The notes beneath the pieces were generated by a model, which saw only the letters and a list, made by a program, of their open reading frames with translations, did no database searches and had not been told where the DNA came from. Of a stretch of DNA of 64,000 nucleotides, positions 1 to 64,000 are shown in pieces. Position numbers and translations under genes: made by a program. Source of the stretch: Candidatus Heimdallarchaeum aukensis (GTDB lineage Archaea > Asgardarchaeota > Heimdallarchaeia > Heimdallarchaeales > Heimdallarchaeaceae); the NCBI GenBank assembly GCA_021513695.1, contig CP084166.1, positions 928,001 through 992,000 on the forward strand. The letters run 5' to 3'. Numbering within the stretch: position 1 is the stretch's first letter; each line of letters begins with the position of its first letter.

Positions 1-335
1 TTCCTTAATTTCAATTTTTTAATTATTTCTAATTATTTCGATAATCTCTGATTATCTCTTTTTTACCTTAAACGATTCTTCGGCGAACCGAAATAAACCC
101 CACTATTAAATTTTTTAAGTTGAAGAAAAACAAAGAAAGCTAGCAAAGAAGGTTAAATGAACTGTTCAAGAGAAAAAAAAATTATTTTGCTAAATTTTAA
201 CTTAAACTATTAAAGATATTAACTGTTTTCTGGCCAAGGATAGATAAAATTTCTTGCATCTCTTCTTCTATTGTATACTCAACTCACATTGGTAACAAAT
301 AAATAGAAGTGGGTTACGTGGGTAAGTGATATATT

Positions 336-1086
336 ATGAACAAACCCGAACGTAACCTGGAGAAACTAAGAAAGATTGTGGTTAAAAAAGCTTTGGAAGG
401 AGAGAAGATAAAAGAGATAGCTCACAAGTATATGGTGAGTAGGAAGTTTGTGTATAAGTGGTTGAAGAGGTTCAGAGAGAACCATGAAGGAGAATGGTGG
501 AAAGATAGATCTTCCAGACCAAAAACTATACACAAAAAAGTAGATGAGGAGTTAAAAGAGAGGATAAGGGAGTTAAGAATAAAACAAGGAATGAATGTGG
601 AGAAGATAGCTTATTTGTTGAAGAGAGAAGGAAAAGCACTCTCTCAGACGACAGTGACGAAAGTAATAAAAGAGTTAGGTCTTCCTTTATGGGTTAATAG
701 AAAAAAGAGGAAGAGACCTCGATACAAGAGTTTTGAACGTCAAAAACCTAACGAACTCTGGTAGATAGATGTGAAAGGACCATTCTGGGTAGAAGAACAG
801 GGACAACATCTCCACCTCATAACCTTGATAGACGACCAGTCACGATTCTGTCTGGGAGCTAAATTCCACCCTTTTGCACCAAGAAAAGAGCAGATAATAA
901 GTTTACTAGAGGAAGCAATAAAAGAGTACGGTTACCCCGAGTCTATCCTCACGGACAATGGAGCACTCTTCTCTTCCGTTAGAGGGAGGAACAAGTACCT
1001 TCTCCCGTTGGTGCCAAACAGAGGGAATAAAACACATCAGAGCTAGAGTTTTTCACCCCGAAACATGTGGAAAAGTAGAAAGATAA
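336..1086 (+). pseudogene. Degraded IS481-like transposase (N-terminal HTH + rve/DDE integrase core), interrupted and 3'-truncated
   Basis: ORFs 336..764 and 771..1046 share one frame, separated only by TAG (762-764): ...QKPNELW*IDVKGPFWV... The stop sits at the conserved entry to the DDE core. The second catalytic region ILTDNGALFSS is present. The conserved C-terminal HPxTxGKVER motif (IKHIRARVFHPETCGKVER) reads only in another frame at 1027-1086, so there is also a frameshift. The gene ends 8 nt before the convergent chelatase gene. Confidence 0.75.
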
Positions 1087-1094
1087 ATCTATGA

Positions 1095-3113
1095 CTATAT
1101 CCTTATTATTTCTGCTCTTGTGTGTTGTGTTATTAGTTCTAAATATGATGGAGCAGGATCTATTCCTTTTTTGTTTCTTGTATCAAATATTGTCATTTTT
1201 ATTTTCTCTTTATTTATTGTTTGTGATAATTCTTCAATTTCCTTCTTTATACTCTTATTCTGTAATGAAGTGTTAGCTTTTCCATCAGTTATTAGTAACG
1301 CTTCTACAATACTCTTTCTGTTCTTATTGCGGAATTTTTTTGTGATACTTAATAGGGATTGAAATCCTGATGCTAATGGCGTTCTTCCTCCTGTAGGTAA
1401 AGTTTTCAATGCATCTATTACACGACAATAATCTCTTGTAGGAGGTACTGTAACATTAGCTTTCTTTCCTCTGAATGCTATCATACCAATATAGTCTCTT
1501 TTTACATATGCTTTTTCAACAAACTTTTCTGCTAAGCCTTTTGCTACACTAATTCTCCTTTGTAATCCCATGCTACCACTAGAATCTAAGATAATCAAGG
1601 TGAGTTTTGGTAATTGTTGTTTTCTTACTTTTACTCGTATCTCATCATCTGTAATTCTTAGTGGTAATTTCTTCATATTCCCTATAGCAGCATACAAGGT
1701 TCCAGATATGTCAATATCTCGTAATTGTTCCTTCTTATTTGGAGGTACATATGAAACAGGATGGCCTTGTAGTGAACCTACTGTTGTTATTCTAGCACTC
1801 CTTGAACCTCTCCACATATGATCGTCACTTAAGTTCTCATGTGCTCGCTGTATCTTTTTTTTTATCTCAATATCTGTTTTTGCACTCTCAAACGTTTCTT
1901 CATGTTCTCCCATTTTGTTATTATCTATATCGTTAGGCTTTTTTTTTACCTCTCTTTCAGCTTTTGTTTCCTCATTTCTTCCTTCCTGTTTTTCTTCTTC
2001 GTTTTTGTTGGATTCCATATCCTTTGTAATTTTTTCTATCATCTCTTGGGGAGCTATGTTATCAAATGGATTTGTTCTTAATCTATGGGGTAAAGCTAGT
2101 TCCATTGCTTTTTTTATGTCCTCTAATGTTACATCTCTACGTCCATCAAGTGCTGCAATTGCCTTTGCTGTTTTTACTGTAACAATTTCAGCTCTATGTG
2201 TCTTTATCCCTAATTTCATTATTGATTTTATTAAGGAGTTTAACAATTCATCATTAATGATTATTGTATCAATAATTTTCCTTGCATCAGTTACTGCTTT
2301 TCTAATTGTATTCTCTTCTCTTTCATATTCCAAGTAAAATTTATCTGGATTCTTGTGAAACTTTTCGACTCTTCTTATAACCTCAATTCTTTCTTCAAAC
2401 TTCTCCAAAGCCTCAATATTAACGTATAAACCAAATCTGTCCAACAATTGGGGGCGTAATTCCCCTTCTTCAGGGTTCATACTCCCTACTAATATAAATC
2501 TCGCAGGATGTTTTACTGAAATGCCCTCCCTTTCAATAATATTCCATCCCATAGCTGCAGCATCAAGCAATACATCAGCTACATAGTCATCTAAAAGATT
2601 CACTTCGTCAATGTACAAGATATTTCTATTTGCTTCTGCTAATATTCCCAGTTCTAAAGCTCTTACACCTTGGGTTAAAGCTTTTTTTATGTTCAGTGTT
2701 CCAACTAGTCTGTCTACTGTAACAGTTAATGGTAAATCTACTACTCTCATTCGTTTTGATGAGATTTTCAATTTCTGCCCTTCTATTGTCATACCATAAC
2801 AGGAATCGCACATTTCTAAATGATGGTACGGATTACAGTTGAAAGGACATTGTGCTACAACCTCAACCTCTGGTAGGACATATGATAATGCCCGAACAAT
2901 TGTTGACTTACCTGTGCCTTTTTCGCCAGTTAGGAGCACTCCTCCTATCGTTGGATCAACTGCGCAACATAGTAGTGCAAGTTTAGCTTTTTCCTGTTCC
3001 ACTATAGCAGTGAAGGGAAATACGATCTTTCTTTCATTTTTGTTCCTTTCTGTTAGATGTCCCATTTTGTATTCACTCATCTCTTTAGTTTTCATTCTCT
3101 TTGTTTTGAACAA
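1095..3113 (-). CDS. Chelatase ATPase subunit: fused ChlI/BchI-like AAA+ domain and ChlD/BchD-like vWA domain
   Basis: 672-aa ORF. Walker A GEKGTGKST, Walker B ILYIDEVNLL, ChlI signature VGSMNPEEGELRPQLLDRF. Lys/Glu-rich linker. C-terminal vWA with MIDAS-like LIILDSSGSM. Overlaps the cobN 3' end by 29 nt on the same strand; the true start may be an internal Met. Confidence 0.85.
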   Translation of the reverse strand: MFKTKRMKTKEMSEYKMGHLTERNKNERKIVFPFTAIVEQEKAKLALLCCAVDPTIGGVLLTGEKGTGKSTIVRALSYVLPEVEVVAQCPFNCNPYHHLEMCDSCYGMTIEGQKLKISSKRMRVVDLPLTVTVDRLVGTLNIKKALTQGVRALELGILAEANRNILYIDEVNLLDDYVADVLLDAAAMGWNIIEREGISVKHPARFILVGSMNPEEGELRPQLLDRFGLYVNIEALEKFEERIEVIRRVEKFHKNPDKFYLEYEREENTIRKAVTDARKIIDTIIINDELLNSLIKSIMKLGIKTHRAEIVTVKTAKAIAALDGRRDVTLEDIKKAMELALPHRLRTNPFDNIAPQEMIEKITKDMESNKNEEEKQEGRNEETKAEREVKKKPNDIDNNKMGEHEETFESAKTDIEIKKKIQRAHENLSDDHMWRGSRSARITTVGSLQGHPVSYVPPNKKEQLRDIDISGTLYAAIGNMKKLPLRITDDEIRVKVRKQQLPKLTLIILDSSGSMGLQRRISVAKGLAEKFVEKAYVKRDYIGMIAFRGKKANVTVPPTRDYCRVIDALKTLPTGGRTPLASGFQSLLSITKKFRNKNRKSIVEALLITDGKANTSLQNKSIKKEIEELSQTINKEKIKMTIFDTRNKKGIDPAPSYLELITQHTRAEIIRI

Positions 3114-6100
3114 ATTTGTTCCATGTTTGTGTTATATTAGTTAATTTATTCTTCCAGTTTTCTACCTCTTCTGGACTATACATCCTTATTTCTCCCCCTT
3201 GAATCTCTGCTTCTCCACCTAAACTATCCTCTAGTACACCTTCAATATCGGCATATGCTTCTTCTAAATTGTCTTTCATCTCTTCTGTGGGTTGCCACAA
3301 CTTCCTTTCTATTGCTTCAGTAAGTCTTCTAGAAATCTCTTCTGCTGCCCATATATTGTTTTCAGCAAACCATTTTCTCATTTCTTCATCAATTATGTAT
3401 GTTTCTGCAATGTTATCGAATACCCAATCGTTAACTAATTTCGTTGTTGATGACCAGCCGTACAAATGCAAGATTTTCTTTGAGAATTCATTTGCTCCTC
3501 GATAACCATGCTTCTTCATTTCAGATATCCATGTTGGATTTAGCAGTTTTGCTCTTACAATTCTCTCTATCTCTTCTTTTATTCCTCGTATTTCTGCTCT
3601 TGTTATGTCTTTAGTATCTACAACAACTATTTCTACATCGTCTTTACCAGTCAGACTTTTTACTGTATTATAAAAACCTCCATGGGTGGAAAAATAACAG
3701 CAACAATTGAGAATATCATGTTCATCAGTAATATGATTTCTTGTAATAACTTCGACATTTTTCAAGTTCATTATTAAGCCTTCAGGGTTTGGTTCACCAA
3801 ATAGCTTTTTAGTATACATGTAACAGCCCCATTGTACCCACGTTTTAGCTAGATCTTCGTCATCTTTCCAAGCTGACGATTCAATAGCATAATTTACTCC
3901 AGATCCATAAGTACCTGAAGGGCTACACCAAACCCTACATTTTGCAATTTCGTGATTTTTTTCCCCACGTAACTCAGTCAAATATTCAAGATAATGCTTT
4001 TTGACATAATTAACATCTGTTGACTCTTCAAGCATAACAACCTTTGATACTGCTTCATCGATCAACTGAAAATAAATTGGTAGAGTATCTCTTACTATTC
4101 CACTGATTCGAACAGAAACATCGATTCGTGGCCTTCCAAGTTCTTCTAACGGAATAACTTCAACTCCTTTAACTGTTCCATCGGTTCGCCAAATAGGCTT
4201 AGTTCCTAATAAATAAAGAATCTGTGAGATCTGTTCTCCGTCTCCTTTATAACCATCAAGACTCCATAACCATTGACCAATAGTTTCTGGATATTTGCCA
4301 TGATGCTTATCGTAATGTTCAAGTAATTTTTCTGCTGTCTCTATTCCTATCTTCCATGCTGCGCGTGTTGGAATACTTGTAGGATCAATAGCATAAAAAT
4401 TCCTTCCAGTGGGTAGTATCTCTATCTTCCCTCTTGTTATTGACCCTGAGGGGCCAGGTTCTATAAACTGTCCACTTATCCCATATAAGAATCCATCTGT
4501 TTCAACTTTACATTCTTGAATTCTTTTTGCTATTTCTAATGCTCTTTGAAATGCTTCAAGAGCTTCTGCCTTTGAAGTGAATTTTAATTTTAATTCATTC
4601 ACTTTGGAACTCATATTTTCTATTAACTTCTTATGGAGGATTTCTGTGAAAGCTTCCATCGTGAGTTTTTCGTTATTAGTTTCATTTTCAAGAAGAGTCT
4701 TCAAAACCTCTATTGCAACTTTATGTAATATTTTAAGAGTATCTTTATTTAGAAGACCATATTCATTAATAACTAGTTTGTTGTTTCTTAAATGATTATA
4801 ATCAAGCCCAATACACTCTGCAAGACACCTTCTTATTGAATGAAATGAATGGGTATCATAACTCATTGTAGTGACTACATATTCTGCTAACTTTACTGAG
4901 TTTTTAGTGGGGTAGCCAAAAATATGCAATCCCATTTCGATTTGTGTTTCCATTGTCGCGTTTAGATAATTATGGATCTCCTCTACAACATGTTTAGGAT
5001 CTTCTTTTGTGATTGGAATATTGCTTTCTTTTGCTTTTTTTATGAGCTCTTCATATATTACTCTCACCCTAGCATTGTCACCCAGTTGTTCTGCTTTAGA
5101 ATATTCAGTTAATAATGAATCGATTTCGTCAAGCACTTCTGCCATTGCTAAAGGAGGGTACATGTGATCCACTATAGTGGCATAGCTTCTTCTCTTAGCT
5201 ATTACTCCTTCCATCGGATTCGAAACATTATAGACATATAGATGAGGAATATCATCAATAGATATTTCTGGCCAACATGAAGGTGATAAACCTACTCCTT
5301 TACCTGGTCTAAATTCAAGGTATCCATGTGTTCCAAAATGAACAATCATGTTTGCCTTCCAAATTCTTGAAATCCATCTATATACTGCAAACCATTGATG
5401 TGGAGGTGAAATCGATGGGTCATGAAGAATTTTGCATACATTGCCATCACAAGCTGCACCCGCACAGCCAGGCTTTGGTTGCGTGATAACTAGAACATTT
5501 CCAAAACTTATACCTGGTATGACAAACTTATTGTTATAAACCATACCAATTAACGGTTTAGGAGCTTTTCCCAAAAGAATATCCTCAGGATAGCCCCAAT
5601 CTTCTTGAATTTTCTCTTTAGTATCTATAGGTAGCTCGTTAAACCAGTTCATATATGTTTTAAGATCAGAATAACCAACTGCTCCACCTTTTTTCACTAT
5701 TTCGTCAACAGATGTCCAACGAAACTCACTTATTGCTTTTCGTTCAGTGAACATCTCAACTAGCTCTTTTCCATCCTTTGGAAGCGTTTCACCAATATTG
5801 TAACCTCTCTTCTTTAAGTCTTTAAGAAGTCGAACAACACTTTCGGGAACATCAAGGCCAAATCCAACACCAATACTTCCTTCAAGACTCTTACATGGCG
5901 GAGTTATTAGGACAATTGCTATTTTTCGCTTCTCTGGAGGAAGATATCGTAAAGTGATCCATTTCTTTACACGTTTAGCGATATATTGGGCATGGTGTTC
6001 AAAACATTCGTACCTCTTTATTCCTTGGGGATCAATCTTTGCACCACCTAAATATATAGGCTCAATAATCCCATCTACTTCAGGCATGATTACTGTATAG

Positions 6101-6987
6101 ATTTGACTCATGTAACTGATGCCTGTTTCATCAGAGAGCCAATCGTTGATACCTTTAGAGAAGTCTCGTACTCCTTGAAGTATTGGTATATTCATCTTTT
6201 TAAGTAATTCAAGCCCTCTCACACTTTTGAATCCTTCAGATTTTAATCGTATTATTTTTCTACTAAGTAAAAAGAAACTAGTTAAATTGATTAGAACATC
6301 GATAGTTGGCTTTTCATCTTTTATGAAAAAAGTTTGAATTGTACTTTCACTATCTGGAGCATCTACTCTTGTATCGCCAAAGGAATATGTGAATACAGGT
6401 ATAACGCCTATTCCTTCTTCTTCTAACGCATCTATAATCGGTTTCACATAATCAGTGTTGCCATATAGCCAAATCGATCTGTAAAACATTATCCCTACAA
6501 ATTTCTTTTCATTATGTGGATAGATCTTTAAATAATCATTTAGTTCGTTGAAAGTGCCATATTTAGGATGCCATATTCCATGCCATGGAACTTTTTTTAA
6601 TCCATCAACTTCAATATTTTCCCCCAAAGCTTGCAAAAGCAAGCGAATAAGTTGTGTAAGATTCTGCTCTCCTCCGAACTTATAAAATGCAATAGCCTTA
6701 CTGATTACCTCATTTGTAGCTTTAGAGAGATGAACTGTTGAGTCGGATCCAGAAATTATAATCTTTGCACTGCTTTGACTAATTGCTTTCTCAACATCTG
6801 TAGAAAGGCCAGCAGAATAGATAAAAATGGCATCTGCATTCTTAATGAATTCTTCGTGTTTTGTGGCTTGAGAATCTGTTGTAATAATATACCTGAATCC
6901 ATTTTTTTCTGATTCCTTTGACAAGGCTTTTGATAGTGATGGTATTGCTGTTCCACTATAACCTATGATAAATGCTAAATTAATCAT
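3085..6987 (-). CDS. cobN: CobN / Mg-chelatase H family large chelatase subunit (cobaltochelatase-type)
   Basis: 1300-aa ORF of CobN size. Family motifs MIVHFGTHGYLEFRPGKG and ILPTGRNFYAIDP. Immediately upstream of the ChlI/ChlD-type partner. Confidence 0.9.
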   Translation of the reverse strand: MINLAFIIGYSGTAIPSLSKALSKESEKNGFRYIITTDSQATKHEEFIKNADAIFIYSAGLSTDVEKAISQSSAKIIISGSDSTVHLSKATNEVISKAIAFYKFGGEQNLTQLIRLLLQALGENIEVDGLKKVPWHGIWHPKYGTFNELNDYLKIYPHNEKKFVGIMFYRSIWLYGNTDYVKPIIDALEEEGIGVIPVFTYSFGDTRVDAPDSESTIQTFFIKDEKPTIDVLINLTSFFLLSRKIIRLKSEGFKSVRGLELLKKMNIPILQGVRDFSKGINDWLSDETGISYMSQIYTVIMPEVDGIIEPIYLGGAKIDPQGIKRYECFEHHAQYIAKRVKKWITLRYLPPEKRKIAIVLITPPCKSLEGSIGVGFGLDVPESVVRLLKDLKKRGYNIGETLPKDGKELVEMFTERKAISEFRWTSVDEIVKKGGAVGYSDLKTYMNWFNELPIDTKEKIQEDWGYPEDILLGKAPKPLIGMVYNNKFVIPGISFGNVLVITQPKPGCAGAACDGNVCKILHDPSISPPHQWFAVYRWISRIWKANMIVHFGTHGYLEFRPGKGVGLSPSCWPEISIDDIPHLYVYNVSNPMEGVIAKRRSYATIVDHMYPPLAMAEVLDEIDSLLTEYSKAEQLGDNARVRVIYEELIKKAKESNIPITKEDPKHVVEEIHNYLNATMETQIEMGLHIFGYPTKNSVKLAEYVVTTMSYDTHSFHSIRRCLAECIGLDYNHLRNNKLVINEYGLLNKDTLKILHKVAIEVLKTLLENETNNEKLTMEAFTEILHKKLIENMSSKVNELKLKFTSKAEALEAFQRALEIAKRIQECKVETDGFLYGISGQFIEPGPSGSITRGKIEILPTGRNFYAIDPTSIPTRAAWKIGIETAEKLLEHYDKHHGKYPETIGQWLWSLDGYKGDGEQISQILYLLGTKPIWRTDGTVKGVEVIPLEELGRPRIDVSVRISGIVRDTLPIYFQLIDEAVSKVVMLEESTDVNYVKKHYLEYLTELRGEKNHEIAKCRVWCSPSGTYGSGVNYAIESSAWKDDEDLAKTWVQWGCYMYTKKLFGEPNPEGLIMNLKNVEVITRNHITDEHDILNCCCYFSTHGGFYNTVKSLTGKDDVEIVVVDTKDITRAEIRGIKEEIERIVRAKLLNPTWISEMKKHGYRGANEFSKKILHLYGWSSTTKLVNDWVFDNIAETYIIDEEMRKWFAENNIWAAEEISRRLTEAIERKLWQPTEEMKDNLEEAYADIEGVLEDSLGGEAEIQGGEIRMYSPEEVENWKNKLTNITQTWNKFVQNKENEN

Positions 6988-6989
6988 GA

Positions 6990-7781
6990 TTAATCGGTCA
7001 CCTCGACTGGATAAACACTGATTGGATAGACAATTTTACAATGATTGTTGTTGATTATTCTCGCGTTTATTCCATATGCTTTTGCGATATTTGCTTCATT
7101 AATGACTACTTCTGGTTTTCCTGCCCCTATTATTTGACCTTTAGCAAGTATAACAATAAAATTTGAAAATCTCAATGCTAAATTAGGATCATGTTGGCTC
7201 ATTATTGCGCATATTTTTCTTTCTTTTACAATCTTGTTAATTATAGTCATAACTTTTAGTTGGTTTTTCAGATCTAAATGTGCAGTTGGTTCATCAAGAA
7301 TCAACACTTCTGGCTCTTGAGTTAAAGCTCTTGCAATTAATAATAATTGGCGTTCTCCTCCGCTAATTTGAGTATATGACCTGTCTCTCATATGGTAAAG
7401 ATTAACAAGTTTCAGCATTTCTTCAGCTTTAGAATAATCCTCTTCTGATGGCAGAGAAAACATTGAAGTGTAGGGAGTTCGCCCTAAAAGAACAAAATCT
7501 AGAGCAGAAAGAGCAAATAAAGGATTGTGATTTTGAGGAACATACCCGATTATTTTTGCCCTTTCCCTTTGTCCTATCTCGAAAATACTTTTCTTGTCTA
7601 TAAAAATACAGCCTTTTTTTGGCTTTAGAAGAGTACAGATGCATTTTAAAAGTGTAGTCTTGCCAGAACCATTTGGACCCAGTAGACTAACGACTCCACC
7701 TTTTTCAACTTGTATTTTTATCTCTCTTAATTCAAATTCAATATCATACGAAAATGAAAGATTATCAATTACTAATGCCAT
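6990..7781 (-). CDS. ABC transporter ATP-binding protein (FepC/BtuD-type, iron-siderophore/cobalamin class)
   Basis: Walker A GPNGSGKTT, signature ISGGERQ, Walker B LILDEPTAHLD. 3-nt gap to cobN and 10-nt overlap with the permease gene. Confidence 0.9.
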   Translation of the reverse strand: MALVIDNLSFSYDIEFELREIKIQVEKGGVVSLLGPNGSGKTTLLKCICTLLKPKKGCIFIDKKSIFEIGQRERAKIIGYVPQNHNPLFALSALDFVLLGRTPYTSMFSLPSEEDYSKAEEMLKLVNLYHMRDRSYTQISGGERQLLLIARALTQEPEVLILDEPTAHLDLKNQLKVMTIINKIVKERKICAIMSQHDPNLALRFSNFIVILAKGQIIGAGKPEVVINEANIAKAYGINARIINNNHCKIVYPISVYPVEVTD

Positions 7782-8800
7782 ACGCCTTTACTCCTTTTTC
7801 TTAACAGGTAAAGAAAGAATGGTGCTCCACACAAAGTTGTGAGTATACCAACTGGAATTTCATAAGGTAGTAATGACCTTGCTATATTGTCAGCGAGTAA
7901 AAGAATAGATGCACCAGTTGCTGCAGATAGTGGAATTATTTTTCTATTATCAGCAGTTTTGAAGAGCATTCTTATTGTGTGCGGAATTATCAGTCCTATC
8001 CATCCTATAATGCCACATACTGAGATCAAAGAAGCAGAAACCAATGTTGCTGCTCCTAGAACTAGTAATCTCTCTTTCTCAACATTTATACCTAACGTTT
8101 TTGCTTCCTCATCCTTCATAGACAATGCATTAAGCCTCCATCTCATACCAAATAGAATTAAGGAACCTATTAAGATTGGAGGAAAAATTTGTAACACTTC
8201 TTTCCATGATATGGTTGAAAACCTTCCCAATAACCAATATACAATATCTGCAACATGGTTGGGTTCTACAATAAATTTAATAATAGATAAGCATGCTGAA
8301 AAAAGAGAAGAGACTATTATTCCTGCCAAAATAAGTGAAATTACTTGCACATCTCCCTGAGTTTTTGCTACCAAATATGTCGTACCAAATGCTATTATAC
8401 CAAATATGAAAGCAAATATTTGGACAAGAAATGAATCTAATAATAATAAAGAAATTGCAAGGGCTGCGCCAAACGCAGAACCAGCTGAAACACCTAGAAT
8501 ATACGTGTCTACAAGCGGGTTCCTAAAGACTGCTTGTAATGATGCACCAGAAACTGAAAGTGCAATTCCACCTAATACTGCTGCAATAATTCTAGGTAAT
8601 CTGATTTCGAAGATAATTACTTCATATGCTCTAGGCCATGATTTTTCTGGTGTGAGTGAAAAAATCTTAGAAATTATTATTCTTAGCACTGTTCCAGCTG
8701 GAATGTATAATCGACCAATAAAAATTGAGAAAAAAACTATAAGTAGTGGGGAAAAATAAAGAAAATAAAGAATTGCTTTTTTAGGTACTGATAGTTTCAT
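7772..8800 (-). CDS. ABC transporter permease, FecCD/BtuC family
   Basis: 342 aa and multi-TM. Conserved FecCD C-terminal block IGWIGLIIPHTIRMLFKTADNRKIIPLSAATGASILLLADNIAR. Confidence 0.9.
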   Translation of the reverse strand: MKLSVPKKAILYFLYFSPLLIVFFSIFIGRLYIPAGTVLRIIISKIFSLTPEKSWPRAYEVIIFEIRLPRIIAAVLGGIALSVSGASLQAVFRNPLVDTYILGVSAGSAFGAALAISLLLLDSFLVQIFAFIFGIIAFGTTYLVAKTQGDVQVISLILAGIIVSSLFSACLSIIKFIVEPNHVADIVYWLLGRFSTISWKEVLQIFPPILIGSLILFGMRWRLNALSMKDEEAKTLGINVEKERLLVLGAATLVSASLISVCGIIGWIGLIIPHTIRMLFKTADNRKIIPLSAATGASILLLADNIARSLLPYEIPVGILTTLCGAPFFLYLLRKRSKGVWH

Positions 8801-8832
8801 AGTAACTCACATGTAAATTTTGGTAACTAACT

Positions 8833-9894
8833 TTATTGCCATTCAAAGGGATCATTGATACCATAAATATTCATGAAGAGATTATTTGAAACAGTTTCAA
8901 AATTTATATCAGTAAATAAGTCTGGATAAGCCCACATCCCCATGCGTAGCACAATAAGTGGTGAAGCAGGAGACCATGTACTAAGTTTAGGGTATTGGAA
9001 GACCTTTTGATTTTGAACCGCACTGATACTTTGCCATTGTGTGTCATTCAATATGTCTTCAGGAGTATATTTTGCTGATCCCCAAATTACAATAACATCA
9101 GGATTCCATGCGATGATTTCTTCAATTGAAACCTCAGCATATTTTTCTTTAATATCGACAGCAGGATTGATACAACCGCATATGTGTATGTAAGTGTTTG
9201 TTACACCAAGCCCGCCTGTTACTTTTGTTTTGCTGCTCCATAAGTGAATCATTTTTAGTTTTGAATCTATTGTAAGATCATTTGTCTTTGAGGAAGGTAT
9301 ATCCATTGTTTTTTTCATATAAGTGATGATTTCACTAGCCCTGTCACTCACATTGAATATTTCACCTAAAAGCTCTATGCATTGATATAAATCATCTAAG
9401 TTGTCTAAACTAATCAGCACTACGGATATGTTTAATGCTTCTATTTGAGGAAGTATGTCTTGCATATGAGAACTTGCATAAGCTATAACAACTTCAGGAT
9501 CTTCCAGAACTAATTCCTCGATGTTCACACTAAATGAGGAACCTGGTGAGGGAACATCTGTAAGGTTGAAATTATATTGTTCATCGGCAGCTACTAAGAT
9601 TGGATTACTATAAGCGTATTTTGAGATACCAACGACTTTATCCCATTGTCCTAAGGCATATACGATATCGTAACTCTCTAAAACTACTACTCTGTTGACT
9701 TCATAGGGAATTGTTACATTGCGCCCTTCAAAATCAGTAATAACCTTATAATCTGGGAGACCAAGATTATGTGATGATAAGTAGTATAGACCAACTATAC
9801 CGCCAGTTACTATACTAGCTATAATTATTCCAATTATTATAGCTCTTGAATTTATTTTTCTCAACAAGGTCATTTTTGCTCCTATGTGCCCCAA
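8833..9894 (-). CDS. Membrane-anchored substrate-binding protein of the FecB/BtuF class
   Basis: N-terminal TM anchor (AIIIGIIIASIVTGGIVGLYY) followed by an alpha/beta binding-protein-like sequence. First gene of the transporter/chelatase operon. The track start is TTG; the probable start is ATG at 9873, preceded by GGAG. Confidence 0.75.
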   Translation of the reverse strand: MGHIGAKMTLLRKINSRAIIIGIIIASIVTGGIVGLYYLSSHNLGLPDYKVITDFEGRNVTIPYEVNRVVVLESYDIVYALGQWDKVVGISKYAYSNPILVAADEQYNFNLTDVPSPGSSFSVNIEELVLEDPEVVIAYASSHMQDILPQIEALNISVVLISLDNLDDLYQCIELLGEIFNVSDRASEIITYMKKTMDIPSSKTNDLTIDSKLKMIHLWSSKTKVTGGLGVTNTYIHICGCINPAVDIKEKYAEVSIEEIIAWNPDVIVIWGSAKYTPEDILNDTQWQSISAVQNQKVFQYPKLSTWSPASPLIVLRMGMWAYPDLFTDINFETVSNNLFMNIYGINDPFEWQ

Positions 9895-9912
9895 ATTGGA
9901 TAAGTTATAAAA

Positions 9913-9939
9913 GTGTTACGATTTTAATATTCGTAACAC
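9913..9939. promoter_or_regulatory. Perfect 9-bp inverted repeat (GTGTTACGA-N9-TCGTAACAC) abutting a TATA-like box upstream of the transporter/cobN operon
   Basis: Read directly. On the minus strand the palindrome is followed immediately by TTTTATAA (9904-9912), about 30 nt before the ATG at 9873. Confidence 0.35.
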
Positions 9940-10057
9940 ATTGTTTGTATCCGAAAAAGATTAGAATAAGAACTTTTTAGGAACAAAGCCCCTGTCTCTC
10001 AAAAATTATTTGCCAATAGATCTATAAATAGAAAAGAAAAAAAGCAAGAAGAAGAAA

Positions 10058-10330
10058 TTATCTTCTAACTATAAACTTCTTGGAGATAAAAAAACCTAAA
10101 CAAAGTAAAACTACAACACAAAAAATGGCTCTAGTAGATAAACCAAATTTACCAGGGTAAGAATCAGCATTAAGAGGGTCTAAACCATTTTGTATCTCTT
10201 AATAATCTGAATAACCATCTCCATCAGTATCAAGATTGTTAGGGTCTGTGTTATAATTGTATTCCTCTAAATTGGTTAAACCGTCATTATCACTATCTTC
10301 ATCTGCATCATGGTTTTTGTTAGCTCTGTT
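10058..10330 (-). pseudogene. 3' remnant of a surface-protein gene (TSP3-like Asp-rich Ca-binding repeats + C-terminal PGF-CTERM-like anchor), 5'-truncated by CRISPR array 1
   Basis: Minus-strand translation: NRANKNHDADEDSDNDGLTNLEEYNYNTDPNNLDTDGDGYSDY*EIQNGLDPLNADSYPGKFGLSTRAIFCVVVLLCLGFFISKKFIVRR*. One in-frame TAA lies at 10198-10200. There is no N-terminal part; the frame runs into the first repeat of array 1. Confidence 0.6.
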
Positions 10331-10341
10331 TTAGCATACTC

Positions 10342-13300
10342 ATTTTCACACTACTTAGTTCAGCTTAAACCTCGTACTTGCTTGCAGAAGCACCTAGCAC
10401 GTAGTAATTTTCACACTACTTAGTTCAGCTTAAACCTTTCGATAATGATGGTGTTAGTGGTGAAGTGCAAAATTTTCACACTACTTAGTTCAGCTTAAAC
10501 AATCTATCAAGTGTCTCATTTTTTACGTTTCCTAGATTTTCACACTACTTAGTTCAGCTTAAACAATAACGTTTGAACATTGTTCTCGAATTCTTCATAA
10601 ATTTTCACACTACTTAGTTCAGCTTAAACAGTTGATGAAGGTGTGACAAAGTGTGACACTTCGATATTTTCACACTACTTAGTTCAGCTTAAACATTCTA
10701 CTTTTTTCTCAATCAATTTACAAGTTAGAGCGTCATTTTCACACTACTTAGTTCAGCTTAAACAGAACTAGGATCAGTCTCGGTCCATTCAGAAACTCGA
10801 TTTTCACACTACTTAGTTCAGCTTAAACTCCTAAAATAATAACTGATCCTAAGAATCCTGATAAGATTTTCACACTACTTAGTTCAGCTTAAACCCAGAG
10901 TGAGAACGGGGTTATAGGTCAATAATAAAGAAATTTTCACACTACTTAGTTCAGCTTAAACTTTGTTTTGATTTTTCTTTCTTTCAGGATAGCATCAATT
11001 TTCACACTACTTAGTTCAGCTTAAACAAATGGCTAAAAGAACCACAAGAACTTCAAGAAAATAATTTTCACACTACTTAGTTCAGCTTAAACTTTACATT
11101 TATATAACTTCCCCAGAAGATTATATATAATTTTCACACTACTTAGTTCAGCTTAAACCAGCAATGTTGGCACATCTCCCCACTCTACTTTCTCATTTTC
11201 ACACTACTTAGTTCAGCTTAAACATTACTCTTTTTTCTTTACAAAACATTTATATATTATATTTTCACACTACTTAGTTCAGCTTAAACGTTATATTAAG
11301 TGTTAAATAGTTCTCTTTTCCTTCTTATTTTCACACTACTTAGTTCAGCTTAAACGTAAAAAAATGAGTAATTCAGAAGAACATTTTCACACTACTTAGT
11401 TCAGCTTAAACTGAAAACCTTATAGGCTGGCGTGAATACGCAAACCTAATTTTCACACTACTTAGTTCAGCTTAAACACGTTTCCAAGTAAATCTGTTAC
11501 TATTTCAAATTTATTTTCACACTACTTAGTTCAGCTTAAACTGATTTACGTTACCCTCATGTTTGTTATGTTTATTTATTTTCACACTACTTAGTTCAGC
11601 TTAAACGAATTTACTTTACACAATGATCGTGCTGATACTGTTTTATTTTCACACTACTTAGTTCAGCTTAAACACATTGCTTGATATTGGAATTTTATAT
11701 CTTAATATATTTTCACACTACTTAGTTCAGCTTAAACCTGACTTTTTTGGAGAATTTGGTTTCGCTGATAGTAATTTTCACACTACTTAGTTCAGCTTAA
11801 ACTAGAAAATTGTATTCTTCAAACTATACGTATAGATATTCCATTTTCACACTACTTAGTTCAGCTTAAACCTTAAATTATCTTCAAACCAATCAGAATA
11901 ATAAAGTTCATATTTTCACACTACTTAGTTCAGCTTAAACATAAATATCGCTATTTCTCCTTTCTTAACTGTTCTTAATTTTCACACTACTTAGTTCAGC
12001 TTAAACCATAATCTATCATAAAAAAGTCTCCTATATCATAAGTATTTTCACACTACTTAGTTCAGCTTAAACACTATTTTTCCACCTTCTCTTTCTTCCC
12101 ATTCTCTCTTATTTTCACACTACTTAGTTCAGCTTAAACTTTGTACTTCACTGTGCTTAATATCTCTACTTATACTATTTTCACACTACTTAGTTCAGCT
12201 TAAACTTTATCACCCCTCATATATTTATTATACTTCCTAAAATTTTCACACTACTTAGTTCAGCTTAAACCGTACACCCATTCCTTAGGTGTCCAGTCTA
12301 ATACTTATTTTCACACTACTTAGTTCAGCTTAAACTCACCTATATATATGATGTTCTAACACATAAAAATCATTTTCACACTACTTAGTTCAGCTTAAAC
12401 CTGACTTTTTTGGAGAATTTGGTTTCGCTGATAGTAATTTTCACACTACTTAGTTCAGCTTAAACTAGAAAATTGTATTCTTCAAACTATACGTATAGAT
12501 ATTCCATTTTCACACTACTTAGTTCAGCTTAAACCTTAAATTATCTTCAAACCAATCAGAATAATAAAGTTCATATTTTCACACTACTTAGTTCAGCTTA
12601 AACATAAATATCGCTATTTCTCCTTTCTTAACTGTTCTTAATTTTCACACTACTTAGTTCAGCTTAAACCATAATCTATCATAAAAAAGTCTCCTATATC
12701 ATAAGTATTTTCACACTACTTAGTTCAGCTTAAACACTATTTTTCCACCTTCTCTTTCTTCCCATTCTCTCTTATTTTCACACTACTTAGTTCAGCTTAA
12801 ACTTTGTACTTCACTGTGCTTAATATCTCTACTTATACTATTTTCACACTACTTAGTTCAGCTTAAACTTTATCACCCCTCATATATTTATTATACTTCC
12901 TAAAATTTTCACACTACTTAGTTCAGCTTAAACCGTACACCCATTCCTTAGGTGTCCAGTCTAATACTTATTTTCACACTACTTAGTTCAGCTTAAACTC
13001 ACCTATATATATGATGTTCTAACACATAAAAATCATTTTCACACTACTTAGTTCAGCTTAAACCTCATAACAAATGGATAAAGACTATTGAAATCAAGAA
13101 TTTTCACACTACTTAGTTCAGCTTAAACCAATTATTATCGCAACAGCCATCTCAAGATCACCTTATTTTCACACTACTTAGTTCAGCTTAAACGTTTTTG
13201 AATAACAGTCTGTGAAGAGAGAGAAGCAAATTTTCACACTACTTAGTTCAGCTTAAACGTCTTATTTCGTTAAAATCTTCAACAATAGCTTGTTGATTTT

Positions 13301-16300
13301 CACACTACTTAGTTCAGCTTAAACACTTTAGACGTGAAAAATTGGTTAATGGTTTTAGGTGATTTTCACACTACTTAGTTCAGCTTAAACGTAAAGAGAA
13401 AAGAAGAAAGAAAAAGAACGATAAAAGAATTTTCACACTACTTAGTTCAGCTTAAACGAGATATTGCAACATTTTGCTACAAAAATATCTAAAAAATTTT
13501 CACACTACTTAGTTCAGCTTAAACTTTGAAGTATCTGTGATGTCTTTTGTGACTACTCCTGATTTTCACACTACTTAGTTCAGCTTAAACCTTACAGAGG
13601 GAGAATATGCGGGACAATATATTATTACATTTTCACACTACTTAGTTCAGCTTAAACATAGAAGAAGAGCTCATTACAACTTTCCTTTTCCGTGATTTTC
13701 ACACTACTTAGTTCAGCTTAAACAAGCGTCAGTAGCACCTACAAGCGGGACATTCACAAGATTTTCACACTACTTAGTTCAGCTTAAACTCTATTTTATA
13801 TACTTTCTCTAATTCTAAACTTCTACTATTTTCACACTACTTAGTTCAGCTTAAACAGTAGAAATGAAGGGGGGGTTAGGAGCTAGAAAAAATTTTCACA
13901 CTACTTAGTTCAGCTTAAACCAATTCTGTTAATTTGTTTATTTCTTCCCATCTTTCATTTTCACACTACTTAGTTCAGCTTAAACGATAAATGGTACAAT
14001 CGTTTGAACCCTTTTAGAAGAAATTTTCACACTACTTAGTTCAGCTTAAACAAGGTTATCGCCTTTACATTTAGGGTTCTCACAAGTAATTTTCACACTA
14101 CTTAGTTCAGCTTAAACTATTTATGTAAAAGTCCTCTTCATCTATTATTAAACTATTTTCACACTACTTAGTTCAGCTTAAACACTATAACTTTAAGCAC
14201 TTGTTTTACTATATCGAAAAATTTTCACACTACTTAGTTCAGCTTAAACAGTCCGTTCTCGTTTCTTATTTCTTCGTCATCGGTTCTAATTTTCACACTA
14301 CTTAGTTCAGCTTAAACATGATTTTGTATAGTTTCCTCTCTTTATAAATGAAAATTTTCACACTACTTAGTTCAGCTTAAACTCAGCGTTTTGTAGTTCT
14401 ATTTTTCGTAAGTCGTCATATTTTCACACTACTTAGTTCAGCTTAAACCATTTCTCCACCTCTTTTTCATTTCTACTTGTTCTAATTTTCACACTACTTA
14501 GTTCAGCTTAAACTTGCTCTCTAAATATATTGCATACATTCCTTTTCTGATTTTCACACTACTTAGTTCAGCTTAAACTGAACAAACACTCACAATCTTA
14601 TCTAATCTTTCAAACGTATTTTCACACTACTTAGTTCAGCTTAAACAAACTGAAGTCATGTCAAAGTTAGAAGCCCAACTATATTTTCACACTACTTAGT
14701 TCAGCTTAAACGAGCTTTTACTGAAGCAGAACTAAAAAGAAATACCCCAAATTTTCACACTACTTAGTTCAGCTTAAACCATTGAATTCCTCTTTCTTCC
14801 TCTGCACAATAGTGAATTTTCACACTACTTAGTTCAGCTTAAACACGGTGCTCTGAAATGATGGAGTTTGAACAAAAATATTTTCACACTACTTAGTTCA
14901 GCTTAAACGTACAATTATGTTAAATATAGAAGAATAAAAAGGAATTTTCACACTACTTAGTTCAGCTTAAACGATAAAAATGGTAGAAGAGCATAAGAAG
15001 AATGAGCTTAATTTTCACACTACTTAGTTCAGCTTAAACTCTATCCTCCTTTTTTTTGGTTTGCAGTTTATACAAGAATTTTCACACTACTTAGTTCAGC
15101 TTAAACTTCATAGAACTTGATGTTAGGGTTAGGAAAAACCTCATTTTCACACTACTTAGTTCAGCTTAAACTGTAGCTTTGAAAGTTTATCATAGTTATG
15201 TGAGAATTATTTTCACACTACTTAGTTCAGCTTAAACAGATGAAATTTCCGAATTAGTTACTTTATTTCCGTCTGATTTTCACACTACTTAGTTCAGCTT
15301 AAACATTGGAGCTCTTCCCTTGACAATACAAATATTACAAATTTTCACACTACTTAGTTCAGCTTAAACGAACGATTACAGTATAGAACAGACGAATATT
15401 ATTATATTTTCACACTACTTAGTTCAGCTTAAACATCAGCAACTCTTTGCTGGTTCTCAAGAGCTTTTTGATTTTCACACTACTTAGTTCAGCTTAAACG
15501 TGAAAAGTCTCTTGTGTAGGTATATCGTGCTGCGTATTTTCACACTACTTAGTTCAGCTTAAACAGGTTCTCACTTTGGACAAAAGAAGCAAGTTTAGAC
15601 GAATTTTCACACTACTTAGTTCAGCTTAAACTTTCTCCTGAAAGAAGATCGTATGGTAACGAATACGTATTTTCACACTACTTAGTTCAGCTTAAACTCT
15701 ACCACAATGAAGATCATGAGAAGAAACCCACACATTTTCACACTACTTAGTTCAGCTTAAACATTTTTTTCACCCATAATCATTTCCACCCCTCTTTGAT
15801 TTTCACACTACTTAGTTCAGCTTAAACTCAAGGTCAAAATGGGGAAAAAGGTCGAACTATGGTATTTTCACACTACTTAGTTCAGCTTAAACAACGCTTG
15901 TTTTGGGGTTTCACACCCCAAAATCTTATTTTCACACTACTTAGTTCAGCTTAAACTCTGCTTTATCTTCTTCTTTTTCACAATCTCTATGAATTTTCAC
16001 ACTACTTAGTTCAGCTTAAACTTTGCACCTATTATATTTTAAGAGTAAAGAATATAATTTTCACACTACTTAGTTCAGCTTAAACCAGAGAAAGACGCGG
16101 GTTCAATTTCGTATAAGTAAGTAATTTTCACACTACTTAGTTCAGCTTAAACTATCTTCTTTATCTCTTTTTCTACTAACTCATTCTTATTTTCACACTA
16201 CTTAGTTCAGCTTAAACTAGATAAAGGAAGTTTAGATAAAGCGATACAAGAATTGCTAAATTTTCACACTACTTAGTTCAGCTTAAACAAGCGAGTTCAG

Positions 16301-16420
16301 TATCTTCTTTTTCCTCATAGACCTTAATTTTCACACTACTTAGTTCAGCTTAAACATTTATTCCTGCTATACGCAATAGACTTGAAAACGTATTTTCACA
16401 CTACTTAGTTCAGCTTAAAC
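10342..16420 (-). CRISPR. CRISPR array 1, about 93 repeats / 92 spacers (hand count), 29-bp repeat, transcribed on the minus strand
   Basis: Plus-strand unit ATTTTCACACTACTTAGTTCAGCTTAAAC is the reverse complement of the array 2 repeat. Spacers are mostly 34-40 bp, with one of 27 bp. The length 6079 bp equals 93 x 29 plus 92 spacers averaging about 36.8 bp. The leader is at the 16421 end. Confidence 0.98.
11738..13063. repeat. Perfect tandem duplication (2 x 663 bp) of a block of 10 spacer-repeat units inside array 1
   Basis: 11738-12400 and 12401-13063 read identically. Both run from spacer CTGACTTTTTTGGAGAATTTGG... to spacer TCACCTATATATATGATGTTCTAACACATAAAAATC. Confidence 0.9.
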
Positions 16421-16520
16421 GAAGTTTATTTTCTTTTCTAGCTATATTTTTCTCTCGTTTTGTCACTCACCTTCCTGGTCGACCTCCAATAAGGTATTAA
16501 CTTTATAAATATTGACCAGA
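16421..16520 (-). promoter_or_regulatory. Leader of CRISPR array 1 (TATA-like ATTTATAAAG, GGTCGACC palindrome)
   Basis: The reverse complement is nearly identical to 28872-28971 upstream of array 2. The core ATTATTGGAGGTCGACCAGGAAGGTGAGTGACAAAA and the junction CTAGAAAAGAAAATAAACTTC are identical. Confidence 0.75.
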
Positions 16521-16569
16521 TACATAAACGTTTACCTTATAAACAATGACTAGTACCATTAAATTTGCT

Positions 16570-18075
16570 TTATTTTTTTGCTATTTTCTCTGCAATTACA
16601 GGATGTTTTTCGTTTACTGCATACCAGAATTTTGCCTTTCCTTTTAAATTTGGTTTTATTATTATCCATCCCTTTTTTTCCATATCTACTAGGATTCTTG
16701 GTTTATTCATTTTGAATTGATTTATGTTTATTTTTTTATGATCATGGTATTTATTTTCTTTTTGCATCCATTCATTTATTTTCCTGAAGCTCCCTGCAGC
16801 TAATCCACCTATCAAGATTGACCCATCCATACAGAGTTTGTATTCTTTTGGTTTTTCCAGTACTGACATGTATTTATCTATCATAAAGTCTAAAATTATT
16901 TCATGTTCTCCCTCTGGCCTTTCGAACATTTTTTCTTTTGTTCCTTCTTTAATTATTTTATTTTTTAGTTTGTCTAGTTGACTATTTTTTTCAAGAAGCA
17001 ACCTATTTTTTTCATGTGGGTCCCATAAATTTATTTTCTCAATTAATATTTGTTCTAAGTTTTGATACTCTCTTTCAATTACTAATTTTGTACTTATTTT
17101 CTTGAATATTTTTCTCTGGTAATTTTGTGGCAGGTAGTATGATCTTCTTCCTATAGAGTGATATAGAATTGGATTTAGGGTATTAACTATATAGTTTACT
17201 AGAGCTATTTTTTCTTCCATGTTTAGCTCCGAAAAGATATTTTCTTCTATTATTGATACTATTCTTTGTATTAGAGTTTTAATCATGAAAGCTGTTAGAA
17301 TAGCTTTTTTTACTCTCTTTTTGAATAATTCATTTTTCTTTTTGTAATGTACTATAGCATAAGTATCAATTCCGAGGGATAAAACGTCTATTTTTTCCTT
17401 TGAGCTATATATCTTTTCTATGTTTTTTTCTTCTAACTTTTGAAAATGAACACTAGGTAATTCAATTATTGAGATGACATTTGAAGATTCTAAATAAATA
17501 TTACTAAATTCTTTAAAGAATGCTCTAAGCAAACAAAATTTTACCTGTTCATTTTTCTTTTTTTTGCCTTTTTCATTTGTAAATATTTTTATTATTTCCC
17601 TTCGTAAATTTTCTAAACTCTCTTCTTCCAGAATTTTTTCACTTAAAATTACTTTCTTTTCTACTTCAGCTATTAATGATGGATAAATGTTTATCTTTTT
17701 TAATCCATTTACGATTTTAACTACTGTTCTTGGTTCATTCCAATAAACAGTTCTTGTTTCAATTGGAATAAGCGGTCTTAAAGGCACTCTTCTAAAAAAT
17801 AAATATTTTTTAGCGTAATAGTACAGATATGAATCATTAGTCAATTTCAGAAAAAGACTTGAGTAGTATGGAATGAAAATGTCGAACTTTTTTCTACCTT
17901 TTCTTATTACCATTTTTATTCTTTTTTTGAACTCTGTTTCTGATTTAAGGAAAGAGAGTTCTTTTCTAATCTTTTTTGAATAAAGGATTTCTGGAATGGC
18001 ATAAAACTGATGGAAAGAGATTTTTATTGTATTCATTTTATTCTCCCTAATACCATTTTTGAAGAGTAGTATCAT
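16570..18075 (-). CDS. Hypothetical ~490-aa protein, no family recognised; second gene of the wHTH operon upstream of the array 1 leader
   Basis: Long uninterrupted ORF. The probable true start is ATG at 18036, preceded by a GGGAG SD that overlaps the TAG stop of the upstream gene. Lys/Glu-rich, with no P-loop and no Cys clusters. Confidence 0.6.
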   Translation of the reverse strand: MILLFKNGIRENKMNTIKISFHQFYAIPEILYSKKIRKELSFLKSETEFKKRIKMVIRKGRKKFDIFIPYYSSLFLKLTNDSYLYYYAKKYLFFRRVPLRPLIPIETRTVYWNEPRTVVKIVNGLKKINIYPSLIAEVEKKVILSEKILEEESLENLRREIIKIFTNEKGKKKKNEQVKFCLLRAFFKEFSNIYLESSNVISIIELPSVHFQKLEEKNIEKIYSSKEKIDVLSLGIDTYAIVHYKKKNELFKKRVKKAILTAFMIKTLIQRIVSIIEENIFSELNMEEKIALVNYIVNTLNPILYHSIGRRSYYLPQNYQRKIFKKISTKLVIEREYQNLEQILIEKINLWDPHEKNRLLLEKNSQLDKLKNKIIKEGTKEKMFERPEGEHEIILDFMIDKYMSVLEKPKEYKLCMDGSILIGGLAAGSFRKINEWMQKENKYHDHKKININQFKMNKPRILVDMEKKGWIIIKPNLKGKAKFWYAVNEKHPVIAEKIAKK

Positions 18076-19525
18076 ATCTTGAAGTTGGCAGATTTACTCT
18101 TTTAGTATACATAAAGCTGGTTATAAAAAAATAAGGTTCTTCTTCTTCAAAAATCGAAGAAAACAAATCTATGAAATTAATTACTAATTCATTGGGTATT
18201 CTTACTGTAACAATTAGTCCCTTTTCATCTGTTATTAAATTAGTAAACGGTTCAGAATAAACTTCTGGAAACAGAGATAATCTATCATGAATCTCTTTTT
18301 GATCCACTTTTTTCTTAAATATAATCATCACATCGTTAGTTCCAAAAATTGGTATTATATTTACTCTTTTTATGTATAGTTGTTCATTTGTGAAGTGTTT
18401 CAAATATTTTCTTATTGTGCTCTGTGAAATATTAGTTTCCTTCTCTATTCTACTTACAGTCAAATCTCTATTCTTAATTATATATTCAAGTATCTTAAGG
18501 CCAGGCTTAGTTAATTTTAATTCACTTTCTTTTGTGTCTTCGAATCTAGGTTTCAATTCATTCTTTGTTTTACTCTTATTATGAAGTGCAATTGCAATTT
18601 CGCTTATCGAATAATTCCAATTTTTGTTTTTATAATCATATTTTGAATAATCAAACGTTGTTATCTGTTCTTCTCTATGCAGAACTAAAATTTCATATTT
18701 TGTTATTTCTTTTTTCTTGATTGACAAGTCAAAAAATTCACTTATTCTCCTACATATCTCCTTCAACAAGGGCACTGGGAATGAGTAGTAGAGTAACAAT
18801 GCCTTGCATGATGTATTCAGTGTCATCGATTTTCTTAAGAACATTTTAGGGAAATTTTCTTTTTTATGTATTGAAGAGAGTTCATCAAATCCATAAACAA
18901 TCACAAGAAGCAAGACAAAGTTTGTCTTTTTCAAATTCAAACTTATTCCTTCATAGATTATTCCTTTATCAAAGAGTAATTTTTTTGTTCTTGTTATATT
19001 TCCTGCATCTTTATTCAAAATTTTACTTAATTCTTTGGTTGAAGTAATTTGATATTTGATCATTGCTTGTAGTAATGAAAACTCTGCTTTTGTTAGACTA
19101 GGCTTGATTCTACTCCTTAATGTAAAAAAGAATCTCAGGAAAAGAGACCAATTTTCTAATAGTATTTTATTTTTTTTATATTCTAAAATAGAAAGTAATT
19201 TATTAGCTGTTTCTTCATCTTGAAGAAACTGTTTATATGACGAGAATATTACATATTTCAAATCATTATATTCTTTCTCTGTACTATATTCAGACCAAAA
19301 ATTCAACCATTTTTCTAATTGTTGTCTAGTTATGCTTTTTTTTCCTTTATTTTTCTGAAAATAAAGTATTCTATATATTTTAAAACATATTAAATCCCAA
19401 GCAGGTGTTTTTGGAACTATATTTAGTTCTTCAACTTTTTTTTTAAAAAATTTAAAATGTGATCCTAAGATTTCTCTCCCTTTCTCTAAAATTACTTCTC
19501 TTTCTTTTATTTGAGAATATTTCAT
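18047..19525 (-). CDS. 492-aa protein with two Lrp/AsnC- or MarR-like winged-helix segments; paralog of 34762..36246
   Basis: wHTH-like segments LTKAEFSLLQAMIKYQITSTKELSKILNKDAGNITRTKKLLFDKGIIYEG and LTKPGLKILEYIIKNRDLTVSRIEKETNISQSTIRKYLKHFTNEQLYIKRVNIIPIFG. Colinear similarity to the 494-aa ORF along the full length, for example LSLFPEVYSEP vs LSFFPEVYSEP and W.NFW..YS. Confidence 0.65.
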   Translation of the reverse strand: MKYSQIKEREVILEKGREILGSHFKFFKKKVEELNIVPKTPAWDLICFKIYRILYFQKNKGKKSITRQQLEKWLNFWSEYSTEKEYNDLKYVIFSSYKQFLQDEETANKLLSILEYKKNKILLENWSLFLRFFFTLRSRIKPSLTKAEFSLLQAMIKYQITSTKELSKILNKDAGNITRTKKLLFDKGIIYEGISLNLKKTNFVLLLVIVYGFDELSSIHKKENFPKMFLRKSMTLNTSCKALLLYYSFPVPLLKEICRRISEFFDLSIKKKEITKYEILVLHREEQITTFDYSKYDYKNKNWNYSISEIAIALHNKSKTKNELKPRFEDTKESELKLTKPGLKILEYIIKNRDLTVSRIEKETNISQSTIRKYLKHFTNEQLYIKRVNIIPIFGTNDVMIIFKKKVDQKEIHDRLSLFPEVYSEPFTNLITDEKGLIVTVRIPNELVINFIDLFSSIFEEEEPYFFITSFMYTKRVNLPTSRYDTTLQKWY

Positions 19526-19724
19526 CCAAGTTTAAATTTATTGTCAGTTTAAATTTTTTTTGTAATACTGACCTTGAACTATTGTCCAAAATAGACAAAG
19601 CTTATCCTTTTAGTTTTATTCTATTTCAAGCCTTCTAAGTAGATAGTTTTTAAATTACTTCACAGACATTTTCGATTTTTTGTTGTCCAGAGATGTATTG
19701 TCACAATTAAAAAGAGGTGACAAA

Positions 19725-19799
19725 ATGAAAAAGGATTATTATCTTCCTCCTCCTGAAGATGATGAACCAAATGATCCAGAACCATTTCCTTTTCCTTAA
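19725..19799 (+). CDS. Candidate micro-ORF (24 aa, MKKDYYLPPPEDDEPNDPEPFPFP) with a strong Shine-Dalgarno
   Basis: GAGGTGA (19714-19720) lies 4 nt before the ATG. This resembles the GGTGA-N5/6-ATG context of bona fide genes in this window, with a slightly shorter spacer. It is not in the ORF track because it is too short. Confidence 0.3.
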   Translation: MKKDYYLPPPEDDEPNDPEPFPFP

Positions 19800-19809
19800 A
19801 AGGGATAAA

Positions 19810-19893
19810 GAAGGTATTAAAACCTTCACGTTCTTCTACTAACAACCTAAGAACGTCCAATTATACAATTGGACTTCTTTTTTTATTTTTTTC
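19810..19893 (+). terminator. Three abutting perfect hairpins followed by an oligo-T tract
   Basis: GAAGGT(19810-15)/ACCTTC(19822-27); ACGTTCTT(19828-35)/AAGAACGT(19849-56); CCAATT(19857-62)/AATTGG(19867-72); then ACTTCTTTTTTTATTTTTTTC. Confidence 0.35.
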
Positions 19894-19990
19894 TATCAAA
19901 CTACTTATCATACTAGAATTTTTGTTGGTTTACTTTAATTTAAAAAAAGCTCAAATTCTAATAATTCTTTTTTTAAACTCTTAAAACTCT

Positions 19991-20010
19991 ATTAAAAGTT
20001 TTTATAGTTT
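19991..20010 (+). promoter_or_regulatory. Putative BRE/TATA of the cas operon (AAAAGTTTTTATAG), predicting a leaderless cas6 mRNA
   Basis: The TATA-like element is centred near 20003, about 26 nt before the first ATG of cas6 (20029). There is no SD in between. Confidence 0.4.
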
Positions 20011-20022
20011 GTTGAGATAAAA

Positions 20023-20745
20023 TTGTTGATGAGGATTCTTATTTCTTTTAAGCCTAAATTTGATGTTTCAGAGGATGCCATAGTAAAACATGATATTCAA
20101 GGATTTATTTATAATCTAATCAAGTACAAAGATACTAAAGTTCTTTTAGATCATGATAAACATCATTTCAAATTTTTTTGTTTTAGCGATATTTTTCCTC
20201 AAGGTGATTTTAAAAAAGGAGAGACAAAAAATCTGTTAATTAGTTCTCCTACAAAAGAGCTAATAAATTTAATTGATGATAATCTTCCTCTTGAGAAATC
20301 CTATAGATTAGCTGGATTAACCATCGAAGTTATATCCAAAAAAACTTTTAACTTTCCCACAAAAAACAACTTTATTTCTGGAAGTCCTATAGTTTTATAC
20401 AAAGATAATACAAAGAATGAATATTTTAGCTTTAAGAAACACAAAAGTCTTAATTTCTTTCTCAATAGATTACAAGAAAATGCTGTGAAAAAGTATCAAA
20501 TTTACTATAACGATCCTGAATTTCAATTGTCTGGAAAGATTTTTGATACAATTGAATTTAGAAAGGAGGTTGCAGTTCACAACAGGAAACAAGGAAATGA
20601 ATTTATTCACATTGGCACTCTTTGGAAAAAATTAGAAAAAGAATACATAAAGAAAGAAGAAAGAAGGTTTTATCATTTTATCATGGAAAGTGGTCTTGGC
20701 GAAAAAAATAGTATGGGTTTTGGTTTTTTAAATCCTATTCAATAA
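20023..20745 (+). CDS. cas6: Cas6 crRNA endoribonuclease
   Basis: 240 aa. C-terminal glycine-rich loop GLGEKNSMGFGFLN typical of Cas6. First gene of a canonical I-B order. Probable start ATG at 20029. Confidence 0.85.
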   Translation: MLMRILISFKPKFDVSEDAIVKHDIQGFIYNLIKYKDTKVLLDHDKHHFKFFCFSDIFPQGDFKKGETKNLLISSPTKELINLIDDNLPLEKSYRLAGLTIEVISKKTFNFPTKNNFISGSPIVLYKDNTKNEYFSFKKHKSLNFFLNRLQENAVKKYQIYYNDPEFQLSGKIFDTIEFRKEVAVHNRKQGNEFIHIGTLWKKLEKEYIKKEERRFYHFIMESGLGEKNSMGFGFLNPIQ

Positions 20746-20850
20746 ATTGTATTTTTTTGTTTAAATTTTACAATTAATTTTTGAAAAAACAACCTTTAAA
20801 ATATTTTTTTCTTTCTGTTTTACCAATAAAACTTAATTATTGGTGTTCCA

Positions 20851-22863
20851 TTGATACAAGCAGTTAAACAATTAGGAAAAAAAATACGAGAGATTTATCC
20901 TGAAAAATATGCAGATTTTGTCGATGTCTTTATTGCAGATGTAAAAACAGATTTATTTTTGATAGAATTAGAGAAAAAAGAAAACGATTTTCAATATAAT
21001 AAAATTGTTTGGATGGAACCAAAACCTGAGATAATTCCTAAATTACTTTATAAAGACTTTGGGAGAAATATCAAAATTAGACCTGCGCCTGTAGCTAAAG
21101 TAGGTTATTTCCAGACCAAATCAAAAGATGGTAAAATTTCAGAAAAAGAGCTCGAGAATCACAAGAAGAAAATAAAAAGCGAACTAGACGCTTCCATAAT
21201 TAAATGGTTTTCTCAAGAAATTGATAGAAGAAAAGAAGGTAGTGAAAAAAGAATTTTCTTGGAAAATATAAAAAAAGGAATACTCAATTCATTAGATAAT
21301 ATAATTACAGATATTAAAGAACAGATGGATTTTTCAGGTCAAAATAAGAAAAAAAATGAAAAGTGTATAATAACACTACAATTTTTGGAAGGTGGTAAAG
21401 AATATTACCTTCGTGACTTTGATATTTTTTCTAAAGCTTTTTTAGATAAAAACTTGGAACGTTACGCAAATAAATGGGGAATAACTTCTAAAGGAGAAGA
21501 TGCTGTTTGTTCATTATGTCATGAGAAAAAAGAAGAAGTCTTTGGTTGTGCCTCAGACATTTTTAGCTGGTACACTCTTGATAAAAGAGGATTTGCACCA
21601 TTCTTTGATCAGACTTTAGGATGGAAACTATTTCCTGTCTGTAAAGAATGTATTATTGATCTAGAGATAGGCAAAAAATTTGTTTTAAACAATCTACGTC
21701 TTAAGTTTAATGATTTTACTAACTTTTTCTTAATTCCAAAGCTTCTAAATCCTAAAATTATCGATAAGGGTATTTTGAGAAGATTTGAGCTTTTCAAGAG
21801 TATTTCAGTTGAAAATAATGAACTATTGGAAAAATATAGGAAAAAAGAAGAGATACTTAAGAGAGCTACAAAAAGCACAATTGAAATGATCGGAGAACAA
21901 GAAAAAGATAACAATTTTACGCAGAATATGATTTTCCTGAATTTAATTTTCTTTGATGATGATGGAAAATCTATAAAGATTCTACGTAGTATTGAAGATG
22001 TTCTTCCTTCCAGGTTTGTTCAGATAACTGATGAGCTATATAAAATAAATAAGGATGAAACTTTGGACAGCTATAAAATTTATTTGCAATTAGTTTTAAA
22101 CATCTTATATCTGGAAAAAGAAAGTAAACGCGGTTCTACAATTGATAAAAAGTATTTATCTACAATCGATTCTCTTCTTAAAGATGTACCTTTAGATTAT
22201 GATGTTCTTATAAAGGATATCGCTTCAAGTTGTCAAGAGATAGTAAAGGAAAGTTATCTTTCTGATAACAATCTAAAAAAAATAGCTAAAAAAATTACAA
22301 ATATTGACAAAGGTAATAATGACGTAGAATTTGGCAACTCTTATGAGTTAATAATTAATGCTTATTTAAAATATTTAGTTTTATTAAAAAGATTAAATCT
22401 AATCCAAAAATGGAGGGTATCAAAAATGATTGATAAAACAGGACTTGAAGAAGAAATATCAGATAATAAGAGTCGACTAAGCATCTTAAATTCAATATTT
22501 AATGCTTATTCTGACTTTTTTGATCAACCCATTATTCGTGCTGTCTTTGTATTAGGCATTTTGACTAAGCTATTGATGAATATTCAGTATCGCAATCTCA
22601 ATGCTACGCCTTTTTTCAACAGGTTAAATGGGTTAAAATTGAATAAAAGAATAATAATCAAACTTGTTTCCGAAGTAAAAGGAAAACTAAGTGAATACTC
22701 TATAGCTTATGTTGATTTAGAAGAAGAGATGGCTAAATACTTCTTAGAAGCTGGTCACAATTGGCTGGTTTCTGATGACGAACTTAGTTTCTTCTTCGCT
22801 TTGGGAATGAATAACGCGAGTAAATTTAAATCAGAAACAAAAGAAGGTGAAGAAAATGAGTGA
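20851..22863 (+). CDS. cas8b: Cas8b-type large subunit of type I-B Cascade
   Basis: 670 aa, located between cas6 and cas7. Cys pairs CSLCHEKK...CKEC. The call rests mostly on size and synteny. Confidence 0.75.
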   Translation: MIQAVKQLGKKIREIYPEKYADFVDVFIADVKTDLFLIELEKKENDFQYNKIVWMEPKPEIIPKLLYKDFGRNIKIRPAPVAKVGYFQTKSKDGKISEKELENHKKKIKSELDASIIKWFSQEIDRRKEGSEKRIFLENIKKGILNSLDNIITDIKEQMDFSGQNKKKNEKCIITLQFLEGGKEYYLRDFDIFSKAFLDKNLERYANKWGITSKGEDAVCSLCHEKKEEVFGCASDIFSWYTLDKRGFAPFFDQTLGWKLFPVCKECIIDLEIGKKFVLNNLRLKFNDFTNFFLIPKLLNPKIIDKGILRRFELFKSISVENNELLEKYRKKEEILKRATKSTIEMIGEQEKDNNFTQNMIFLNLIFFDDDGKSIKILRSIEDVLPSRFVQITDELYKINKDETLDSYKIYLQLVLNILYLEKESKRGSTIDKKYLSTIDSLLKDVPLDYDVLIKDIASSCQEIVKESYLSDNNLKKIAKKITNIDKGNNDVEFGNSYELIINAYLKYLVLLKRLNLIQKWRVSKMIDKTGLEEEISDNKSRLSILNSIFNAYSDFFDQPIIRAVFVLGILTKLLMNIQYRNLNATPFFNRLNGLKLNKRIIIKLVSEVKGKLSEYSIAYVDLEEEMAKYFLEAGHNWLVSDDELSFFFALGMNNASKFKSETKEGEENE

Positions 22864-23785
22864 AATAATAAAAAATAGGTCTGAAATAGTTTTTTTGTAT
22901 GATGTTAGAGACGGTAATCCAAATGGTGACCCTGCTGATGGGAACAAGCCTAGGATTGATGAAACCAGTGGTATCAACATAGTAACTGATGTTCGACTAA
23001 AGAGAACAATAAGAGACTATATAAACAAGGTTAAAGGCCATGAAATTTTTGTTAAAAAGATAGAAGACTTAGAAGGGATAATCCAAACTTCTAAACAACG
23101 AGCACAAGATTTTCAGAATGATCCAGATAAGATTCTTTCTGAATGCGTGGATGTCAGGATGTTTGGGGGAACTATACCAATAAAAATTTCTGATAAGAAA
23201 GATGGTAGCATTACTTTTACTGGTCCCGTTCAATTCTCTATGGGGAGATCTCTTCACAGAGTCGAGTTAAAACATGTTAAAGGAACAGGAGCTTTTGCTT
23301 CTTCAGAAGGAAAGAAACAACAGACTTTTCGAGAAGAGTGGATACTACCTTATTCACTAATAAGCTTTTATGGTGTAATAAATGAGAATGGTGCAGAAGA
23401 TACACAGTTAACCGAAGAGGATGTTAAGCTTCTTGTAGAAAGTATCTGGAATGGGACTAATGATTTGTTAACAAGAAGTAAGATGGTTCATAGATCTAGA
23501 GTTCTTTTACAAATTATTTACCAAGAGAAAAACTTCCATGTCGGAGAGCTTGACAAAAAGATTAAGATGAAGGCTAAAGTTGAAGATGAAAAAATTAGAG
23601 GTACGGATGACTACACTCTTGAATTTGATAATTTTGTAGAAGCGATCAAAAATAACAAAGAAAAAGTAAAAATTATTCGTTACAAAGTAGATGACAGTAT
23701 TAATCTTGAATTTAATGGTGACAAAAAGACTATAGAAGAGATTCTAAAACTTACAGAATGTGAATTGGAAGAGCTGAAATTTTAA
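22847..23785 (+). CDS. cas7: Cas7 (Csh2/Csd2-family backbone subunit)
   Basis: N-terminal signature IVFLYDVRDGNPNGDPADGNKPRID. The track start GTG lies inside the SD GGTGA; the probable start is ATG at 22856. Confidence 0.9.
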   Translation: MKKMSEIIKNRSEIVFLYDVRDGNPNGDPADGNKPRIDETSGINIVTDVRLKRTIRDYINKVKGHEIFVKKIEDLEGIIQTSKQRAQDFQNDPDKILSECVDVRMFGGTIPIKISDKKDGSITFTGPVQFSMGRSLHRVELKHVKGTGAFASSEGKKQQTFREEWILPYSLISFYGVINENGAEDTQLTEEDVKLLVESIWNGTNDLLTRSKMVHRSRVLLQIIYQEKNFHVGELDKKIKMKAKVEDEKIRGTDDYTLEFDNFVEAIKNNKEKVKIIRYKVDDSINLEFNGDKKTIEEILKLTECELEELKF

Positions 23786-23791
23786 TAATAG

Positions 23792-24553
23792 GTGAGACTA
23801 ATGCTAAAACAGGAAGCTGAAGTAAGAGAAGTTTTAGTTTTCGATATTTGGGGTGATTTTGCTCATTTTAAGAAAAACTATGCTACAACTTCAGCTCTTA
23901 CATACAATTTTCCTCCTCGAAATACTATTGCAGGAATAATTGGAGCAATTTTAGGTTTAAAGAGGGCAGATTTTCCTGAAAAATTGTCTCCTGAAAAGAG
24001 TTACATTGGTGTTTCAATACTCTCTCCAATAATGAAAAAAACTATTACAATGAATCTTATTCACACTAAACCTTCTGAATCACTTATATTCAAAAATAAT
24101 TTTGGTTATTTCAAAAAGCACACACAGATTCCTTTTCAATTTTTATCTAATATCTCATTTAGGGTGTATTTTTCAACTGACGATGAGGAAATGTTTTCAC
24201 AACTATATACATATCTTAAAAACCATAAGTCTCATTATACAGTTTCGTTAGGTTTGAGCAATCTACTTTGTAACTTTAAGTTAATAGGAAAAAAAACAAT
24301 AAGAAAAAAAGAAGTAGCTAACAAAGAAGTAGAGGTTTTAACAGTAATTCCGATGAACAAAGTCAAAGAAGTAAATGTGTTTAAAAATCCTAAAATGAAT
24401 ATCGAGAATTTACCCAGATTTATCGATAGTTCAAGAACAGTTCATGAATACCAGGAAGTTCTATCAAGCATGGATCCAGAAAAACCTCTTTTTGTAGTCC
24501 CTAGAGATACCTTATGGGAGATTGAAAATGACAAATTCATCAGTTTCCTCTGA
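23792..24553 (+). CDS. cas5: Cas5 (type I-B)
   Basis: N-terminal Cas5 signature VFDIWGDFAHFKKNYATTSALTYNFPPRNTIAGIIGAILG. Confidence 0.85.
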   Translation: MRLMLKQEAEVREVLVFDIWGDFAHFKKNYATTSALTYNFPPRNTIAGIIGAILGLKRADFPEKLSPEKSYIGVSILSPIMKKTITMNLIHTKPSESLIFKNNFGYFKKHTQIPFQFLSNISFRVYFSTDDEEMFSQLYTYLKNHKSHYTVSLGLSNLLCNFKLIGKKTIRKKEVANKEVEVLTVIPMNKVKEVNVFKNPKMNIENLPRFIDSSRTVHEYQEVLSSMDPEKPLFVVPRDTLWEIENDKFISFL

Positions 24554-26990
24554 AAATCAGATAAACATTTTTTCTCACCCTAATAAAAATATTTTAGAAC
24601 ATTTAAGTGAGACAGAAAGAGAAATTCTAAATATCCTTGAAAAACTACAGCCCAATTTTTCAATCAAAAAAAACATTATTATCGAAATCGCTAGAATTTT
24701 AGCTTTAACACATGATATTGGAAAATGCACAATCTTTTTTCAAGAATATCTTCATTCAAACGAAGAAAATAACTTCAAAAAATTGGGAGAATATCAAAGT
24801 TCAAAACTTCACCACCATGGACTAATCTCTGCAGTTTTTACCTATTATACACTAAAGAAACTTTTAAATTCAAATAATGAGCAGTTCTATGACCTGAATA
24901 GTGGATATAAAGACCTATTACCTCATATAGGCTTTTTAACAACAAAAAAACATCATGGTAATTTAGGAAATTTTTATGATGAGATTATTATAAACAGAAC
25001 AAGTGAAGAAAAGATTAGACAGCAACTAGAAAATTTCCATCCCCAATTCGAAAATGTTGTCGAATTCATAAGAAATAAAATTAATATAACAATTTCATTT
25101 AATGAATTTTCAGAATCCTTTGGAGATTTAATTGATGAATTAGCTTTCAGTGATGAACTATTATTGAACTATTATGAAAATAGTAGAGATTGTGAACTTT
25201 ATCTATTTACTTTATTTTTACATTCAATCTTAACAGATGCAGATAAAACTTCTGCTATTGGTGTCTCTAAGCCTATTCTTCCATTTATTTCTTCTAACAA
25301 AATTATCAAAAACAGGAAAAAAATAATCCAGAAAAAAGGAAAAAAGACATATTTAGATAACTTAAGAGAGAATATTTACAAAGAAGTAATTGCAAAGATA
25401 GAAAAAACACCTTTAGATAACAAAATATTTACATTAACAGCTCCTACAGGTTCAGGAAAAACTCTCACAGTTTTTGAAGCAGCATTTAGATTGAAAGATA
25501 AAATTTTAAGGAGAACTAATATAGAAATGAAAATTATTTATTGCCTTCCATTTCTCAGCATCATTGATCAAAATGCTCACATTATTAACCAACTGCTAGA
25601 TCCTGACTCAGTTAAGTTTCTTCCTTCAACTCAACTACTAATTCATCATTACTTGGCAGAAGTTCAATACAGCTCTTATGAAGAAGATTATACCTTTGAT
25701 GAAAGTAGATTCCTAATTGAGGATTGGCATTCTTCAGTTATTATTACAACCTTTATTCAGCTTTTTCATAGTATTTTTACCAATAGAAATAGCAAGATAA
25801 GGAAACATCACAATATACAAAATTCTATCATAATACTTGATGAAGTTCAAAACATTCCTCATAAGTATTGGTTATTGATCAGGGAAGTTTTTCAAAGATT
25901 ATCAGAGATCGAGAATGTTTATATCATTTTTACAACAGCCACACAGCCTAAAATTTTTAGTTCAGAAGAGAAAGTTGTTGAATTACTTGAAAATAAGGAA
26001 AAATACTTTGAACAGTTAAGTAGAATTACTTTAGAACCAAAAATTGATAACAATATCACACTCAACGAGTTTATTTTAGAAATTAATGAGAAACTGCAAA
26101 AGAACAGTGACAAGGATATTCTAATTGTTGCGAATACAATCCGAGAAGCTCAAGAGATTTTTGACAGTATTAATTTTAAAAAAGATCATGATAAGTTATT
26201 TTTCCTTTCAAGTCAAATAATCCCTAGAAAGAGGAAAGAAAGAATTGAAGAAATAAAGAGAAAATTAGAAAAAGAAAAAGATAAAAGAGAGAGTAATGAA
26301 AAACGAATTATTTTAGTAACTACCCAATTAATTGAAGCAGGAGTAGATATCGATTTTGATATTGTAATAAGAGATTTAGGACCAATAGATTCTATAAATC
26401 AAGTAGCAGGAAGATGTAACAGAAACGGAGAAGAAGAAAAGGGAAAAACAATTGTTTATTCAGTCATTGACCAAAAAACAAAAAGATTATTTGCTTCATA
26501 CATTTATGACGGATTTATTTTAAGTAAAACGAAGGATGTTCTAAAAAACAAAAGAGTGATAGAAGAACAAGAATTCCTCAAAATCATTGACGATTATTAT
26601 TTAAGCATCGAAAAGACAGGGGACACAATAACCTCCACTAATATACTAGACTCTATCTTTAATTTAGAGTTTGATGAAATAGGTAAATTTAGCCTGATAG
26701 AAGAAAGAGCTGATCAAGTTCCTGTTTTTATTGAGATAGATAAAAAGGCAAAGGAAATTTGGGCAGAATATTTGGAAATATGGAATATTAAAGATTGGAA
26801 GAAAAGAAATGAGAAATTTATAAAAATCAAAAATGATCTCTATAGTAACTTAATTAACGTAGACAAGAAAAAAATCAAAACAATTGAGCAAATAAAGGGT
26901 TATTATTATATCGATTTTCAAAATGCTAGGAACTACTACGACAATGAAAAAGGTTTCATTGGGAAAGAAAAAGATGTTATTTTATTATAA
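24522..26990 (+). CDS. cas3: Cas3 HD nuclease / DExH helicase fusion
   Basis: HD region LALTHDIGK...HHHG. Helicase Walker A APTGSGKT, Walker B IILDEVQ, and motifs TATQP and QVAGRCNR. Confidence 0.95.
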   Translation: MKMTNSSVSSENQINIFSHPNKNILEHLSETEREILNILEKLQPNFSIKKNIIIEIARILALTHDIGKCTIFFQEYLHSNEENNFKKLGEYQSSKLHHHGLISAVFTYYTLKKLLNSNNEQFYDLNSGYKDLLPHIGFLTTKKHHGNLGNFYDEIIINRTSEEKIRQQLENFHPQFENVVEFIRNKINITISFNEFSESFGDLIDELAFSDELLLNYYENSRDCELYLFTLFLHSILTDADKTSAIGVSKPILPFISSNKIIKNRKKIIQKKGKKTYLDNLRENIYKEVIAKIEKTPLDNKIFTLTAPTGSGKTLTVFEAAFRLKDKILRRTNIEMKIIYCLPFLSIIDQNAHIINQLLDPDSVKFLPSTQLLIHHYLAEVQYSSYEEDYTFDESRFLIEDWHSSVIITTFIQLFHSIFTNRNSKIRKHHNIQNSIIILDEVQNIPHKYWLLIREVFQRLSEIENVYIIFTTATQPKIFSSEEKVVELLENKEKYFEQLSRITLEPKIDNNITLNEFILEINEKLQKNSDKDILIVANTIREAQEIFDSINFKKDHDKLFFLSSQIIPRKRKERIEEIKRKLEKEKDKRESNEKRIILVTTQLIEAGVDIDFDIVIRDLGPIDSINQVAGRCNRNGEEEKGKTIVYSVIDQKTKRLFASYIYDGFILSKTKDVLKNKRVIEEQEFLKIIDDYYLSIEKTGDTITSTNILDSIFNLEFDEIGKFSLIEERADQVPVFIEIDKKAKEIWAEYLEIWNIKDWKKRNEKFIKIKNDLYSNLINVDKKKIKTIEQIKGYYYIDFQNARNYYDNEKGFIGKEKDVILL

Positions 26991-27002
26991 CGAAATGATG
27001 GA

Positions 27003-27031
27003 GTTCAAGCTAAACTAAGTAGTATGAAAAT
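27003..27031 (+). repeat. Solitary degenerate CRISPR repeat (26/29 identical to the array repeat) between cas3 and cas4
   Basis: GTTCAAGCTAAACTAAGTAGTATGAAAAT vs GTTTAAGCTGAACTAAGTAGTGTGAAAAT, in the same orientation as the cas genes. No second repeat follows. Confidence 0.8.
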
Positions 27032-27073
27032 TAGAGGTAGAAGTAATGGTATTAAATTCTTGGTGAAATTGTA

Positions 27074-27604
27074 ATGGTGGAGTTAAATCATATTAGCATT
27101 AAGAATACTGATTTTGCAGTAACTGGAGTAATGGTTCAATATTTATTTTCATGTAAAAGAGAATTGTGGTTTTTTACCAAAAAAATTGATTTCAACAAAG
27201 AGGATCAGAACATTCAAATTGGCAAAATAATACATGAAACAAGCTATAAACGAAATAAAAAAGAGTTTGACTTAGGTTTTGTAAAATTTGACTTAATTGA
27301 AACAAAAAACAGGATAATAATTTCTGAAATAAAAAAATCTTCAAAACTTTTGGAACCTGCAAAAATGCAACTTTTGTATTATGTTTACATTTTAAGTAAA
27401 ATAACTGAAAAAGAAGTAGAAGGAGAAATTAGAATTCCAAAAGAGAGAAAAAAAGTAAAGATTCAATTGCAAAACGAAGAAGAAAAATTAATTCAAAAAG
27501 CTTTGAGAGAGATTAAAGAAATTTCCTTACTGGAAAGACCTCCCAAAGCAGAAAAAAAATTTTATTGTAAGAATTGCGCTTATTACATTTTTTGCTGGGT
27601 TTGA
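27074..27604 (+). CDS. cas4: Cas4 (RecB-like nuclease with Fe-S Cys cluster)
   Basis: 176 aa. One N-terminal Cys (FSCKRELWF) plus a C-terminal CKNCAYYIFC. Sits before cas1. SD GGTGA at 27062-27066. Confidence 0.85.
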   Translation: MVELNHISIKNTDFAVTGVMVQYLFSCKRELWFFTKKIDFNKEDQNIQIGKIIHETSYKRNKKEFDLGFVKFDLIETKNRIIISEIKKSSKLLEPAKMQLLYYVYILSKITEKEVEGEIRIPKERKKVKIQLQNEEEKLIQKALREIKEISLLERPPKAEKKFYCKNCAYYIFCWV

Positions 27605-28591
27605 GTGAAAAAAATGAAAGATTCTATTTACATTACAAAGGAAGGAGTAATTTACAGAAAAGATAATACTATTGTTTTTCAAAATCAAGAACAAAAGCAT
27701 ACTTTACCTATCGAAGCAGTGAAAGATATATATTGTATTGGCAAAGTAACTATAAGATCTGGAGCAGCTTATCAACTAATGGAAAAAAGGATTCCTGTAC
27801 ATTTTTTCGGAAAATATGGACACTATAGAGGAACATTACAACCAAAACAAGATCTAATCTCTGGAGAAGTAATAGTAAAACAAGTTCAACATTATACTGA
27901 TTACATAAAAAGAATAAAAATTGCAAAAGAGATGTTTAAAGGAATAAAACACAACATTCTCTGGGTTCTAAAATATTACAAATCAAAAAGAGATATAGAA
28001 GATGTAGTTGAAAAAATTGAACATGTTAATATTCAAGAAGAAATATTAAAAATAAATACATTAAGAAGTTTAGAAGGTCAAATATGGGAACTTTTCTATC
28101 AAGCTGCTGATACAATTTGTCCTTCATGGGGTTTTAGAAAAAGGACTAGAAGGCCTCCTTTAGATGAAGGAAATGCACTAATATCTTATGGAAACTCAGT
28201 TCTATATGGAAAAACAATTTCTGAAATATTCAAAACTTATCTTCATCCTGCAATTTCGTTTATACACGAACCAAGTGAAAGAAGGTACTCTTTAGCCTTA
28301 GATCTAGCTGATATTTTCAAACCAGTAATAGTTTTTAGAACAGTCTTCAGGCTTATAAATCAGAAAATAATTTCAAAGAAAGATTTTGAAAAAGAAGTAG
28401 GAGTCCAAATTTCAGAAAAAGGAAAAAAAGTATTTATCACAGAATTAGAAAAAACATTCACAACTACAGTAAGACATCCAAATCTGAAAAGAAATACCTC
28501 ATACCAGTTTTTGATAAGACTTGAAGGACTAAAAATAATGAAACATGTTCTAGGAGATAAAAAATATGAAAGCTTTAAAGCATGGTGGTAG
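27605..28591 (+). CDS. cas1: Cas1 integrase
   Basis: 328 aa in the canonical position, with the conserved C-terminal acidic block SLALDLADIFKP. Probable start ATG at 27614. Confidence 0.9.
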   Translation: MKKMKDSIYITKEGVIYRKDNTIVFQNQEQKHTLPIEAVKDIYCIGKVTIRSGAAYQLMEKRIPVHFFGKYGHYRGTLQPKQDLISGEVIVKQVQHYTDYIKRIKIAKEMFKGIKHNILWVLKYYKSKRDIEDVVEKIEHVNIQEEILKINTLRSLEGQIWELFYQAADTICPSWGFRKRTRRPPLDEGNALISYGNSVLYGKTISEIFKTYLHPAISFIHEPSERRYSLALDLADIFKPVIVFRTVFRLINQKIISKKDFEKEVGVQISEKGKKVFITELEKTFTTTVRHPNLKRNTSYQFLIRLEGLKIMKHVLGDKKYESFKAWW

Positions 28592-28857
28592 AGATATACG
28601 TGATAATCGTTTATGACGTGGGAGAAGAAAGAGTAAATAGAATACATAAATTCTTGAAAGCATATTTAACATGGACACAAAATTCAGTATTTGAAGGAAA
28701 AATAACAAAAGCAACATTAGCTCAAATAAAAACAGGAATAAAAAGCATAATAAAAAAAGAAGTCGATTCAATAAAAATATTCAAAATAAAAGGAGAACAA
28801 TGGATGAATATTGAAATAATGGGAGTAGAAAAAAATAAGTTTCAGAATATAATTTAG
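28582..28857 (+). CDS. cas2: Cas2
   Basis: 91 aa. N-terminal beta-strand YVIIVYDV typical of Cas2. Overlaps the cas1 end and is followed directly by the leader. Confidence 0.85.
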   Translation: MVVEIYVIIVYDVGEERVNRIHKFLKAYLTWTQNSVFEGKITKATLAQIKTGIKSIIKKEVDSIKIFKIKGEQWMNIEIMGVEKNKFQNII

Positions 28858-28971
28858 GTAAATCGTAAGAATCAGGTCGACATTTATAAAGATGATACAT
28901 TATTGGAGGTCGACCAGGAAGGTGAGTGACAAAAGGAAAGAAAAATATAACTAGAAAAGAAAATAAACTTC
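28858..28971 (+). promoter_or_regulatory. Leader of CRISPR array 2 (TATA-like ATTTATAAAG at 28882-28891; GGTCGAC at 28875 and GGTCGACC at 28908)
   Basis: Homologous to the reverse complement of 16421-16520. Ends ...AAAATAAACTTC directly before the first repeat. Confidence 0.75.
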
Positions 28972-31900
28972 GTTTAAGCTGAACTAAGTAGTGTGAAAAT
29001 TTCTTTTGTTCTTTGGAGGAGGACAACCTTCAACGAGTTTAAGCTGAACTAAGTAGTGTGAAAATCAGTCTGGGTATATTTTATGCCCCTCAATATTTTG
29101 AGTTTAAGCTGAACTAAGTAGTGTGAAAATTGCTGGCTGGACTGGGCATAATTTCCAGAAATCTCTGTTTAAGCTGAACTAAGTAGTGTGAAAATAGTAA
29201 AATAGCTTTTATTTATTCCGTAGTAATATATGGTTTAAGCTGAACTAAGTAGTGTGAAAATCGCTATTGTAGTCGAGTTAGAAGATGGAGAGATTGAGTT
29301 TAAGCTGAACTAAGTAGTGTGAAAATAAATATATTGTGATGAATTGGATAAAAGAACTAAAAGTTTAAGCTGAACTAAGTAGTGTGAAAATAAACCAGAA
29401 GGAATGACTTTCATTCCTGCTACAGGTTTAAGCTGAACTAAGTAGTGTGAAAATTAATCAGAATAAAATGCTCATAATCATTGGTATAATAGTTTAAGCT
29501 GAACTAAGTAGTGTGAAAATGCAAAGCAATGAAAGGAGTGTTTTGTCTGGTGAGGTCGTTTAAGCTGAACTAAGTAGTGTGAAAATCAATCAGATTTGAG
29601 GGACAAAATAGTCCCGTTGGGACGTTTAAGCTGAACTAAGTAGTGTGAAAATACTGAAGAACAAGAAAAGAATATAAAAAGAACCAAGGTTTAAGCTGAA
29701 CTAAGTAGTGTGAAAATTAATATATCTATCGACTTGAACAAATTAGTTGAAGAGGGTTTAAGCTGAACTAAGTAGTGTGAAAATGGTAAATCCCCCAACA
29801 ATCCTGAAAGTGTTAAATTTGTTTAAGCTGAACTAAGTAGTGTGAAAATATTGTTCTTTTTTCAAATCATCTATTTTTTTTGCTCGTTTAAGCTGAACTA
29901 AGTAGTGTGAAAATTACAATTGACAGTAGTCACACACAAACCATTTAGGTGTTTAAGCTGAACTAAGTAGTGTGAAAATAAAATTCTTCGTGTGTCATAT
30001 AAAAGGCATCATCAGTTTAAGCTGAACTAAGTAGTGTGAAAATAGATCAGAGAGACTTGGGTAGAGTTAGTGAGATCTATGTTTAAGCTGAACTAAGTAG
30101 TGTGAAAATTACATATTTTTGAATAATTGAGACATGCATATGACGTTTAAGCTGAACTAAGTAGTGTGAAAATACAGCTCTCAACTGATAAGAGCGTTCT
30201 TTTTCATTGTTTAAGCTGAACTAAGTAGTGTGAAAATTTGTCAAAGTGTTTGTATAAGTGTCAATATAATCTGTTTAAGCTGAACTAAGTAGTGTGAAAA
30301 TATGTCTTTAGAGACTTGTTGAAGAGCAGGATTGTCAGGTTTAAGCTGAACTAAGTAGTGTGAAAATCAAGCATTTCTGCGATAACGACACCAGAACCAT
30401 TAAGTTTAAGCTGAACTAAGTAGTGTGAAAATTAAATGTGGTCGTGTATCGTTATATGGTGCTCTGAAATGTTTAAGCTGAACTAAGTAGTGTGAAAATA
30501 TATCTCCAGAGTGCCAAATTTCAACATTTGACACGTTTAAGCTGAACTAAGTAGTGTGAAAATCCAATTAATTAAGCCGCTGTTTCAAAAGGTGGTTCAG
30601 TTTAAGCTGAACTAAGTAGTGTGAAAATTTCGATGGATCCATAAAGGTAAATTAGGATCCCAAAAGTTTAAGCTGAACTAAGTAGTGTGAAAATAAAAAG
30701 CCAAGAGATGGATTGATGAACAAAAAAACCGTTTAAGCTGAACTAAGTAGTGTGAAAATCAGTCTGGATAGAGTTTGTGCCCATTAATATTCTGAATTGT
30801 TTAAGCTGAACTAAGTAGTGTGAAAATAGAGTAGGATTGTCAGATTGATCCATAAGGTATAGAAGTTTAAGCTGAACTAAGTAGTGTGAAAATGGTGACG
30901 CCACAAGCGAGGCATTCCCAAGCTCAATAGTTTAAGCTGAACTAAGTAGTGTGAAAATGGATTAAAAAATATGTCTCCTCTCGCTCGTTACGGGTTTAAG
31001 CTGAACTAAGTAGTGTGAAAATAATATCTTTAGATACCTGTTGAAGAGCGGAGTTGGTTTAAGCTGAACTAAGTAGTGTGAAAATCCAAAATTCTCGACT
31101 GCCTCTAAAGCAAATGAGAAAGTTTAAGCTGAACTAAGTAGTGTGAAAATTTTTTTTTCTGTCTGTTATTTCTTCTACTTCTTCTGTTTAAGCTGAACTA
31201 AGTAGTGTGAAAATTTATGATATGCGAACGTTTGCATGTTTGCGAATACAAGTTTAAGCTGAACTAAGTAGTGTGAAAATAGAAAACGTTTGGCTCGAAT
31301 GGATTGGTTTCTATGTCGTTTAAGCTGAACTAAGTAGTGTGAAAATTTGCTAAACCCGCCGCATAATCTTTTTTCTTTTATTTTGTTTAAGCTGAACTAA
31401 GTAGTGTGAAAATTAACCTGCAGAAATATCTTGTAAAATCTTGAATTCAACCTTGTTTAAGCTGAACTAAGTAGTGTGAAAATTAGTTTTGATTTGTAAA
31501 AGACGGATATCCACTTGTTGTGCTGTTTAAGCTGAACTAAGTAGTGTGAAAATATCAACACGTGGGTTTCTATCCAAATCTAATCCTCTGTTGTTTAAGC
31601 TGAACTAAGTAGTGTGAAAATAGCGATATAAAGAAGTTATCCTTTTCAGTATAATAAGGTTTAAGCTGAACTAAGTAGTGTGAAAATAAATTTCTAAAAA
31701 TATTGAAAGGTCAAAATCAAGATTGTTTAAGCTGAACTAAGTAGTGTGAAAATCTAACATGTGTAAGATTCATTGGGCCAATCCAAATTGTTTAAGCTGA
31801 ACTAAGTAGTGTGAAAATCTAAACACAATTTGCATGATGCCATGCTTGTTTTTTGTTTAAGCTGAACTAAGTAGTGTGAAAATGTTGGTTGTGTATAGTG

Positions 31901-33583
31901 TAAATAGATTTTTCTGATTGGGTTTAAGCTGAACTAAGTAGTGTGAAAATTTCTACTTCAAAGAATGAGCACCAATAGTTAAACCAGTTTAAGCTGAACT
32001 AAGTAGTGTGAAAATGCTTCATCTGCTAAAAGTTGTAGTTGTTCATAAAGGTTTAAGCTGAACTAAGTAGTGTGAAAATTGTGCTACATATATACACACC
32101 TATATCCTGTTTATCGTTTAAGCTGAACTAAGTAGTGTGAAAATATCCTGATAGGTGAGTCCTACAGGAGAAAGAAAAAGTTTAAGCTGAACTAAGTAGT
32201 GTGAAAATATCCTGATAGGTGAGTCCTACAGGAGAAAGAAAAAGTTTAAGCTGAACTAAGTAGTGTGAAAATCCCAATAGCATCCTCTTTTATCTGGGGC
32301 TTGGTTTATGTTTAAGCTGAACTAAGTAGTGTGAAAATCTGTGATTTCTGCGGAAATAAACATGTGACGGAAAGTTTAAGCTGAACTAAGTAGTGTGAAA
32401 ATGCAACTCTTTCCGTCCAGCGCACTAAAGCTGCTTTTGGGTTTAAGCTGAACTAAGTAGTGTGAAAATGTTTTTCATGGTAGCTTGCTACCAAAAATTT
32501 ACTTAAAAGTTTAAGCTGAACTAAGTAGTGTGAAAATGAGACTGTTAATAGCGAAGTCAGATTCCTCAAAAGGTGTTTAAGCTGAACTAAGTAGTGTGAA
32601 AATTTGTCTTTACACAGGGCATTCTCAGTTCTGGAGGAAGTTTAAGCTGAACTAAGTAGTGTGAAAATCACATAAACAAATTAGAAAGCGAAATAACCAC
32701 AGTTGTTTAAGCTGAACTAAGTAGTGTGAAAATCAATATTCTTCATCTTCTTCTAAATCATACAATAGCGTTTAAGCTGAACTAAGTAGTGTGAAAATAG
32801 AAAAGAGGAACCGTTGTTCTTAAAGGTAAAAATCGTTTAAGCTGAACTAAGTAGTGTGAAAATAAAGAGTATTGAACTCCTGGTTCAAAACTGATTTTGC
32901 AGTGTTTAAGCTGAACTAAGTAGTGTGAAAATTAATTGCTTTTTTGTCTGCATGACTTGGTAATTCAAAGTTTAAGCTGAACTAAGTAGTGTGAAAATTT
33001 CAAGGTGAGACCAACGATCCTGGTTACTTCGGTTGTTTAAGCTGAACTAAGTAGTGTGAAAATAATATGTAATTAAATAAGTTTTTATTGTGGTAAAATG
33101 TTTAAGCTGAACTAAGTAGTGTGAAAATACATTAAGAAAACGCTTACCATCTAAAGAAACAATCGTTTAAGCTGAACTAAGTAGTGTGAAAATTCATAAG
33201 TTGACCAATATTCAGAAATTACATAACGTTTAAGCTGAACTAAGTAGTGTGAAAATGAAAGCGTTTAGAATTGGTGGCGGTTCTGGTTGCAGGTTTAAGC
33301 TGAACTAAGTAGTGTGAAAATTACTGGGCAATGGAAAAAAGCTGTTGCCGCATTCAAGTTTAAGCTGAACTAAGTAGTGTGAAAATTAACTCACTCGCTC
33401 ACCCTCAGAGAGAGCCACAAACGTTTAAGCTGAACTAAGTAGTGTGAAAATTAATTTACGTCATGACTATGATGCGACCCCCAACGAGGTTTAAGCTGAA
33501 CTAAGTAGTGTGAAAATATTTGACTACTAGGTTTAGGTTTGAATATGAACCAGAGTTTAAGCTGAACTAAGTAGTGTGAAAAA
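28972..33583 (+). CRISPR. CRISPR array 2, about 71 repeats / 70 spacers (hand count), 29-bp repeat GTTTAAGCTGAACTAAGTAGTGTGAAAAT
   Basis: Regular units of about 65 bp. The last repeat ends ...GAAAAA, a single change at its final base. The length 4612 bp equals 71 x 29 plus 70 spacers averaging about 36.5 bp. Confidence 0.98.
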
Positions 33584-33606
33584 ATAGATTGCCGATTAAA
33601 TTTTCT

Positions 33607-34407
33607 TTATTTGTAGAACAAATGTGAAATTGAACAATAATATCTTTTCAATTCAATTAATTCTTTTTCACTTTGTAATTTATTTTTCTGCTTTTCTATT
33701 TCAGAAAAAACAAATTCTACATCCTCAACATCTGTAAGATCTAATATATTCATTATTGTTTCATTTACTATTCTATCCCAAACTGTTATTCTTTTTATGC
33801 ACTTGTTAAAGAAGTTGCTAATTGGATTTTGAAGATTAATCAATTTTCTTAATTCTATTAATGAAATTAATTGTTCATTCTCAAAATTCTTTAGATATCT
33901 TCTATTCATTTCTATTATAACTTCAATAATAGCTTTGATATTCTCTTCATTTATTTTATTTCCTCTTGATTCTTTTATTTTCGTCTTTTTATAAGAATTC
34001 ATCAGTAGATTAACCACAGTTACTAAATGTAAATCAAATTCCTGATTAATCGTTTCTTTTTTGTCTATTAACAAGTCTCTTGCTTTTAGGCCAAGCATCC
34101 AGGAAAAAAGTCCACTTAATTGTGAATTTACTAATAATTTACTATTTTCTTGTGATGTTTTAATTTCTCTAAGTTTGTCTTGATAGAAGGGATTAAACAT
34201 ACCAAAAACGTGAGATACAATCAAGTTGTCAATAAAGAAAGATTCAATTTGTTTTTTAATTTCTTTCTCTTCTGGATTTTTTGAACTTTTTTTCATCTTT
34301 TCAGCTATTTTTTTTAAATCAGTAAAATAGTCACATAATTTCTTATTTGAACTAGCCAAAAATTCGAAATCACTATTACCCATATCGTTAATATATCTCT
34401 TCAACAC
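33607..34407 (-). CDS. Hypothetical protein (266 aa, Lys/Glu-rich, no family recognised)
   Basis: Uninterrupted ORF ending 24 nt from the last repeat of array 2. Divergent from the 494-aa wHTH paralog. Confidence 0.5.
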   Translation of the reverse strand: MLKRYINDMGNSDFEFLASSNKKLCDYFTDLKKIAEKMKKSSKNPEEKEIKKQIESFFIDNLIVSHVFGMFNPFYQDKLREIKTSQENSKLLVNSQLSGLFSWMLGLKARDLLIDKKETINQEFDLHLVTVVNLLMNSYKKTKIKESRGNKINEENIKAIIEVIIEMNRRYLKNFENEQLISLIELRKLINLQNPISNFFNKCIKRITVWDRIVNETIMNILDLTDVEDVEFVFSEIEKQKNKLQSEKELIELKRYYCSISHLFYK

Positions 34408-34761
34408 ATCACATCCTGCCTAAAAGAAAGATTTCGTGTATTTCCTGTTTGTTTTAACTGTTTTGATTTAACAATAGGCTTTTTCGTGATCAGAGAATTT
34501 CTTATCATTTTTTTCACTTTAGGAATGATGATTAATATTGATTAATAGATTGAATCTTTTTTATCTTATATTTATTAGATTTTATTTTTCCTAAAAAGTT
34601 ATAAAATTCACACTAAAAATTATAACTTTGTGTTCTCTCTTTCCTGTTGTTAAATACACATTTTTGCTCCAAAGCGAATTATTTTATTCCAAACGGCTAG
34701 AAACAGAAGGTTAATTTCGTTTAAGAAAAGTTCTTAATAGGTTGAATTATTTAGTGTTTAG

Positions 34762-36246
34762 ATGGTTGATTTTGGTCTTATTGATCTTCAAGAAGCAATG
34801 AATGAAGCTGAGACCATATTAGGTGACAAATATACTTATTTTCAGTCATTAATTACAAAATATTCTGTAAAGCCAAGCAAGCCATTTTGGGATATAATTA
34901 TTTTTCTTACAGGTTTAAAGGTATACAAAGATACTGAACTATTTAACAAATGGATTAATTTTTGGAACAAGTATTCAGTATCAAGAAAATACAAGAACCT
35001 TATTTATCAGCCTTCTGCTTCTTTTTCTCCTTTCTTAACTGAAGAAGAAGCAGAAAAAAAGTTCACTAAACTGCTGAAAATGCTTTATAACCGCGATAGT
35101 GAACTTACCGAAGATCAACTTTGGACTTTATTTTTTTCTCTTTTTTATAAGCTTCGAAATGCAATTAAACCTAAATTCAGTAAGGTTGAATTTAGAGTAT
35201 TTCTAACTATTCTTAGCGAACAAACAACTATTCTTTCTACCCTCAACAAAAGTTTGATGATGGCAAAATCCAATCTTTCTGCATACATAAAAAGAATTAG
35301 AGAGAAAAAAGTTATTTTCGAAGGTTTTTTACTAAACCTAAGAAAATTTAACCTAAGTATTTTCTATTCAAGGATTAAATATCCTTTGTCATGTAATGAA
35401 AAAATTACTAAAATTATTCCTAGAGGAAAATTCTTAAGAAGAGTTTATGAGGGTCATATTGCATGTAATTATACTTTTCTGAGCTATTTAGCACCAAATT
35501 TAGATGAAATTAAAAAAGAATTTCTAAAAAACAAAAAAGAGATTTTGGAAGTTATTCCAAATGCTGAAATAGATTTTTTTAGAAGTGATAGAAATAGTAG
35601 ACTATATTCTTTCAATTACAGTAATTATGATTTCAAAAAGGGAAAATGGAATTTTGATATAGATGACATAAATTATAATTTATTTTGGCTTAATAATACA
35701 AAGAATAGCAAAACAGACAATTTAGTTAAGATAATTGAAAATTTTCCTTCTAACGAAGATTATGAACTAAAATTTGATAAAGAAACACTAGACATCCTAA
35801 GGTTTTTCTACTTAAATCCACAAAAGTCAGTTTCACAGATTATTGAAGAAATGGATGTAAGAGAAAGCAAAATAAGAAAAGCTATCAGTGACTTTGAAGA
35901 AAATCAAATTTTAAGAGCGAGAGTGAACCCTGCACCAGTATTTGGTTTGTCTAACATTATTCTCTATATTAAAGAGAAAAAAGACAAATTGAGAAAAATA
36001 CATGAAGAGCTTTCTTTTTTCCCAGAAGTTTATAGTGAACCTTTAGTTAATATCGAGACACAAGAGGAAGAGCTAATGATTATTGTAAGAGCTCCTGAAG
36101 CAATAACATTTCAAGTTGTAGAAGCTCTTTATCAAAAATATGAAAAAAAGATAGTGGGTTTATTCCTTATTGATCAAATGTACTCAACAAGGCAGGATCT
36201 TCCTCTAGAGAACTTTGATACTTTATTTAAGAGATGGAAAATATAA
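34762..36246 (+). CDS. 494-aa double winged-helix protein, paralog of 18047..19525
   Basis: Colinear matches to the 492-aa protein: ILGDKY/ILGSHF, KPFWDIIIF/TPAWDLICF, WINFWNKYS/WLNFWSEYS, IKPKFSKVEF/IKPSLTKAEF, NYSNYDFKKGKWNF/DYSKYDYKNKNWNY, LSFFPEVYSEP/LSLFPEVYSEP. Confidence 0.65.
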   Translation: MVDFGLIDLQEAMNEAETILGDKYTYFQSLITKYSVKPSKPFWDIIIFLTGLKVYKDTELFNKWINFWNKYSVSRKYKNLIYQPSASFSPFLTEEEAEKKFTKLLKMLYNRDSELTEDQLWTLFFSLFYKLRNAIKPKFSKVEFRVFLTILSEQTTILSTLNKSLMMAKSNLSAYIKRIREKKVIFEGFLLNLRKFNLSIFYSRIKYPLSCNEKITKIIPRGKFLRRVYEGHIACNYTFLSYLAPNLDEIKKEFLKNKKEILEVIPNAEIDFFRSDRNSRLYSFNYSNYDFKKGKWNFDIDDINYNLFWLNNTKNSKTDNLVKIIENFPSNEDYELKFDKETLDILRFFYLNPQKSVSQIIEEMDVRESKIRKAISDFEENQILRARVNPAPVFGLSNIILYIKEKKDKLRKIHEELSFFPEVYSEPLVNIETQEEELMIIVRAPEAITFQVVEALYQKYEKKIVGLFLIDQMYSTRQDLPLENFDTLFKRWKI

Positions 36247-36484
36247 TCCAAAAGTAAGATTATTTTGAACCATTTTTTAGGAATAAGAAAAAATGGTTAT
36301 AGATGTAAAAAAAATCGGTAGATGTATGAAATATACTTTTCACAAGTTTTGTGATGGAAAATATAGGTATCACATCATTTACTTGTAGATCATTTGTCAT
36401 ATTTACTTGGTTCCTAAATTAATAGAGTAAACATTCGTTGTTTTTTTATCCAAAAATTATAATAATGCTTTCTTTATTTTATAA

Positions 36485-37351
36485 GTGAAAAAAATGAGTG
36501 ATGATAATAATTTTTCTTCTGATTTAAATAATGCCGATAGTGATTTTCTTTTTTCTTCCTCTTCTTTTGAGTCAAACCTTATTAATGGTGAAAAGGTCTT
36601 TAACGATTTTCTTATTCCTTATCGAACTATTTCTTTTTTTGGTCTTGTAGTCTTGACTTTATCCTTTCTTTTGCCTTTGATAGTTATTTTAGTTGTTCAG
36701 TTTGGTACTGATTTTTCTAGAGCTGTTAAATACACTATTGATGTCATAATGGGTTTGTGGCTATTTTTCACTTTCTTGTTTTTCTTTTTCATTGGTTCAA
36801 GTAATCAACGACTTATTATTACTAACTTTCGTTTAATTTGCATTAGAGAGTATTTTCCTTTTTTCTTTAAGAAGTTTAGAATTCTCAAGGAATGTTCTAC
36901 TGATATTAATAGTGTTACTCTTGTTGAGCGCAAAAAGTTTTCTCGTCCTGAACCTTTTATGTTTTTCACTGGATTGTTGATGTTTTTTGTTAGTTTATTA
37001 CTTTTTATTTCTATTAAGATTGTTGAGCAGTTCAACATTTCTTCTTTCATTCAATATAAGAAAACCATTCTTATTAGTAGTTCAATACTTTTGATTCTTT
37101 CTTTTATGCTTATTATTTATGCTATATTCTTTTTCTCCAAGAATATTTACAAACTAGCTTTTTCCATTGGTCAAACTTATCCTCTACCGCCTGTTATTGA
37201 CAGATTATTTTCAAGGAGTTTGAAAGCTGGTTATTGGGTAATTTACGGTTGGGAAAAAGATTCAAAAAGGATGTATGAAGAAGCTCCTCAAATACTATTT
37301 TCTCTTAAATTTGATAAGCATCTTCAACAGAATAATTTGAAGGAGCATTAA
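36485..37351 (+). CDS. Integral membrane protein, unknown function
   Basis: 288 aa with several hydrophobic helices. The track start GTG lies inside an SD-like AGTGA; the probable start is ATG at 36494. Confidence 0.6.
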   Translation: MKKMSDDNNFSSDLNNADSDFLFSSSSFESNLINGEKVFNDFLIPYRTISFFGLVVLTLSFLLPLIVILVVQFGTDFSRAVKYTIDVIMGLWLFFTFLFFFFIGSSNQRLIITNFRLICIREYFPFFFKKFRILKECSTDINSVTLVERKKFSRPEPFMFFTGLLMFFVSLLLFISIKIVEQFNISSFIQYKKTILISSSILLILSFMLIIYAIFFFSKNIYKLAFSIGQTYPLPPVIDRLFSRSLKAGYWVIYGWEKDSKRMYEEAPQILFSLKFDKHLQQNNLKEH

Positions 37352-37789
37352 TTTTTTTTATTACTTTCAACAAGTGGGACTTTTTTAACTAACTTACTAG
37401 CATAATAATTTTTTACTAACTTATTTTTCACTTATAATTCTTATTCTTCTCCTTTTTCTTTACTTTTTTCTTTCTTTATCCTTCTTTATTAATTTCTGTT
37501 AGTACCGACAATTCTTTAACCACATTATTAATTTTAAAAAATGGAATATGAATTCTTAAGCTTCCAAAATGGATCTTTATTTAATGAGACTCACTGTTGT
37601 AGAAATTTAATTTAAAACTATGACTTTTGTACAGAAACTTTTTTTACGAAGTTTTGGGTGTACACCTATTGCTAAGTTTTTTCCTGTTTGCTTCTTACTT
37701 TGCTGTTTCTTTGATTGAATTATTCCTATGCTTTTAATTCCTATTGTTAAGGAGTAATAACAGGAGAAGCTCTTGCGTGAGGGAATAAG

Positions 37790-38053
37790 ATGTCACAAGC
37801 AAAATTTCGTATTTATTGGAAGTCCTATTATCCTGAACGCATTACAGAGGAGTACATCAAAGCTGATAATCCTTGTCACGCTTTACTCTTAATTCGTGAC
37901 AAGTTCTTTGCTGAACATTCTGACGATATTTATTGTGCTTATGTATTTAGTCTACAAGTGAGAAAGGAAGGTTGTTGGGCTGATTGGACTTCTGAGAATG
38001 GTTTAGACATTACTACTCTTGCTGAAGAATTAGAGCTATTTACTTACTCTTGA
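37790..38053 (+). CDS. Hypothetical small protein (87 aa)
   Basis: ORF with non-repetitive composition, preceded by GAGGGAATAAG. No family recognised. Confidence 0.4.
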   Translation: MSQAKFRIYWKSYYPERITEEYIKADNPCHALLLIRDKFFAEHSDDIYCAYVFSLQVRKEGCWADWTSENGLDITTLAEELELFTYS

Positions 38054-38198
38054 TCTTGGTTCTTGTGTTGACAAGTAAAATATTCATAATTGTGCTTTCT
38101 ATGATGACTGAATAAAGTCCGATTGATTGAATTCTTCGTTGCTATTAAAGTTCTTTGATTTTGTTTAATTTTCTTTTCTTTCTTTTTTCTTTTATTCT

Positions 38199-39230
38199 TT
38201 ATTTTTCTTTCTTTGCTTCGTCTTTTGCTCTGTTTTTTGTTTTTATTTTATTTGTTCGTTCTGTCTCTATTTCTTTTTCTTCTATTTTTTTACTTTTATC
38301 TAGTATAATTATTATTACTCCTGCTATTATTCCTATTCCTCCCAGAATGTAAGATAGTGTTATTGGTTCTTTTAGTATTATTGCGCCTAGTATTATTGCG
38401 AACACTGGTTCATCTAGTAGTAGTAATGAGCTTTTTGATGACTCTTGATATTTTGCTGAGATCATCAACAGTCCATATGGTATTACGCTTCCTGCTAGTG
38501 CGAATCCTATTCCTATTAGTATTATTTTTGTTTTCATTATATTTTCTATTTCCATTTTTGCTAACTCTTCTGGTAGGGGTAGTATTGAGAACATTATTAG
38601 TAGAGGTAGAGCTATAATTATTGCCCATGATATCACCCAAGCTATTGATAGGGAATAGGGAACGTTTTTTCTTTTTTCTGCGCTTGCTCTTCCTACTAAA
38701 AGGTAGAAAGCGTAGAACAGTCCATTTAGTATTGCTAGAGTTGTTCCAACTATTGATGACATAAATGACTCCCATTTCCACACTTCTGTCAATGTGATTA
38801 ATCCTGCTGTTGCTACTATTATTGCTAGTATTTTGCTTTTTGTTATCCTTTCTTTTAGGAATATCCTTCCCAGTATTAGTGTTATGAACGGGTGTATCTG
38901 TATTAGCAGTGCTGCTTCTCCTGCTGGTGTTCCTACTGCTATTGAACTTAGGTAAACAACTATCATCATTACGAAGATTAAACTTTGTAACAGGTATGTT
39001 TTCTGATTTGTTAGCTTAATCGAGTTCTTTACTTGTTCTTTGTTTTTCTTTAATGTGTAGAAAACTATTATTCCTAACCCAAATATCGAACCGAAGAATA
39101 TTCTTAGCAATGATTGTTCTATACTTGAAACATTCAGATCTCTTAATATTGCTGAGATTACTGGTATTGAACCAAAAAATAGTCCTGCTGTGATTGATGC
39201 TAAATATGAAAAATTAGTTTTTTTATCCAT
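38199..39230 (-). CDS. EamA/DMT-family transporter with Lys/Glu-rich C-terminal tail
   Basis: 343 aa with about 10 TM helices in two halves, typical of the EamA duplication. Confidence 0.8.
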   Translation of the reverse strand: MDKKTNFSYLASITAGLFFGSIPVISAILRDLNVSSIEQSLLRIFFGSIFGLGIIVFYTLKKNKEQVKNSIKLTNQKTYLLQSLIFVMMIVVYLSSIAVGTPAGEAALLIQIHPFITLILGRIFLKERITKSKILAIIVATAGLITLTEVWKWESFMSSIVGTTLAILNGLFYAFYLLVGRASAEKRKNVPYSLSIAWVISWAIIIALPLLIMFSILPLPEELAKMEIENIMKTKIILIGIGFALAGSVIPYGLLMISAKYQESSKSSLLLLDEPVFAIILGAIILKEPITLSYILGGIGIIAGVIIIILDKSKKIEEKEIETERTNKIKTKNRAKDEAKKEK

Positions 39231-39346
39231 TCTGGTTCGGGGTGTTTTTCTTTTTCACATTTATCAATCTTTACTCTTTCTCCATTCAATTTTCTATTAT
39301 TTATTCTTTCTTTTTTTCTCATTCTTTTCTGATTTTTACTATTTTT

Positions 39347-39396
39347 TCTATCAAACTTATCTATCAAACTTTTCTATCAAACTTTTCTATCATTTC
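39347..39396. repeat. 13-bp tandem repeat TCTATCAAACTT(A/T), about 3.8 copies, in the divergent EamA/HIT intergenic region
   Basis: Read directly: TCTATCAAACTTA TCTATCAAACTTT TCTATCAAACTTT TCTATCATTTC. Confidence 0.8.
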
Positions 39397-39445
39397 TTAT
39401 GCAGCTTTTTCATAATTTTCTTAAATTGAAATTTTTCTTTCTCAT

Positions 39446-39904
39446 ATGGACTGCAGTTGGTGCAATTTAGATAGTTTTTCTGACTATTTCATTTACGACA
39501 GTGAATATTTCAGCGTTTATCTTTCTGAAGATCAAAGTCTTTTAGGTAGACTTATCTTGGTTCTTAATCGTCACGCTTCTTCTTTAAGTGATTTGACTCA
39601 TGAAGAAATACATGATTTTCTTTCTAATGTTAAAATCATTGAAAAAACTTTGACTAAAGCCTTTGGTACAACTATGTTTAATTGGAGTTGTTTGATGAAC
39701 AATTCTTTCAAAAAGCAACCTAGTTTTCCTCATGTCCATTGGCATTGTCGTCCTCGTTATGCTCACGATGTTTCTTTTACTGGTTTAGTTTTTTCTGACC
39801 CTGATTTTGCTCATCATTATAATAACAAAAGAAAACTTTTTGTCTCTCCTGAGGTTCGACAATCTATTATTTCTGCCATCCGAGACAATCTCTCTTCTGT
39901 CTAA
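39446..39904 (+). CDS. HIT-family (histidine triad) protein
   Basis: Histidine triad FPHVHWHCRPRY near the C-terminal third, and HIT size (152 aa). Confidence 0.8.
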   Translation: MDCSWCNLDSFSDYFIYDSEYFSVYLSEDQSLLGRLILVLNRHASSLSDLTHEEIHDFLSNVKIIEKTLTKAFGTTMFNWSCLMNNSFKKQPSFPHVHWHCRPRYAHDVSFTGLVFSDPDFAHHYNNKRKLFVSPEVRQSIISAIRDNLSSV

Positions 39905-40115
39905 TTTATAGAAATTATTTTTTCTCTTCCTTCTTCTTTCCTTCAGATATGTTTGTACTTTACTTCTACTTTTTTTTGTTTCTTTCTTTCTTCCTTCCAC
40001 TTGTTTAAACATATAACCTTTTCTTATTTTATTTTGTAAGGCATTTTATCATTCTACTTTTTATATTCTAGGCCCACCTAATCCATTTGCACTTTTTTTC
40101 GAAACGCTTTTAAAC

Positions 40116-42281
40116 ATGCTCAAATATTTTTCATTGATTGAAGAATCTTTCTTCGGTCATAATAATAACAAATTAGAAGGAATTATTATGAAAAAAAGAA
40201 TGTTAATAACAAGCATTTTCATTTTTGCCTTTTTAGTAGCAGTTATTCCTTTAACTGCAAATGCTAAAGTCCTTTCTACTAGAGCTACAAAGGATTTGGG
40301 CGGTGGAGATGCTTATAACGCATATAGTGCATCTGATTATGCAACCCTTATTAGTACACCTATTTCGGGTTACGGAGATATTTACTATTCCAGTGATCAG
40401 TATGATCAATACAAAGTAGCAGTAAGTTCAGGAGATCAAGTAACGATTGAGTTTACTGCCCCTAGTGGAGCAACAGGAATTGATCTTCCTGTTTATGACA
40501 CTGACAAGTCTCGAATACTCATTCGTTACAACATCCAGACTTTCTCCGAGACTGTTACTGCTTCTGGCAACGGTTACATTTACTTTACTATAGATGCAGA
40601 CACTTATGATGATAGAGGTACTTATTATCTCAGTGTTTCTAAATCTGGAGCAGTTGACACTACTCCACCTACTGTAAGTATTACTGACCCTGCTGATGGA
40701 GCAACTGTTTATTCTGCAGATGTCACTGTTTCATGGACTGGTTCTGACAATGTCGGCATAGACTATTACGAGGTCAGAATTGATGGTGGTTCATGGATCA
40801 ATGTCGGAACATCTACAAGCTACACCTTTACTGGTTTAGCTGACGGTAGTCATACTGTAGATGTTAACGCTTATGACGCTGCAGGAAATGTTGGTTCTGA
40901 CAGTGTAACTTTCACTGTTGATACCAGTGCTCCTCCTACTGAGTATACTTTCACTGGTTCACTTAGTGCTGGACAGGACAGTACTCAACACACCTTTAAC
41001 GTTCCTTCCAACACCATTAAGATCGAGGTTCAGCTTCAAATGCCCAGTGGTGCAGATTACGATTTAAGCCTTTGGGACTCTAATGGAGCTCGAACTGGTG
41101 GTTGGACTTCAACTGATAGTAGTACTAAAACAGATATTGCCAACAGTGATTATTCTGGTTATTCTGCTGATCCTGAGTGGGTTACTGTTGATCCTCCTGC
41201 TGTTTTTGGTACCTGGAAGACTGGTTGTTATGCTTACAGTGGTTCTGGTACTTACACCATCACTGTTACTCTAACGCTCAGTGGTCCAGATACTACTGCA
41301 CCTACTGTTACTATAACTGACCCAACAGATGGTTCTACAGTTAATTCTGCTGATGTTACTGTTTCATGGACTGGTTCTGACGATGTTGGTATTGACCACT
41401 ATGAAGTCAGAATCGATGGTGGTTCATGGATCAATGTTGGAACATCTACAAGCTACACCTTTACTGGTTTAGCTGACGGCAGTCACACTGTAGATGTTAA
41501 TGCCTATGATGCTGCAGGTAACGTTGGTTCTGACAGTGTGACTTTCACTGTTGATACCACTACCAATCCTGTTGAAAAATGGGCAGTTATTGTTGGTATT
41601 AGTGACTACAAAGCTATTAGTGATCTTTCTTACTGTGATGAGGATGCAACTGACTGGTATTATCAACTTACCAGCAGTCAAATGAGTTATGACCATATCA
41701 CTGTTTTAGGAGATGGATATTCTTCTAACTATCCTCAATGGGATGGCTATGCTACAGAGTACAATGTTAAACAAGCTTTGAACAACATGGTTAATTCTGC
41801 TGACTCTAATGACATTATAGCTTTCATCAGTTCTGGTCATGGTTCGGGTAATGGTGCAGGTTCTTCATACTTGTGTATGTGGGACTGCAGTTCAGGAGAA
41901 AACGGAGAAGATGGAAATCTCTATGACACTGAATTAGCAGCAATTCTTGACGGAGCTGTTGCTGACAGGATTTTCGTCTTCTTAGACCATTGTTACAGTG
42001 GTGGTTTTGGAGACGACCTCATGAATATGCCTAACAAAGACCGTGTTTACCTAACAACAACCTGTACAGAAAATGGTTATGGTTATGATGACTCCACTCA
42101 TCAAAATGGTGCTTGGACTTACTACTTCCTAGATTACTCTTGGCAGCAACATTTCGGTGGTGCAGCTAATGTTGCTATGGAAGACATCTTCGACTATGCT
42201 TTAGCTGCTTATCCATACAGTGGTGGAGACACTCCTCAAGAGTTCGATGGAAACACAGGTGCGTACTTCTACCTGGCATAA
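40116..42281 (+). CDS. Secreted multidomain protein: 2 PPC-like + 2 Ig-like (AGN-motif) domains + C-terminal caspase-like (peptidase C14) domain
   Basis: Signal peptide MKKRMLITSIFIFAFLVAVIPLTANA; the probable start is ATG at 40188. Caspase His/Cys dyad context FISSGHGSG and VFLDHCYSGGFG, after KWAVIVGISDYKAISDLSYCDEDA. Confidence 0.75.
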   Translation: MLKYFSLIEESFFGHNNNKLEGIIMKKRMLITSIFIFAFLVAVIPLTANAKVLSTRATKDLGGGDAYNAYSASDYATLISTPISGYGDIYYSSDQYDQYKVAVSSGDQVTIEFTAPSGATGIDLPVYDTDKSRILIRYNIQTFSETVTASGNGYIYFTIDADTYDDRGTYYLSVSKSGAVDTTPPTVSITDPADGATVYSADVTVSWTGSDNVGIDYYEVRIDGGSWINVGTSTSYTFTGLADGSHTVDVNAYDAAGNVGSDSVTFTVDTSAPPTEYTFTGSLSAGQDSTQHTFNVPSNTIKIEVQLQMPSGADYDLSLWDSNGARTGGWTSTDSSTKTDIANSDYSGYSADPEWVTVDPPAVFGTWKTGCYAYSGSGTYTITVTLTLSGPDTTAPTVTITDPTDGSTVNSADVTVSWTGSDDVGIDHYEVRIDGGSWINVGTSTSYTFTGLADGSHTVDVNAYDAAGNVGSDSVTFTVDTTTNPVEKWAVIVGISDYKAISDLSYCDEDATDWYYQLTSSQMSYDHITVLGDGYSSNYPQWDGYATEYNVKQALNNMVNSADSNDIIAFISSGHGSGNGAGSSYLCMWDCSSGENGEDGNLYDTELAAILDGAVADRIFVFLDHCYSGGFGDDLMNMPNKDRVYLTTTCTENGYGYDDSTHQNGAWTYYFLDYSWQQHFGGAANVAMEDIFDYALAAYPYSGGDTPQEFDGNTGAYFYLA
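40656..40926 (+). repeat. Intragenic repeat copy 1 (Ig-like domain), homologous to 41289-41559
   Basis: About 270 bp, offset 633 bp (211 codons) from copy 2. Many differences, but the 3' half is 100% identical at protein level. Confidence 0.9.
41289..41559 (+). repeat. Intragenic repeat copy 2 (Ig-like domain)
   Basis: See copy 1. Over about 54 codons (YEVRIDGG...TFTVDT) I count 12 nucleotide differences, all synonymous. Confidence 0.9.
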
Positions 42282-42283
42282 CC

Positions 42284-42304
42284 TTTTTCTTTTTTTCTTT
42301 TTTC
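42284..42304 (+). terminator. Oligo-T tract after the caspase-like gene
   Basis: CTTTTTCTTTTTTTCTTTTTTC directly after the stop codon. Archaeal termination uses T-runs. Confidence 0.35.
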
Positions 42305-42486
42305 AGAGATTCCTTCGAAAATCTCTTTTTTTTCCTTTAATTTTAAGTAAATCTACATGTTTTCAAAAAATATGGATAAAGATTACCAGAAACACATTAT
42401 TGTTTTAGTTTCAAACAGATCAGAATAATTCATTTATTAAAAAAAAGAATAAATAAAGAATCTATTTCTTATTTTCTTTATTTAGT

Positions 42487-42825
42487 TTATTTTTCTGTTA
42501 TCCACATTTTATTGAAAGCTTTTCTTGTTGTTAGAATACTTGCTCCTATCCACGTTCTGTGCATTCTATCTGTGGTTGCTGTAATTCTTACAACTGCATT
42601 TTTTGGTGCAACTTTTTTCAATTCATAATCTATTCTTTCTCTCATTCCAGGTATCATTGAACTTCCTCCACATAAGATAACATTAGGCCACAACAGTTAT
42701 TCTATTTCTTTACATTTTTGTATAGTTTAAACTATTTCTTCAACTAAGCCTTTTTTCTTTTCCTTTTCGCTTTCTTCAAACAATATTTCTGGTGCAAGAA
42801 ACTTTTCTTTGCTAATTGTATACAC
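42487..42825 (-). pseudogene. Actin-family gene remnant (C-terminal ~110 codons only, two in-frame TAA stops)
   Basis: Minus-strand translation VYTISKEKFLAPEILFEESEKEKKKGLVEEIV*TIQKCKEIE*LLWPNVILCGGSSMIPGMRERIDYELKKVAPKNAVVRITATTDRMHRTWIGASILTTRKAFNKMWITEK* aligns colinearly with eukaryotic actin ...ITIGNERFRCPEALFQPSF...[90 protein letters not shown]. Stops at 42727-42729 and 42697-42699. No N-terminal ~260 codons. Confidence 0.75.
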
Positions 42826-42930
42826 AAAGAAAGGAGAATTTTTGTGAAAAGGTTTTTGGAAAAGCAGTTTATCAATACAAGGAACCAAGTTTAGGAGTAG
42901 TTAAATGAAAAAAAAAGAAAAAGGAACACA

Positions 42931-43152
42931 CTATTCTTGTTTAACTGTAGATATCTTGAAAACTGTATATAATCCACAGTAACCTGTAATCCCAGTAATC
43001 AACGAGATTAATCCCACGATCAACAATATAATTAACAAGACCAAGTTTATTGGGGAGCTAAGTACAAAGTAGAAAACTATTGCCAAAACAGTTAGAATTG
43101 TTCCTAAAGCTACTCTTATTATTCTATCAGTTTTTCCTTCATTTACTTGCAT
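42931..43152 (-). CDS. DUF2892/YgaP-like small membrane protein
   Basis: 73 aa with two TM helices and the C-terminal GYCGLY motif typical of this family. Confidence 0.6.
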   Translation of the reverse strand: MQVNEGKTDRIIRVALGTILTVLAIVFYFVLSSPINLVLLIILLIVGLISLITGITGYCGLYTVFKISTVKQE

Positions 43153-43278
43153 AGTGATTTAAAGTTCTTCAAAAGAGTATAAATATGTTAGTTATTTACA
43201 AAATCCTCGAATTAGCAGTAAAACAAATATAGATGCAAAAATCTGCCTGTTTTTAAGATATCTTAAATGTTCTGAGAG

Positions 43279-44040
43279 GGTAGTGTCTAGTTTTCTTCCG
43301 ACAAAAATATTTGTGGGGACTCTAATAGTAAGATATGAACATTCAAAAACTATCTACTCTTTTTAAGAGATGCAGAGTCCCCAAAAAGATAATAATAAAA
43401 GTTTTTTATGAATATATTGGTTCAAAGAATGGTTTGAGGACAGTAGCATGGAAGAATGGTTTAACACACCAAACATTATGGTATTGGGTAAAGAAGTTCA
43501 GGCTCTTTAGGAAAAGTTTACATAGAATTGTAGCAGAGAGAGGGGGAATACCAGAGATTATAGTAGTTGATGAGACGGAGATTAAGACCTCTCAAGGCTC
43601 AATGTATATGTGGTTCGCGTTAGATCCTTACAACAAGACTTTACTGGGTTTTAGTATTACTAAAGGACGGAGTAATCTTGAATGTTTACTAACTTTCCGT
43701 TATTGGCTCAAATGTTGGGGTTTTAAGCCCCGTATTGTCGTTACAGATGCAGGGGTATGGTATCCTGCCTTACTTCGTCTAGGTATCAAAATCTCCGTTA
43801 TCAAAGGTGGTTTACGCTCCTATATTGAACGTTTTAATGCTACTCTTAAGAGTTATCGTTGGTTTCATTCTATTCTCCACTGCACTTGTCCTATCCGTGC
43901 CGTCTATGGCTCTACTCATCTTTCTGGTTTTCTTACTCTCTTTATGCTCCATTATAATTTCGTTCGTCCTCATCAGAGCTTGGGACATCCTCCCCTTAGT
44001 TCCTTTTTACCTAGGAGGTGGTATAAAAACTAGACACTAC
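43279..44040 (+). mobile_element. IS6-like insertion sequence (762 bp) with perfect 16-bp terminal inverted repeats
   Basis: GGTAGTGTCTAGTTTT at 43279-43294 and its reverse complement AAAACTAGACACTACC at 44025-44040 bracket a single transposase ORF. I saw no flanking direct repeat (TCTGAGAG vs AAGAAAGC). Confidence 0.7.
43335..44033 (+). CDS. DDE transposase, IS6/IS240-like
   Basis: 232 aa. N-terminal HTH. DDE candidates IVVDETEIK, IVVTDAGVWY and SYIERFNATLKS. C-terminal YNFVRPHQSLG. Confidence 0.8.
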   Translation: MNIQKLSTLFKRCRVPKKIIIKVFYEYIGSKNGLRTVAWKNGLTHQTLWYWVKKFRLFRKSLHRIVAERGGIPEIIVVDETEIKTSQGSMYMWFALDPYNKTLLGFSITKGRSNLECLLTFRYWLKCWGFKPRIVVTDAGVWYPALLRLGIKISVIKGGLRSYIERFNATLKSYRWFHSILHCTCPIRAVYGSTHLSGFLTLFMLHYNFVRPHQSLGHPPLSSFLPRRWYKN

Positions 44041-44372
44041 CAAGAAAGCAGGTCCAAAAATTAATTTTTATTAATGTGGGGGTTTATGTCGGAATTATGA
44101 ACTATTTTCAGATTATAGACCCCCACAAAGTAAGAAAATTCATATCATTAATGAACCTTTCCTTAAGAAACTGGTGAAAAATGGACCGAGAGAAAGTAAG
44201 AGAGGGAGAAAGAGAATAGCAGAAAGGTGGGTAATACTGGCTTTAGCAATCATTGCTAGAATAGAAGTACAACTACTTTTTACTTTTTCGGACCGTTTAT
44301 TAGGTGAAAAAGAATTTTTGGACATGCTTAATAAGAAAAAAGAAAAATTAATTATTTAATATGTTTATTTTG

Positions 44373-46013
44373 TTATTCTTTTTTAGTCCATACATCAATT
44401 ACATCTTTAGATTTCTTGAGAGTTAAAGCGTAAAAGATAACTGCCAAAAAACCAAAAGAACCTGCAACTATCCAGAAAACATAAGGTTTTTGCATCTGTA
44501 TGTCTGTTCTTACATTCAATTTTATTTCTGTTACATCATGTATCCAGGATTTCCCATCTGAAACAGCTACTTTAATGTAATATGAACCAGGTTCTACACC
44601 ATCTAGATCCCACAAGAATGAAGAGTTGTTAACATTTGTTGCTAAAAGATCCCAATATATTCCATCTTGAGAAACAAAAATAGAAGCATTAAGTTTGTCA
44701 TTATCTTCATCTGATGCAATCCATTGAATAGTATAGTTATCAAATACTTGATTAGGGTCTGAAGGGTTTTTTACCTCAATATTAGGCAAATTATTAGTGT
44801 AAGTCAGTTGAGGATTTTCTGCAAGAAAAAGTAACGATGGAAAAATCAATTCACAATTACTAATCACTTCATCAGCATCTGGGTTAAAATAATCAGTCCA
44901 ATAAGAGTAACTGTTTGTTCCAAAAGTTTCAATTGTGAAGCTCTTAATGTTGTGATATAAATAAGAATAGTCTCCCCATTCTCCAGAAGTTATATAGCCA
45001 TAAATTGTATCATTCCATAGGGGAAAATTAAGGATCTCTTGTAATTCAAGTAATAGAGCGTTGAACTCTTTTTCATCTTTTTCTGGTAATGAACCATTAA
45101 TTCCCCAAGGTGCTATTATTGCTTCAACACCACTGTGTAAACTTACAGCAAAATTAAAAGAATGATTATACATGAAATTACGTAATGCTCTTGTTTCTGG
45201 TTCACTGAAGGGATAAGCGCCATGATATGTGTCATCTCTCCTAAATGGAGAAGCACCTTGGTCGCCCCAAAAAGCTCCATAATTCCTATTTAGGTCTACT
45301 CCTCCTGGTCTGTCTTCTCCAATGTACCCGCTTCCGTCAATGTCTTTTTCTTCGATGTCAGAGCTGTTTGTTTCAGTGTTCCAGAAATATACTCTCTCCT
45401 TTTCATCGTCTAAACTTCCATCAAGATCGTCATCAATTGGAGCCAAGTTTTTGCGTTGTTCTGGATACCAGTGTAAAATAGAGATACCATCAGGATTAAG
45501 CATGGGAATTACATAAATTTCTGTACTTTGAAGTAAGTAGTCAAAAATTGAATCATAAATTGTGTTAAATATAATCCAATCAATAAAGTATAGTGCATTT
45601 TCAACAGTAATTACTTCTCTAGCATGATGAGCTGCAACAATGTAATACTCAGTTTTAGCAGAAGTAACAGTTTCATCGGTTAAACGAACAGCCCAGATAG
45701 TTCTGTTTTCCCAAGTCTTCCCAATGGAAAAAACTTCCACTAATTCAGGAAAAGAATTATTCAGAATAATGAGTTTATTTGTAACTTCAGTGTAATTATG
45801 ATATGGTCCAAGTGATTCTCCCCAATAAACAAAATCTTCTCCTGGTATGTCAGAGGGAGCATTAGAAAACTCGTCCCAAATCCAAGAATATTCTGGTTCT
45901 TCTGCTAAATAAACATACTCTGGAGTATTCTTAGCAGAAATTGAAGATATTAAATGTGAGTTTAAGAATAAAACAATTACAATTAAGGAAATAACTTGAT
46001 ACTTTTTCATCAT
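44373..46013 (-). CDS. Secreted, C-terminally anchored M14-family zinc carboxypeptidase
   Basis: Signal peptide. Zinc ligands AAHHAREVIT (HxxE) and SLHSGVEAIIAPWG. Catalytic FTIETFG. C-terminal Ig-like region plus a TM helix. Confidence 0.85.
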   Translation of the reverse strand: MMKKYQVISLIVIVLFLNSHLISSISAKNTPEYVYLAEEPEYSWIWDEFSNAPSDIPGEDFVYWGESLGPYHNYTEVTNKLIILNNSFPELVEVFSIGKTWENRTIWAVRLTDETVTSAKTEYYIVAAHHAREVITVENALYFIDWIIFNTIYDSIFDYLLQSTEIYVIPMLNPDGISILHWYPEQRKNLAPIDDDLDGSLDDEKERVYFWNTETNSSDIEEKDIDGSGYIGEDRPGGVDLNRNYGAFWGDQGASPFRRDDTYHGAYPFSEPETRALRNFMYNHSFNFAVSLHSGVEAIIAPWGINGSLPEKDEKEFNALLLELQEILNFPLWNDTIYGYITSGEWGDYSYLYHNIKSFTIETFGTNSYSYWTDYFNPDADEVISNCELIFPSLLFLAENPQLTYTNNLPNIEVKNPSDPNQVFDNYTIQWIASDEDNDKLNASIFVSQDGIYWDLLATNVNNSSFLWDLDGVEPGSYYIKVAVSDGKSWIHDVTEIKLNVRTDIQMQKPYVFWIVAGSFGFLAVIFYALTLKKSKDVIDVWTKKE

Positions 46014-46165
46014 TTGTTTTTTATTTCCAACGCTTAAAAATTATTTGAAAGATTTGAAAAAGACCAATTTTTTTGTTCTCTTTTCGATATTTTTCATTTT
46101 AGACGAAGAGAAAGTTTAAATAAGGGTTGTGCATAATTGTGTCATAATCAAGAATAATTCATAAG

Positions 46166-46414
46166 ATGAAGAAAATGAGTAAGGAAAAAATCTCAATATC
46201 AATAGATGCAAGAGGGAGTCATTGCCCTGGACCAATGATGGAATTAATTAAAGCCATAAGACAGGCAGAAGTTGGAGAAATTGTTGAGCTTTTGAGTTCA
46301 GAGGAAGGATCTTTAAGTGATATTCCTGCATGGATTGAAAAAGCGAAACATGAACTTGTTGATATGATAAAAGAAGACGGTTATAATCGTTTTCTAGTCA
46401 GAAAAACGAGGTAA
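46166..46414 (+). CDS. tusA: TusA/SirA-family sulfur carrier protein
   Basis: 82 aa with IDARGSHCPGPMMELIKAI, the conserved Cys-Pro-x-Pro active-site motif. Confidence 0.8.
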   Translation: MKKMSKEKISISIDARGSHCPGPMMELIKAIRQAEVGEIVELLSSEEGSLSDIPAWIEKAKHELVDMIKEDGYNRFLVRKTR

Positions 46415-46420
46415 AGATTA

Positions 46421-47563
46421 ATGAATAAAATTATAGTCATTGGTGGAGGATTTTCAGGTCTTACTATAGCTAACAAACTTGCAAAAAAAGCTAGAAAATA
46501 CAAGTTAGACATAACTCTGATCGAACCAAAAGACCATAATTTTTACGAGCCAGATCTGATTTTTTATGCATTTAACAATAAGAAACTGTCCAAGTTATAT
46601 AAACCGATGCATAAACTCGTGAGGAAAAGAGTTAATCACATTGGGATGCGGGCTAAAAAGGTCGAGACAGAGAAAAAGAAAGTAATATTAGAAGATGGGA
46701 CAGAGTTAGATTACGATTATCTAGTTCTTGCTACTGGAGTTAAATATATAGAAAAAGATTTCAAATATAGTGAACAAAAACACATTCATCACTTCTATAG
46801 CCCACCAGCAACAGAAAAGTTTAGACAAATGATAAAACGTTTTAAAGGAGGAACAATTGTTATCTCACCATCAACTGTGCCCTATAAATGTCCTCCAGCT
46901 CCTGTAGAATTCACTTTTATGTTAGATTCTTATTTAAAGAAAAGAAAGTTAAGAGACAAAGCAACGATAAAGTTTCTCTATCCTCTTTCTGTGCCTTTTA
47001 CAGTTAAAGAAGCTGCTGTTGTGGTAGCTGAGATGTATAAAAAAAGAGGAATAGAATTTGTTCCTTACTGTAATTACGAAAAAGTGGATATTGAGAACAA
47101 AAAATTCATCTCTTTTGAAGGAGAAGAGATAGAATACGATGAACTTGTACTGCTACCCATACATGAAGGTCAAGATATAATCAAAGAATCAGGTCTGGGA
47201 GATAAAGAAGGATATGTTCCTACAGACAAATTCACACTGCAAGTGAAAGGGCATCCAAATATATATGCTATCGGTGACTGTACAGATCTACCTACTTCTA
47301 AGGCTGGAGCAGTTTCTCATTATTCTGCACCTACTATCGTAAAAAATATTATTAACCAGATTAAAGGAAAAGAAGCTTCAGCAAAGTATAACGGAAAGAC
47401 AATTTGCTTCTTAGTAACTAGTTATCAAAAAGCAATGATGTTGGACTTTTCATATAACCATCCTTCAAGAAAGTATGGATTAATTCCAATGAGAATCTAT
47501 ATGCTCTTTAAAAGGCTATTTAGGTTCTTGTATTTTCATATATTAATTAAAGGAATAATATAG
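46421..47563 (+). CDS. SQR-like FAD-dependent pyridine nucleotide-disulfide oxidoreductase
   Basis: N-terminal Rossmann IIVIGGGFSGLTIA. YKCPPAPVEF motif. Second dinucleotide site IYAIGDCTD. Hydrophobic/amphipathic C-terminus as in membrane-associated SQR types. Confidence 0.7.
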   Translation: MNKIIVIGGGFSGLTIANKLAKKARKYKLDITLIEPKDHNFYEPDLIFYAFNNKKLSKLYKPMHKLVRKRVNHIGMRAKKVETEKKKVILEDGTELDYDYLVLATGVKYIEKDFKYSEQKHIHHFYSPPATEKFRQMIKRFKGGTIVISPSTVPYKCPPAPVEFTFMLDSYLKKRKLRDKATIKFLYPLSVPFTVKEAAVVVAEMYKKRGIEFVPYCNYEKVDIENKKFISFEGEEIEYDELVLLPIHEGQDIIKESGLGDKEGYVPTDKFTLQVKGHPNIYAIGDCTDLPTSKAGAVSHYSAPTIVKNIINQIKGKEASAKYNGKTICFLVTSYQKAMMLDFSYNHPSRKYGLIPMRIYMLFKRLFRFLYFHILIKGII

Positions 47564-47812
47564 GTGAAAAAAATGAGTGAAAATAAAATCACAAAAATAT
47601 TAGATGTAAAAGGGCTTAACTGTCCTTTACCAATTTTAAAAACAAAAAAAGCTATAAACGAAATTGAAGTTGGAGAAATAATAGAAGTTCTTGCCACTGA
47701 TCCAGGTTCAGTAAATGACTTTCAGGCATGGATTGAATCAACTGGACACGAACTAGTGGAATCTGCAGAAGAAAATGGCATTTTCCGCTATTTAATTAAA
47801 AAAACAAAATAA
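47564..47812 (+). CDS. tusA: TusA/SirA-family sulfur carrier protein
   Basis: LDVKGLNCPLPILKTKKAI. The track start GTG lies in SD GGTGA; the probable start is ATG at 47573. Confidence 0.85.
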   Translation: MKKMSENKITKILDVKGLNCPLPILKTKKAINEIEVGEIIEVLATDPGSVNDFQAWIESTGHELVESAEENGIFRYLIKKTK

Positions 47813-47814
47813 AG

Positions 47815-48297
47815 GTGAAAAAAATGAGTGAAAAAAAGAAAAAAATAGCTATAATTGCTTCTAAAGCCAATTTAGCAGATGCTTACCCTCCTTTTATCTT
47901 AGCGTCTACAGCAGCTGCAATGGATTATGAAGTATCAATATTCTTTACTTTCTTCGGTCTTAATTTGCTTAAGAAAAAAGGATTGAAGAAAGTTAAGATT
48001 ACTCCTGTAGGAGAAACTGCAATGCCCATGCCTATTCCACAAATAGTTGGAATGCTTCCTGGAATGACTGACATGGCAACAGCAATGATGAAAAATTGGA
48101 TGAAAAAGGCCAATGTGGTCTCTTTAGAAGAGTTAAGAGAATTATCTCTAGAAGCTGGAGTAAAAATGATTGCTTGTCAAATGACAATGGACGTAATGAA
48201 AGTTAAAAGAGAAGAATTAATTGATGAAATAGAGGTTGGAGGAGCTGCCACTTTCCTACAATTTGCATCAGAAGCCGACATTACTTTATACATTTAA
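47815..48297 (+). CDS. dsrE: DsrE/DsrF-like (DrsE_2-type) sulfur-transfer protein
   Basis: 160 aa. IAIIASKANLADAYPPFILASTAA fold start and conserved Cys context KMIACQMTMDVM. Probable start ATG at 47824. Confidence 0.7.
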   Translation: MKKMSEKKKKIAIIASKANLADAYPPFILASTAAAMDYEVSIFFTFFGLNLLKKKGLKKVKITPVGETAMPMPIPQIVGMLPGMTDMATAMMKNWMKKANVVSLEELRELSLEAGVKMIACQMTMDVMKVKREELIDEIEVGGAATFLQFASEADITLYI

Positions 48298-48308
48298 CCT
48301 AGTTTGAA

Positions 48309-48695
48309 GTGATAAGGATGTCTGAACAAAAAAAGAAGATGATTATCGTTGTTACTAGAGGAGAAGAAAGTAAAGAAACCTTAGAACCTCCTCTTCATAT
48401 TGCAACTATGGCTGCTCTGTTAGATGCAGAAGTAAAGATGATATATACTGCTAAAGCCGGACTACTATTAAAGAAAGGTGTACCAGAAAAACTAATTCCT
48501 CAAGAAGGAAGACAACCATTGATAGAAACAATTCGAGAAGCAAAAGAAGCAGGTGTTCAAATATACGTATGCACCCCAGTGCTAGAATGGAATAAACTTA
48601 ATAAAGATGATTTCATAGAAGAAATAGATGGAATTGTCGGAGCAATGACTTTAGTTAAAGAGTCACTTGAAGCTAACTCGACAATATCATTCTAA
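48309..48695 (+). CDS. DsrE/DsrF-like protein
   Basis: 128 aa with a DsrE-like alpha/beta pattern (MIIVVTRG..., Cys in IYVCTPVLEW). Confidence 0.6.
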   Translation: MIRMSEQKKKMIIVVTRGEESKETLEPPLHIATMAALLDAEVKMIYTAKAGLLLKKGVPEKLIPQEGRQPLIETIREAKEAGVQIYVCTPVLEWNKLNKDDFIEEIDGIVGAMTLVKESLEANSTISF

Positions 48696-49120
48696 TGAAG
48701 TGGAAAATAATGTCTCTCTCACTTAACTCGCTGTTATCCAAAGATATTACCTGCTTTGATGTAATAAAGAATCTTTTTGCCTTAACTGATAATGAAATTG
48801 ATGTTTTAGCTTGTATTAACCACCTTCAACCAGTAAGCATAGCTAGAATTACAGAAATAATACCCAAAGATAGAGCCACTATATCAAGATCTATCTCTAG
48901 ATTAATGAGCATCGGAGTTGTACGGAAAGAAAAAGAAAATTTGGAGAAAGGAGGATACCAATTTCTGTATAGTAGCTTACCTATGAACGAATTAAGAAAA
49001 TTTGTAAAAAGTACCTTGAATGCAATAATTGAAAATATGAGTATCGCAATGGATAACTTAACAAAAGAAAAATGTGAAGAAAAATTCCAAGAAGTAAAAA
49101 GGAAATACAGCAAAAAATAG
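48695..49120 (+). CDS. Winged-helix transcriptional regulator (TrmB/MarR-like)
   Basis: LTDNEIDVLACINHLQPVSIARITEIIPKDRATISRSISRLMSIGVVRKE. Confidence 0.6.
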   Translation: MKWKIMSLSLNSLLSKDITCFDVIKNLFALTDNEIDVLACINHLQPVSIARITEIIPKDRATISRSISRLMSIGVVRKEKENLEKGGYQFLYSSLPMNELRKFVKSTLNAIIENMSIAMDNLTKEKCEEKFQEVKRKYSKK

Positions 49121-49236
49121 ATTTCCTTTAACAATTTTCCTTTACATTTTTGTTGGTTAACGTTTTATAAAATAGTTATCCTTTTCATTTTATAGATAAA
49201 AGAATTCAAAAAAACTCTTATATTAAATCTTTTTTT

Positions 49237-49521
49237 TTGAGTAAACAAGAAAATAGTGTGATAATAATGACAGAAGTAGATCTAAATAAAATCAAAGCGC
49301 ATCATATTGTAGATGCTAGAGGTTCAGCATGTCCTGGACCATTATTAGAAGCAAAGAAAGGAATCTCAAAGGTTCCCAAAGGAGGAGTCCTTGAAGTTCA
49401 ATCTAGCGACCCTGGTACAAAAAATGATCTTCCTGCATGGTGTAGACGAGCAGGACATAAATTTTTGGGCGTTTTAGAAGCAGATGGATATGATAGAGTT
49501 TTCATTCAAAGACTAAAATAG
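49237..49521 (+). CDS. tusA: TusA/SirA-family sulfur carrier protein
   Basis: VDARGSACPGPLLEAKKGI active-site motif. Alternative start codon in the track. Confidence 0.8.
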   Translation: MSKQENSVIIMTEVDLNKIKAHHIVDARGSACPGPLLEAKKGISKVPKGGVLEVQSSDPGTKNDLPAWCRRAGHKFLGVLEADGYDRVFIQRLK

Positions 49522-49563
49522 AATATTCCTTTTTTTATTAAATTTTAAAAAAAATAAAAAGAA

Positions 49564-50001
49564 TTATATTAAGATATTTGCTTTTGCTTTTGTTGCTGCT
49601 TCAATATATGAAGCTATACCAGAAATTTCATCTACAAGATCAGAGAAATCATCTTCTGGGATATCAAAAAGTGGGATCATGTTAGAACAAGCAATTATTT
49701 TAACATTTCCTGACTCTTTTGCTTTCTTAAGAGCTGCTCTCCAATTACCTAGTCCTTTTTCTTTCATATTTTTGCGCATCAGTTCCTCATAAGGTTGTCC
49801 CTCTATACTTACTGGAAAATGATCTGGTGCGCCTTTTCTAAAAGCATGAGTTCCCCAAAAAGCTAGAAAAATATGTACATCATAATCCATTGCAATAGCT
49901 CCATTTGTTATTGTTGCAAGAGCTATGAGTTTTTCTTCTGTTCCAGAGGTTACCATTATACTAAATAATTCTCTTTCTTCTGACATAATAAACCACATCA
50001 C
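49564..50001 (-). CDS. DsrE/DsrF-like (DrsE_2-type) protein
   Basis: 145 aa. FSIMVTSGTEEKLIALATITNGA and Cys context KIIACSNMIPLF, parallel to 47815..48297. Confidence 0.65.
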   Translation of the reverse strand: MMWFIMSEERELFSIMVTSGTEEKLIALATITNGAIAMDYDVHIFLAFWGTHAFRKGAPDHFPVSIEGQPYEELMRKNMKEKGLGNWRAALKKAKESGNVKIIACSNMIPLFDIPEDDFSDLVDEISGIASYIEAATKAKANILI

Positions 50002-50210
50002 ACTGGTTGCGTGTCCAGATTCACAACTGGCATTTTAAAGATTTTGTAGTTTTTATAACAATAAAAATATTTTTTAATAGATTACGAATTGTTTTTTATA
50101 ATAAGCTCTTTTTATAATTGGCTTTTATCTTAACATATATGCTTTTTTAGTTTATTATCGCTCTATAATTTAAAAAAAATTATTATATCTTTTAAAAATT
50201 TTATTCCAAC

Positions 50211-50630
50211 ATGCAACAAAATGCAAAAAGACAAAAAATTAAAACCAAGAAGATTCTGATTATAACAACAAACGATATTTCTTATCTTGGTGCAGACACA
50301 GCAGGACAGCAACATCTAAAGTATTCAGAAGATGCTCTGATAATACGTGTTCCTGATCCTGTAATTTTTCCACCTGATTTTTATGTGAGAACATTAGAGA
50401 AAGGATTTGGGGGGATAATTGTAGCTTCTGCTGGTGATGAATCTCCTTTCTTGAATTCTCATGCCAGATTAGCGAAGAATATTGATGCTGCTTATAAAAT
50501 AATGAATGAAAAAGGAATTGACACAAAAAGGCTTGTTCTTACAGCCATTTGTAGCATTTGTGCAGGAAGTTTTATCAAAGCTGTTAACAACATGACTAAA
50601 TATTTAGACAGTGTTCATGAGCAAGAGTAA
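50211..50630 (+). CDS. MvhD/FlpD-like protein lacking the canonical Cys ligands
   Basis: Colinear with the MvhD delta subunit as I recall it (...YLGADTAGQQHLKYSEDALIIRVP...GIDTKRLVL...). The positions of FCCNWC, MCSGR and GGCHLGDCHY read ITTNDI, VPDPVI and ASAGDESPFL. Confidence 0.65.
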   Translation: MQQNAKRQKIKTKKILIITTNDISYLGADTAGQQHLKYSEDALIIRVPDPVIFPPDFYVRTLEKGFGGIIVASAGDESPFLNSHARLAKNIDAAYKIMNEKGIDTKRLVLTAICSICAGSFIKAVNNMTKYLDSVHEQE

Positions 50631-50643
50631 AGAGGAGAGATAA

Positions 50644-51927
50644 ATGAAAAATTATGATGCTTTAGTGATTGGAGCAGGGATCTCTGGTATTCAGACTGCG
50701 TTAGATCTAGCAGAACAGGGATTTAAAGTATTAATGATTGATAAAAAGAAAAGTACGGGAGGAGTAATGATTCAATTAAGTAAAGTTTTTCCGACTTTAG
50801 ATTGTGCATCTTGTATTACTACTCCCAAGATGAGTGAAGCGAGTAATCACCCAAATATAGAAACATGGACATTAAGTGAAGTTACAAGCATTAGTGAAAA
50901 TAACGGTTCTTATGTAGTAAATATACTCAAACACCCGCGATATGTAGATCTTGTAAAATGTACTGGTTGTGGAATATGTGAAGAAGTTTGTCCTGTAATA
51001 GTTGAAGATGAATATAATGAATACTATGGAATAAGGAAAGCTGTGGGTGTACCCTTTGGCACTGCAATTCCTCAAAAGGCAGTGTTAGAACCAGAATATT
51101 GCATTTTTTGTGGGGCTTGTGCGAAAAAATGTCCTACACAAGCAATTGAGTATGATCAAGAGCCAGAAAACATAGAAGTTAAAGTAAAAGCTGTAATTGT
51201 TGCTACAGGTTTTGAACAAACGCCAATAAAAGAAGAATATGGGGGAGGACGGTATAAGAATGTAATCAATGCCCTTACTATGGAAAGGCTTTTAGCTCCA
51301 ACAAGTCCTTTTGGTGGAGTTTTTCGCCCAGGAGATGGCAAGAATCCCTATTCTATTGCTTATATTCAATGCGCTGGTTCAAGAGATGCGAGTATTGGTG
51401 TTCCTTATTGTTCTAGAGTCTGTTGTATGTTCGCAGTGAAACAAGCCATGTTACTCTGCGGAGCAGCACCTTTAGCTGATATTACAATCTACTATATGGA
51501 TATCCGAGCTTTTGGTAAAAGGTATGAAGAGTTCTTCCAAGAAGCAAGAGAAATGGGTATAAATTTTGTTAAAGGTAAAGTCGCAAAAATAGAAGAACTG
51601 GAAAATGGTAATCTTAAGCTTAGAGTAGAGGTTCAAGAAGAGGAAGATTATGGAGTTAAGGAAATAGAACATGAACTTGTTGTTTTATCATCTGGAATGC
51701 TTCCCGCTTGGAAACCTGAAAAAGTGAGAGAAATATTACCGCTTGAAATCCACAAGTATGGTTTTATTAAAAGTCTACAACCACATGTAAATCCGTCTCA
51801 AACTAATTTAGATGGAATATTTGTTTCAGGAACAGCTATGGCCCCAATGGATATTGTAGATTCAATTTATAGCGGTAGTACAGCAGCAATGAAAGCTGCT
51901 TTGTACATTAAGAAAATTAAGGAGTAG
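50644..51927 (+). CDS. HdrA-like flavoprotein, short form (QmoA-like) with inserted 2x[4Fe-4S] ferredoxin motif
   Basis: YDALVIGAGISGIQTALDLA. HdrA signature VFPTLDCASCITTPKM. CTGCGICEEVCP and CIFCGACAKKCP. Confidence 0.8.
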   Translation: MKNYDALVIGAGISGIQTALDLAEQGFKVLMIDKKKSTGGVMIQLSKVFPTLDCASCITTPKMSEASNHPNIETWTLSEVTSISENNGSYVVNILKHPRYVDLVKCTGCGICEEVCPVIVEDEYNEYYGIRKAVGVPFGTAIPQKAVLEPEYCIFCGACAKKCPTQAIEYDQEPENIEVKVKAVIVATGFEQTPIKEEYGGGRYKNVINALTMERLLAPTSPFGGVFRPGDGKNPYSIAYIQCAGSRDASIGVPYCSRVCCMFAVKQAMLLCGAAPLADITIYYMDIRAFGKRYEEFFQEAREMGINFVKGKVAKIEELENGNLKLRVEVQEEEDYGVKEIEHELVVLSSGMLPAWKPEKVREILPLEIHKYGFIKSLQPHVNPSQTNLDGIFVSGTAMAPMDIVDSIYSGSTAAMKAALYIKKIKE

Positions 51928-51930
51928 ATC

Positions 51931-53958
51931 ATGATGTCAGAGAAAGTGAAAATCGGAGTTTATGTTTGTCATTGCGGCTTCAACATAGCTGAAATGGTAG
52001 ACGTAAAAAAAGTTGCTGAAGTGTTGGGAAAAGAAGAAGATGTGGAAGTTGCAAAAGATTTTATTTTTATGTGTTCTGACGCTGGGCAAAAGATGATTGA
52101 AAATGATATCAAAGAAAAGGGAATAAATAGGGTTATTGTTGCATCATGTTCTCCACTATTGCATGAAAAAACATTTCAAGGTGTTTTGGAGCGTGCAGGG
52201 CTAAATAAATTCCTCTTTGAACACATAAACATTAGAGAGCAAGTAAGTTGGGTAAGTAAAAACAAAGAGTCGGCTACAGAAAAGGCTATTCGTTTAATTA
52301 GAGGAGGAATAGCGAAAATACGGAAACAACAAGCTCTTGAACCAATTCTAAAGAAAGTGACTAAAAGTGTAGCAGTTATAGGAGGAGGAGTTGCAGGGCT
52401 AATTTCAGCAAAGAATTTGGGTGAAATGGGCGTTGATGTAACATTAATAGAAAAAAGTCCTTTTATTGGAGGAATGGTTGCAAGATGGGATAAATTGTTT
52501 CCAAACGATGAAAATGCTCAAGACATAGTTCGTAAACTAATAGAAGAAGTAAAAGATAATAAACATATACGGATTCTTACTAATTCTCAGATAGTGGGAG
52601 GAAAAGGGAGTTTAGGTGGATATTCTGTCACAATAGAGACAATTTCCAGAGGAATCAAAAGACTTCCAGAGAATATAGAAAACATTCTTTCTTCTTGCCC
52701 CATAGAAATAGACTCTCCTGAATCTTTTGGGTTAGAAAAAAGAAAAATTGTTTACAAACCAGAATACATATGCTATCCTGAAGAATATGCCATAGATTGG
52801 GATAATCTATCTGATGCAAAAGAACTAGAGAAATACAAAAAATGGGTTAAAGAGTCTAATCTTGAAGAAAAATTTGAATTAGAAAAAACAGTAACAAAAG
52901 AAGAAATTAATGTGGGAGCAATAATATTCGCTACTGGTTTTGAACCTTATGAACCTTATGAGGGAGAATATGGGTGGAAGAAGCATCCAAATGTTGTTAC
53001 TTTGCCACAATTAATAGAAATTCTAAAAAGAGTAGACAAAAATCAAACTCATTTCGTTTATAATGGGAAGGAAATTAAATCTGTAGCCTTTATTCATTGT
53101 GTTGGAAGTAGACAAATAGAAGGAGAAGATATCCCAGGACCTGATGGAAAGCTAAATACTTACTGCTCACGATATTGTTGTAATGCTACTATACATACAG
53201 CCAATGAATTGAAGAAACTTTACCCAAATTTACACGTTTATGAATTCTATCGTGATATTCGTACATATGGTCTTGACGATGAGGATATGTATACTAAAGC
53301 TTCCAAGAACGATGTTATATTTTTGAGATTTAACAATGAGTATAAACCAGAAGTTCAGATTTTAGAGAATGAAAAGTATAATTTTGTTATATCTGTAAAA
53401 GATCAATTAAGTTACTACGAAGAAGTTGACATACCAGCGGATATGGTAGTGTTAAGTGTTGGAATGGTTCCTCCACAGATAGATGATCTAGTATCTATTT
53501 TCACTGTCTCAAGAGGAAATGATGGTTTCCTACTTGAAGCTCATCCAAAACTAAAACCTGTTGAAACTTCTTCTGGTATTTTCCTTGCTGGAACAGCGCA
53601 AGGACCTATGAATGCAAGTGAAGCTGCTGCAGGAGCTACAGCAGCTGCAGTTAAAGTAGCAGCAGTGGTTTCTAAAGATGAGCTAGCTTTATCTCCATTT
53701 ATTGCTCGTGTTGACATTACAAAATGTGATGCTACTGGAAAATGTGTTGAAGTGTGTGAATATAATGCTATTGAAGTAACTGAGGTTGAAGTCGAAAAAG
53801 GAAAAGTGGAAAGAAAAGCGCAAGTTAATCCTACTTTATGTGTAGGAGGAGGAACATGTGTAAGCGCATGCCCTAACCAAGCTATTCGCATTGTTGGATG
53901 GACGAACGAGCAAATTGAAGATATGATTACTGCGATGATCAAGGAGGTTAAAGAATAA
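51931..53958 (+). CDS. hdrA: HdrA-family flavoprotein, full length (HdrA/QmoB-like)
   Basis: N-terminal KIGVYVCHCGFNIAE...FMCSDAGQ...VIVASCSP...FEHINIREQVSWV closely matches the HdrA N-terminus. FAD site VAVIGGGVAGL. C-terminal CDATGKCVEVCE and CVGGGTCVSACP. Confidence 0.85.
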   Translation: MMSEKVKIGVYVCHCGFNIAEMVDVKKVAEVLGKEEDVEVAKDFIFMCSDAGQKMIENDIKEKGINRVIVASCSPLLHEKTFQGVLERAGLNKFLFEHINIREQVSWVSKNKESATEKAIRLIRGGIAKIRKQQALEPILKKVTKSVAVIGGGVAGLISAKNLGEMGVDVTLIEKSPFIGGMVARWDKLFPNDENAQDIVRKLIEEVKDNKHIRILTNSQIVGGKGSLGGYSVTIETISRGIKRLPENIENILSSCPIEIDSPESFGLEKRKIVYKPEYICYPEEYAIDWDNLSDAKELEKYKKWVKESNLEEKFELEKTVTKEEINVGAIIFATGFEPYEPYEGEYGWKKHPNVVTLPQLIEILKRVDKNQTHFVYNGKEIKSVAFIHCVGSRQIEGEDIPGPDGKLNTYCSRYCCNATIHTANELKKLYPNLHVYEFYRDIRTYGLDDEDMYTKASKNDVIFLRFNNEYKPEVQILENEKYNFVISVKDQLSYYEEVDIPADMVVLSVGMVPPQIDDLVSIFTVSRGNDGFLLEAHPKLKPVETSSGIFLAGTAQGPMNASEAAAGATAAAVKVAAVVSKDELALSPFIARVDITKCDATGKCVEVCEYNAIEVTEVEVEKGKVERKAQVNPTLCVGGGTCVSACPNQAIRIVGWTNEQIEDMITAMIKEVKE

Positions 53959-54260
53959 TGTCTGAAGAAAAATATGATTATCGAACAGCCCTAAAAAAGC
54001 TGAAAGAAAAAATGGGTGGAACAAAAGCTGAATTGTTAGAGAGAAACAAGCAAAGAAACAAAGACAAGAAACTAGTGGTACAAGCAATTAAGGAGGGTCT
54101 TTCAACTGTTCCTAAGGTTGCAGAGAAAACTGGTCTTCCAACAGATAGGGTGTTTTCTATAATTAACCAACTAGTAAAATATGAAGGGCTTGTGATGAAA
54201 GACAAGCGAAGCGAATATCCTGTGTATGGTTTTGTAGAAGAAGGTGAAAAAGATGAGTAA
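53958..54260 (+). CDS. Small winged-helix-like protein embedded in the hdrA/qmoC operon
   Basis: 100 aa. VVQAIKEGLSTVPKVAEKTGLPTDRVFSIINQLVKYEGLV. Its start overlaps the hdrA stop (ATAATG) and its end overlaps the next gene. Confidence 0.45.
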   Translation: MSEEKYDYRTALKKLKEKMGGTKAELLERNKQRNKDKKLVVQAIKEGLSTVPKVAEKTGLPTDRVFSIINQLVKYEGLVMKDKRSEYPVYGFVEEGEKDE

Positions 54261-55473
54261 TATTACAGTTGATCTAAATCTAATTAAAGAAATTAAAAAA
54301 TATGGAGCATTTGATGTCTCTGCTTGCTTTAACTGCGGAACATGTACAGCAATTTGTCCTTTGACTGATGAAGAAGGTAATTTTCCAAGACGTATTATTA
54401 GATATGCACAATTAGGTCAAAAAGAAAAACTTGAAGGTTCAAAAGAGTTATGGTTATGTTATTACTGTGGTGAGTGTTCTGACACTTGCCCTCGTGAAGC
54501 AGATCCAGGAGAGTTCATGATGTCAGCAAGGAGATATGCAATAGCTAGTTATGATCCTACAGGTATCTCCAAACTTCTTTACAAATCTAAACTTTTTTCT
54601 GGTTTTATGGTCGCTTTAGTAGCATTTTTGGTAGGATTGGCTTTTTACATTGTACGTGGAAATGAGGTACACGCAGATTCTTTGCTTTTTGAAATCGATC
54701 CTGCTTATATTCATTGGGGTGGTTATGCTCTTATGGCATTTTTAGCCATAGTTGTAGTTGCTGAACTGTGGAAAATGACGACTAGGATTTATAAGAAGGA
54801 AAAAGAAAAACTGGAGAAAGAAGGAGTAGAAATAGATGAGAAAATTTTTCCAAAGCTTGTTAGATGGGTGAAAAATGCGTTTAACATTGTATTTGTTGAA
54901 TTTATAGCTCAAAAAAGATACTTTAGAAGAGAAAAAGTTGAAGAAGAAAAATGGATTTTTTCTAAATGGTTTATTCACTTAAACATAGTTCTTGGTTTTT
55001 CTGGATTATTTGTGGCAACTGCACTAGATTTCTTTTTAGATATTATAAACGTAAAGAAAACTCCAATCGGTGCAGTACCTTTATTCTATCCCACAAGATT
55101 GTTAGGAACAATTGCTGGATTAATGTTACTATATGGAATAATTCTCGCTTTCTTCTTTAGACTTAAGAAACAAGACTCTTCAAGAGAACATTCACGATTT
55201 TCTGATTGGTTTCTTTTATCCTTGCTTTTTGGACTAGCTGTTTCAGGATTTATACTAGAAATTCTAGTCTACTTTCCTTTAGCTAATGAACAATTTGCTT
55301 TCTGGACTTTTATTGTGCATGTGGTTTTTGCTGTAGAGATGATTATTTTTGCACCATTTTCAAAACTTGCTCATCTTATGTATAGAACCTATGCTCTTTG
55401 GATTTACAAAAATTTACAAACAGCACCCAAAAAATATCCAGAAATAGCTGATCTAATAATATATGAAGATTAA
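54244..55473 (+). CDS. QmoC-like membrane subunit: HdrC-like 2x[4Fe-4S] domain fused to a multi-TM (NarI/HdrE-like) domain
   Basis: CFNCGTCTAICP...CYYCGECSDTCP followed by about 6 TM helices with conserved His. No CCG (HdrB/D) motif. Probable start ATG at 54253 after GGTGA. Confidence 0.7.
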   Translation: MKKMSNITVDLNLIKEIKKYGAFDVSACFNCGTCTAICPLTDEEGNFPRRIIRYAQLGQKEKLEGSKELWLCYYCGECSDTCPREADPGEFMMSARRYAIASYDPTGISKLLYKSKLFSGFMVALVAFLVGLAFYIVRGNEVHADSLLFEIDPAYIHWGGYALMAFLAIVVVAELWKMTTRIYKKEKEKLEKEGVEIDEKIFPKLVRWVKNAFNIVFVEFIAQKRYFRREKVEEEKWIFSKWFIHLNIVLGFSGLFVATALDFFLDIINVKKTPIGAVPLFYPTRLLGTIAGLMLLYGIILAFFFRLKKQDSSREHSRFSDWFLLSLLFGLAVSGFILEILVYFPLANEQFAFWTFIVHVVFAVEMIIFAPFSKLAHLMYRTYALWIYKNLQTAPKKYPEIADLIIYED

Positions 55474-55499
55474 AGAGAAAATCTTTTTCTCTTTTTTTT
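55474..55499. terminator. Hairpin plus T-run between the convergent qmoC-like and cbiO genes
   Basis: AGAGAAAA(55474-81)-TCT-TTTTCTCT(55485-92) followed by TTTTTTT. Confidence 0.4.
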
Positions 55500-56217
55500 A
55501 GAATTTTCCAAGATAATTTTCAATTTCTGGAACTTCTGACAATTTGGAAGAAGGACCAAAAAATAGTGTTTCTCCCCTATTTAGAAACAGAACATTGTCA
55601 GACCAATTTTCAATTAATAATCGTGAATGACTAGTAAAAATTAATGTCTTACCTTTTTCAATCACATCTTTTTCCAAAATTTCCTGCAAGGATTTTCTAG
55701 TTGGATAATCAATATTAGCAAAAGGTTCATCCAAAACAATTATTGAAGGATCCATAACTAAAACTCCTGCAATAGCTACTCTTTTCCTTTGCCCAAAAGA
55801 GAGTCTGAAAGGAGAATGATCCTTATATTCTCTTAAATCCACAATTTCCAAAGCTTTTTCTACTTTTTCTTCCACTTCTTCTTCAGTAAAACCTAAATTC
55901 CTAGGCCAAAAGGCTACATCTTCATATACGCTTGCAGAAAAAACTTGTGAATCAGGGTTTTGAAAAACGAATCCTACTCTTTTTCTAATTTCTTTAATTG
56001 TTTCTCTATTTAATTCAAGTTCTTGAACCTTTATTCTTCCTTTCTGGTGAAATTCAAGTCCAAGTAGTAATCTTAACAGAGTTGTTTTACCAGCTCCATT
56101 ATTTCCACAAATAGCAAATTTTTCTCCAATATTAATTGTAAAAGAGAGATTCTTTAACGCAAAAGATTTGTCTGGATACTCAAAGTGAACGTTTTCAAAA
56201 ACTATTTCATGATGCAT
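55498..56217 (-). CDS. cbiO: ECF/CbiO-type cobalt/nickel transporter ATPase
   Basis: Walker A GNNGAGKTT, signature LSFGQRKRV, Walker B IVLDEPFANID. Overlaps cbiQ. Confidence 0.85.
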   Translation of the reverse strand: MHHEIVFENVHFEYPDKSFALKNLSFTINIGEKFAICGNNGAGKTTLLRLLLGLEFHQKGRIKVQELELNRETIKEIRKRVGFVFQNPDSQVFSASVYEDVAFWPRNLGFTEEEVEEKVEKALEIVDLREYKDHSPFRLSFGQRKRVAIAGVLVMDPSIIVLDEPFANIDYPTRKSLQEILEKDVIEKGKTLIFTSHSRLLIENWSDNVLFLNRGETLFFGPSSKLSEVPEIENYLGKF

Positions 56218-56984
56218 TTTTGAATAATACCTCCTGATATTAGACTAAAAAGAGTACTAATGAAAATGAGAAAAAGAAAATCTGCAATTGTTACTCTTTC
56301 TCGTTTTATAAGTAAATTATCTTCTAAACCTCGAAGAACCATTGCTTCGTAAACCTCTGTTCCATGTTTAATAGATTTTATAAGAATCCCACCCATCAAA
56401 GCCGCAGCAGCTTGAAACTTCCTTTTTCTTGATGCAGAATCTAATCCTCTCATCTTTTGAGCTGTTCTAATGTTTTCTCCTTCTTCAACAAGAAGAGGAG
56501 TATAACGCAACATAAGTAAAATGATAGTAACAATAATATTAGGAATAAAAAGACTGCGAAGACTCTGAATAAATTGTTGCATTGTCACACAAGTCGTATA
56601 CAGAGTAATTACAGAAACAGAGAAAATACCTCTAACCCAGATAAATAGAGCTCTATTTAATCCGTCGGAATAAATCTCAAAATTAATACCAATAAAGGAA
56701 TTTGAATAAATTACTTCTCCAAGTTTTAGAAATAAAGATGGAATACCTAAAAAGAAAATTAAAACTGAAGCTGGAATTATAAGCCTAATAGTTCTTACAA
56801 TTGAAGCTTTTATTGACAAAAAGAAAATTAAGGCTCCTAAGTAAATAATAAAAATGTTAAACAAATTGTTACTTAATAAAAATAAAACGATTACTAATAT
56901 GGTAAAGATAAGTAGTGCAACAGAAGAGAATATTCTCTGATTTTTCTTATCACTAAATGGAAATAAAAATTTTGTATTGTTCAT
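56202..56984 (-). CDS. cbiQ: CbiQ/EcfT transmembrane component
   Basis: 260 aa, multi-TM, with the conserved ...IRTAQKMRGL... arginine-rich coupling region. Located between cbiM and cbiO. Confidence 0.8.
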   Translation of the reverse strand: MNNTKFLFPFSDKKNQRIFSSVALLIFTILVIVLFLLSNNLFNIFIIYLGALIFFLSIKASIVRTIRLIIPASVLIFFLGIPSLFLKLGEVIYSNSFIGINFEIYSDGLNRALFIWVRGIFSVSVITLYTTCVTMQQFIQSLRSLFIPNIIVTIILLMLRYTPLLVEEGENIRTAQKMRGLDSASRKRKFQAAAALMGGILIKSIKHGTEVYEAMVLRGLEDNLLIKRERVTIADFLFLIFISTLFSLISGGIIQKCIMK

Positions 56985-57051
56985 CGCTTATTCTCTTTTT
57001 GCTTATAAAGAAAAAAAAATAAAGAGTTATTAACTCTTACTTTTTTTAAGA

Positions 57052-58053
57052 TTATTCACCTTTTTCTTGGACAGCTTTTTGTCCTTTTTTGAATTTATAA
57101 AGCCTGAATCTGTAAAGTAAGTAGCTAAATCCAATTAGTACGAAGAAGAGTATGATCATTACAATTGCCATAGCCAAGATATCCCAACCTAACCCTTCAG
57201 GAAAGCCAAATATTCCGGATTCAAGAACTGTAACATCGATACCATTTTCAGAAAGAACTTCAAAAGTTTTCTCTAGTCCATCAGGATTACTGCTGGCTAC
57301 TATACCAAAAATAGACATTACGGCAAAAGAAGCAAAAGTAGCAATACCCGCCCAAATAGGTATTCTAAATTTGGGTTCTGCTTCTTCAGTTCTTTTGGTA
57401 AAGAATAAGGCACTTCTTGCATCTTCGAATAAACTTGGTTCTGCTCTGAAAACAAAGAAAACTATAGCAAAAGTGATTAAACCCTCAGCTACCCCAATTA
57501 TTGAATGTAAGATTAGCATCCATGAGAATATTAGACCTGCAGCTGCACTCTGAGCAAGAGTAAGCTCAATTGAAGCAAATAAAGCCATACATATTGTTGA
57601 AAAGAAAGCAGCGATTCCAGCAGCAATGGCAAACTTCTTTCTATCTTCCTTCCATTTATCAGGTAGGAAATAGTAAATTGCATAAGTAGTAAAAGCACCT
57701 ATTATAGCCATGTTAATAACATTGGCACCATAAGCTAAGAAACCTCCATCTCCAAACATTGCTTGAACAATGAGTATTGAAGAGATGATGAGTATACCAA
57801 CCCATGGGCCAACAAGCGTCGTAGCTAAAGCTGTTCCTATTAAATGTCCGCTTGAACCAAAAGGAACAGGAAAGTTAAACATCTGTGCGGCGAATAATCC
57901 TGCAGCTAAAACTCCTACTAGAGGAATTTGCTTCATCGTTAATCTTGATCTACTTTGCCATATGGCAACTAGTATCATGATTACGGCAATAACTAAATAG
58001 ACAATTGCTTGTCCTATCGGTAAGATTCCATCAGGCATGTGCATGAGTAACAC
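57052..58053 (-). CDS. cbiM: CbiM substrate-capture subunit fused to a PDGLE (CbiN-like) C-terminal domain
   Basis: MHMPDGILP N-terminus (probable start 58044). NFPVPFGSSGHLIGTALATTLVGPW...QAMFGDGG. The C-terminal extension contains the literal SSNPDGLEKT motif plus a TM helix. Confidence 0.9.
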   Translation of the reverse strand: MLLMHMPDGILPIGQAIVYLVIAVIMILVAIWQSRSRLTMKQIPLVGVLAAGLFAAQMFNFPVPFGSSGHLIGTALATTLVGPWVGILIISSILIVQAMFGDGGFLAYGANVINMAIIGAFTTYAIYYFLPDKWKEDRKKFAIAAGIAAFFSTICMALFASIELTLAQSAAAGLIFSWMLILHSIIGVAEGLITFAIVFFVFRAEPSLFEDARSALFFTKRTEEAEPKFRIPIWAGIATFASFAVMSIFGIVASSNPDGLEKTFEVLSENGIDVTVLESGIFGFPEGLGWDILAMAIVMIILFFVLIGFSYLLYRFRLYKFKKGQKAVQEKGE

Positions 58054-58165
58054 CTTTTTTGAATTCGTGTTACCAGATTTTATCTAATATATAAATCTAT
58101 TGGAAAAGAGTAGAGCAAAGAGAAAAGAAAAAAAAATAAATAAAGTTGAAAAATAGAACAAAAAT

Positions 58166-58471
58166 ATGAACGGTAAAACAAAGATCATTGCAGAACTAGT
58201 AATCTCTCCTGTGGGCGAAGGAACTAGCCTTTCAAAATATGTTAAAGAAGCAGTAAAAGTAATTGAATCGTTTCCTAATATAAGAGTGGAACATCATTCT
58301 ATGGGGACAAATATTGAAGCTGATGATATAGACACAATTCTTGAAGTTACAAAAAAAGCGCATGAATCTCTATTCAAAATTGGCTGTCAAAGAGTAGTAA
58401 CGACATTAAAAATAGATGACAGAAGAGATAAACCCAGAAAAATGGAAGATAAGGTAAAAGCATTACATTAA
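58166..58471 (+). CDS. MTH1187/YkoF-family (DUF77) small protein
   Basis: 101 aa with the pattern IAELVISPVGEGTSLSKYV...HSMGTNIEAD...RVVTTLKIDDRRDK. Confidence 0.7.
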   Translation: MNGKTKIIAELVISPVGEGTSLSKYVKEAVKVIESFPNIRVEHHSMGTNIEADDIDTILEVTKKAHESLFKIGCQRVVTTLKIDDRRDKPRKMEDKVKALH

Positions 58472-58861
58472 TTATTTTCTATAAGCATTAATAATAGGCT
58501 GTAGAATATTGCTAATTCTTAACTCGATAAGATTAATCAACTCTTCTAATTTTTTCTTTCCTTCTTCAGTGATTTGGTATAATCTTGTTTTTCTTTTATC
58601 CTCTGTTAAAACAGAAATAACTAGGCCCTCTTTCTCTAATTTTCTCAATTCAGGGTATAAAGTACCCGATTTCAATTTAACAAGATCATTTGTTAAACTT
58701 CTAATGCTTTTAATTAAAGAGTAGCCTGATGAATTAGGTTTTTTTTGTAAACAAATAAGAATAAGTGTCCTTGTGATTGGTAAACTTTCAATTGTTTTAA
58801 ATTTGGACAATAAAGATTTTTGCCCATCTTTTTCTATGTGCTTTTTTTTCATTCTCTGCAA
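58472..58861 (-). CDS. PadR-family transcriptional regulator
   Basis: GYSLIKSIRSLTNDLVKLKSGTLYPELRKLEKEGLV. Confidence 0.8.
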   Translation of the reverse strand: MQRMKKKHIEKDGQKSLLSKFKTIESLPITRTLILICLQKKPNSSGYSLIKSIRSLTNDLVKLKSGTLYPELRKLEKEGLVISVLTEDKRKTRLYQITEEGKKKLEELINLIELRISNILQPIINAYRK

Positions 58862-58911
58862 CTCAGTATTATTTGTGATTATAAAGAAGGTAAAAAAAAT
58901 TTTGTGGTTAA

Positions 58912-59391
58912 TTAACTAACTGGGATTCTTGCAATTAAACCACTTAAAACAAGAACAGTTATTCCGAAAATAATATTCACGATAAGAAGAACAAAGTTTA
59001 GTTTCTCAGTTGTCTTTTTGTTTTTAAAGGATATTTTCTTAATAAATATGCTCCTGAACAGCGCTGTTATTACCATAAGTAATACAATTATGTGCTTAAT
59101 TGATAGCATTACCCCATAGTTTGTTGAAAAACTCATTAGACCACTGAAATTTGGAGATGCCTTTCCTAAAGGTAGTCCAGTTATAATTAACCCTATAATG
59201 CTAATGTATGTGGTTATACTAAGTTTCTTCTTTATATTTTCTAATAGTTTCTTTCTTTCTTGTTCTTTTTCAATTGTTTTTCTTACAGCAGGTAAAACCG
59301 CAAGAAACAGAGCTAACATTCCACCTATCCACATAGCTGTAAATAAATCGTGTAATGCCGATATTATTCCCATAAATACCCAACTTGCCAT
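58912..59391 (-). CDS. Membrane protein, CopD-like (tentative)
   Basis: 159 aa with 4 TM helices. N-terminal LHDLFTAMWIGGMLALFL resembles the CopD-family helix. Weak call. Confidence 0.4.
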   Translation of the reverse strand: MASWVFMGIISALHDLFTAMWIGGMLALFLAVLPAVRKTIEKEQERKKLLENIKKKLSITTYISIIGLIITGLPLGKASPNFSGLMSFSTNYGVMLSIKHIIVLLMVITALFRSIFIKKISFKNKKTTEKLNFVLLIVNIIFGITVLVLSGLIARIPVS

Positions 59392-59560
59392 AAAATCACC
59401 ATGTTATGTTGTTAATCAACATGTAGGGTCTCTACATATAAAGTTTACTCTTAAACGCTTGAATGATGAATGGAAGAAAATTGTAAATCTGAAAAATTGT
59501 TTTAAAAAATCCAATTTTAAGATAAATCTAAAAAAGAAAAAGTTAGAGAAAAGTTAAGTT

Positions 59561-60085
59561 TTAAAGTGTTTTTCTCTTTTTTCTAAGGGTAAGTAACCCA
59601 CTAACAAGTAGTAGTCCCGATAGAGTAATGATAAGGGTATATCCTGGTACTTTTGAAGTAAGAACTAGACTCAGTACAATTGTTACATTGACTTCTCCTG
59701 TTGATATTGCTCCATTAGAAGTGATGTTTGCATTTTCTATCACAATGTAACGAACAACATCTTCTGTTTGAGTGATGTTGAATTCTATCAGTGAGGTATT
59801 AGTATATAGGTGTTCAGCTGTATACGCTGTTGGGTTACCATGAAATGTAGAATTGTAGTTTAGAAAATTCTCTTCATCTAATATTAAAAGGTCGATATTT
59901 TGTGTGCTGTTTACTTTAAGATGGTAAGTATTGTCTTTTTCTATTACTGCTCTTAATCCGTAGTAACTATCTTGAGGCATAGCTTCTGTATTATTGAACA
60001 GTTCTCTTTCAAGTGCGAGAGCAGGCAAAGCGCTAATTAAAACAATGAACCAGCTTATAATTAGAATTTTTATTTTTTTATTCAT
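59561..60085 (-). CDS. Secreted glycoprotein candidate with PGF-CTERM-like (PGY) anchor
   Basis: Signal peptide. 7 N-x-S/T sequons in 174 aa. C-terminus KVPGYTLIITLSGLLLVSGLLTLRKKRKTL. Confidence 0.55.
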   Translation of the reverse strand: MNKKIKILIISWFIVLISALPALALERELFNNTEAMPQDSYYGLRAVIEKDNTYHLKVNSTQNIDLLILDEENFLNYNSTFHGNPTAYTAEHLYTNTSLIEFNITQTEDVVRYIVIENANITSNGAISTGEVNVTIVLSLVLTSKVPGYTLIITLSGLLLVSGLLTLRKKRKTL

Positions 60086-60095
60086 TTTTATCCCT

Positions 60096-61514
60096 CTAGT
60101 AATTTCTTGCAGCTCTTTCTGGTTTGACTAAAGCGATAATTGCCAAACCAATGATCAACATTAAGCCTATGAATAGTAGTGCTAATGCATATGTCTTATA
60201 GTTCCATGTCCTATAGAATATCAAAAATGTAGCACCCCATATTAAAGGTCCAACAGCGGAACTAAGTTTACCACTGAATTTAGAAAAGCCAAAGTATTCT
60301 CCAAACTTCTCCTTTGGTGCAAGCGTCGCTATCATAGCTCGTTGACATACCCATGTTCCTCCAAGAGCTGGACCTGCTAACACTCCCATCAAGATTATCA
60401 TTATAAAAGGAAAGTTAGCACCGATTTCTACTGGAGACCATAACATTATTCCTACAAATCCAATTATGACAGCAGCAATCCAGAGTCCACCAACCAAGAA
60501 AAATGCATTTTTAGCACCTTTTTTATCTGCAAACATACCTACAAAGTAAGTAAATATTACTGCAGAAATTGTAGAAAGCACGATGAATACCATTCCAAAC
60601 GTCTCTGACATTAATAGTCCATCTCTAACAATTGGAAACATATATGCAACTATTACATTTGCAGCATCGACGAATAAGAAGTAACCAATAATGAAAATGA
60701 ACATCTCTCTGTGGGTCTTGATTTCCTTGAATGTTGTCTTCAGTTGTCTAAATGCTTGTTTTATCAGTTGCATCGTAGGTGGTTTTTCACCTTTTTTCTG
60801 CCTTTCTTTAACAAATAAGAAAGGTATTGCAAATACAAGAAACATACCCATAGCGATCAAAAATGGCCAAGGTACTCCATAATAACCATATTGTAACTGT
60901 ACTGGAGGCTTGTAAGAGGCAATTTCAGCTACTTTGGGTAATTGACTTATTGGCGTTCCCCATATGCCTTCACAAATAATCATAACAGGTAAAGATAGTA
61001 AAGTACCAAAGTATCCAAAAGCAACACCAAAGGCTCCAACTTTACCAACATCTTTAGGTGCAGCTATAAATGCTAACATTGCATCGTAGTAAGCAAGACT
61101 CCATTGATAACTAACGTTCGCAATAACATAAAATATCAGTACTAGTGTTAAATTGTGCCAAAAGCCTAAAAGGCTTGCAAATAAGAGTATTGCAAATGTT
61201 AACCCTACTACAAATGGTTTTCTTTTTCCTGCTGAATCGCTAACAGCTCCCATCACAGGCATGCTAAAAGCAATTATGATTTGCATCGCAGCAACAACAC
61301 CACTAAAAATAGCATTAGCTTTATCGTAACTAAGACCGTTTTCAAGTTGTCCAACGATTAAAACGTAGCGGTTGATTATTAGTGAAACAATAACCATACT
61401 GTATATAGTATTTGCCAAATCATACATGCTCCATTTAAAAACATTAAGCCAAGAAGTGTTAGATTCTACCTCCACTTCTGTTTCTAGCGAAGTAACTTTT
61501 TTTTCATTTGACAT
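60096..61514 (-). CDS. MFS transporter, UMF1/Atg22-like
   Basis: 472 aa with about 12 TM helices. N-terminal WSMYDLANTIYSMVIV typical of the UMF1 family. Confidence 0.8.
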   Translation of the reverse strand: MSNEKKVTSLETEVEVESNTSWLNVFKWSMYDLANTIYSMVIVSLIINRYVLIVGQLENGLSYDKANAIFSGVVAAMQIIIAFSMPVMGAVSDSAGKRKPFVVGLTFAILLFASLLGFWHNLTLVLIFYVIANVSYQWSLAYYDAMLAFIAAPKDVGKVGAFGVAFGYFGTLLSLPVMIICEGIWGTPISQLPKVAEIASYKPPVQLQYGYYGVPWPFLIAMGMFLVFAIPFLFVKERQKKGEKPPTMQLIKQAFRQLKTTFKEIKTHREMFIFIIGYFLFVDAANVIVAYMFPIVRDGLLMSETFGMVFIVLSTISAVIFTYFVGMFADKKGAKNAFFLVGGLWIAAVIIGFVGIMLWSPVEIGANFPFIMIILMGVLAGPALGGTWVCQRAMIATLAPKEKFGEYFGFSKFSGKLSSAVGPLIWGATFLIFYRTWNYKTYALALLFIGLMLIIGLAIIALVKPERAARNY

Positions 61515-61754
61515 GACTGTTTTTTTTATTACTGATTTATAAAAATTGTCGCTATCTTTGTTAATTTCTAAATGAATATTTCTTAATTAATTTGGTTATT
61601 TGTTATTAGTTGAACTATGAATTTCTAACTTTTATTATCGATTATTTCTATGCAAGTAAATTTCAAAAAAAGATACAACTATAATATTGAAGTAATTAAT
61701 AGTTGTTTAGTATTTTTTTCTGATTTTCTACTTTTTTCAATTTATTATTTCTAA

Positions 61755-63119
61755 TTAAGGTAAATGGTGATTGTAGAAAGGATCTACCTCTGTGTATTTT
61801 TCTCCGTCATAAATGAAAAATTCTGAATGAACATCATGAATTTCATCATATTGCTGGAAAAGAGGAGAAGTAGCAAGTATACTCCACTTTTTAGCTATTT
61901 CTGGATGAACAAAAATTATTTTGTTTGTCTCTTCATATCTTTTAATTGCTTCACAGAGAGATAAAGAAGCTGCCAGTGTTATCGCTGTTGGACTTCTTCT
62001 GAAGCTTGAATGATTCCAAAATTTTGTATTTTTTACAATAGTTTTCCTGCTTTTATCAGGATAAATATCCTTTGAAATTTTAGAAAGATCGATCAATTTG
62101 TTCAATAATTCTCTGTAATTTTTCTTGCTAAACTGGTATTTTGTACTAATGTCAAAGACAGTGAATCTAGCATCTAAAAATTCTGGTAATTCTTTTGCTG
62201 CACTTATAACATAATAATTTAATTCAAATTTTGATTGTTGTTCCAGAAGTTTATCAAGTAATTTTAGATCAATATCTACTTCATCTATAAAAATTACTGT
62301 TTTGTCAAATTTCATTTTTTCTGCTACCCATTTAGAAACATTTTCAGCCTTATTTGCTTCAATTTCTTCTTCATCTACATAGTTTCCTTCTTCGTCTTTC
62401 CAGAATTCAGTTCGATAAATAAAGGGTAGATTCTTTCTTTTACATTCTTTAATTAAAGAGTAAACTATCTGTGTTTTGCCTGACCCACCGTATCGACCAT
62501 AAATATGGACATATTTTTTTGGCTTTTTTCCCTTTAGTAATTTGTTAAATTCTCTTTCTATCTTTCTAGTTATTTTATGTTTTATTGTGAACTTATGTCT
62601 AGCCCAACAGATTGAAGGATCAACTAAAGGTAAAAAATTGTTGTACTTTTTAGCTATATTTTTTGCTTCCTCACGAGTTAGGCCTAGATGAAAAGAAAGT
62701 AGCTTTTCTTCATCGTAAGGAAGAGGTTTTTTTTCTATAATGTCTTCTCCATAAAGAAGTTCTTTTGTTTTATTGAGATTAATCATATCTTCTGGAAGAA
62801 GGAATCTTGGGTTAAAAAGATTGATTTTCCACAAGTCTGATTCTTTTATTATATATCCACGAGAAAAAGAATTAGCAATTTTTACTCCATCAGGCCAACC
62901 AAATTGGTCTTGTATTTTATCGTAGATATAGTCTATTTTCCTTAATTTTTTCTCTTTTACTTTGTCATTAAATATTAAAACTAGTCCTTCTCTATCTTTT
63001 AGAATAGTATTAAATCTGCTTATTTCTCGCTTAAAAGAATAAATGGCTGTGAGATTATTATTGTATGTTCTTACTAATTCATCAACAAGTTTTGTTTTAG
63101 CCAAATTTTCCTCATTCAT
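61755..63119 (-). CDS. Orphan P-loop NTPase with an unknown ~200-aa N-terminal domain
   Basis: Walker A-like GRYGGSGKTQ, Walker B-like TVIFIDEVD. No further family recognised. Confidence 0.6.
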   Translation of the reverse strand: MNEENLAKTKLVDELVRTYNNNLTAIYSFKREISRFNTILKDREGLVLIFNDKVKEKKLRKIDYIYDKIQDQFGWPDGVKIANSFSRGYIIKESDLWKINLFNPRFLLPEDMINLNKTKELLYGEDIIEKKPLPYDEEKLLSFHLGLTREEAKNIAKKYNNFLPLVDPSICWARHKFTIKHKITRKIEREFNKLLKGKKPKKYVHIYGRYGGSGKTQIVYSLIKECKRKNLPFIYRTEFWKDEEGNYVDEEEIEANKAENVSKWVAEKMKFDKTVIFIDEVDIDLKLLDKLLEQQSKFELNYYVISAAKELPEFLDARFTVFDISTKYQFSKKNYRELLNKLIDLSKISKDIYPDKSRKTIVKNTKFWNHSSFRRSPTAITLAASLSLCEAIKRYEETNKIIFVHPEIAKKWSILATSPLFQQYDEIHDVHSEFFIYDGEKYTEVDPFYNHHLP

Positions 63120-63308
63120 TTGAATTCACTAATTATTGTTAAATTAGAAGTAAAACAACCCCTAAATAACTCTTATTAAAAGATCTCAATTTTCACTAAA
63201 AACTTATTGCAAATTAATAGTGACTTTTTCTATAAATTATATCACAAACCTTCTATATCTATTTCTTTGAAATAAAAAAATACTTAAATCAATCCTTAAC
63301 TTTTTTTT

Positions 63309-64000
63309 ATGCACATTTACGACGCAAAAGATGAGCAATCCTGCTTTTACTGTAGGAAGATAAATGAATACGAAAAGGATTATCCAATACGAAAAGGAGT
63401 ATTCACATTAGATAATTATGTTTATCGATGTCCTTTACACTCTCAATACAAATGTTCTAAATGTGGAGAATTTCACCATTTTAATTGGATGTATTATTGT
63501 CCTGAAGAGAAAAAACTTTTTTGTGGTTCATGTAACCCACCTACGTTACATCCTGTAGAGTTTTTTGATAGAACTTATGCGTATAAATTCAAGTGCACGA
63601 TTTGTGGTGAAGAGCATTTTGATTTGTATTTTGAAGAATATAAAGGAACCCACCCTTTTGAAATAAACCAAACAGAAGCTTTAGAGACAATAATAAGTGA
63701 TGTGAAACAATTACCGCATTGGAAACCTAAACAAGTAAGAGAAGGAAAAAAAATAAGCATAGAAGATGTAATTAGTAAGAACAAATTGTTTAAAGATCTA
63801 AAAAATGAATTTCATATTGGCTCTCTTGGAATTTATTCTGAACGAGAAGATATTGATCAGATTAACTTTGATGATACAAAGAATAAATGGGAACAGAATG
63901 CTGAAATTTGGATATCAGCGTATGATACAATGTCTGAACAAGATGAAGGAGATTTAAATAGACAATTAGTGATTGATCCTGTTTTAATGAATCTTATAGG
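63309..64000 (+). CDS. Partial ORF (runs off the window): Cys-rich zinc-ribbon-like N-terminus followed by the probable start of a SAM-methyltransferase-like domain
   Basis: Not in the ORF track. ATG at 63309 with no stop to 64000. Cys pairs CFYC...CPLH...CSKC...CPEE...CGSC...CTIC. The downstream ...NKWEQNAEIWISAYD...NRQLVIDPVLMNLI resembles the N-terminal helix region of class I methyltransferases (tentative). Confidence 0.5.
   Translation, partial: MHIYDAKDEQSCFYCRKINEYEKDYPIRKGVFTLDNYVYRCPLHSQYKCSKCGEFHHFNWMYYCPEEKKLFCGSCNPPTLHPVEFFDRTYAYKFKCTICGEEHFDLYFEEYKGTHPFEINQTEALETIISDVKQLPHWKPKQVREGKKISIEDVISKNKLFKDLKNEFHIGSLGIYSEREDIDQINFDDTKNKWEQNAEIWISAYDTMSEQDEGDLNRQLVIDPVLMNLI

Follow-up and report, generated by a model that had tools for sequence, protein, structure and literature searches.

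A three-gene module of Asgard archaea linked to CRISPR-Cas loci: a double Lrp/AsnC protein, its partner and a proline-rich micro-ORF

We found a conserved, Asgard-specific module of three genes (a micro-ORF, ORF1 and ORF2) that is linked to CRISPR-Cas. In Candidatus Heimdallarchaeum aukensis, the ORF1-ORF2 pair had cas6 of a type I-B locus on one side and the CRISPR array 1 leader on the other, within a 64-kb stretch of DNA that was analysed as a whole (the window). Locus-specific transcriptional control of cas operons is the likeliest of the functions considered for the module, though a tentative one.

Organisation of the locus

The features of the window that concern us here were the following:

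10342..16420, minus (transcribed): CRISPR array 1, 93 repeats of GTTTAAGCTGAACTAAGTAGTGTGAAAAT
16421..16520, minus: array 1 leader, beginning about 50 nt past the ORF2 stop (16570)
16570-18036, minus: ORF2, 488 aa from ATG 18036 according to the junction sequence (mechanical ORF 16570..18075, 501 aa)
18047-19525, minus: ORF1, 492 aa, from the ORF listing
19725..19799, plus: micro-ORF MKKDYYLPPPEDDEPNDPEPFPFP, 24 aa, divergent from ORF1 and co-directional with cas6
19801..19893, plus: RNA elements 3' of the micro-ORF (stem-loop, second hairpin, oligo-T)
20023..28860, plus: type I-B cas operon cas6-cas8b-cas7-cas5-cas3-cas4-cas1-cas2, divergent from ORF1 (Pfam and sequence)
28972-33583: CRISPR array 2, 71 repeats
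34762..36246, plus: full-length ORF1 paralog, 494 aa, 31% identity, E 4e-67

Pfam confirmed cas6, cas8b, cas7, cas5, cas3, cas4 and cas1 (20023-28591), and cas2, the next gene, was recognized by sequence. The two co-oriented minus-strand ORFs, the leader and the Shine-Dalgarno (SD) sequence at the gene junction lay where a preliminary description of this DNA had placed them. It was likewise correct in placing the end of the operon about 50 nt from the leader and in giving the operon the same direction as array 1, with the ORF2 stop at 16570 and the leader at 16421-16520. The junction read ...TGGTAT TAG GGAG AATAAA ATG, where the TAG of ORF1 (18049-18047) overlapped a GGGAG SD located 6 nt ahead of ATG 18036. 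This ATG, already proposed as the start of ORF2, was supported by the alignment of homolog N-termini (MNTIKISF / MNEIIITSF / MKEKIVLTF), and in homologous loci the second gene abutted the first or overlapped it by 0-17 nt. Judging from the sequence, ORF1 and ORF2 are a translationally coupled pair. Relative to a 98-99% identical strain variant (L001), ORF1 had 12 synonymous and 3 non-synonymous changes and ORF2 had 10 and 7, respectively, and such comparison indicates that both are real genes under purifying selection.

The array 1 leader (about 100 nt) had a near-identical counterpart in front of array 2 (28872-28971) and contained a TATA-like TTTATAAA and, after it, a GGTCGACC palindrome. 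A scan of the 64-kb window found GGTCGAC confined to the two leaders, and the same palindrome flanked the TATA box of the leader in a related locus (L005). No tRNA or Rfam elements were found within the window, and a search for repeats possibly marking a mobile element around 16400-20100 gave none that was convincing.

The micro-ORF was absent from the preliminary description and is reported here for the first time. Its SD, GAGGTGA at 19715-19721, was a strong ribosome-binding site. Acidic, proline-rich peptides of 15-24 aa with the motif P-[DE]-D-P-[ED]-P-[FWYV]-P were encoded at the equivalent position in L005, L008, L003, L007 and L010 and beside the ORF2 homolog in L002, and a six-frame scan for the motif in the window and the loci collected by then produced no others. 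None was found beside the Thor-type loci (L013, L014, L016) or the solo ORF1 paralogs. Downstream of the micro-ORF, a stem-loop at 19810-19827 (inner stem GAAGGT/ACCTTC) was followed by a second hairpin at 19855-19874 and an oligo-T run ending at 19893. The inner 5-bp helix of the micro-ORF hairpin was kept in seven loci, with compensatory changes at four of its five pairs. Sigma-70 and intrinsic-terminator scans, which are uninformative for an archaeon, were used solely for locating hairpins. A conserved peptide together with a partner of about 490 aa exceeds the needs of a simple regulator, which counts against such a role.

The ORF1 and ORF2 protein families

ORF1 consisted of an N-terminal helical domain (approximately residues 1-137) and two fused Lrp/AsnC units, namely unit 1 with wHTH1 (146-186) and a RAM-like domain (190-305), and unit 2 with wHTH2 (340-380) and a RAM-like domain (384-492). 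The two winged helices previously noticed in this protein were recovered as an HTH_24 match in Pfam (wHTH2, residues 343-381, E 1.7e-6) and an HVO_A0114/MarR-like match (wHTH1, residues 139-191, E 1.2e-4), and both were present in the AF2 model (pLDDT 87.9, pTM 0.84). Against PDB sequences, the ORF1-family profile matched PH1519/FL11 (E 3e-8, profile 329-472 on chain 5-151) and PH0061 (E 4e-7, profile 134-272 on chain 6-146). The protein was internally duplicated (residues 131-303 versus 327-491), and each RAM-like unit was extended and ended in a conserved Y-D...W motif; the Pfam family AsnC_trans_reg was not matched. Profile search and predicted structure show a complete Lrp/AsnC unit in both halves of ORF1, and the whole is in effect a covalent Lrp dimer; the complete-unit nature of each HTH is an addition to the preliminary description. 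The most conserved segment of the family was SNxSKYxKxL, the recognition helix of wHTH1; such conservation does not sit well with operators that are specific to each locus and in this respect speaks against a locus-specific regulator.

The full-length paralog at 34762-36246, which the preliminary description did not mention and which is also new here, had no ORF2 partner and lay on the trailer side of array 2, at a distance of 1.2 kb. It grouped with other solo copies (P0003, P0006).

ORF2 had been described as having no recognizable family or P-loop, and the family libraries agreed: no family was found in Pfam, NCBIfam, PADLOC, PHROGs or PDB sequences, and an ORF2 profile had no matches in PDB sequences, Pfam, PADLOC or NCBIfam. 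Neither a Walker A motif (GxxxxGK[ST]) nor a Pfam AAA match was found in ORF2, and an Orc1/Cdc6 initiator (AAA+ with Walker A/B, then a winged helix) was rejected on both counts. ORF2 and eight homologs had no match to Cas profiles in Pfam, NCBIfam or PADLOC, the matches of ORF1 being to HTH models only, and hhalign found ORF2 unrelated to ORF1. Its homologs (16-35% identity) directly adjoined ORF1 homologs in eight loci, and the motifs of the protein were RPLIPxxTxxW, LNPxLYxS and YQRxxF. By these comparisons ORF2 is a member of a new family. Winged-helix matches were obtained at its C-terminus, where a winged helix is probably present, and this domain assignment is tentative because the model was poor (pLDDT 56). 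Since the protein lacked a Walker A motif, none of its Asp, Glu, His, Cys or Ser residues was invariant among nine homologs, and its C-terminus gave winged-helix matches, it is probably not an enzyme.

Family distribution and linkage to CRISPR-Cas loci

An exhaustive profile search of 1.84 billion representative proteins gave 47 matches to the ORF1 family, and the named members belonged to Heimdallarchaeaceae or Thorarchaeota. The exhaustive search was needed since a word-index homology search, even with a 23-sequence profile, recovered only the near-identical strain contig, the AT-rich composition having probably swamped its word filter. A related-locus search with alignment A5 returned one GTDB locus and none in the JGI metagenome collection or IMG/VR.

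The suggestion that this was a new CRISPR-associated module was strengthened by the neighbourhood survey. Namely, a member of the ORF1 family adjoined cas genes in nine of the 12 informative loci, with ORF1 identities of 16-54%, and five subtypes were involved (I-B, I-D, another type I, III-A and III-B). The cas-adjacent loci were:

window ORF1: I-B
window paralog: 1.2 kb beyond the array 2 trailer
L005/6: I-B
L007/9: type I
L008: type I
L010/11: I-D
L013: I-D
L014/15: III-B
L002: III-A

The probability of nine in 12 by chance would be of the order of 1e-10 if ~4% of the genome lay within 10 kb of cas, which is a rough guess, and the loci were not fully independent. The sample was small and many loci came from two metagenomes of one environment, so that their apparent independence was inflated. 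Co-localisation with cas genes was non-random across diverged loci and subtypes, and the module is thus a CRISPR-associated (ancillary) one by the operational definition. The preliminary description had regarded frequent homologs in CRISPR-less genomes, with no neighbourhood enrichment, as an argument against this association. This argument applies in part, because L003, L004 and L016/17 had no cas gene within 10 kb and the module can therefore exist without CRISPR-Cas. No CRISPR array was found in L003 and L016. The L016/17 module was surrounded by MNT/HepT and AAA_14/DUF4143 genes, and the neighbours in L003 and L004 were housekeeping rather than defence genes.

The module nearly always headed an effector operon. 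In the window, L005, L008, L010 and L002 it was separated by 260-540 nt from a divergently transcribed cas6 or cas10d, whereas in L007, L013 and L014 it ran in the same direction as the first effector gene and lay 100-140 nt ahead of it. Additionally, a solo paralog in L002 was located directly upstream of a DUF2797-like gene and cas1. The MAG ACTSP3 contained at least three diverged copies of the module, two of them beside different CRISPR-Cas loci, and this copy number fits cognate, locus-specific partners. Searches of the phage, plasmid and IMG/VR collections found no relatives of the module, and a plasmid or provirus origin was rejected on the strength of this lack of matches.

Possible functions and relation to known systems

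Lrp/AsnC proteins are ligand-responsive DNA-binding regulators. In our tentative proposal of locus-specific cas control, a complex of ORF1 and ORF2 would bind the divergent promoter region common to the module and the first cas gene, and the bound complex would set the expression of the adjacent cas operon and, in the window, possibly of array 1 too. The RAM-like domains of ORF1 would receive a signal. The placement of the module at the head of effector operons is the classic arrangement for a dedicated regulator and argues for this role. Beside the gene structure, folds, conservation and cas linkage that we observed, we infer DNA binding, a regulatory target and a signal for the module. Intergenic regions between the micro-ORF and ORF1 had no operator motif in common and shared only the SD and A/T-rich words, a result that counts against the proposal. 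Strong palindromes (9-10-bp arms) were present in those of L003, L007, L002 and L012, and palindromes in the window, L005, L008 and L010 regions did not go beyond shuffle expectation.

The preliminary description had seen in the pair an occupant of the leader-proximal slot, in the position that cas4-cas1-cas2 holds for array 2, and proposed an array- or leader-binding factor with a partner. On this reading ORF1 would bind the leader or repeats in a Cbp1-like way and, with ORF2, serve array 1 transcription or spacer integration. The window operon stops 50 nt short of the leader and is directed into array 1, and the GGTCGACC palindrome, which is unique to the leaders in 64 kb and also flanks the L005 leader TATA box, would suit a (pseudo)dimeric wHTH protein; the ORF1 paralog is likewise near an array end. 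However, leader adjacency was not conserved, which leaves the idea unsupported and, in our opinion, decidedly unlikely. The L005 array beside the ORF2 homolog was inverted, with its trailer end facing the module, cas effector genes rather than an array came after the module in L007, L008, L013 and L014, the L010 module was divergent from cas10d, and L003 and L016 were without any array. Moreover, the module accompanies differing repeats and subtypes, yet the wHTH1 recognition helix was conserved. We regard it as very improbable that the two proteins are components of the CRISPR machinery, such as an IHF-like architectural factor for Cas1-Cas2 or an effector accessory subunit. The many linked subtypes, the large size of both proteins and the solo paralog upstream of cas1 in L002 would agree with such a part, and Lrp bends DNA, as the ORF1 pseudo-dimer could do. 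On the other hand, given the rarity of the family, the module was absent from most CRISPR-Cas loci, even Asgard ones; it was present without cas in three loci, and its neighbours were more often effector operons than cas1-cas2.

The micro-ORF allows another explanation, which we consider possible but on the unlikely side: its peptide may be a ligand or antagonist of the ORF1 RAM-like domains or of ORF2, in which case the three genes would make up a closed signalling circuit that gates CRISPR-Cas expression, or the micro-ORF may be a ribosome-stalling leader that senses translation (aIF5A dependence). RAM domains are ligand-binding modules, and the peptide consists almost wholly of PPP, DDP, PDP and PPD-type motifs, which are EF-P/eIF5A-dependent pause motifs. 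Conservation at the amino-acid level (P-[DE]-D-P-[ED]-P-aromatic-P), the invariant strong SD and the covarying 3' hairpin in seven loci point in this direction, and the micro-ORF stays with the module even without cas (L003) and stands beside the ORF2 homolog alone in L002. However, the peptide lacks both a signal sequence and a processing site, which would leave its export unexplained, the micro-ORF was not found beside L013, L014, L016 or the solo paralogs, and in L002 the micro-ORF has no co-directional gene after it, an arrangement that speaks against a role as leader peptide alone. It is unlikely that the three genes form a new Asgard-specific CRISPR-Cas control circuit where the acidic poly-proline peptide, or its translation, is sensed by the double-Lrp protein and its partner, switching cas operons of unrelated subtypes. 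Finally, the module could be independent, as a defence or conflict system in its own right or as what is left of the maintenance or replication genes of a mobile element, and merely share variable defence islands with CRISPR-Cas. The CRISPR-Cas loci of these genomes act as mobile, swappable islands (PMC8813620), and three module loci had no cas, with L016/17 lying among MNT/HepT and AAA_14/DUF4143 genes. We find this improbable in view of the consistent placement heading cas operons, often on the same strand and 100-140 nt from the first effector gene, the lack of homologs in the phage, plasmid and IMG/VR collections and of a PADLOC match for ORF2, the lack of an AAA+ domain or other enzymatic signature, and the housekeeping neighbours in L003 and L004.

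Archaeal CRISPR-Cas regulation is known mainly from Csa3 and Cbp1 of Sulfolobales, and to our knowledge nothing is known about it in Asgard archaea. We found no description of ORF1, ORF2 or the micro-ORF in the literature searched, an absence that is no proof. Two or three new protein families were defined (the double-Lrp protein, the partner and the micro-peptide), which accompany five CRISPR-Cas subtypes in genomes of the Heimdall and Thor lineages and are currently missed by CRISPRCasTyper, PADLOC, Pfam and NCBIfam. If the module controls cas expression, it would offer a handle on the deployment of immunity in uncultured Asgard organisms and add a case in which a covalent Lrp pseudo-dimer serves as a dedicated regulator. 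For small proteins or leader peptides in archaea, the conserved proline/aspartate micro-ORF provides a concrete, testable candidate. If the module is an independent island passenger, the leader-binding hypothesis is still corrected and family definitions are supplied for neighbourhood surveys.

Among known systems, Rgg/SHP, PrgX and AimR/AimP have a similar layout, with a DNA-binding regulator and a divergent gene for a peptide of ~20 aa expressed from a common intergenic region. The module shares only this divergent layout with Rgg-SHP-type signalling: it has no TPR sensor (Pfam), its peptide is acidic and proline-rich without a hydrophobic signal segment, and its host is archaeal. Cbp1 of Sulfolobales, the analogy proposed earlier, is also a multi-HTH protein connected with CRISPR. 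It is small, has three HTH repeats, binds CRISPR repeats and is not known to be encoded beside cas genes, whereas ORF1 has 492 aa, is constructed from Lrp units and occurs with repeat sequences that are unrelated to one another. The analogy with Csa3 held for the winged helix and failed for the CARF domain. Like ORF1, Csa3/CasR is a wHTH protein beside cas operons, probably with the same kind of job, the control of cas expression, and the PADLOC Csa3 and CasR models matched wHTH2 of ORF1 (E 4.6e-8). However, the Csa3 match was limited to the wHTH part (model positions 133-173 of 194), ORF1 had no CARF domain, its predicted structure containing RAM-like rather than Rossmann-like CARF domains, and the NCBIfam model cas_HTH (TIGR01884) scored 10 bits against a cutoff of 60.2.

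The siroheme decarboxylase NirDL / AhbA-AhbB (PDB 4czc) shares with ORF1 fused or paired Lrp-like units that form the decarboxylase fold. NirDL, the closest structural match of ORF1, is an enzyme, an observation against a regulator; it acts in haem d1 and haem biosynthesis and is encoded among nir/ahb genes. In contrast, ORF1 was 11% identical to NirDL, had no Pfam or NCBIfam match to the NirD/AhbA families, carried an extra N-terminal domain and had cas neighbours in nine of 12 loci instead of haem or haem d1 biosynthesis genes. Both units of ORF1 have the composition of Lrp/AsnC proteins (FL11/PH1519, PH0061, LrpA), with a wHTH followed by a RAM/ACT-like beta-alpha-beta-beta-alpha-beta domain. 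Lrp/AsnC proteins are single units of ~150 aa that dimerise or octamerise via RAM, whereas ORF1 fuses two units in 492 aa, adds a family-specific N-terminal domain of 137 aa, and is encoded alongside a 490-aa partner and a micro-ORF in linkage with cas operons.

The two-gene operon and its surroundings in the window

The window came from a circular MAG of Candidatus Heimdallarchaeum aukensis. The preliminary description had placed two minus-strand ORFs between the array 1 leader and cas6, and both were present exactly there: ORF1, encoding a double-wHTH protein, and its partner gene ORF2. Its inventory was correct for these two genes and overlooked a divergent micro-ORF and a second, full-length ORF1 copy.

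Features of the window (coordinates, strand, description)
10342-16420, minus (transcribed): CRISPR array 1, 93 repeats
16421-16520: array 1 leader
16570-18075, minus: ORF2, mechanical ORF call (UJG41601.1, annotated hypothetical)
18047-19525, minus: ORF1, 492 aa
19725-19799, plus: micro-ORF MKKDYYLPPPEDDEPNDPEPFPFP, between ORF1 and cas6, SD GAGGTGA
20023-28860, plus: type I-B genes cas6-cas8b-cas7-cas5-cas3-cas4-cas1-cas2
28872-28971: array 2 leader, near-identical to the array 1 leader
28972-33583: CRISPR array 2, 71 repeats
34762-36246, plus: full-length ORF1 paralog, 31% identity, E 4e-67 (UJG41612.1, annotated hypothetical)

The TAG stop codon of ORF1 overlapped a GGGAG sequence located 6 nt before ATG 18036, and this ATG was supported as the ORF2 start by N-terminal alignment with homologs. 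The second gene of the pair abutted or overlapped the first in all homologous loci. In the window, the operon read into array 1.

Both arrays carried duplications. Array 1 had an internal segmental duplication of ~660 bp, or roughly ten repeat-spacer units (about 11701-12400 versus 12364-13063; offset 663, 99% identity), and one spacer unit of array 2 was duplicated perfectly (32116-32272). A transposase-like ORF ~10 kb past array 2 (43335-44033, plus) encoded an integrase core domain of the rve type, and the remainder of the window was chromosomal, with CobN/Mg-chelatase, Fe-ABC transporter and HdrA-like genes.

In ORF1, a strain variant of the window (L001, DNA 98-99% identical) had 12 synonymous changes and 3 that were non-synonymous; the corresponding counts in ORF2 were 10 and 7, and therefore both genes were under purifying selection. 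The leader-proximal spacers of the variant were also different, and thus the array was active. The variant had an in-frame deletion of 90 nt in ORF1 (window 18117-18206), removing approximately residues 441-470 of the second RAM-like (Lrp/AsnC ligand-binding) domain, another of 33 nt in ORF2 (window 17679-17711), and one nucleotide missing at the junction of the two genes.

The ORF1 and ORF2 families

The Pfam matches of ORF1 were HTHs only (HTH_24 at 343-381 and MarR/HVO_A0114-like at 139-191). Residues 131-303 were colinear with 327-491 and a Y-D...W motif closed both halves, which indicated an internal duplication. The AlphaFold model, built from an alignment of 23 sequences, was confident (pLDDT 87.9, pTM 0.84) and showed a helical N-terminal domain (residues 1-137) and two winged wHTHs of three helices, with a beta-alpha-beta-beta-alpha-beta domain after each of them. 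In sequence-profile comparisons, each half matched one full-length Lrp/AsnC protein of Pyrococcus, namely PH0061 (E 4e-7, positions 134-272) and PH1519/FL11 (E 3e-8, positions 329-472). Therefore, ORF1 was a covalent pseudo-dimer of Lrp/AsnC units that carried an additional N-terminal domain. By fold and profile it belonged to the Lrp/AsnC superfamily, in which the combination of this domain with two fused units was a new architecture. The family-wide motifs were PxWDIxCF, WxxFW, QTxS...SNxSKYxKxL, FNYxxYDxKxxxW, LSxFPEVYSEP and LPxxxFDxxxxxW, the most conserved segment being the wHTH1 recognition helix (QTxS...SNxSKYxKxL).

ORF2 and its eight homologs had no match in Pfam, NCBIfam, PADLOC, PHROGs or PDB sequences, and ORF2 was unrelated to ORF1. 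Their conserved motifs were RPLIPxxTxxW, LNPxLYxS and YQRxxF, and the C-terminal stretch of ORF2 read like a winged helix. ORF2 had no Walker A motif, and none of the Asp, Glu, His, Cys or Ser residues were invariant across the nine sequences, which argued against an enzyme. Both ORF2 and the micro-peptide were without known relatives.

When 1.84 billion representatives were searched exhaustively with a profile, 47 ORF1 relatives were obtained, ~25 of them full-length (476-531 aa); word-index searches recovered the strain variant alone. The named members, all annotated hypothetical, were from Candidatus Heimdallarchaeaceae and, in a distant subgroup, Thorarchaeota. There was one relative among the 185,579 GTDB species representatives and none in the IMG/VR, phage and plasmid collections. 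The MAG ACTSP3 had at least 3 diverged copies. In the literature that could be searched, none of the three genes was found described. The annotation of these loci by Wu et al. 2022 used CRISPRCasTyper, which had no model covering ORF1, ORF2 or the micro-ORF.

Conserved linkage to cas genes and the divergent micro-ORF

The ORF1 family adjoined cas genes or CRISPR elements in 9 of the 12 informative loci, a count that should be read in light of the origin of many contigs of the locus set from two related metagenomes. These loci covered five CRISPR-Cas kinds, with ORF1 identity down to 16%; L012 was too short to judge and was not among the 12. Compared with ~4% of the genome lying within 10 kb of cas genes (a rough uncomputed guess), the enrichment was very strong.

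ORF1-family loci (locus, context)
Window: pair adjoining I-B cas genes
L005/6: I-B, arranged as in the window, with 409 nt to the divergent cas6
L007/9: pair, 104 nt, then same-strand cas7-like, cas8-like, cas7 and cas5 genes
L008: pair divergent from cas6, then putative large and small subunits, cas7, cas5, cas3
L010/11: pair 517 nt divergent from cas10d of an I-D operon; solo paralog 1.2 kb downstream
L013: pair as the first two genes, then cas10d-csc2-csc1-cas3-cas6
L014/15: reversed gene order, immediately before a III-B cmr operon
Window copy (1.2 kb from array 2) and L002 (III-A): solo paralogs adjoining CRISPR-Cas
L003 (pair), L016/17 (pair), L004 (solo): no cas genes within 10 kb

The recurring position was the head of the effector operon, either divergent over a 260-540-nt promoter region containing the micro-ORF or co-directional, 100-140 nt upstream. 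The proposal of a new CRISPR-associated module in the preliminary description was supported by this linkage.

Upstream of the module, the III-B locus L014 also encoded a protein with a SAVED domain, together with a fragmentary set of I-D-like type consisting of Csc2 and proteins of 605 and 222 aa (2939-4075, 4335-7629), suggesting a composite CRISPR-Cas/CBASS-like island.

The micro-ORF encoded an acidic, proline-rich peptide of 15-24 aa with the core P-[DE]-D-P-[ED]-P-[FWYV]-P. The same core was found at the same divergent position in five further loci, and another copy was beside an ORF2 homolog.

Micro-ORF copies outside the window (locus, coordinates, strand, peptide)
L005, 9415-9486, minus: ...PPPDDDPNDPEPFPVP
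L008, 2627-2686, minus: ...PPDFPEDPEPFPYP
L003, 8438-8497, minus: ...FPPDDPEPWPP... (locus without cas genes)
L007, 80-142, minus: ...PPEPFPNDPDPVPPQ
L010, about 9757-9804, minus: ...PDLPDDPDPWPPQ
L002, 959-1003, plus: MFGPDLPDDPDPYPP, beside the ORF2 homolog

When the window and the loci in the set at that stage were scanned for the motif in six frames, these copies were the only matches, and none was seen by Thor-type loci or solo paralogs. The orientation was always divergent from the ORF1-ORF2 module, including at the locus without cas genes. Every copy had an SD of the strong GAGGTG type and a stem-loop straight after the stop codon; of the five pairs in the inner helix of this stem-loop, four showed compensatory changes. 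The window copy had a further hairpin and an oligo-T run behind the stem-loop, extending the micro-ORF region to 19893.

The window paralog, located 1.2 kb past the array 2 trailer without an ORF2 partner, clustered with the solo copies P0003 and P0006 in a clade of their own. It was flanked by two ORFs without family, one of 266 aa (33607-34407, minus) and one encoding a 288-aa multi-pass membrane protein (36485-37351, plus). In L002, the solo paralog had cas6 on one side and a DUF2797-like gene and cas1 on the other. Proteins of ~290-310 aa that matched DUF2797 weakly (L002 11691-12620, L008 578-1489, L010 1146-2006) occupied the expected place of cas4, between cas6 and cas1, in several Heimdallarchaeaceae CRISPR-Cas loci.

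Possible function and relation to known systems

The reading with the best support was that the module is a dedicated, locus-specific regulator of the adjacent cas operon, a possibility that we place a little below even. ORF1 would read DNA through two heads and carry two sensor domains of the RAM type, and ORF2 would be its non-enzymatic partner, probably binding DNA too. The two proteins would jointly control the adjacent cas operon and, in the window, possibly array 1 also. The analysis showed the folds, the conservation of the module and its linkage to cas genes; that the module binds DNA, what it targets and which signal it receives are inferred. No shared operator was found among the intergenic regions, which counted against a regulator; the three loci without cas genes were another weak point, and so was the 490-aa partner, whose role this reading left unexplained. 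A variant in which the micro-ORF serves peptide sensing or translation-status sensing would draw on the conserved peptide core and stem-loop and seemed unlikely. It was unlikely that the genes were an unrelated island passenger or a stand-alone system: the loci without cas genes, one of which (L016/17) had MNT/HepT and AAA_14 neighbours, would fit this, and the consistent position at the head of cas operons would not.

Binding of the CRISPR leader or repeats by ORF1 had been proposed from the leader-proximal slot of the operon, which was not conserved across homologous loci. In L005, the array after the ORF2 homolog was in the opposite orientation, the 130 nt flanking it were unlike the leader, and the true leader adjoined cas2; elsewhere, ORF2 homologs were followed by cas genes or by nothing. 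With this positional premise failing, such binding was quite unlikely, even though GGTCGACC palindromes, confined to the window's two leaders, spoke for it.

The palindrome GGTCGAC(C) was located at 16477-16484, 28875-28881 and 28908-28915, in the two leaders only within the 64 kb (5 matches versus 0.8 expected). It adjoined a TATA-like TTTATAAA, on both sides of it in the array 2 leader, and the same arrangement was present in the L005 leader (about 325-365, minus strand). The palindrome is a candidate site for binding a protein or anchoring integration.

The module, a putative regulator from uncultured hosts, combined robust cas linkage with new components. The only solved precedent for fused Lrp/AsnC units as in ORF1 was the siroheme decarboxylase NirDL, which is an enzyme. 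The PADLOC matches of ORF1 to Csa3/CasR were limited to the wHTH part, and ORF1 was not a member of that group because it had no CARF domain by PADLOC and NCBIfam. It was nevertheless similar to Csa3/CasR in kind, these being CRISPR-linked transcription factors.

Follow-up and report, generated by a model that had tools for sequence, protein, structure and literature searches.

A standalone, degenerate copy of the CRISPR repeat lies between cas3 and cas4 in the type I-B locus of the window, the whole 64 kb stretch of DNA analysed here. On balance, this lone repeat is probably a recombination scar, in which illegitimate recombination linked array DNA to the 5′ end of cas4. The scar looks lineage-specific and is possibly still cut by Cas6; it does not look like a conserved regulatory guide RNA. 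A scar is favoured by the restriction of the element to one lineage, by a relic cas4 start directly upstream of it, by the lack of a leader, a partner repeat and a recognizable target within the window, and by a recombination breakpoint nearby.

The type I-B locus in the window is complete, with arrays on either side (Table 1). The two arrays have the same 29-nt repeat, GTTTAAGCTGAACTAAGTAGTGTGAAAAT, in common, and their leaders are ~95% identical over ~115 nt and carry a TTTATAAAG box. The 162 array spacers are 34–42 nt long with a mode of 36 nt, apart from one outlier of 27 nt, and a length of 42 nt is found in only one of the 162. Eleven spacers are duplicated within the arrays. The GC content of the window is 32%. 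The Rfam search at the gathering threshold gave zero matches in 16400–64000, and a tRNA search was also negative. Among genomes, the nearest Cas4 homologues belong to Heimdallarchaeota and to other Asgard or uncultured archaeal MAGs, with identities of 48–58%. Regarding other genes of the window, the best named relatives of its CobN are from Methanococcus and Thermococcus, with ~52% identity.

Table 1. Coordinates of the CRISPR–cas locus and of the features around the lone repeat (positions in the window).
Feature	Position	Strand	Basis or remark
CRISPR array 1	10342–16420	−	93 identical repeats; inverted orientation
Array 1 leader	16421–16569	−	Leader comparison
Interference module, type I-B	20023–26990	+	NCBIfam matches above curated cut-offs and ORF coordinates
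cas6	20023–20745	+	NCBIfam Cas6
cas8b	20851–22863	+	NCBIfam Cas8b/Csh1
cas7	22847–23785	+	NCBIfam Cas7/Csh2
cas5	23792–24553	+	NCBIfam Cas5b
cas3	24522–26990	+	NCBIfam Cas3 HD and helicase domains
Putative relic copy of cas4 start, AATGATGGAGTTCAA	26994–27008	+	Direct repeat D2, 13/15 vs 27073–27087
Standalone degenerate CRISPR repeat (SRU)	27003–27031	+	26/29 vs array repeat
Mini stem-loop ACU-AAGU-AGU (repeat positions 12–21)	27014–27023	+	Alignment of 24 repeats
5′-handle-like octamer ATGAAAAT	27024–27031	+	Arrays have GTGAAAAT
16-codon ORF MKIRGRSNGIKFLVKL	27024–27074	+	Starts at handle ATG; TAA overlaps cas4 ATG (TAATG)
'Pseudo-spacer', the present cas4 5′ UTR, 42 nt	27032–27073	+	Sequence
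Adaptation module	27074–28857	+	NCBIfam matches for Cas4, Cas1b and Cas2
cas4	27074–27604	+	NCBIfam Cas4
cas1	27605–28591	+	NCBIfam Cas1b
cas2	28582–28857	+	NCBIfam Cas2
Array 2 leader	28858–28971	+	Leader comparison
CRISPR array 2	28972–33583	+	71 repeats; terminal repeat (33555) with 1 mismatch

The lone repeat reads GTTCAAGCTAAACTAAGTAGTATGAAAAT and differs from the array repeat by T4C, G10A and G22A. It is oriented in the same sense as cas6–cas8b–cas7–cas5–cas3–cas4–cas1–cas2 and array 2, and it lies in a cas3–cas4 gap of 83 nt, 12 nt past the cas3 stop (26990) and 42 nt before the cas4 ATG (27074). Dinucleotide shuffles gave 0 matches with three or fewer mismatches to the array repeat, and the best other non-array match across the 64 kb reaches 19/29. 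A second repeat was not found within 26900–27300, where the best matches are 15/29 on the + strand and 17/29 on the − strand; the sequence at spacer distance from the lone repeat is the cas4 start, which matches the repeat at no more than 15 of 29 positions. The location and match count given for the repeat in the preliminary description were thus reproduced, together with its sense orientation on the + strand, as for the cas genes, and the absence of a second repeat.

The element is a true standalone repeat unit. Elements of this kind have been catalogued before in CRISPR–cas loci as isolated single repeat units (SRUs; Shmakov et al. 2023, PMC10120712). Like other SRUs, it is clearly derived from, and near-identical to, the repeat of its own locus, and it is intergenic within the cas locus, outside the arrays, without a partner repeat downstream at spacer distance. 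The cas3–cas4 position in type I-B is not among the positions catalogued by Shmakov et al. (2023; PMC10120712). In type I-B, repeat-like sequences are enriched around cas6 in long intergenic regions (PMC10120712), whereas the element described here lies in the short 83-nt cas3–cas4 gap and is fused to what appears to be a relic cas4 start. The pipeline of that study also used conservation in closely related loci as a criterion (PMC10120712); outside near-identical strains, our element is not conserved. It resembles a degenerate terminal repeat, since it carries a few substitutions against an otherwise perfectly homogeneous repeat set; however, it is unattached, 1.9 kb upstream of array 2 and beyond cas4–cas1–cas2.

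The sequence between the cas3 stop and the lone repeat resembles the beginning of cas4. At 26995, 4 nt past the cas3 stop, ATGATGGAGTT is similar to ATGGTGGAGTT, with which cas4 now starts at 27074. The longer direct repeat (Table 1) corresponds to AATGGTGGAGTTAAA in the present-start segment 27073–27087, spaced 79 nt from it. Taken together, the 12-nt gap behind cas3 and the opening bases of the repeat read cgaaATGATGGAGTTcaa, and the last bases of the relic, GTT, are also the first bases of the lone repeat. The relic ORF, ATG ATG GAG TT..., enters the repeat and ends at a TAA at 27016–27018. The relic opens with ATG ATG GA (ATGATGGA), as does cas4 (ATGATGGAACTT) of L003, a related locus with 61% Cas4 identity, and the distance from the cas3 stop to the start is 4 nt for the relic and 8 nt for cas4 of L003. 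In 200,000 simulated 79-nt sequences with the composition of the window, a copy of at least 13/15 appeared at a frequency of 1.8e-4 and the octamer ATGATGGA in the first 20 nt at a frequency of 2.2e-4; these tests are post hoc and mutually non-independent. An ancestral cas4 start with tight coupling is the simplest reading of the relic. Since the relic resembles both the present cas4 start and that of L003, the lone repeat would sit in a ~79-bp insertion or duplication. The fusion of the lone repeat to this relic start had been missed in the preliminary description. An A/T-rich string, TTTTATTATAA, overlaps the cas3 stop, and such strings are common at 32% GC.

In the recombination that we favour, array-derived DNA would have joined the 5′ end of cas4 via a microhomology-type event at GTT, with ~79 bp inserted or duplicated as a result. 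At GTT, the former start of cas4, ATGATGGAGTT, would now be fused to the repeat, and the 42 nt after the repeat would supply a Shine–Dalgarno (SD) sequence and a regenerated cas4 start. Given co-transcription of cas3 and cas4, Cas6 would probably cut the mRNA between 27023 and 27024. The upstream product would be an interference-module mRNA with a repeat 3′ tag at its end, and the downstream product a cas4–cas1–cas2 mRNA with the first bases 5′-AUGAAAAU. We infer the recombination origin, the co-transcription and the cleavage, and cleavage as a property of a tolerated scar is more likely than cleavage as a selected trait. Two other origins of the insert were considered and rejected. A tandem 79-nt duplication was suggested by a second direct repeat, TTATTATAnCGA (26903 and 26982), of equal spacing; however, the two units have no further similarity, and chance alone should yield one such 11/12 pair in 300 nt. 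Off-target integration by Cas1–Cas2 was rejected because the duplicated segment is ~15 nt and not repeat-length, and the insert is 64 nt and not spacer-length.

We surveyed 133 related I-B loci, which represent 105 lineages at 90% nucleotide identity; the genome scan for relatives was seeded with a nine-sequence Cas4 alignment. A cas3→cas4 junction is present in 62 of the 105 lineages, and in 41 of these the contig includes an array as well, from which the repeat is known. Among these 41 testable lineages, a repeat-like sequence at the cas3–cas4 junction is found only in the window's own lineage, represented by L001 and L002, and most of the junctions in the survey overlap or are shorter than 30 nt. 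L001 and L002 are metagenome contigs with 98% Cas4 identity, and both carry an identical element. Compared with the window, they show zero differences across 26862–27454 and ~1 difference per 100 nt in the remainder of the adaptation module. Upstream of 26861, in the body of cas3, the differences rise to 3–13 per 100 nt (4–13 for L002). This sharp step in divergence at ~26861 places a recombination breakpoint ~130 nt upstream of the end of cas3. The element occurs with two cas3 alleles that are ~8% apart. Because the block around the element shows zero differences from the window, L001 and L002 are uninformative on selection.

The closest loci without the element have a Cas4 identity of at most 61%. 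For example, L003 has an array repeat that is identical over 29 nt and a cas3–cas4 gap of only 8 nt; its metagenome sample is the one that also gave L002. In L004 and L005 (58% Cas4 identity), the stop of cas3 and the start of cas4 overlap. Per-gene identities to L003–L005 are uniform within each gene class and so give no indication of a module swap. A metagenome scan with the window's Cas4 alone returned nothing, a second scan returned only relatives of at most 50% identity, an exact look-up of this Cas4 in the assembly collection gave no record, and no relatives of intermediate distance were present in the collections searched. Conservation in related I-B loci, a point raised in the preliminary description, extends across the 41 testable lineages no further than near-identical strains: the element is identical in L001 and L002 and absent in L003–L005 (58–61% Cas4 identity).

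Type I-B Cas6 cuts 8 nt from the 3′ end of the repeat and leaves an 8-nt 5′ handle. By this rule, the expected cut in the lone repeat falls between 27023 and 27024. In an alignment of 24 distinct repeats from this family, drawn from related loci, positions 2–4, 6, 12, 13, 19–21, 23 and 26–28 are invariant, and position 14 is conserved in 23 of the 24. A mini-stem of 3 bp, in which A12-C13-U14 pairs with A19-G20-U21, adjoins the expected cut. The lone repeat keeps every invariant position except T4, which is changed to C at the far 5′ end, and the mini-stem positions 12–21 and the handle positions 23–29 are untouched. G10A and G22A are at freely variable positions; position 22 is most often A in the family (16/24), and the change there creates the handle ATG. 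T4C and G10A convert two G·U pairs to Watson–Crick pairs in the only predicted hairpin, which goes from −1.5 to −4.0 kcal/mol. According to our own calculations, the first of them from the alignment table, the location of at least two of the three changes at variable sites has p ~ 0.37, and the wobble-to-Watson–Crick pattern among transitions has p ~ 0.11; none of the substitution patterns is statistically compelling. The array repeat of L004 also has A at position 10, so the lone repeat may descend from an older or related variant rather than through heavy decay.

Cas6 cleavage of a cas3–cas4 read-through transcript is plausible from these sequence features. In Haloferax mediterranei, Cas6 reportedly cleaves a repeat-like sequence in a provirus transcript, and synthetic Csy4 sites are said to have been placed between cistrons. 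The lone repeat is like these cases in being a single repeat in an mRNA that would be cuttable by the cognate Cas6 and would separate the flanking RNA segments. Those cases are experimental, whereas for the cas3–cas4 element we infer the cleavage.

The 42-nt segment between the repeat and cas4, which begins TAGAGGTAGAAG..., had been described as a pseudo-spacer. It holds an SD-like GAGGT (27034–27038), a six-codon mini-ORF, ATG GTA TTA AAT TCT TGG TGA (27046–27066), and the cas4 SD GGTGA (27062–27066), all recovered at the positions first reported for them. A longer ORF of 16 codons opens at the handle ATG (Table 1); its overlapping stop has a chance of ~5% and alone is not significant. The segment has no match among the 162 window spacers, the leaders or the trailers. 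Viral scans gave 0 matches, both with this segment and with the repeat when its three variant positions were allowed to vary. A 10-nt identity to the L004 leader, AATTAGAGGT, was seen by eye; its chance is ~0.04, and it is not relied on here.

The preliminary description offered two readings of the element, a CreA/CreR-like guide and a Cas6 processing site; the latter stays plausible from the sequence, and the former found no support within the 64 kb. CreA (of CreTA) and CreR are mini-CRISPRs known from types I-B, I-E and V-A; they have their own promoter and two degenerate repeats around a pseudo-spacer, whose seed matches PAM-flanked sequence at the promoter of a cas or toxin gene (Li et al. 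2021; bioRxiv 10.1101/2023.03.10.532045). Here, after a Cas6 cut, an RNA made of AUGAAAAU and the following ~36–42 nt would act in Cascade and repress a partially complementary promoter. Like CreA and CreR, the element is a degenerate version of the cognate array's repeat, and it lies among the cas genes of an archaeal type I-B locus. According to published work, RNAs of this type can be encoded by degenerate repeats within type I cas loci. The presence of a single repeat is not decisive alone, since in such elements the downstream copy may have become unrecognizable (Figure S8 legend). However, unlike for CreA and CreR, a second repeat and a PAM-flanked seed target were not found for the element, no promoter of its own is evident, and the sequence upstream has no leader similarity. 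In the cas6 upstream region, the cas6–cas8 spacer and both leaders, the best seed is 9/12, with 5 contiguous from spacer position 1. Across the 64 kb window, 17 seed matches of at least 10/12 were found, which is the chance level; they lie mostly in coding regions or array spacers, and none is in the cas6/cas8 promoter regions or array leaders. The supposed spacer is the cas4 5′ UTR, and the SD and start signals account for its sequence. CreT has an SD and a short ORF with rare codons that sequester a scarce tRNA, whereas the codons of the mini-ORF in the window (GTA, TTA, AAT, TCT and TGG) are all frequently used in genes of the window; thus, the mini-ORF is not a CreT-like toxin. With no leader, no partner repeat and no recognizable target in the 64 kb, the element would not be a guide-RNA gene, and we regard such a guide as extremely unlikely. 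Of the three properties by which the preliminary description would have known a repeat fossil, two were found, namely non-conservation and the absence of a seed target in the 64 kb, and this points to a fossil.

The lone repeat may have been selected as a Cas6 processing site and kept to split cas6–cas3 from cas4–cas1–cas2 in the polycistron; the halves would gain separate stability and translation, with a Cas6-bound repeat tag upstream and a crRNA 5′ handle downstream. Its sense orientation and its location exactly at the module boundary agree with such a role, as do the retained invariant mini-stem and handle, the two of three changes at freely variable positions, the two changes that strengthen the predicted hairpin and the presence of the element with two divergent cas3 alleles. 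A comparable arrangement was found in an unrelated second I-B lineage when all loci were scanned. The near-identical contigs L119, L120, L122 and L124 (44% Cas4 identity) have a lone sense repeat, matching at 25/29, between cas4 and cas1. In L124 it spans 1905–1933 (GTTTAAATCGCACGATATAGTATGGAAAT), its handle ATG (1926) is in frame with cas1, the next cas1 ATG is 4 nt past the repeat, and no leader similarity is found upstream of it. Thus, 2 of the 62 array-bearing lineages have a lone sense repeat directly before an adaptation gene, and this recurrence could come from a recurrent function or from the proximity of arrays to adaptation genes, which would bias recombination. However, all other lineages examined are without the cas3–cas4 element, L003 with its identical repeat included. 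Both occurrences are in near-identical strains only, so purifying selection is not demonstrable, and the substitution pattern is not significantly non-random (~0.37 and ~0.11). We consider a selected site unlikely. It is highly unlikely that the lone repeat also puts a crRNA 5′ handle in cis on the adaptation mRNA and makes its expression Cascade-dependent. The Cas6 cut would then create an mRNA that starts at the AUG given by G22A, and the stop codon of its leaderless uORF of 16 codons would overlap the AUG of cas4. Free Cas5 and Cas7 would assemble on the handle and cover the next ~36 nt, including the cas4 SD (+31 to +35), and cas4–cas1–cas2 expression would depend on Cas6 activity and on Cascade free of crRNA. 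The repeat before cas1 in L119, L120, L122 and L124, with its handle AUG in frame, would be a convergent case.

A solo repeat could also be left by the in-situ collapse of an array between cas3 and cas4, as in solo LTR formation. Related loci do have arrays directly before cas4, for example L027, in which the array ends 131 nt upstream. Repeat-mediated rearrangement in this genome is shown by the duplicated spacers, and degenerate repeats are typical of array ends, such as the terminal repeat at 33555. However, just 12 nt without leader homology lie between the cas3 stop and the repeat, and a direct fusion to the relic cas4 start is unexpected under a simple collapse. The missing leader homology makes an in-situ array look unlikely, and we consider a collapse quite improbable. 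The recombination scar that we prefer has the local signs of recombination on its side, namely the divergence step at ~26861 and the 11 duplicated spacers, and several observations stand against it. The insert of 64–79 bp fits neither a clean repeat–spacer unit nor a 29-bp target duplication, and the similarity of the relic start was noticed post hoc. The relatives without the element have at most 61% Cas4 identity, so selection in recent times may have escaped the comparison. The hairpin-strengthening T4C and G10A and the family-typical handle base could also reflect selection for a cleavable site, and the second lineage with a similar lone sense repeat hints at recurrence. Lastly, the SD-plus-mini-ORF arrangement has a chance of only ~0.7% under a simple null, a figure that is post hoc and without comparative support.

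The host is apparently a sparsely sampled archaeon with Cas proteins closest to those of Asgard MAGs, and CRISPR regulation in that group is little known. If Cas6 or Cascade acts on the lone repeat, the element would be a natural case of a CRISPR repeat acting in cis to split or control a cas polycistron, and the expression of the spacer-acquisition genes would be tied to the state of the interference machinery. Such a cis mechanism, if true, would be distinct from the trans-acting CreR and tracr-L circuits. If the lone repeat is only a scar, it would provide a small, clean record of array DNA recombining into cas operons, and it would caution against taking every lone repeat for a regulatory RNA.

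A lone repeat in the sense orientation, matching at 25 of 29 positions, also lies between cas4 and cas1 in a separate I-B lineage represented by four near-identical contigs (L119, L120, L122 and L124). The cas1 gene there is in frame with the ATG of the handle, the octamer at the 3′ end of the repeat, and the next cas1 ATG follows 4 nt past the repeat end. Arrays immediately upstream of adaptation genes do occur, as the distance between the Deferribacter thermophilus array and cas4 in the related locus L027 demonstrates (see table).

Coordinates of repeats, arrays, leaders and large ORFs
Feature	Coordinates	Orientation	Position
Lone repeat, second I-B lineage (L124)	1905-1933	sense	
Lone repeat, second I-B lineage (L119, L120, L122)	899-927	sense	
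D. thermophilus array, full (L027)	6244-10010	sense	end 131 nt upstream of cas4
Region of L003 compared with the window	4842-8585		
Window array 1	10342-16420	(-)	
Leader of array 1	16421-16569		
Window array 2	28972-33583	(+)	
Leader of array 2	28858-28971		
Two large ORFs, 501 and 492 aa	16570-19525 (window)	(-)	between array 1 leader and cas6

The two window arrays are inverted, and their 164 repeats are perfectly identical. Eleven spacers are present twice, which indicates that segmental duplications occurred within these arrays; TRF also reported periods of 130-330 nt in them. Elsewhere in the window, short T-rich tandem repeats with periods of 8, 13, 29 and 30 nt cluster at 38151-39392, and this cluster partly overlaps an ORF at 38199-39230 (-). 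The two leaders show approximately 95% identity across about 115 nt and have in common a TTTATAAAG box and, after it, ATTGGAGGTCGACC. The leader of L004, one of the next relatives, contains a comparable motif, TTTATAAAG...ATTAGAGGTTGACC. The 29-nt repeat of L003, another of these relatives, is exactly that of the window arrays; its I-B system is clearly distinct, and identities with the window proteins are 44% for Cas3, 61% for Cas4, 65% for Cas1 and 45% for Cas2. L003 shares a metagenome sample with L002, one of the two strains near-identical to that of the window, and the spacer comparison among the window, L001, L002 and L003 revealed no spacer common to any of the four.

Upstream of cas6, a TATA-like TTTTTATAG was located by eye approximately 25-30 nt 5′ of the likely ATG at 20029 (window 19999-20031), which suggests a putative leaderless cas6 mRNA transcribed from a putative archaeal-type promoter. 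The 501- and 492-aa ORFs show weak family matches, solely to a WxPxxD membrane-protein model and a Sta1-like HTH (residues 144-191); they may encode regulators associated with the locus, or be accessory genes.

Ahead of cas4, the 8-mer GTAATGGT occurs twice in exact form (27043-27050 and 27071-27078). Apart from a gap of 3 nt, ATGGTATTAAAT at the start of the mini-ORF looks like ATGGTGGAGTTAAAT at the start of cas4. The mini-ORF may therefore begin with yet another copy of the cas4 start, the third and a decayed one; we estimate that the likeness is at chance level.

Alignment of window 26800-26870 with L001 1100-1145 and with L002 places a sharp jump in divergence at approximately 26861. L001 carries a deletion of about 40 nt near this step that truncates cas3. 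The cas3 body differs between the window and these two strains at 3-13 positions per 100 nt, and cas4-cas1-cas2 differs by approximately 1%. Directly past the step, about 590 nt contain 0 differences. This pattern as a whole indicates that the adaptation block has recently recombined among strains.

What the first reader, a model, noticed from the sequence alone, without database searches (positions are those of the whole stretch)
33607..36246. Second copy of the double-wHTH protein beyond array 2: a diverged paralog pair brackets the cas operon and array 2
Seen: the 494-aa ORF 34762..36246 (+) is colinear with the 492-aa ORF 18047..19525 (-). Matching blocks include KPFWDIIIF/TPAWDLICF, WINFWNKYS/WLNFWSEYS, IKPKFSKVEFRVF/IKPSLTKAEFSLL, NYSNYDFKKGKWNF/DYSKYDYKNKNWNY, LSFFPEVYSEP/LSLFPEVYSEP and the tails DLPLENFDTLFKRW/NLPTSRYDTTLQKW. 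Identity is only moderate, so this is an old duplication, not an assembly repeat. The two copies point outward, and together they enclose the cas operon and array 2. The second copy is paired divergently with a different unknown gene (33607..34407), which ends 24 nt from the last repeat of array 2. Inference: two diverged copies retained at one CRISPR locus argue for a locus-linked role, or for borders of an ancestral mobile cassette.
Basis: partly seen in the sequence, partly recalled or inferred. Interest (0 to 1): 0.6.

Follow-up and report, generated by a model that had tools for sequence, protein, structure and literature searches.

The report
CRISPR-linked double Lrp-like regulator paralogs
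Two distantly related copies of an Asgard-archaeal protein built from two fused Lrp/AsnC-type DNA-binding modules flank a type I-B CRISPR-Cas cassette; one copy and an unknown partner gene travel inside CRISPR cassettes of several types, while the other stays at the border of a site where cassettes are swapped, which makes them candidate new CRISPR accessory or regulator genes.

The parts
10342..16420 (-). CRISPR array 1: 93 identical 29-nt repeats and 92 spacers, transcribed on the minus strand. Includes an internal 663-bp duplication of 10 spacers.
   Evidence: the spacer-length spectrum equals 'C2' in Wu et al. source data
16421..16569 (-). Leader of array 1. It abuts the stop codon of X501 and shares about 70 nt plus a TTTATAAA box with the leader of array 2.
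   Evidence: read directly
16570..18075 (-). X501: orphan partner gene, 501 aa by the longest ORF; homologs start at its Met14. Conserved immediately downstream of family members in 16 further loci (17 with the window). No Pfam or PDB match.
   Evidence: AF2 failed (pLDDT 36)
18047..19525 (-). ORF A: 492-aa tandem Lrp/AsnC-like (double wHTH) protein, the copy carried in the cassette. Sister to the copy in the I-B cassette of L026.
19582..19598 (.). Palindrome TTGTCCAAAATAGACAA, 57 nt upstream of the A start codon. Candidate operator (a lead only).
   Evidence: the only match in the window (0.5 expected); a similar site lies 50 nt upstream of the L026 homolog
19726..19800 (+). Conserved 24-codon micro-ORF (MKKDYYLPPPEDDEPNDPEPFPFP) with a GGTGA Shine-Dalgarno-like sequence, between A and cas6.
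   Evidence: conserved in L026
20023..28857 (+). Type I-B cas operon: cas6, cas8b (TM1802), cas7, cas5, cas3, cas4, cas1, cas2. A solitary degenerate repeat lies at 27003-27031.
28858..28971 (+). Leader of array 2.
28972..33583 (+). CRISPR array 2: 71 repeats and 70 spacers; the last repeat is degenerate (…GAAAAA).
   Evidence: the spectrum equals 'C5'
33607..34407 (-). Y266: 266-aa ORF related to the N-terminal HD region of a Cas3 from another cassette type, with HD changed to 'SHVFG'. Broken by a 70-nt deletion in the sister strain. Probably a decaying remnant. Homology with the sister strain begins inside its 3' end, at about 33620-33640.
34762..36246 (+). ORF B: 494-aa tandem Lrp/AsnC-like protein, the resident copy in the flank. 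Orthologs (54-99% identity) lie next to I-D and III-A systems in relatives.
36485..37351 (+). [not shown]

Best explanation
A and B belong to an Asgard-restricted family of ~490-aa DNA-binding proteins. Each consists of an N-terminal helical domain followed by two fused Lrp/AsnC-like modules (wHTH + RAM-like ba-bb-ab domain), that is, a covalent pseudo-dimer. The ancestral unit is a two-gene operon, family gene -> X (an orphan ~490-aa protein). In Heimdallarchaeaceae this operon has been built into CRISPR-Cas cassettes of several subtypes. In this window the cassette runs array 1 - X501 - A - cas6..cas2 - array 2, and A-X belongs to it. B is an unpaired copy with its own promoter. It sits in the conserved flank just outside the right end of the cassette, at a chromosomal site where whole cassettes have been exchanged (I-B here, I-D in a near-identical strain, III-A in H. 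endolithica). So the 'bracketing pair' came together through cassette replacement, not through a local duplication. Inferred mechanism (not shown): A, probably together with X, binds the divergent A/cas6 promoter region and acts as a small-molecule-responsive regulator of cassette transcription. B is a resident regulator of the same type that outlasts the cassettes.
Against: No experiment or expression data bears on function; the regulatory role rests on fold plus neighbourhood. Two well-supported clades of family->X pairs in other Heimdallarchaeota have no cas genes or arrays within about 10 kb, and distant members in Heimdall and Odin MAGs stand alone among housekeeping genes, so the pair does not need CRISPR-Cas. 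The best structural match is an enzyme (siroheme decarboxylase), not a regulator. B itself gets no Pfam hit. The palindrome occurs once where 0.5 is expected, which is not significant on its own. The array next to X has a different orientation in the window and in L026. X has no recognisable fold. B's constant position next to CRISPR could reflect only a stable insertion hotspot. B versus its ortholog in the sister strain gives pN/pS ~0.67 from only 21 substitutions, and that ortholog lacks the first 12 codons.
Confidence: 0.5

Rival explanations
1. Hitch-hiking at a hotspot. The family->X operon and B have a cellular role unrelated to CRISPR (for example metabolite-responsive gene regulation or chromatin organisation). 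They lie next to CRISPR-Cas only because this chromosomal neighbourhood is a preferred landing site for cassettes.
Against: A-X is not part of the flank. It differs between the I-B and I-D cassettes at the same site and co-varies with cassette type (A groups with L026). One MAG has two CRISPR loci, each with its own diverged pair. In L025 the pair lies between cas6 and the effector genes, on the same strand as the effector genes, and that arrangement is kept at 46% identity in L034.
Confidence: 0.25
2. Adaptation or array host factor. The pseudo-dimeric Lrp-like protein, with X, bends or wraps leader DNA and directs Cas1-Cas2 integration or array transcription, a role analogous to bacterial IHF or to Sulfolobus Cbp1.
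For: Lrp/AsnC proteins are DNA-bending and DNA-wrapping proteins (established knowledge). In the window X501 ends directly at the leader of array 1. In III-A loci B lies between cas6 and the DUF2797-cas1-cas2-cas4 adaptation module.
Against: The leader-adjacent position is not conserved: L026 has the trailer end of the array next to X. The candidate palindrome is absent from both leaders. The L028 pair is at the effector end of the operon, far from cas1.
Confidence: 0.1
3. Cassette mobility or border function. Family/X proteins mediate the exchange or inversion of CRISPR cassettes, which is the reader's 'borders of a mobile cassette' idea.
For: Family copies lie at or near cassette ends in the window, L015 and L028. 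Cassettes are demonstrably exchanged at this site. The inverted arrays flanking the cassette could support recombination.
Against: No nuclease, recombinase or transposase domain is detectable in A, B or X. There are no relatives on viral contigs or among viral structures. Pairs without CRISPR sit in stable contexts. No terminal inverted repeats or target duplications were seen at the border.
Confidence: 0.08
4. The protein is an enzyme of the NirDL/AhbAB siroheme-decarboxylase type rather than a DNA-binding protein.
Against: Sequence identity is only 11-12%. A and B match no Pfam model at E <= 0.1 other than HTH-type ones, so none for the siroheme-decarboxylase domains. Sequence-level matches are to true regulators. 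No haem d1 or alternative-haem genes are adjacent in any locus. The extra 130-aa N-terminal domain is absent from NirDL.
Confidence: 0.04

Closest known systems
Lrp/AsnC (FFRP) transcription regulators, e.g. Pyrococcus FL11/PH1519, LrpA, Sulfolobus ST1022
   Same: Each half of the protein is a wHTH followed by a ba-bb-ab RAM-like domain. Profile hits reach E 2e-4 and Foldseek probability is ~1 per module. The palindromic TTG..CAA-type candidate site resembles archaeal Lrp boxes (recalled knowledge, not tested).
   Different: Two modules are fused in one 490-aa chain and preceded by a 130-aa helical domain. There is no Pfam AsnC_trans_reg (RAM) hit. The gene is obligately paired with an unknown ~490-aa partner gene. 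The family is restricted to Asgard archaea.
NirDL / AhbA-AhbB siroheme decarboxylase (PDB 4czc, 4ch7)
   Same: The same overall architecture, a covalent tandem of two Lrp/AsnC-like modules. It is the best structural match.
   Different: NirDL is an enzyme of haem d1 / alternative haem synthesis. Identity is 11-12%. There is no haem-pathway context, no sequence-family match, and the query has an additional N-terminal domain.
CRISPR-associated wHTH regulators Csa3 / CasR (CARF-wHTH) and Sulfolobales Cbp1
   Same: These are DNA-binding proteins encoded inside CRISPR-Cas loci, some divergent from cas operons. The second wHTH of A and B gives weak matches to the wHTH part of Csa3/CasR models (A: E 4.6e-8 for Csa3 and 5.8e-5 for CasR; B: E 3.6e-5 for Csa3).
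   Different: There is no CARF domain. The presumed sensor domains are RAM-like instead. The protein is much larger, has a different architecture, and has a partner gene X. Regulation is not demonstrated.
[quoted passage not shown] 2022, PMC8813620)
   Same: It is the same locus: array 2 has the 70-spacer length spectrum of C5, array 1 that of C2, and the H. endolithica III-A array fits C6-right.
   Different: The paper's main text and the supplementary files searched do not mention Lrp; its figures could not be read. The family, its partner X, their presence in several cassette types and the distinction between the cassette-borne and flank copies were not found there.

Membership tests
Lrp/AsnC (FFRP) family | N-terminal wHTH of the HTH_AsnC/HTH_24 type | tested here: met
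   A: Pfam HTH_24, 27.9 bits against a cut-off of 21.9, at aa 343-381. B: no Pfam hit, but the model has wHTH units at aa 141-191 and 340-390 and the family profile matches Lrp/AsnC chains.
Lrp/AsnC (FFRP) family | C-terminal RAM / AsnC_trans_reg ligand-binding domain recognisable by sequence (PF01037) | tested here: not met
   [not shown]
Lrp/AsnC (FFRP) family | Sequence-specific DNA binding and effector-modulated oligomerisation | not testable with these tools
   The only evidence is a candidate palindrome upstream of A.
Siroheme decarboxylase NirDL / AhbAB | Sequence membership in the siroheme-decarboxylase families, and a haem d1 / alternative-haem gene context | tested here: not met
   A and B match no Pfam model at E <= 0.1 other than HTH-type ones. 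Identity to 4czc is 11-12%. No haem-pathway neighbours occur in any of the loci examined.
Csa3 / CasR CARF-wHTH regulators | N-terminal CARF domain | tested here: not met
   PADLOC matches cover only the wHTH part of the Csa3/CasR profiles. The model shows no Rossmann-like CARF domain.
CRISPR-associated (accessory) gene, operational definition | Recurrent adjacency to cas genes or arrays in phylogenetically distinct lineages and with different subtypes | tested here: met
   I-B (window, L026/27), split-Cas8 I-B (L025, L015, L034), I-D (L028/29) and III-A (L001/3/4). Caveat: two other clades are not CRISPR-linked, and no genome-wide statistic could be computed.
CRISPR-associated (accessory) gene, operational definition | Functional contribution to adaptation, expression or interference | not testable with these tools
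   There are no expression or genetic data for these uncultured archaea.
Type I-B CRISPR-Cas (the neighbouring system) | cas8b (TM1802) with cas7, cas5, cas3, cas6 and cas4-cas1-cas2 | tested here: met
   Pfam: Cas_TM1802 E 4e-96, Cas_Cas7 E 1e-65, Cas5d, Cas3 HD + helicase, Cas6. The remaining genes were assigned from ORF order and tblastn.

The most novel reading that the evidence does not exclude
The family->X pair is a true, previously unrecognised Cas accessory module of Heimdallarchaeaceae. It would be a RAM-domain (metabolite-sensing) counterpart of the CARF-wHTH regulators, working with an entirely novel 490-aa partner, that has been co-opted into type I-B, I-D and III-A cassettes and controls when the host expresses or updates CRISPR immunity. 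B would be a chromosomally fixed copy that governs whichever cassette occupies the swap site.
Probability: 0.35. Interest if true: 0.7.

Novelty: new variant of a known kind. Interest (0 to 1): 0.55.

Why it matters

Tried and rejected
1. Word-indexed homolog searches with A and with X501 each returned only one near-identical metagenomic protein. The exhaustive profile search and the pattern scans were needed to find relatives.
It failed (pLDDT 36). X also has no Pfam, PDB-sequence, PADLOC or meaningful NCBIfam match and is not a remote homolog of the family.
3. The 442-aa gene that occupies A's position in H. endolithica is not a diverged family member (hhalign probability 0.1). It is a Csx1/Csm6 CARF-HEPN protein (E 4e-102).
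4. Y266 and the 254-aa gene in the equivalent position in L015 are not homologous.
5. A broader 19-sequence alignment was too diverse for the pattern scans.
6. The IMG/VR sequence scan and the BFVD fold search found no viral relatives.
7. afdb50 was unavailable.
8. The palindrome search gave only one site in the window, which is not significant by itself. The inverted repeat upstream of B is conserved only in the near-identical strain.
10. The idea that A-X is always read into an array leader was rejected, because L026 has the opposite array orientation.

Full report
OBSERVATION. The two ORFs are present as described. BLASTP of ORF B (34762-36246, +, 494 aa) against ORF A (18047-19525, -, 492 aa) gives 31% identity and 50% positives over 503 columns, E 4e-67, colinear from end to end. 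Between them lie a complete type I-B operon and array 2. The operon is cas6, cas8b/TM1802, cas7, cas5, cas3, cas4, cas1, cas2 at 20023-28857. Array 2 spans 28972-33583, with 71 repeats of GTTTAAGCTGAACTAAGTAGTGTGAAAAT. The divergent neighbour of B (33607-34407, -, here 'Y266') ends 23 nt after the last repeat. Array 1 spans 10342-16420, has 93 repeats and is transcribed on the minus strand. Its leader abuts the X501 stop codon and is homologous to the leader of array 2. A therefore lies inside the CRISPR-Cas locus.

ORGANISM AND PUBLISHED CONTEXT. B is 100% identical to a hypothetical protein of Ca. Heimdallarchaeum aukensis, on a 3.08-Mb contig. Wu et al. 2022 (PMC8813620) described seven CRISPR-Cas systems (C1-C7) in the two closed Heimdallarchaeum genomes and a 'complete local operon swap' between C5 and C6 with conserved flanks. 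The spacer-length spectra in their source data match array 2 (C5: 70 spacers) and array 1 (C2: 92 spacers, including the single 27-nt spacer). The H. endolithica array found here (37-nt repeat, ~40-nt spacers) fits C6-right. This locus is therefore the published swap site. 'Lrp' does not occur in the paper's main text, and the supplementary files returned nothing for the CRISPR subtype terms searched. Its figures could not be read.

WHAT THE PROTEINS ARE. An AlphaFold2 model of B built from a 10-sequence family alignment is confident (pLDDT 83, pTM 0.81). It shows:
- a helical N-terminal domain (aa 1-133);
- a wHTH (141-191) followed by a ba-bb-ab domain (198-284);
- a linker;
- a second wHTH (340-390) followed by a second ba-bb-ab domain (396-475).

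THE PARTNER GENE. The two genes usually overlap by 4 nt or are separated by 0-10 nt (L008-13, L018-20, L022, L025, L026, L028, L031-34). The neighbour-joining trees of the two families are congruent. X has no Pfam, PDB, PADLOC or credible NCBIfam match and is not related to the family itself. It could not be modelled. Family->X is thus an ancient two-gene operon, and A-X501 in the window is one instance of it.

LINKAGE TO CRISPR-CAS. The loci recovered fall into these groups.
- L026/L027 has array - cas2..cas6 (-) | family (+) - X (+) - array, with the same repeat as the window. This is the same cassette at 64-70% nucleotide identity.
- L028/L029 has a type I-D operon (large subunit, Csc2, Csc1, Cas3, Cas6, DUF2797, Cas1, Cas2) divergent from its own family->X pair.
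- L025 has cas1-DUF2797-cas6 (-) | family -> X -> split cas8b, cas7, cas5, cas3 (+).
- L034 keeps the cas6 | family -> X arrangement at 46%/40% identity to L025.
- L015 has X -> the same effector genes -> array -> a 254-aa gene (-) -> a second family copy (+). This mirrors the window's cas - array - Y266 (-) - B (+).
- H. endolithica and two relatives (L001, L003, L004) have X (-), csx1 (-) | cas10-csm2-5, cas6, B ortholog, DUF2797, cas1, cas2, cas4, array.
- Two of these loci come from one MAG.
By contrast, two tight clades of family->X pairs (L008/9/10/13/20 and L011/12/22/31-33) have no cas genes or arrays within the available flanks of up to 10 kb. Their neighbours are housekeeping or unknown genes. 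Distant members stand alone. The CRISPR-linked copies sit on long branches and the unlinked copies on short ones.

MECHANISM (INFERRED). Three facts point the same way. The fold is that of ligand-responsive DNA-binding proteins. In the cassettes with a divergent layout (window, L026, L028, L025, L034) the family gene is separated from the first cas gene by a 400-540-bp promoter region. The A/cas6 intergenic region of the window and that of L026 share a palindrome, TTGTC-N7/8-GACAA, 50-57 nt upstream of the family gene. It is unique in the window, though a single hit is not significant. The two regions also share a 24-codon micro-ORF with a Shine-Dalgarno-like sequence. The most economical reading is a cassette-encoded, effector-responsive transcription regulator that works with X, with B as a resident paralog. 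I put about 0.5 on this. The rivals are a CRISPR-independent role at a cassette hotspot (0.25), a leader or adaptation host factor (0.1), a role in cassette mobility (0.08) and a NirDL-like enzyme (0.04). They are set out with their evidence in the Rival explanations section.

NOVELTY AND VERDICT. The paralogy, the architecture, the X partnership, the multi-subtype CRISPR linkage and the cassette-versus-flank distinction all rest on tool results. The function is inferred. Literature searches found no description of this family or of X as CRISPR-linked genes. It is best filed as a new variant of a known kind, namely CRISPR-locus-encoded DNA-binding regulators and Lrp/AsnC-like proteins, with an unexplained partner protein. 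Interest is moderate (0.55).

Noticed in passing
window 27003-27031: A solitary degenerate CRISPR repeat (GTTCAAGCTAAACTAAGTAGTATGAAAAT, 3 mismatches) lies in the cas3-cas4 intergenic gap, between the interference and adaptation genes. It could be a relic or a Cas6 processing or regulatory site.
   Followed up: no
window 11738-13034 and 32145-32243: Array 1 contains a 663-bp internal duplication of ten consecutive spacers (11738-12371 = 12401-13034). Array 2 contains one spacer duplicated in tandem.
   Followed up: partly
window 19726-19800 (+); L026 about 9400-9470 (-): A conserved 23-24-codon proline/acidic micro-ORF (MKKDYYLPPPEDDEPNDPEPFPFP) with a GGTGA ribosome-binding-like site lies between the family gene and cas6 in both I-B cassettes. 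It is more conserved than the surrounding intergenic DNA.
   Followed up: partly
window 33607-34407 (-); L028 13110-13831: Y266 resembles the HD-domain region of a Cas3 from a different cassette type (L015) more than the window's own Cas3. It lacks the HD dyad and is frameshifted by a 70-nt deletion in the sister strain. It appears to be a decaying remnant of an earlier cassette.
   Followed up: yes
L028 13051-13079: The strain carrying I-D keeps one degenerate I-B-type repeat (5 mismatches, in the orientation of array 1) exactly at the swap junction. This suggests an I-B array was there before, and that the inverted arrays may allow the cassette to invert.
   Followed up: partly
L001 11651-12577; L025 578-1489; L028 1146-2006: A ~300-aa DUF2797-like (zinc-ribbon) gene is fused into the cas6 - cas1 - cas2 adaptation block of III-A, I-D and split-Cas8 I-B loci in these archaea. 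It is another possible lineage-specific accessory gene.
   Followed up: no
L006/L017 329-5078: Three tandem paralogs of the family (491, 499 and 513 aa) are followed by an RPA-like OB-fold protein, with no X and no cas genes, in an uncultured archaeon MAG.
   Followed up: no
window 336-764 and 43335-44033: Transposase-related ORFs (an IS630/IS481-type HTH, and an rve integrase core) lie on both sides of the CRISPR region, about 10 kb from its ends.
   Followed up: no
window 1095-9894: Left of array 1 lies a cluster of CobN/Mg-chelatase-type genes (ChlI/ChlD-like AAA+VWA, CobN) and a FecCD/ABC/periplasmic-binding-protein transporter. It is not related to the NirDL-like fold of A and B as far as could be seen.
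   Followed up: no

What the first reader, a model, noticed from the sequence alone, without database searches (positions are those of the whole stretch)
42487..42825. Fossil of a eukaryote-like actin gene
Seen: the minus strand encodes about 110 codons that are colinear with the C-terminal third of actin (motifs ...APEILF..., LCGGSSMIPGM, WIGASIL, MWITEK). There are two in-frame TAA codons, no N-terminal ~260 codons, and a premature end about 15 codons short. The upstream neighbour is an unrelated DUF2892 gene, and an IS6-like element lies about 450 bp away. Established: among prokaryotes, actins this close to eukaryotic actin are characteristic of Asgard archaea. Inference: this is a taxonomic marker for the window and an example of decay of an actin paralog. 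The stops may be nonsense changes such as GAA/AAA to TAA, which AT-biased mutation would favour; I did not establish the ancestral codons.
Basis: partly seen in the sequence, partly recalled or inferred. Interest (0 to 1): 0.5.

Follow-up and report, generated by a model that had tools for sequence, protein, structure and literature searches.

The report
Decaying actin-related gene relic, Heimdallarchaeum
This is a real but dead leftover, the last third of an actin-related gene with two stop codons inside it, in the Asgard archaeon Candidatus Heimdallarchaeum aukensis; it is an ordinary pseudogene, unusual only because related strains show its decay step by step.

Summary
Window 42490-42822 (minus strand) matches Pfam Actin (E 2.5e-25, profile 270-394 of 410). 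It carries in-frame TAA codons at 42727-42729 and 42697-42699. No other actin piece exists anywhere in the 64 kb.

The window is Ca. Heimdallarchaeum aukensis: a neighbouring protein is identical to UJG41617.1, and the genome paper's end-joining PCR primers map at 42768 and 44174. The truncation point is therefore Sanger-verified there.

Three other assemblies of this species carry the same truncated fragment. One has TCA (Ser) instead of the second TAA, so that stop arose by TCA->TAA.

All 8 variable sites in the fragment change the amino acid or the stop codon, against 21 synonymous : 10 nonsynonymous in neighbouring genes (p = 0.0007). This fits neutral decay.

The sister species H. endolithica (three assemblies) lacks the roughly 460-bp segment entirely.

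The fragment is not from the canonical actin: it is 36% identical to beta-actin and 40% to a Heimdallarchaeaceae actin. Its best, weakly supported affinity (45%) is to a small Heimdallarchaeial actin-related-protein clade that ends at the same residue, so the "premature" end is probably the native stop. No close intact parent was found in the protein collections searched.

The IS element is strain-specific and not the cause. Verdict: genuine pseudogene, low to moderate interest.

The parts
42490..42822 (-). Relic coding sequence: 111 codons colinear with the C-terminal third of the actin fold (parts of subdomains 3 and 1)
   Evidence: Pfam Actin E 2.5e-25, profile 270/273-394 of 410. Asgard-ARP profile 118 bits, i-E 1.1e-37, the only hit in the window. 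tblastn with full-length relatives hits only here.
42727..42729 (-). First in-frame TAA. It is shared by all four H. aukensis-type assemblies. Homologs have D/K/Q/N at this column.
   Evidence: No difference at this codon in L001, L005 or L093. The ancestral codon was not determined.
42697..42699 (-). Second in-frame TAA, polymorphic. Strain L093 has TCA (Ser), the residue found in the closest intact homologs.
   Evidence: 42698 T->G on the + strand, i.e. TAA versus TCA. Alignment with P0008 and P0158 shows Ser at this column.
42487..42489 (-). Terminal TAA after ...MWITEK, probably the native stop of the ancestral gene
   Evidence: P0008, P0155, P0156 and P0157 end ...HWITKK* at the same aligned residue. 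The profile match does not continue past it.
42431..42486 (-). 3' trailer with a T8 run (42439-42446) and a 21-nt inverted repeat, terminator-like. In H. endolithica the orthologous tract directly follows the DUF2892 gene.
   Evidence: Sequence read directly. Inverted repeat I5. Comparison with PR6 locus L006.
42823..42930 (-). 108-nt spacer between the DUF2892 stop and the start of actin homology. It has no detectable actin similarity, contains a T-rich tract (42908-42922), and marks the 5' truncation point.
   Evidence: It is absent from H. endolithica.
42457..42926 (.). Segment of about 455-470 bp present in H. aukensis-type assemblies and absent from H. endolithica-type assemblies. It is flanked by an imperfect 14-nt A-rich direct repeat (42439-42452 / 42909-42922).
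   Evidence: blastn of L006, L094 and L095 against the window: alignments stop at 42456/42474 and resume at 42905/42909. Repeat D4.
42931..43152 (-). Intact upstream neighbour: 73-aa YgaP-like/DUF2892 membrane protein
   Evidence: Pfam PF11127, 69 bits. 0 of 222 nt differ from L001. 2 synonymous and 1 nonsynonymous difference from L093.
40116..42281 (+). Downstream convergent neighbour: caspase-family protein with Ig-like domains, identical to UJG41617.1 of Ca. H. aukensis
43279..44041 (+). IS element with perfect 16-nt terminal inverted repeats and a 232-aa DDE transposase. It has no target-site duplication, is present in only some strains, and marks a synteny break.
   Evidence: The L093 alignment ends exactly at 43278. 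L001 extends 112 bp into the IS.
42768..42794 (+). Exact match to the forward primer used by Wu et al. 2022 to verify the end-joining region of the H. aukensis assembly. The reverse primer matches 44174-44200.
   Evidence: PMC8813620.

Best explanation
The feature is a non-functional relic (a truncated pseudogene) of an actin-family gene in Candidatus Heimdallarchaeum aukensis.

Shown:
- Only the last ~111 codons survive. The first ~255-265 codons and any promoter are gone.
- Two nonsense codons interrupt what is left.
- The sequence varies among strains in the pattern expected without selection on the protein.

Inferred sequence of events:
1. An ancestor carried an intact, divergent actin-related protein, probably akin to a small Heimdallarchaeial ARP clade whose proteins end ...WITKK.
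2. The 5' two-thirds were lost, leaving the 3' end and its T-rich terminator next to the DUF2892 gene.
3. A first TAA arose and became fixed in the species.
4. A second arose by TCA(Ser)->TAA in the sub-lineage that also acquired the nearby IS.
5. Substitutions continue to accumulate neutrally.

The sister species H. endolithica has nothing at this site. Most likely it deleted the remnant between two similar T-rich tracts. This polarity is inferred, not shown.

The relic does nothing. It lacks the N-terminal nucleotide-binding half of the actin fold and cannot be an ATPase or polymerise.
For: Identity of the sequence:
- Pfam Actin E 2.5e-25.
- Single hit of an ARP profile in the window, 118 bits.
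- No N-terminal piece in 64 kb.

The stops and the truncation are real:
- Both stops and the DUF2892/fragment junction are present in L001=L004 (97.4% identical, a different sample) and L005 (99.8%).
- The truncation and the first stop are also in L093 (98.0%).
- The truncation point lies inside the amplicon that the genome authors Sanger-sequenced.

Relaxed selection:
- 8 variable sites among four haplotypes, 0 synonymous. They include S->L in the conserved GGSS motif, and C->Y, V->D and R->T.
- Neighbouring genes show 21 synonymous: 10 nonsynonymous; Fisher p = 0.0007.
- SNP density against L001 is 5/336 in the fragment, 7/439 in intergenic DNA and 5/1437 in neighbouring genes; p = 0.026.

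Progressive decay:
- L093 keeps TCA (Ser) where the others have TAA. Ser is the residue in P0008 and P0158.
- Pfam score is 89 bits, against 96-128 bits for the same segment of intact Asgard ARPs.

ARP rather than canonical actin:
- 45% identity to P0008 and P0158, 36% to beta-actin, 40% to the Heimdallarchaeaceae actin P0276.
- The neighbour-joining tree places it as sister to the P0008/P0158 clade.
- It shares their C-terminal end.

[quoted passage not shown] Intact actin is reported for both Heimdallarchaeum genomes (PMC8813620).
Against: - No intact parent or ortholog was found. The best non-self identity is at most 49% over the 68-aa ORF in an exhaustive search of 1.84 billion cluster representatives, and at most 45% over the whole 109-aa fragment. 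The ancestral gene is therefore hypothetical.
- The affinity to the Heimdallarchaeial ARP clade has only about 32% bootstrap support on 107 columns.
- The clade's conserved upstream partner genes (246 aa and 172 aa) are absent from the window.
- No outgroup preserves the synteny, so loss in H. endolithica cannot be told from gain in H. aukensis.
- Expression was not tested.
- Variant counts are small, and some sites are shared between strains.
Confidence: 0.85

Rival explanations
1. Imported fragment rather than in-situ decay. A promoterless 3' piece of an actin-related gene, with its own stop and about 100 nt of unrelated upstream sequence, was inserted into the DUF2892-caspase spacer in the H. 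aukensis lineage after it split from H. endolithica. The piece came from an unsampled donor by illegitimate recombination. No full-length gene ever sat at this site.
For: - H. endolithica (PR6, L094, L095) has DUF2892 and the caspase gene directly convergent with a 178-nt spacer, and it also lacks the 108-nt upstream spacer.
- No related gene was found among the proteins of either Heimdallarchaeum genome, both of which are in the collection.
- The locus is prone to indels. L093 also carries an extra 992-aa gene relative to PR6.
- A short direct repeat flanks the segment.
Against: - The G+C content of the fragment (30.9%) equals that of the window (31.8%).
- Prokaryotic genomes are deletion-biased, and two similar T-rich tracts flanking the segment provide a simple deletion route.
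- The flanking repeat is low-complexity and could be chance.
- No mobile-element signature adjoins the segment, and the IS is separated from it by an intact gene.
- The outcome is a pseudogene under either scenario.
Confidence: 0.3
2. The surviving ORF is a functional small protein. This would be the 68-aa ORF from TTG 42693, or the 56-aa ORF from ATG 42657 which has a GGAGG 7 nt upstream. It could be co-transcribed with DUF2892.
For: - Gene callers predict it in three assemblies, as 68 aa by NCBI and 56 aa by JGI/Logan.
- The ORF is intact in all four haplotypes.
- A Shine-Dalgarno-like GGAGG precedes the ATG.
Against: - All five substitutions inside the 68-codon ORF change the amino acid, several of them radically (C->Y, S->L, V->D, R->T).
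- The GGAGG is simply the conserved Gly-Gly codons.
- A strong T-run lies between DUF2892 and the fragment.
- The piece lacks the nucleotide-binding N-terminal half of the actin fold (established structure of the family).
- The whole segment is absent in the sister species.
Confidence: 0.03
3. Assembly or sequencing artefact. The truncation reflects the end-joining of the H. aukensis assembly, and the stops are base-calling errors.
For: The published circularisation joint of the assembly lies within 42768-44200, which includes the 5' boundary of the fragment.
Against: - The joint was verified by PCR and Sanger sequencing, and the assembly was polished at 346x.
- Three other assemblies from other runs or samples span the DUF2892-fragment-caspase arrangement, with the first stop in all three and the second in two.
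Confidence: 0.01
4. A recently decayed copy of the canonical Asgard actin (Lokiactin type), or eukaryotic contamination.
For: The best solved-structure matches are eukaryotic Arp1 (77.8 bits) and actins (about 62-68 bits).
Against: - Identity is only 36% to beta-actin and 40% to a Heimdallarchaeaceae canonical actin fragment (P0276). Canonical sequences are 55-66% identical to one another over the same segment.
- With two stops and no frameshift, decay is too slight to explain that distance.
- The fragment is embedded in syntenic Heimdallarchaeum DNA in four assemblies.
Confidence: 0.02

Closest known systems
Heimdallarchaeial actin-related protein clade. Members: P0008, P0155, P0156 (Ca. Heimdallarchaeota archaeon 18H4_34, GCA_019057815.1), P0157 and P0158 (Ca. 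Heimdallarchaeaceae archaeon). None has a published name.
   Same: - Highest-scoring intact relatives, 44-45% identity over 109 aa.
- Shared local motifs: LW.N, IPG, WIGASIL..R..F.K.WIT.K.
- Four of the five clusters end at the same residue.
- Sister group in a neighbour-joining tree.
   Different: - Within-clade identity is 55-91%, so the fragment lies outside or at the base of the clade.
- Bootstrap support is only about 32%.
- The clade's genes are 379-385 aa, intact, and preceded by conserved 172-aa and 246-aa genes that are absent here.
Asgard actin-related proteins in general (Rodrigues-Oliveira et al. 2023, PMC9834061)
   Same: Actin-fold paralogs other than Lokiactin, with patchy distribution attributed to gene losses, gains and duplications. 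This relic is a concrete case of such a loss in progress.
   Different: The described ARPs are intact genes. This is a 5'-truncated, nonsense-bearing remnant.
Lokiactin / canonical Asgard actin and eukaryotic actin
   Same: Same Pfam family (PF00022). The conserved GG(S/T)(S/T)M, PG and WIGG/WIGAS motifs are retained.
   Different: - 36-40% identity, against 55-66% among canonical sequences over this segment.
- It lacks the last ~15 residues (...EYDESGPSIVHRKCF).
- Lokiactin is reported as highly conserved across Asgard lineages, unlike this gene.
Eukaryotic Arp1 (centractin; PDB 5adx, 5nw4)
   Same: Best solved-structure match by sequence: 77.8 bits, about 41% identity over residues 247-355.
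   Different: The margin over actin (about 68 bits) and 'HC1 actin' (73 bits) is small. There is no evidence of orthology, and Arp1 has the canonical C-terminal extension.

Membership tests
Actin family (Pfam PF00022) | Significant match to the family profile | tested here: met
   89.3 bits against a cut-off of 27, E 2.5e-25, profile 273-394 of 410.
Actin family (Pfam PF00022) | Complete actin fold, including the N-terminal phosphate-binding loops (subdomains 1-2) | tested here: not met
   Only profile positions 270-394 are present. No N-terminal homology was found anywhere in the window.
Actin family (Pfam PF00022) | Uninterrupted reading frame | tested here: not met
   TAA at 42727-42729 and 42697-42699, reproduced in other assemblies.
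Canonical Asgard actin (Lokiactin type) | High identity to eukaryotic actin and to other Asgard actins | tested here: not met
Canonical sequences share 55-66% over the same segment.
Canonical Asgard actin (Lokiactin type) | Canonical C-terminal extension after WI(S/T)K (...EY.E.GP..VHRKCF) | tested here: not met
   The stop comes directly after WITEK, and there is no homology downstream in frame.
Heimdallarchaeial ARP clade (P0008/P0158) | Groups with the clade in a phylogeny | tested here: inconclusive
   Neighbour-joining sister to the whole clade, but in only 65 of 200 bootstraps, on 107 columns and 41 sequences.
Heimdallarchaeial ARP clade (P0008/P0158) | Protein ends at ...WITKK | tested here: met
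   The fragment ends WITEK*. P0008, P0155, P0156 and P0157 end WITKK*. P0158 runs 10 residues further.
Heimdallarchaeial ARP clade (P0008/P0158) | Gene preceded by conserved 172-aa and 246-aa genes | tested here: not met
   tblastn of both partner proteins finds nothing in the window. DUF2892 lies upstream here instead.
Pseudogene (operational definition) | Disabling lesions that are real rather than sequencing errors | tested here: met
   The truncation and the first stop are in four assemblies, the second stop in three. The junction was Sanger-verified by the genome authors.
Pseudogene (operational definition) | Relaxed selection on the encoded protein | tested here: met
   0 synonymous: 8 nonsynonymous or stop-affecting sites, against 21:10 in neighbouring genes, p = 0.0007. 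SNP density equals that of intergenic DNA. Sample sizes are small.
Pseudogene (operational definition) | No functional product | not testable with these tools
   Needs transcriptome or proteome data from H. aukensis enrichments.
IS6 family (neighbouring element) | Transposase reaches the family model's cut-off | tested here: not met
   NCBIfam transpos_IS6 gives 47 bits against a cut-off of 125. Pfam rve_3 gives 24.8 against 26.5. It is a DDE transposase with 16-nt terminal inverted repeats, at best IS6-like.

The most novel reading that the evidence does not exclude
The fragment is the only sampled trace of an otherwise unknown Heimdallarchaeial actin-related-protein lineage. It reached this site as an imported gene piece rather than by decay in place. 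That would be direct evidence that pieces of eukaryotic-signature cytoskeletal genes move between Asgard lineages and are then eroded. A polymorphic nonsense codon (TCA/TAA) dates the erosion to within a single species.
Probability: 0.25. Interest if true: 0.4.

Novelty: new member of a known kind. Interest (0 to 1): 0.25.

Why it matters
Actin-related proteins are among the eukaryotic-signature proteins used to reconstruct the cytoskeleton of the archaeal ancestor of eukaryotes. Their patchy distribution in Asgard archaea is attributed to repeated gain and loss.

This relic shows such a loss caught in progress in one of the two circularised Heimdallarchaeum genomes:
- truncated in one species,
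- absent in its sister,
- with one nonsense codon still polymorphic among strains.

It is also a caution for presence/absence scoring. Gene callers report a 56-68-aa 'Actin' ORF here, which automated surveys could count as an actin homolog. Beyond that it is an ordinary pseudogene with no expected function.

Tried and rejected
The 68-aa ORF was used instead.
- The genome-contig scan with the 68-aa ORF found no relative. The source genome seems not to be searchable there, and H. endolithica lacks the fragment.
- The viral-contig scan found nothing.
- The metagenome-contig scan with DUF2892 returned only distant homologs (43-56%) with no actin nearby.
- tblastn of actin/ARP queries against the 80 loci around caspase-family homologs found no actin. 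No outgroup with conserved synteny was obtained, so the polarity of the indel stays open.
- Close reading of the junction in the AT-rich flanks could not distinguish deletion from insertion.
- The idea that the IS truncated the gene was rejected. An intact DUF2892 gene lies between them, and strain L093 has the same truncation without the IS.
- A retro-copy reading (5' truncation plus flanking repeats) was rejected. The sense-strand 3' end is a T-rich terminator, not an A-tail, and the repeats are low-complexity.
- Rfam and tRNA scans of the window were empty.
- Cluster-name look-ups for more distant ARP clusters gave no organism names.
- Structure prediction was not run. Sequence evidence was decisive.

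Full report
**1. The observation**

On the minus strand, window 42822-42490 reads YTISKEKFLAPEILFEESEKEKKKGLVEEIV*TIQKCKEIE*LLWPNVILCGGSSMIPGMRERIDYELKKVAPKNAVVRITATTDRMHRTWIGASILTTRKAFNKMWITEK*.

- Pfam Actin (PF00022) matches at 89.3 bits, E 2.5e-25, over profile positions 273-394 of 410. With the flanks included the match is 270-394 and extends neither upstream nor past the final stop.
- A profile I built from seven Asgard actin-related proteins gives exactly one hit in the six-frame translation of all 64 kb, at 42822-42484: 118 bits, i-E 1.1e-37, profile 256-370 of 378.
- tblastn with ten full-length relatives finds nothing else.

So the C-terminal third is present, the N-terminal ~255-265 codons are absent from the window, and there are two in-frame TAA codons (42727-42729 and 42697-42699).

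The neighbours are as described. A 73-aa YgaP-like/DUF2892 gene lies at 42931-43152. An IS with perfect 16-nt terminal inverted repeats lies at 43279-44041; its transposase is only weakly IS6-like.

**2. Where the window comes from, and whether the sequence can be trusted**

The neighbouring caspase-family protein (40116-42281) is identical to UJG41617.1 of Candidatus Heimdallarchaeum aukensis, on a 3,081,793-bp contig.

The genome paper (Wu et al. [quoted passage not shown] Those primers match the window exactly at 42768-42794 and 44174-44200. The amplicon covers the 5' end of the fragment, the truncation point, DUF2892 and the IS. The final assembly was polished at 346x.

Independent assemblies agree:

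| Locus | Source | Identity to window | Span or state |
|---|---|---|---|
| L001 = L004 | JGI 3300033141 / GCA_054383975.1 | 97.4% | 41067-43390; both stops present |
| L005 | Logan SRR15988959 | 99.8% | 42299-43253 |
| L093 | JGI 3300033148 | 98.0% | 36586-43278; same truncation |

An artefact is excluded.

**3. Evidence that it is decaying**

Among the four haplotypes there are eight variable sites in the 333-nt relic. None is synonymous: K/E, K/R, stop/Ser, V/I, C/Y, S/L (in the conserved GGSS motif), V/D and R/T.

- The neighbouring EamA, HIT, caspase and DUF2892 genes show 21 synonymous to 10 nonsynonymous differences in the same comparisons. Fisher p = 0.0007.
- Against L001, SNP density in the fragment (5/336) equals that of the surrounding intergenic DNA (7/439). 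It is four times that of the neighbouring genes (5/1437, p = 0.026).
- The fragment scores 89 bits on Pfam Actin. The same segment of intact Asgard ARPs scores 96-128 bits, and beta-actin scores 155. Decay is therefore real but modest.

Strain L093 has TCA (Ser) where the window, L001 and L005 have the second TAA. Ser is also the residue at that column in the closest intact homologs. That stop therefore arose by TCA->TAA inside the species. It arose in the same sub-lineage that carries the IS: L001 extends into the IS, and the L093 alignment stops exactly at its left end.

The first TAA and the truncation are shared by all four haplotypes and so are older. The ancestral codon of the first stop remains unknown. 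Homologs have D, K, Q or N there.

**4. What kind of actin it was**

Identity over the fragment (except where noted):

| Comparison | Identity |
|---|---|
| P0008 and P0158 | 45% |
| Arp1 | 41% |
| P0016 | 41% |
| Canonical Heimdallarchaeaceae actin fragment P0276 | 40% |

Canonical sequences share 55-66% with each other over this segment. The relic therefore did not come from the canonical, highly conserved Asgard actin. It came from a divergent actin-related protein.

P0008, P0155, P0156, P0157 and P0158 form a small clade from Heimdallarchaeial MAGs.

- They share local motifs with the fragment: LW.N, IPG, WIGASIL..R..F.K.WIT.K.
- Four of the five clusters end ...HWITKK*, at exactly the residue where the fragment ends.
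- A neighbour-joining tree places the fragment as sister to this clade, but with only about 32% bootstrap support.

A T8 run and an inverted repeat follow the stop. Together these points argue that the '15 codons short' end is the native stop rather than a further lesion.

In intact members the ARP gene follows conserved 172-aa and 246-aa genes. Neither is in the window.

No closer intact relative was found.

- The word-indexed search of 5.8 billion clusters found only the orthologous relic ORF.
- The exhaustive HMMER search of 1.84 billion representatives gave at most 49% identity over the 68-aa ORF.
- A profile search gave at most 45%.

Both Heimdallarchaeum proteomes are in that collection. 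So neither genome appears to hold a parent copy. One caveat: relatives of about 50-65% identity could in principle slip through both kinds of search.

**5. Comparison with the sister species**

Ca. H. endolithica PR6 is reported at 88% ANI to H. aukensis. It is colinear with the window from 36451 to 42456 and again from 42909 to 43203. Only the segment of roughly 455-470 bp carrying the relic and its 108-nt upstream spacer is missing.

In PR6 the caspase and DUF2892 genes are directly convergent with a 178-nt spacer. DUF2892 is followed by the tract that in H. aukensis follows the relic. Two further endolithica-type assemblies (L094, L095) are the same.

The segment is flanked by an imperfect 14-nt A-rich direct repeat. 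None of 80 loci around more distant caspase-family homologs keeps the synteny or carries an actin, so there is no outgroup.

I favour presence in the common ancestor followed by complete deletion in H. endolithica between two similar T-rich tracts. This rests on deletion bias and the simple mechanism. Insertion of a gene piece in the H. aukensis lineage is not excluded; I put it at about 0.3. Either way the present-day object is a dead fragment.

**6. The IS**

The IS did not cause the truncation.

- An intact DUF2892 gene separates it from the relic.
- L093 has the identical truncation and no IS.
- The IS has no target-site duplication, and the sequence to its right differs from what follows in L093. 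It therefore marks a strain-specific rearrangement. It probably corresponds to the repeat at which the assembly ends were joined.

**7. Rivals considered**

- Functional micro-protein. A 56- or 68-aa ORF is predicted by gene callers. This is unlikely: every substitution in it is nonsynonymous, the GGAGG before the ATG is just the Gly-Gly codons, the piece lacks the nucleotide-binding half of the fold, and the sister species lacks it entirely.
- Contamination or a eukaryotic origin. This is excluded by the embedding in syntenic Heimdallarchaeum DNA and by the low identity to actin.

**8. Verdict**

The source organism is now identified and the sequence validated. One nonsense mutation is polarised, the 3' end is reinterpreted as native, and the IS is exonerated.

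It is a new example of a known kind of thing. Literature already describes Asgard ARPs as evolving by gain and loss (PMC9834061). Its modest interest lies in three points: it documents a loss in progress with strain-level resolution, it may be the only trace of an unsampled ARP lineage, and it is a trap for automated counting of eukaryotic-signature proteins.

Noticed in passing
window 10340-16400 and 28972-33480, with ORFs 20023-28591 between them: Two large CRISPR arrays in opposite orientation share the 29-nt repeat GTTTAAGCTGAACTAAGTAGTGTGAAAAT, with about 90 and about 71 copies. They flank a type I-B cas operon: Cas6, Cas8b/Csh1, Cas7/Csh2, Cas5b, Cas3, Cas4, Cas1b. Two unannotated ~500-aa ORFs (16570-19525) sit next to the first array.
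   Followed up: partly
window 11709-12008 and 12372-12671: A 300-nt stretch of the first CRISPR array is repeated at 100% identity 663 nt downstream. The neighbouring repeat-spacer units at the same offset also match. A block of spacers has therefore been duplicated within the array, or this is an assembly duplication.
   Followed up: no
window 43279-44041: The IS has perfect 16-nt terminal inverted repeats (GGTAGTGTCTAGTTTT) but no target-site duplication. It is absent in strain L093, whose sequence diverges from the window exactly at 43278. It marks the end of synteny with H. endolithica and lies inside the published end-joining amplicon of the assembly.
   Followed up: partly
L001/L004 (GCA_054383975.1, contig JBQSCX010000308.1): This contig is labelled 'Candidatus Freyarchaeota archaeon' in NCBI but is 97.4% identical to Ca. 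Heimdallarchaeum aukensis over 2.3 kb. The MAG label or the binning of this contig looks wrong.
   Followed up: partly
window 41543-41585, relative to L001: Strain L001 has a 43-nt deletion inside the caspase-family gene, which splits it into 230-aa and 191-aa ORFs. This is a second gene at the locus that is broken in some strains.
   Followed up: partly
L006 12346-12570 (H. endolithica PR6): The PR6 ortholog of the DUF2892 gene has AAG in place of the ATG start and TGA in place of codon 6 (GGA). No ORF of 60 aa or more remains there. A 61-aa version is called in L094. It is possibly also decaying.
   Followed up: partly
L093 6796-9774: The H. aukensis-type strain L093 carries a 992-aa gene (faint FG-GAP hit) between DUF2892 and the 480-aa membrane-protein gene. 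H. endolithica lacks it, and the window has the IS and different genes at that place. The locus is an indel and rearrangement hot spot.
   Followed up: no
window 36586-37351 (ORF 36485-37351): This ORF differs from strain L093 at 6.9% of sites, while neighbouring genes differ at 0.5-1.1%. It is either locally hypervariable or a recombined gene.
   Followed up: no
L091 6733-9140, L002 2-2433 (first gene cut by the contig end), L092 654-2532: The closest intact ARPs (379-385 aa, ending WITKK in most) sit in a conserved arrangement after a 246-aa gene that has no Pfam hit and overlaps the ARP start. In two of the loci a 172-aa gene precedes that. In L092 another actin-family gene lies just upstream. 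This may be an uncharacterised Heimdallarchaeial ARP operon.
   Followed up: partly
window 40656-40926 and 41289-41559: An internal ~270-nt repeat (about 86-88% identical) lies within the caspase-family gene. It corresponds to duplicated Ig-like (Big_7) domains.
   Followed up: no
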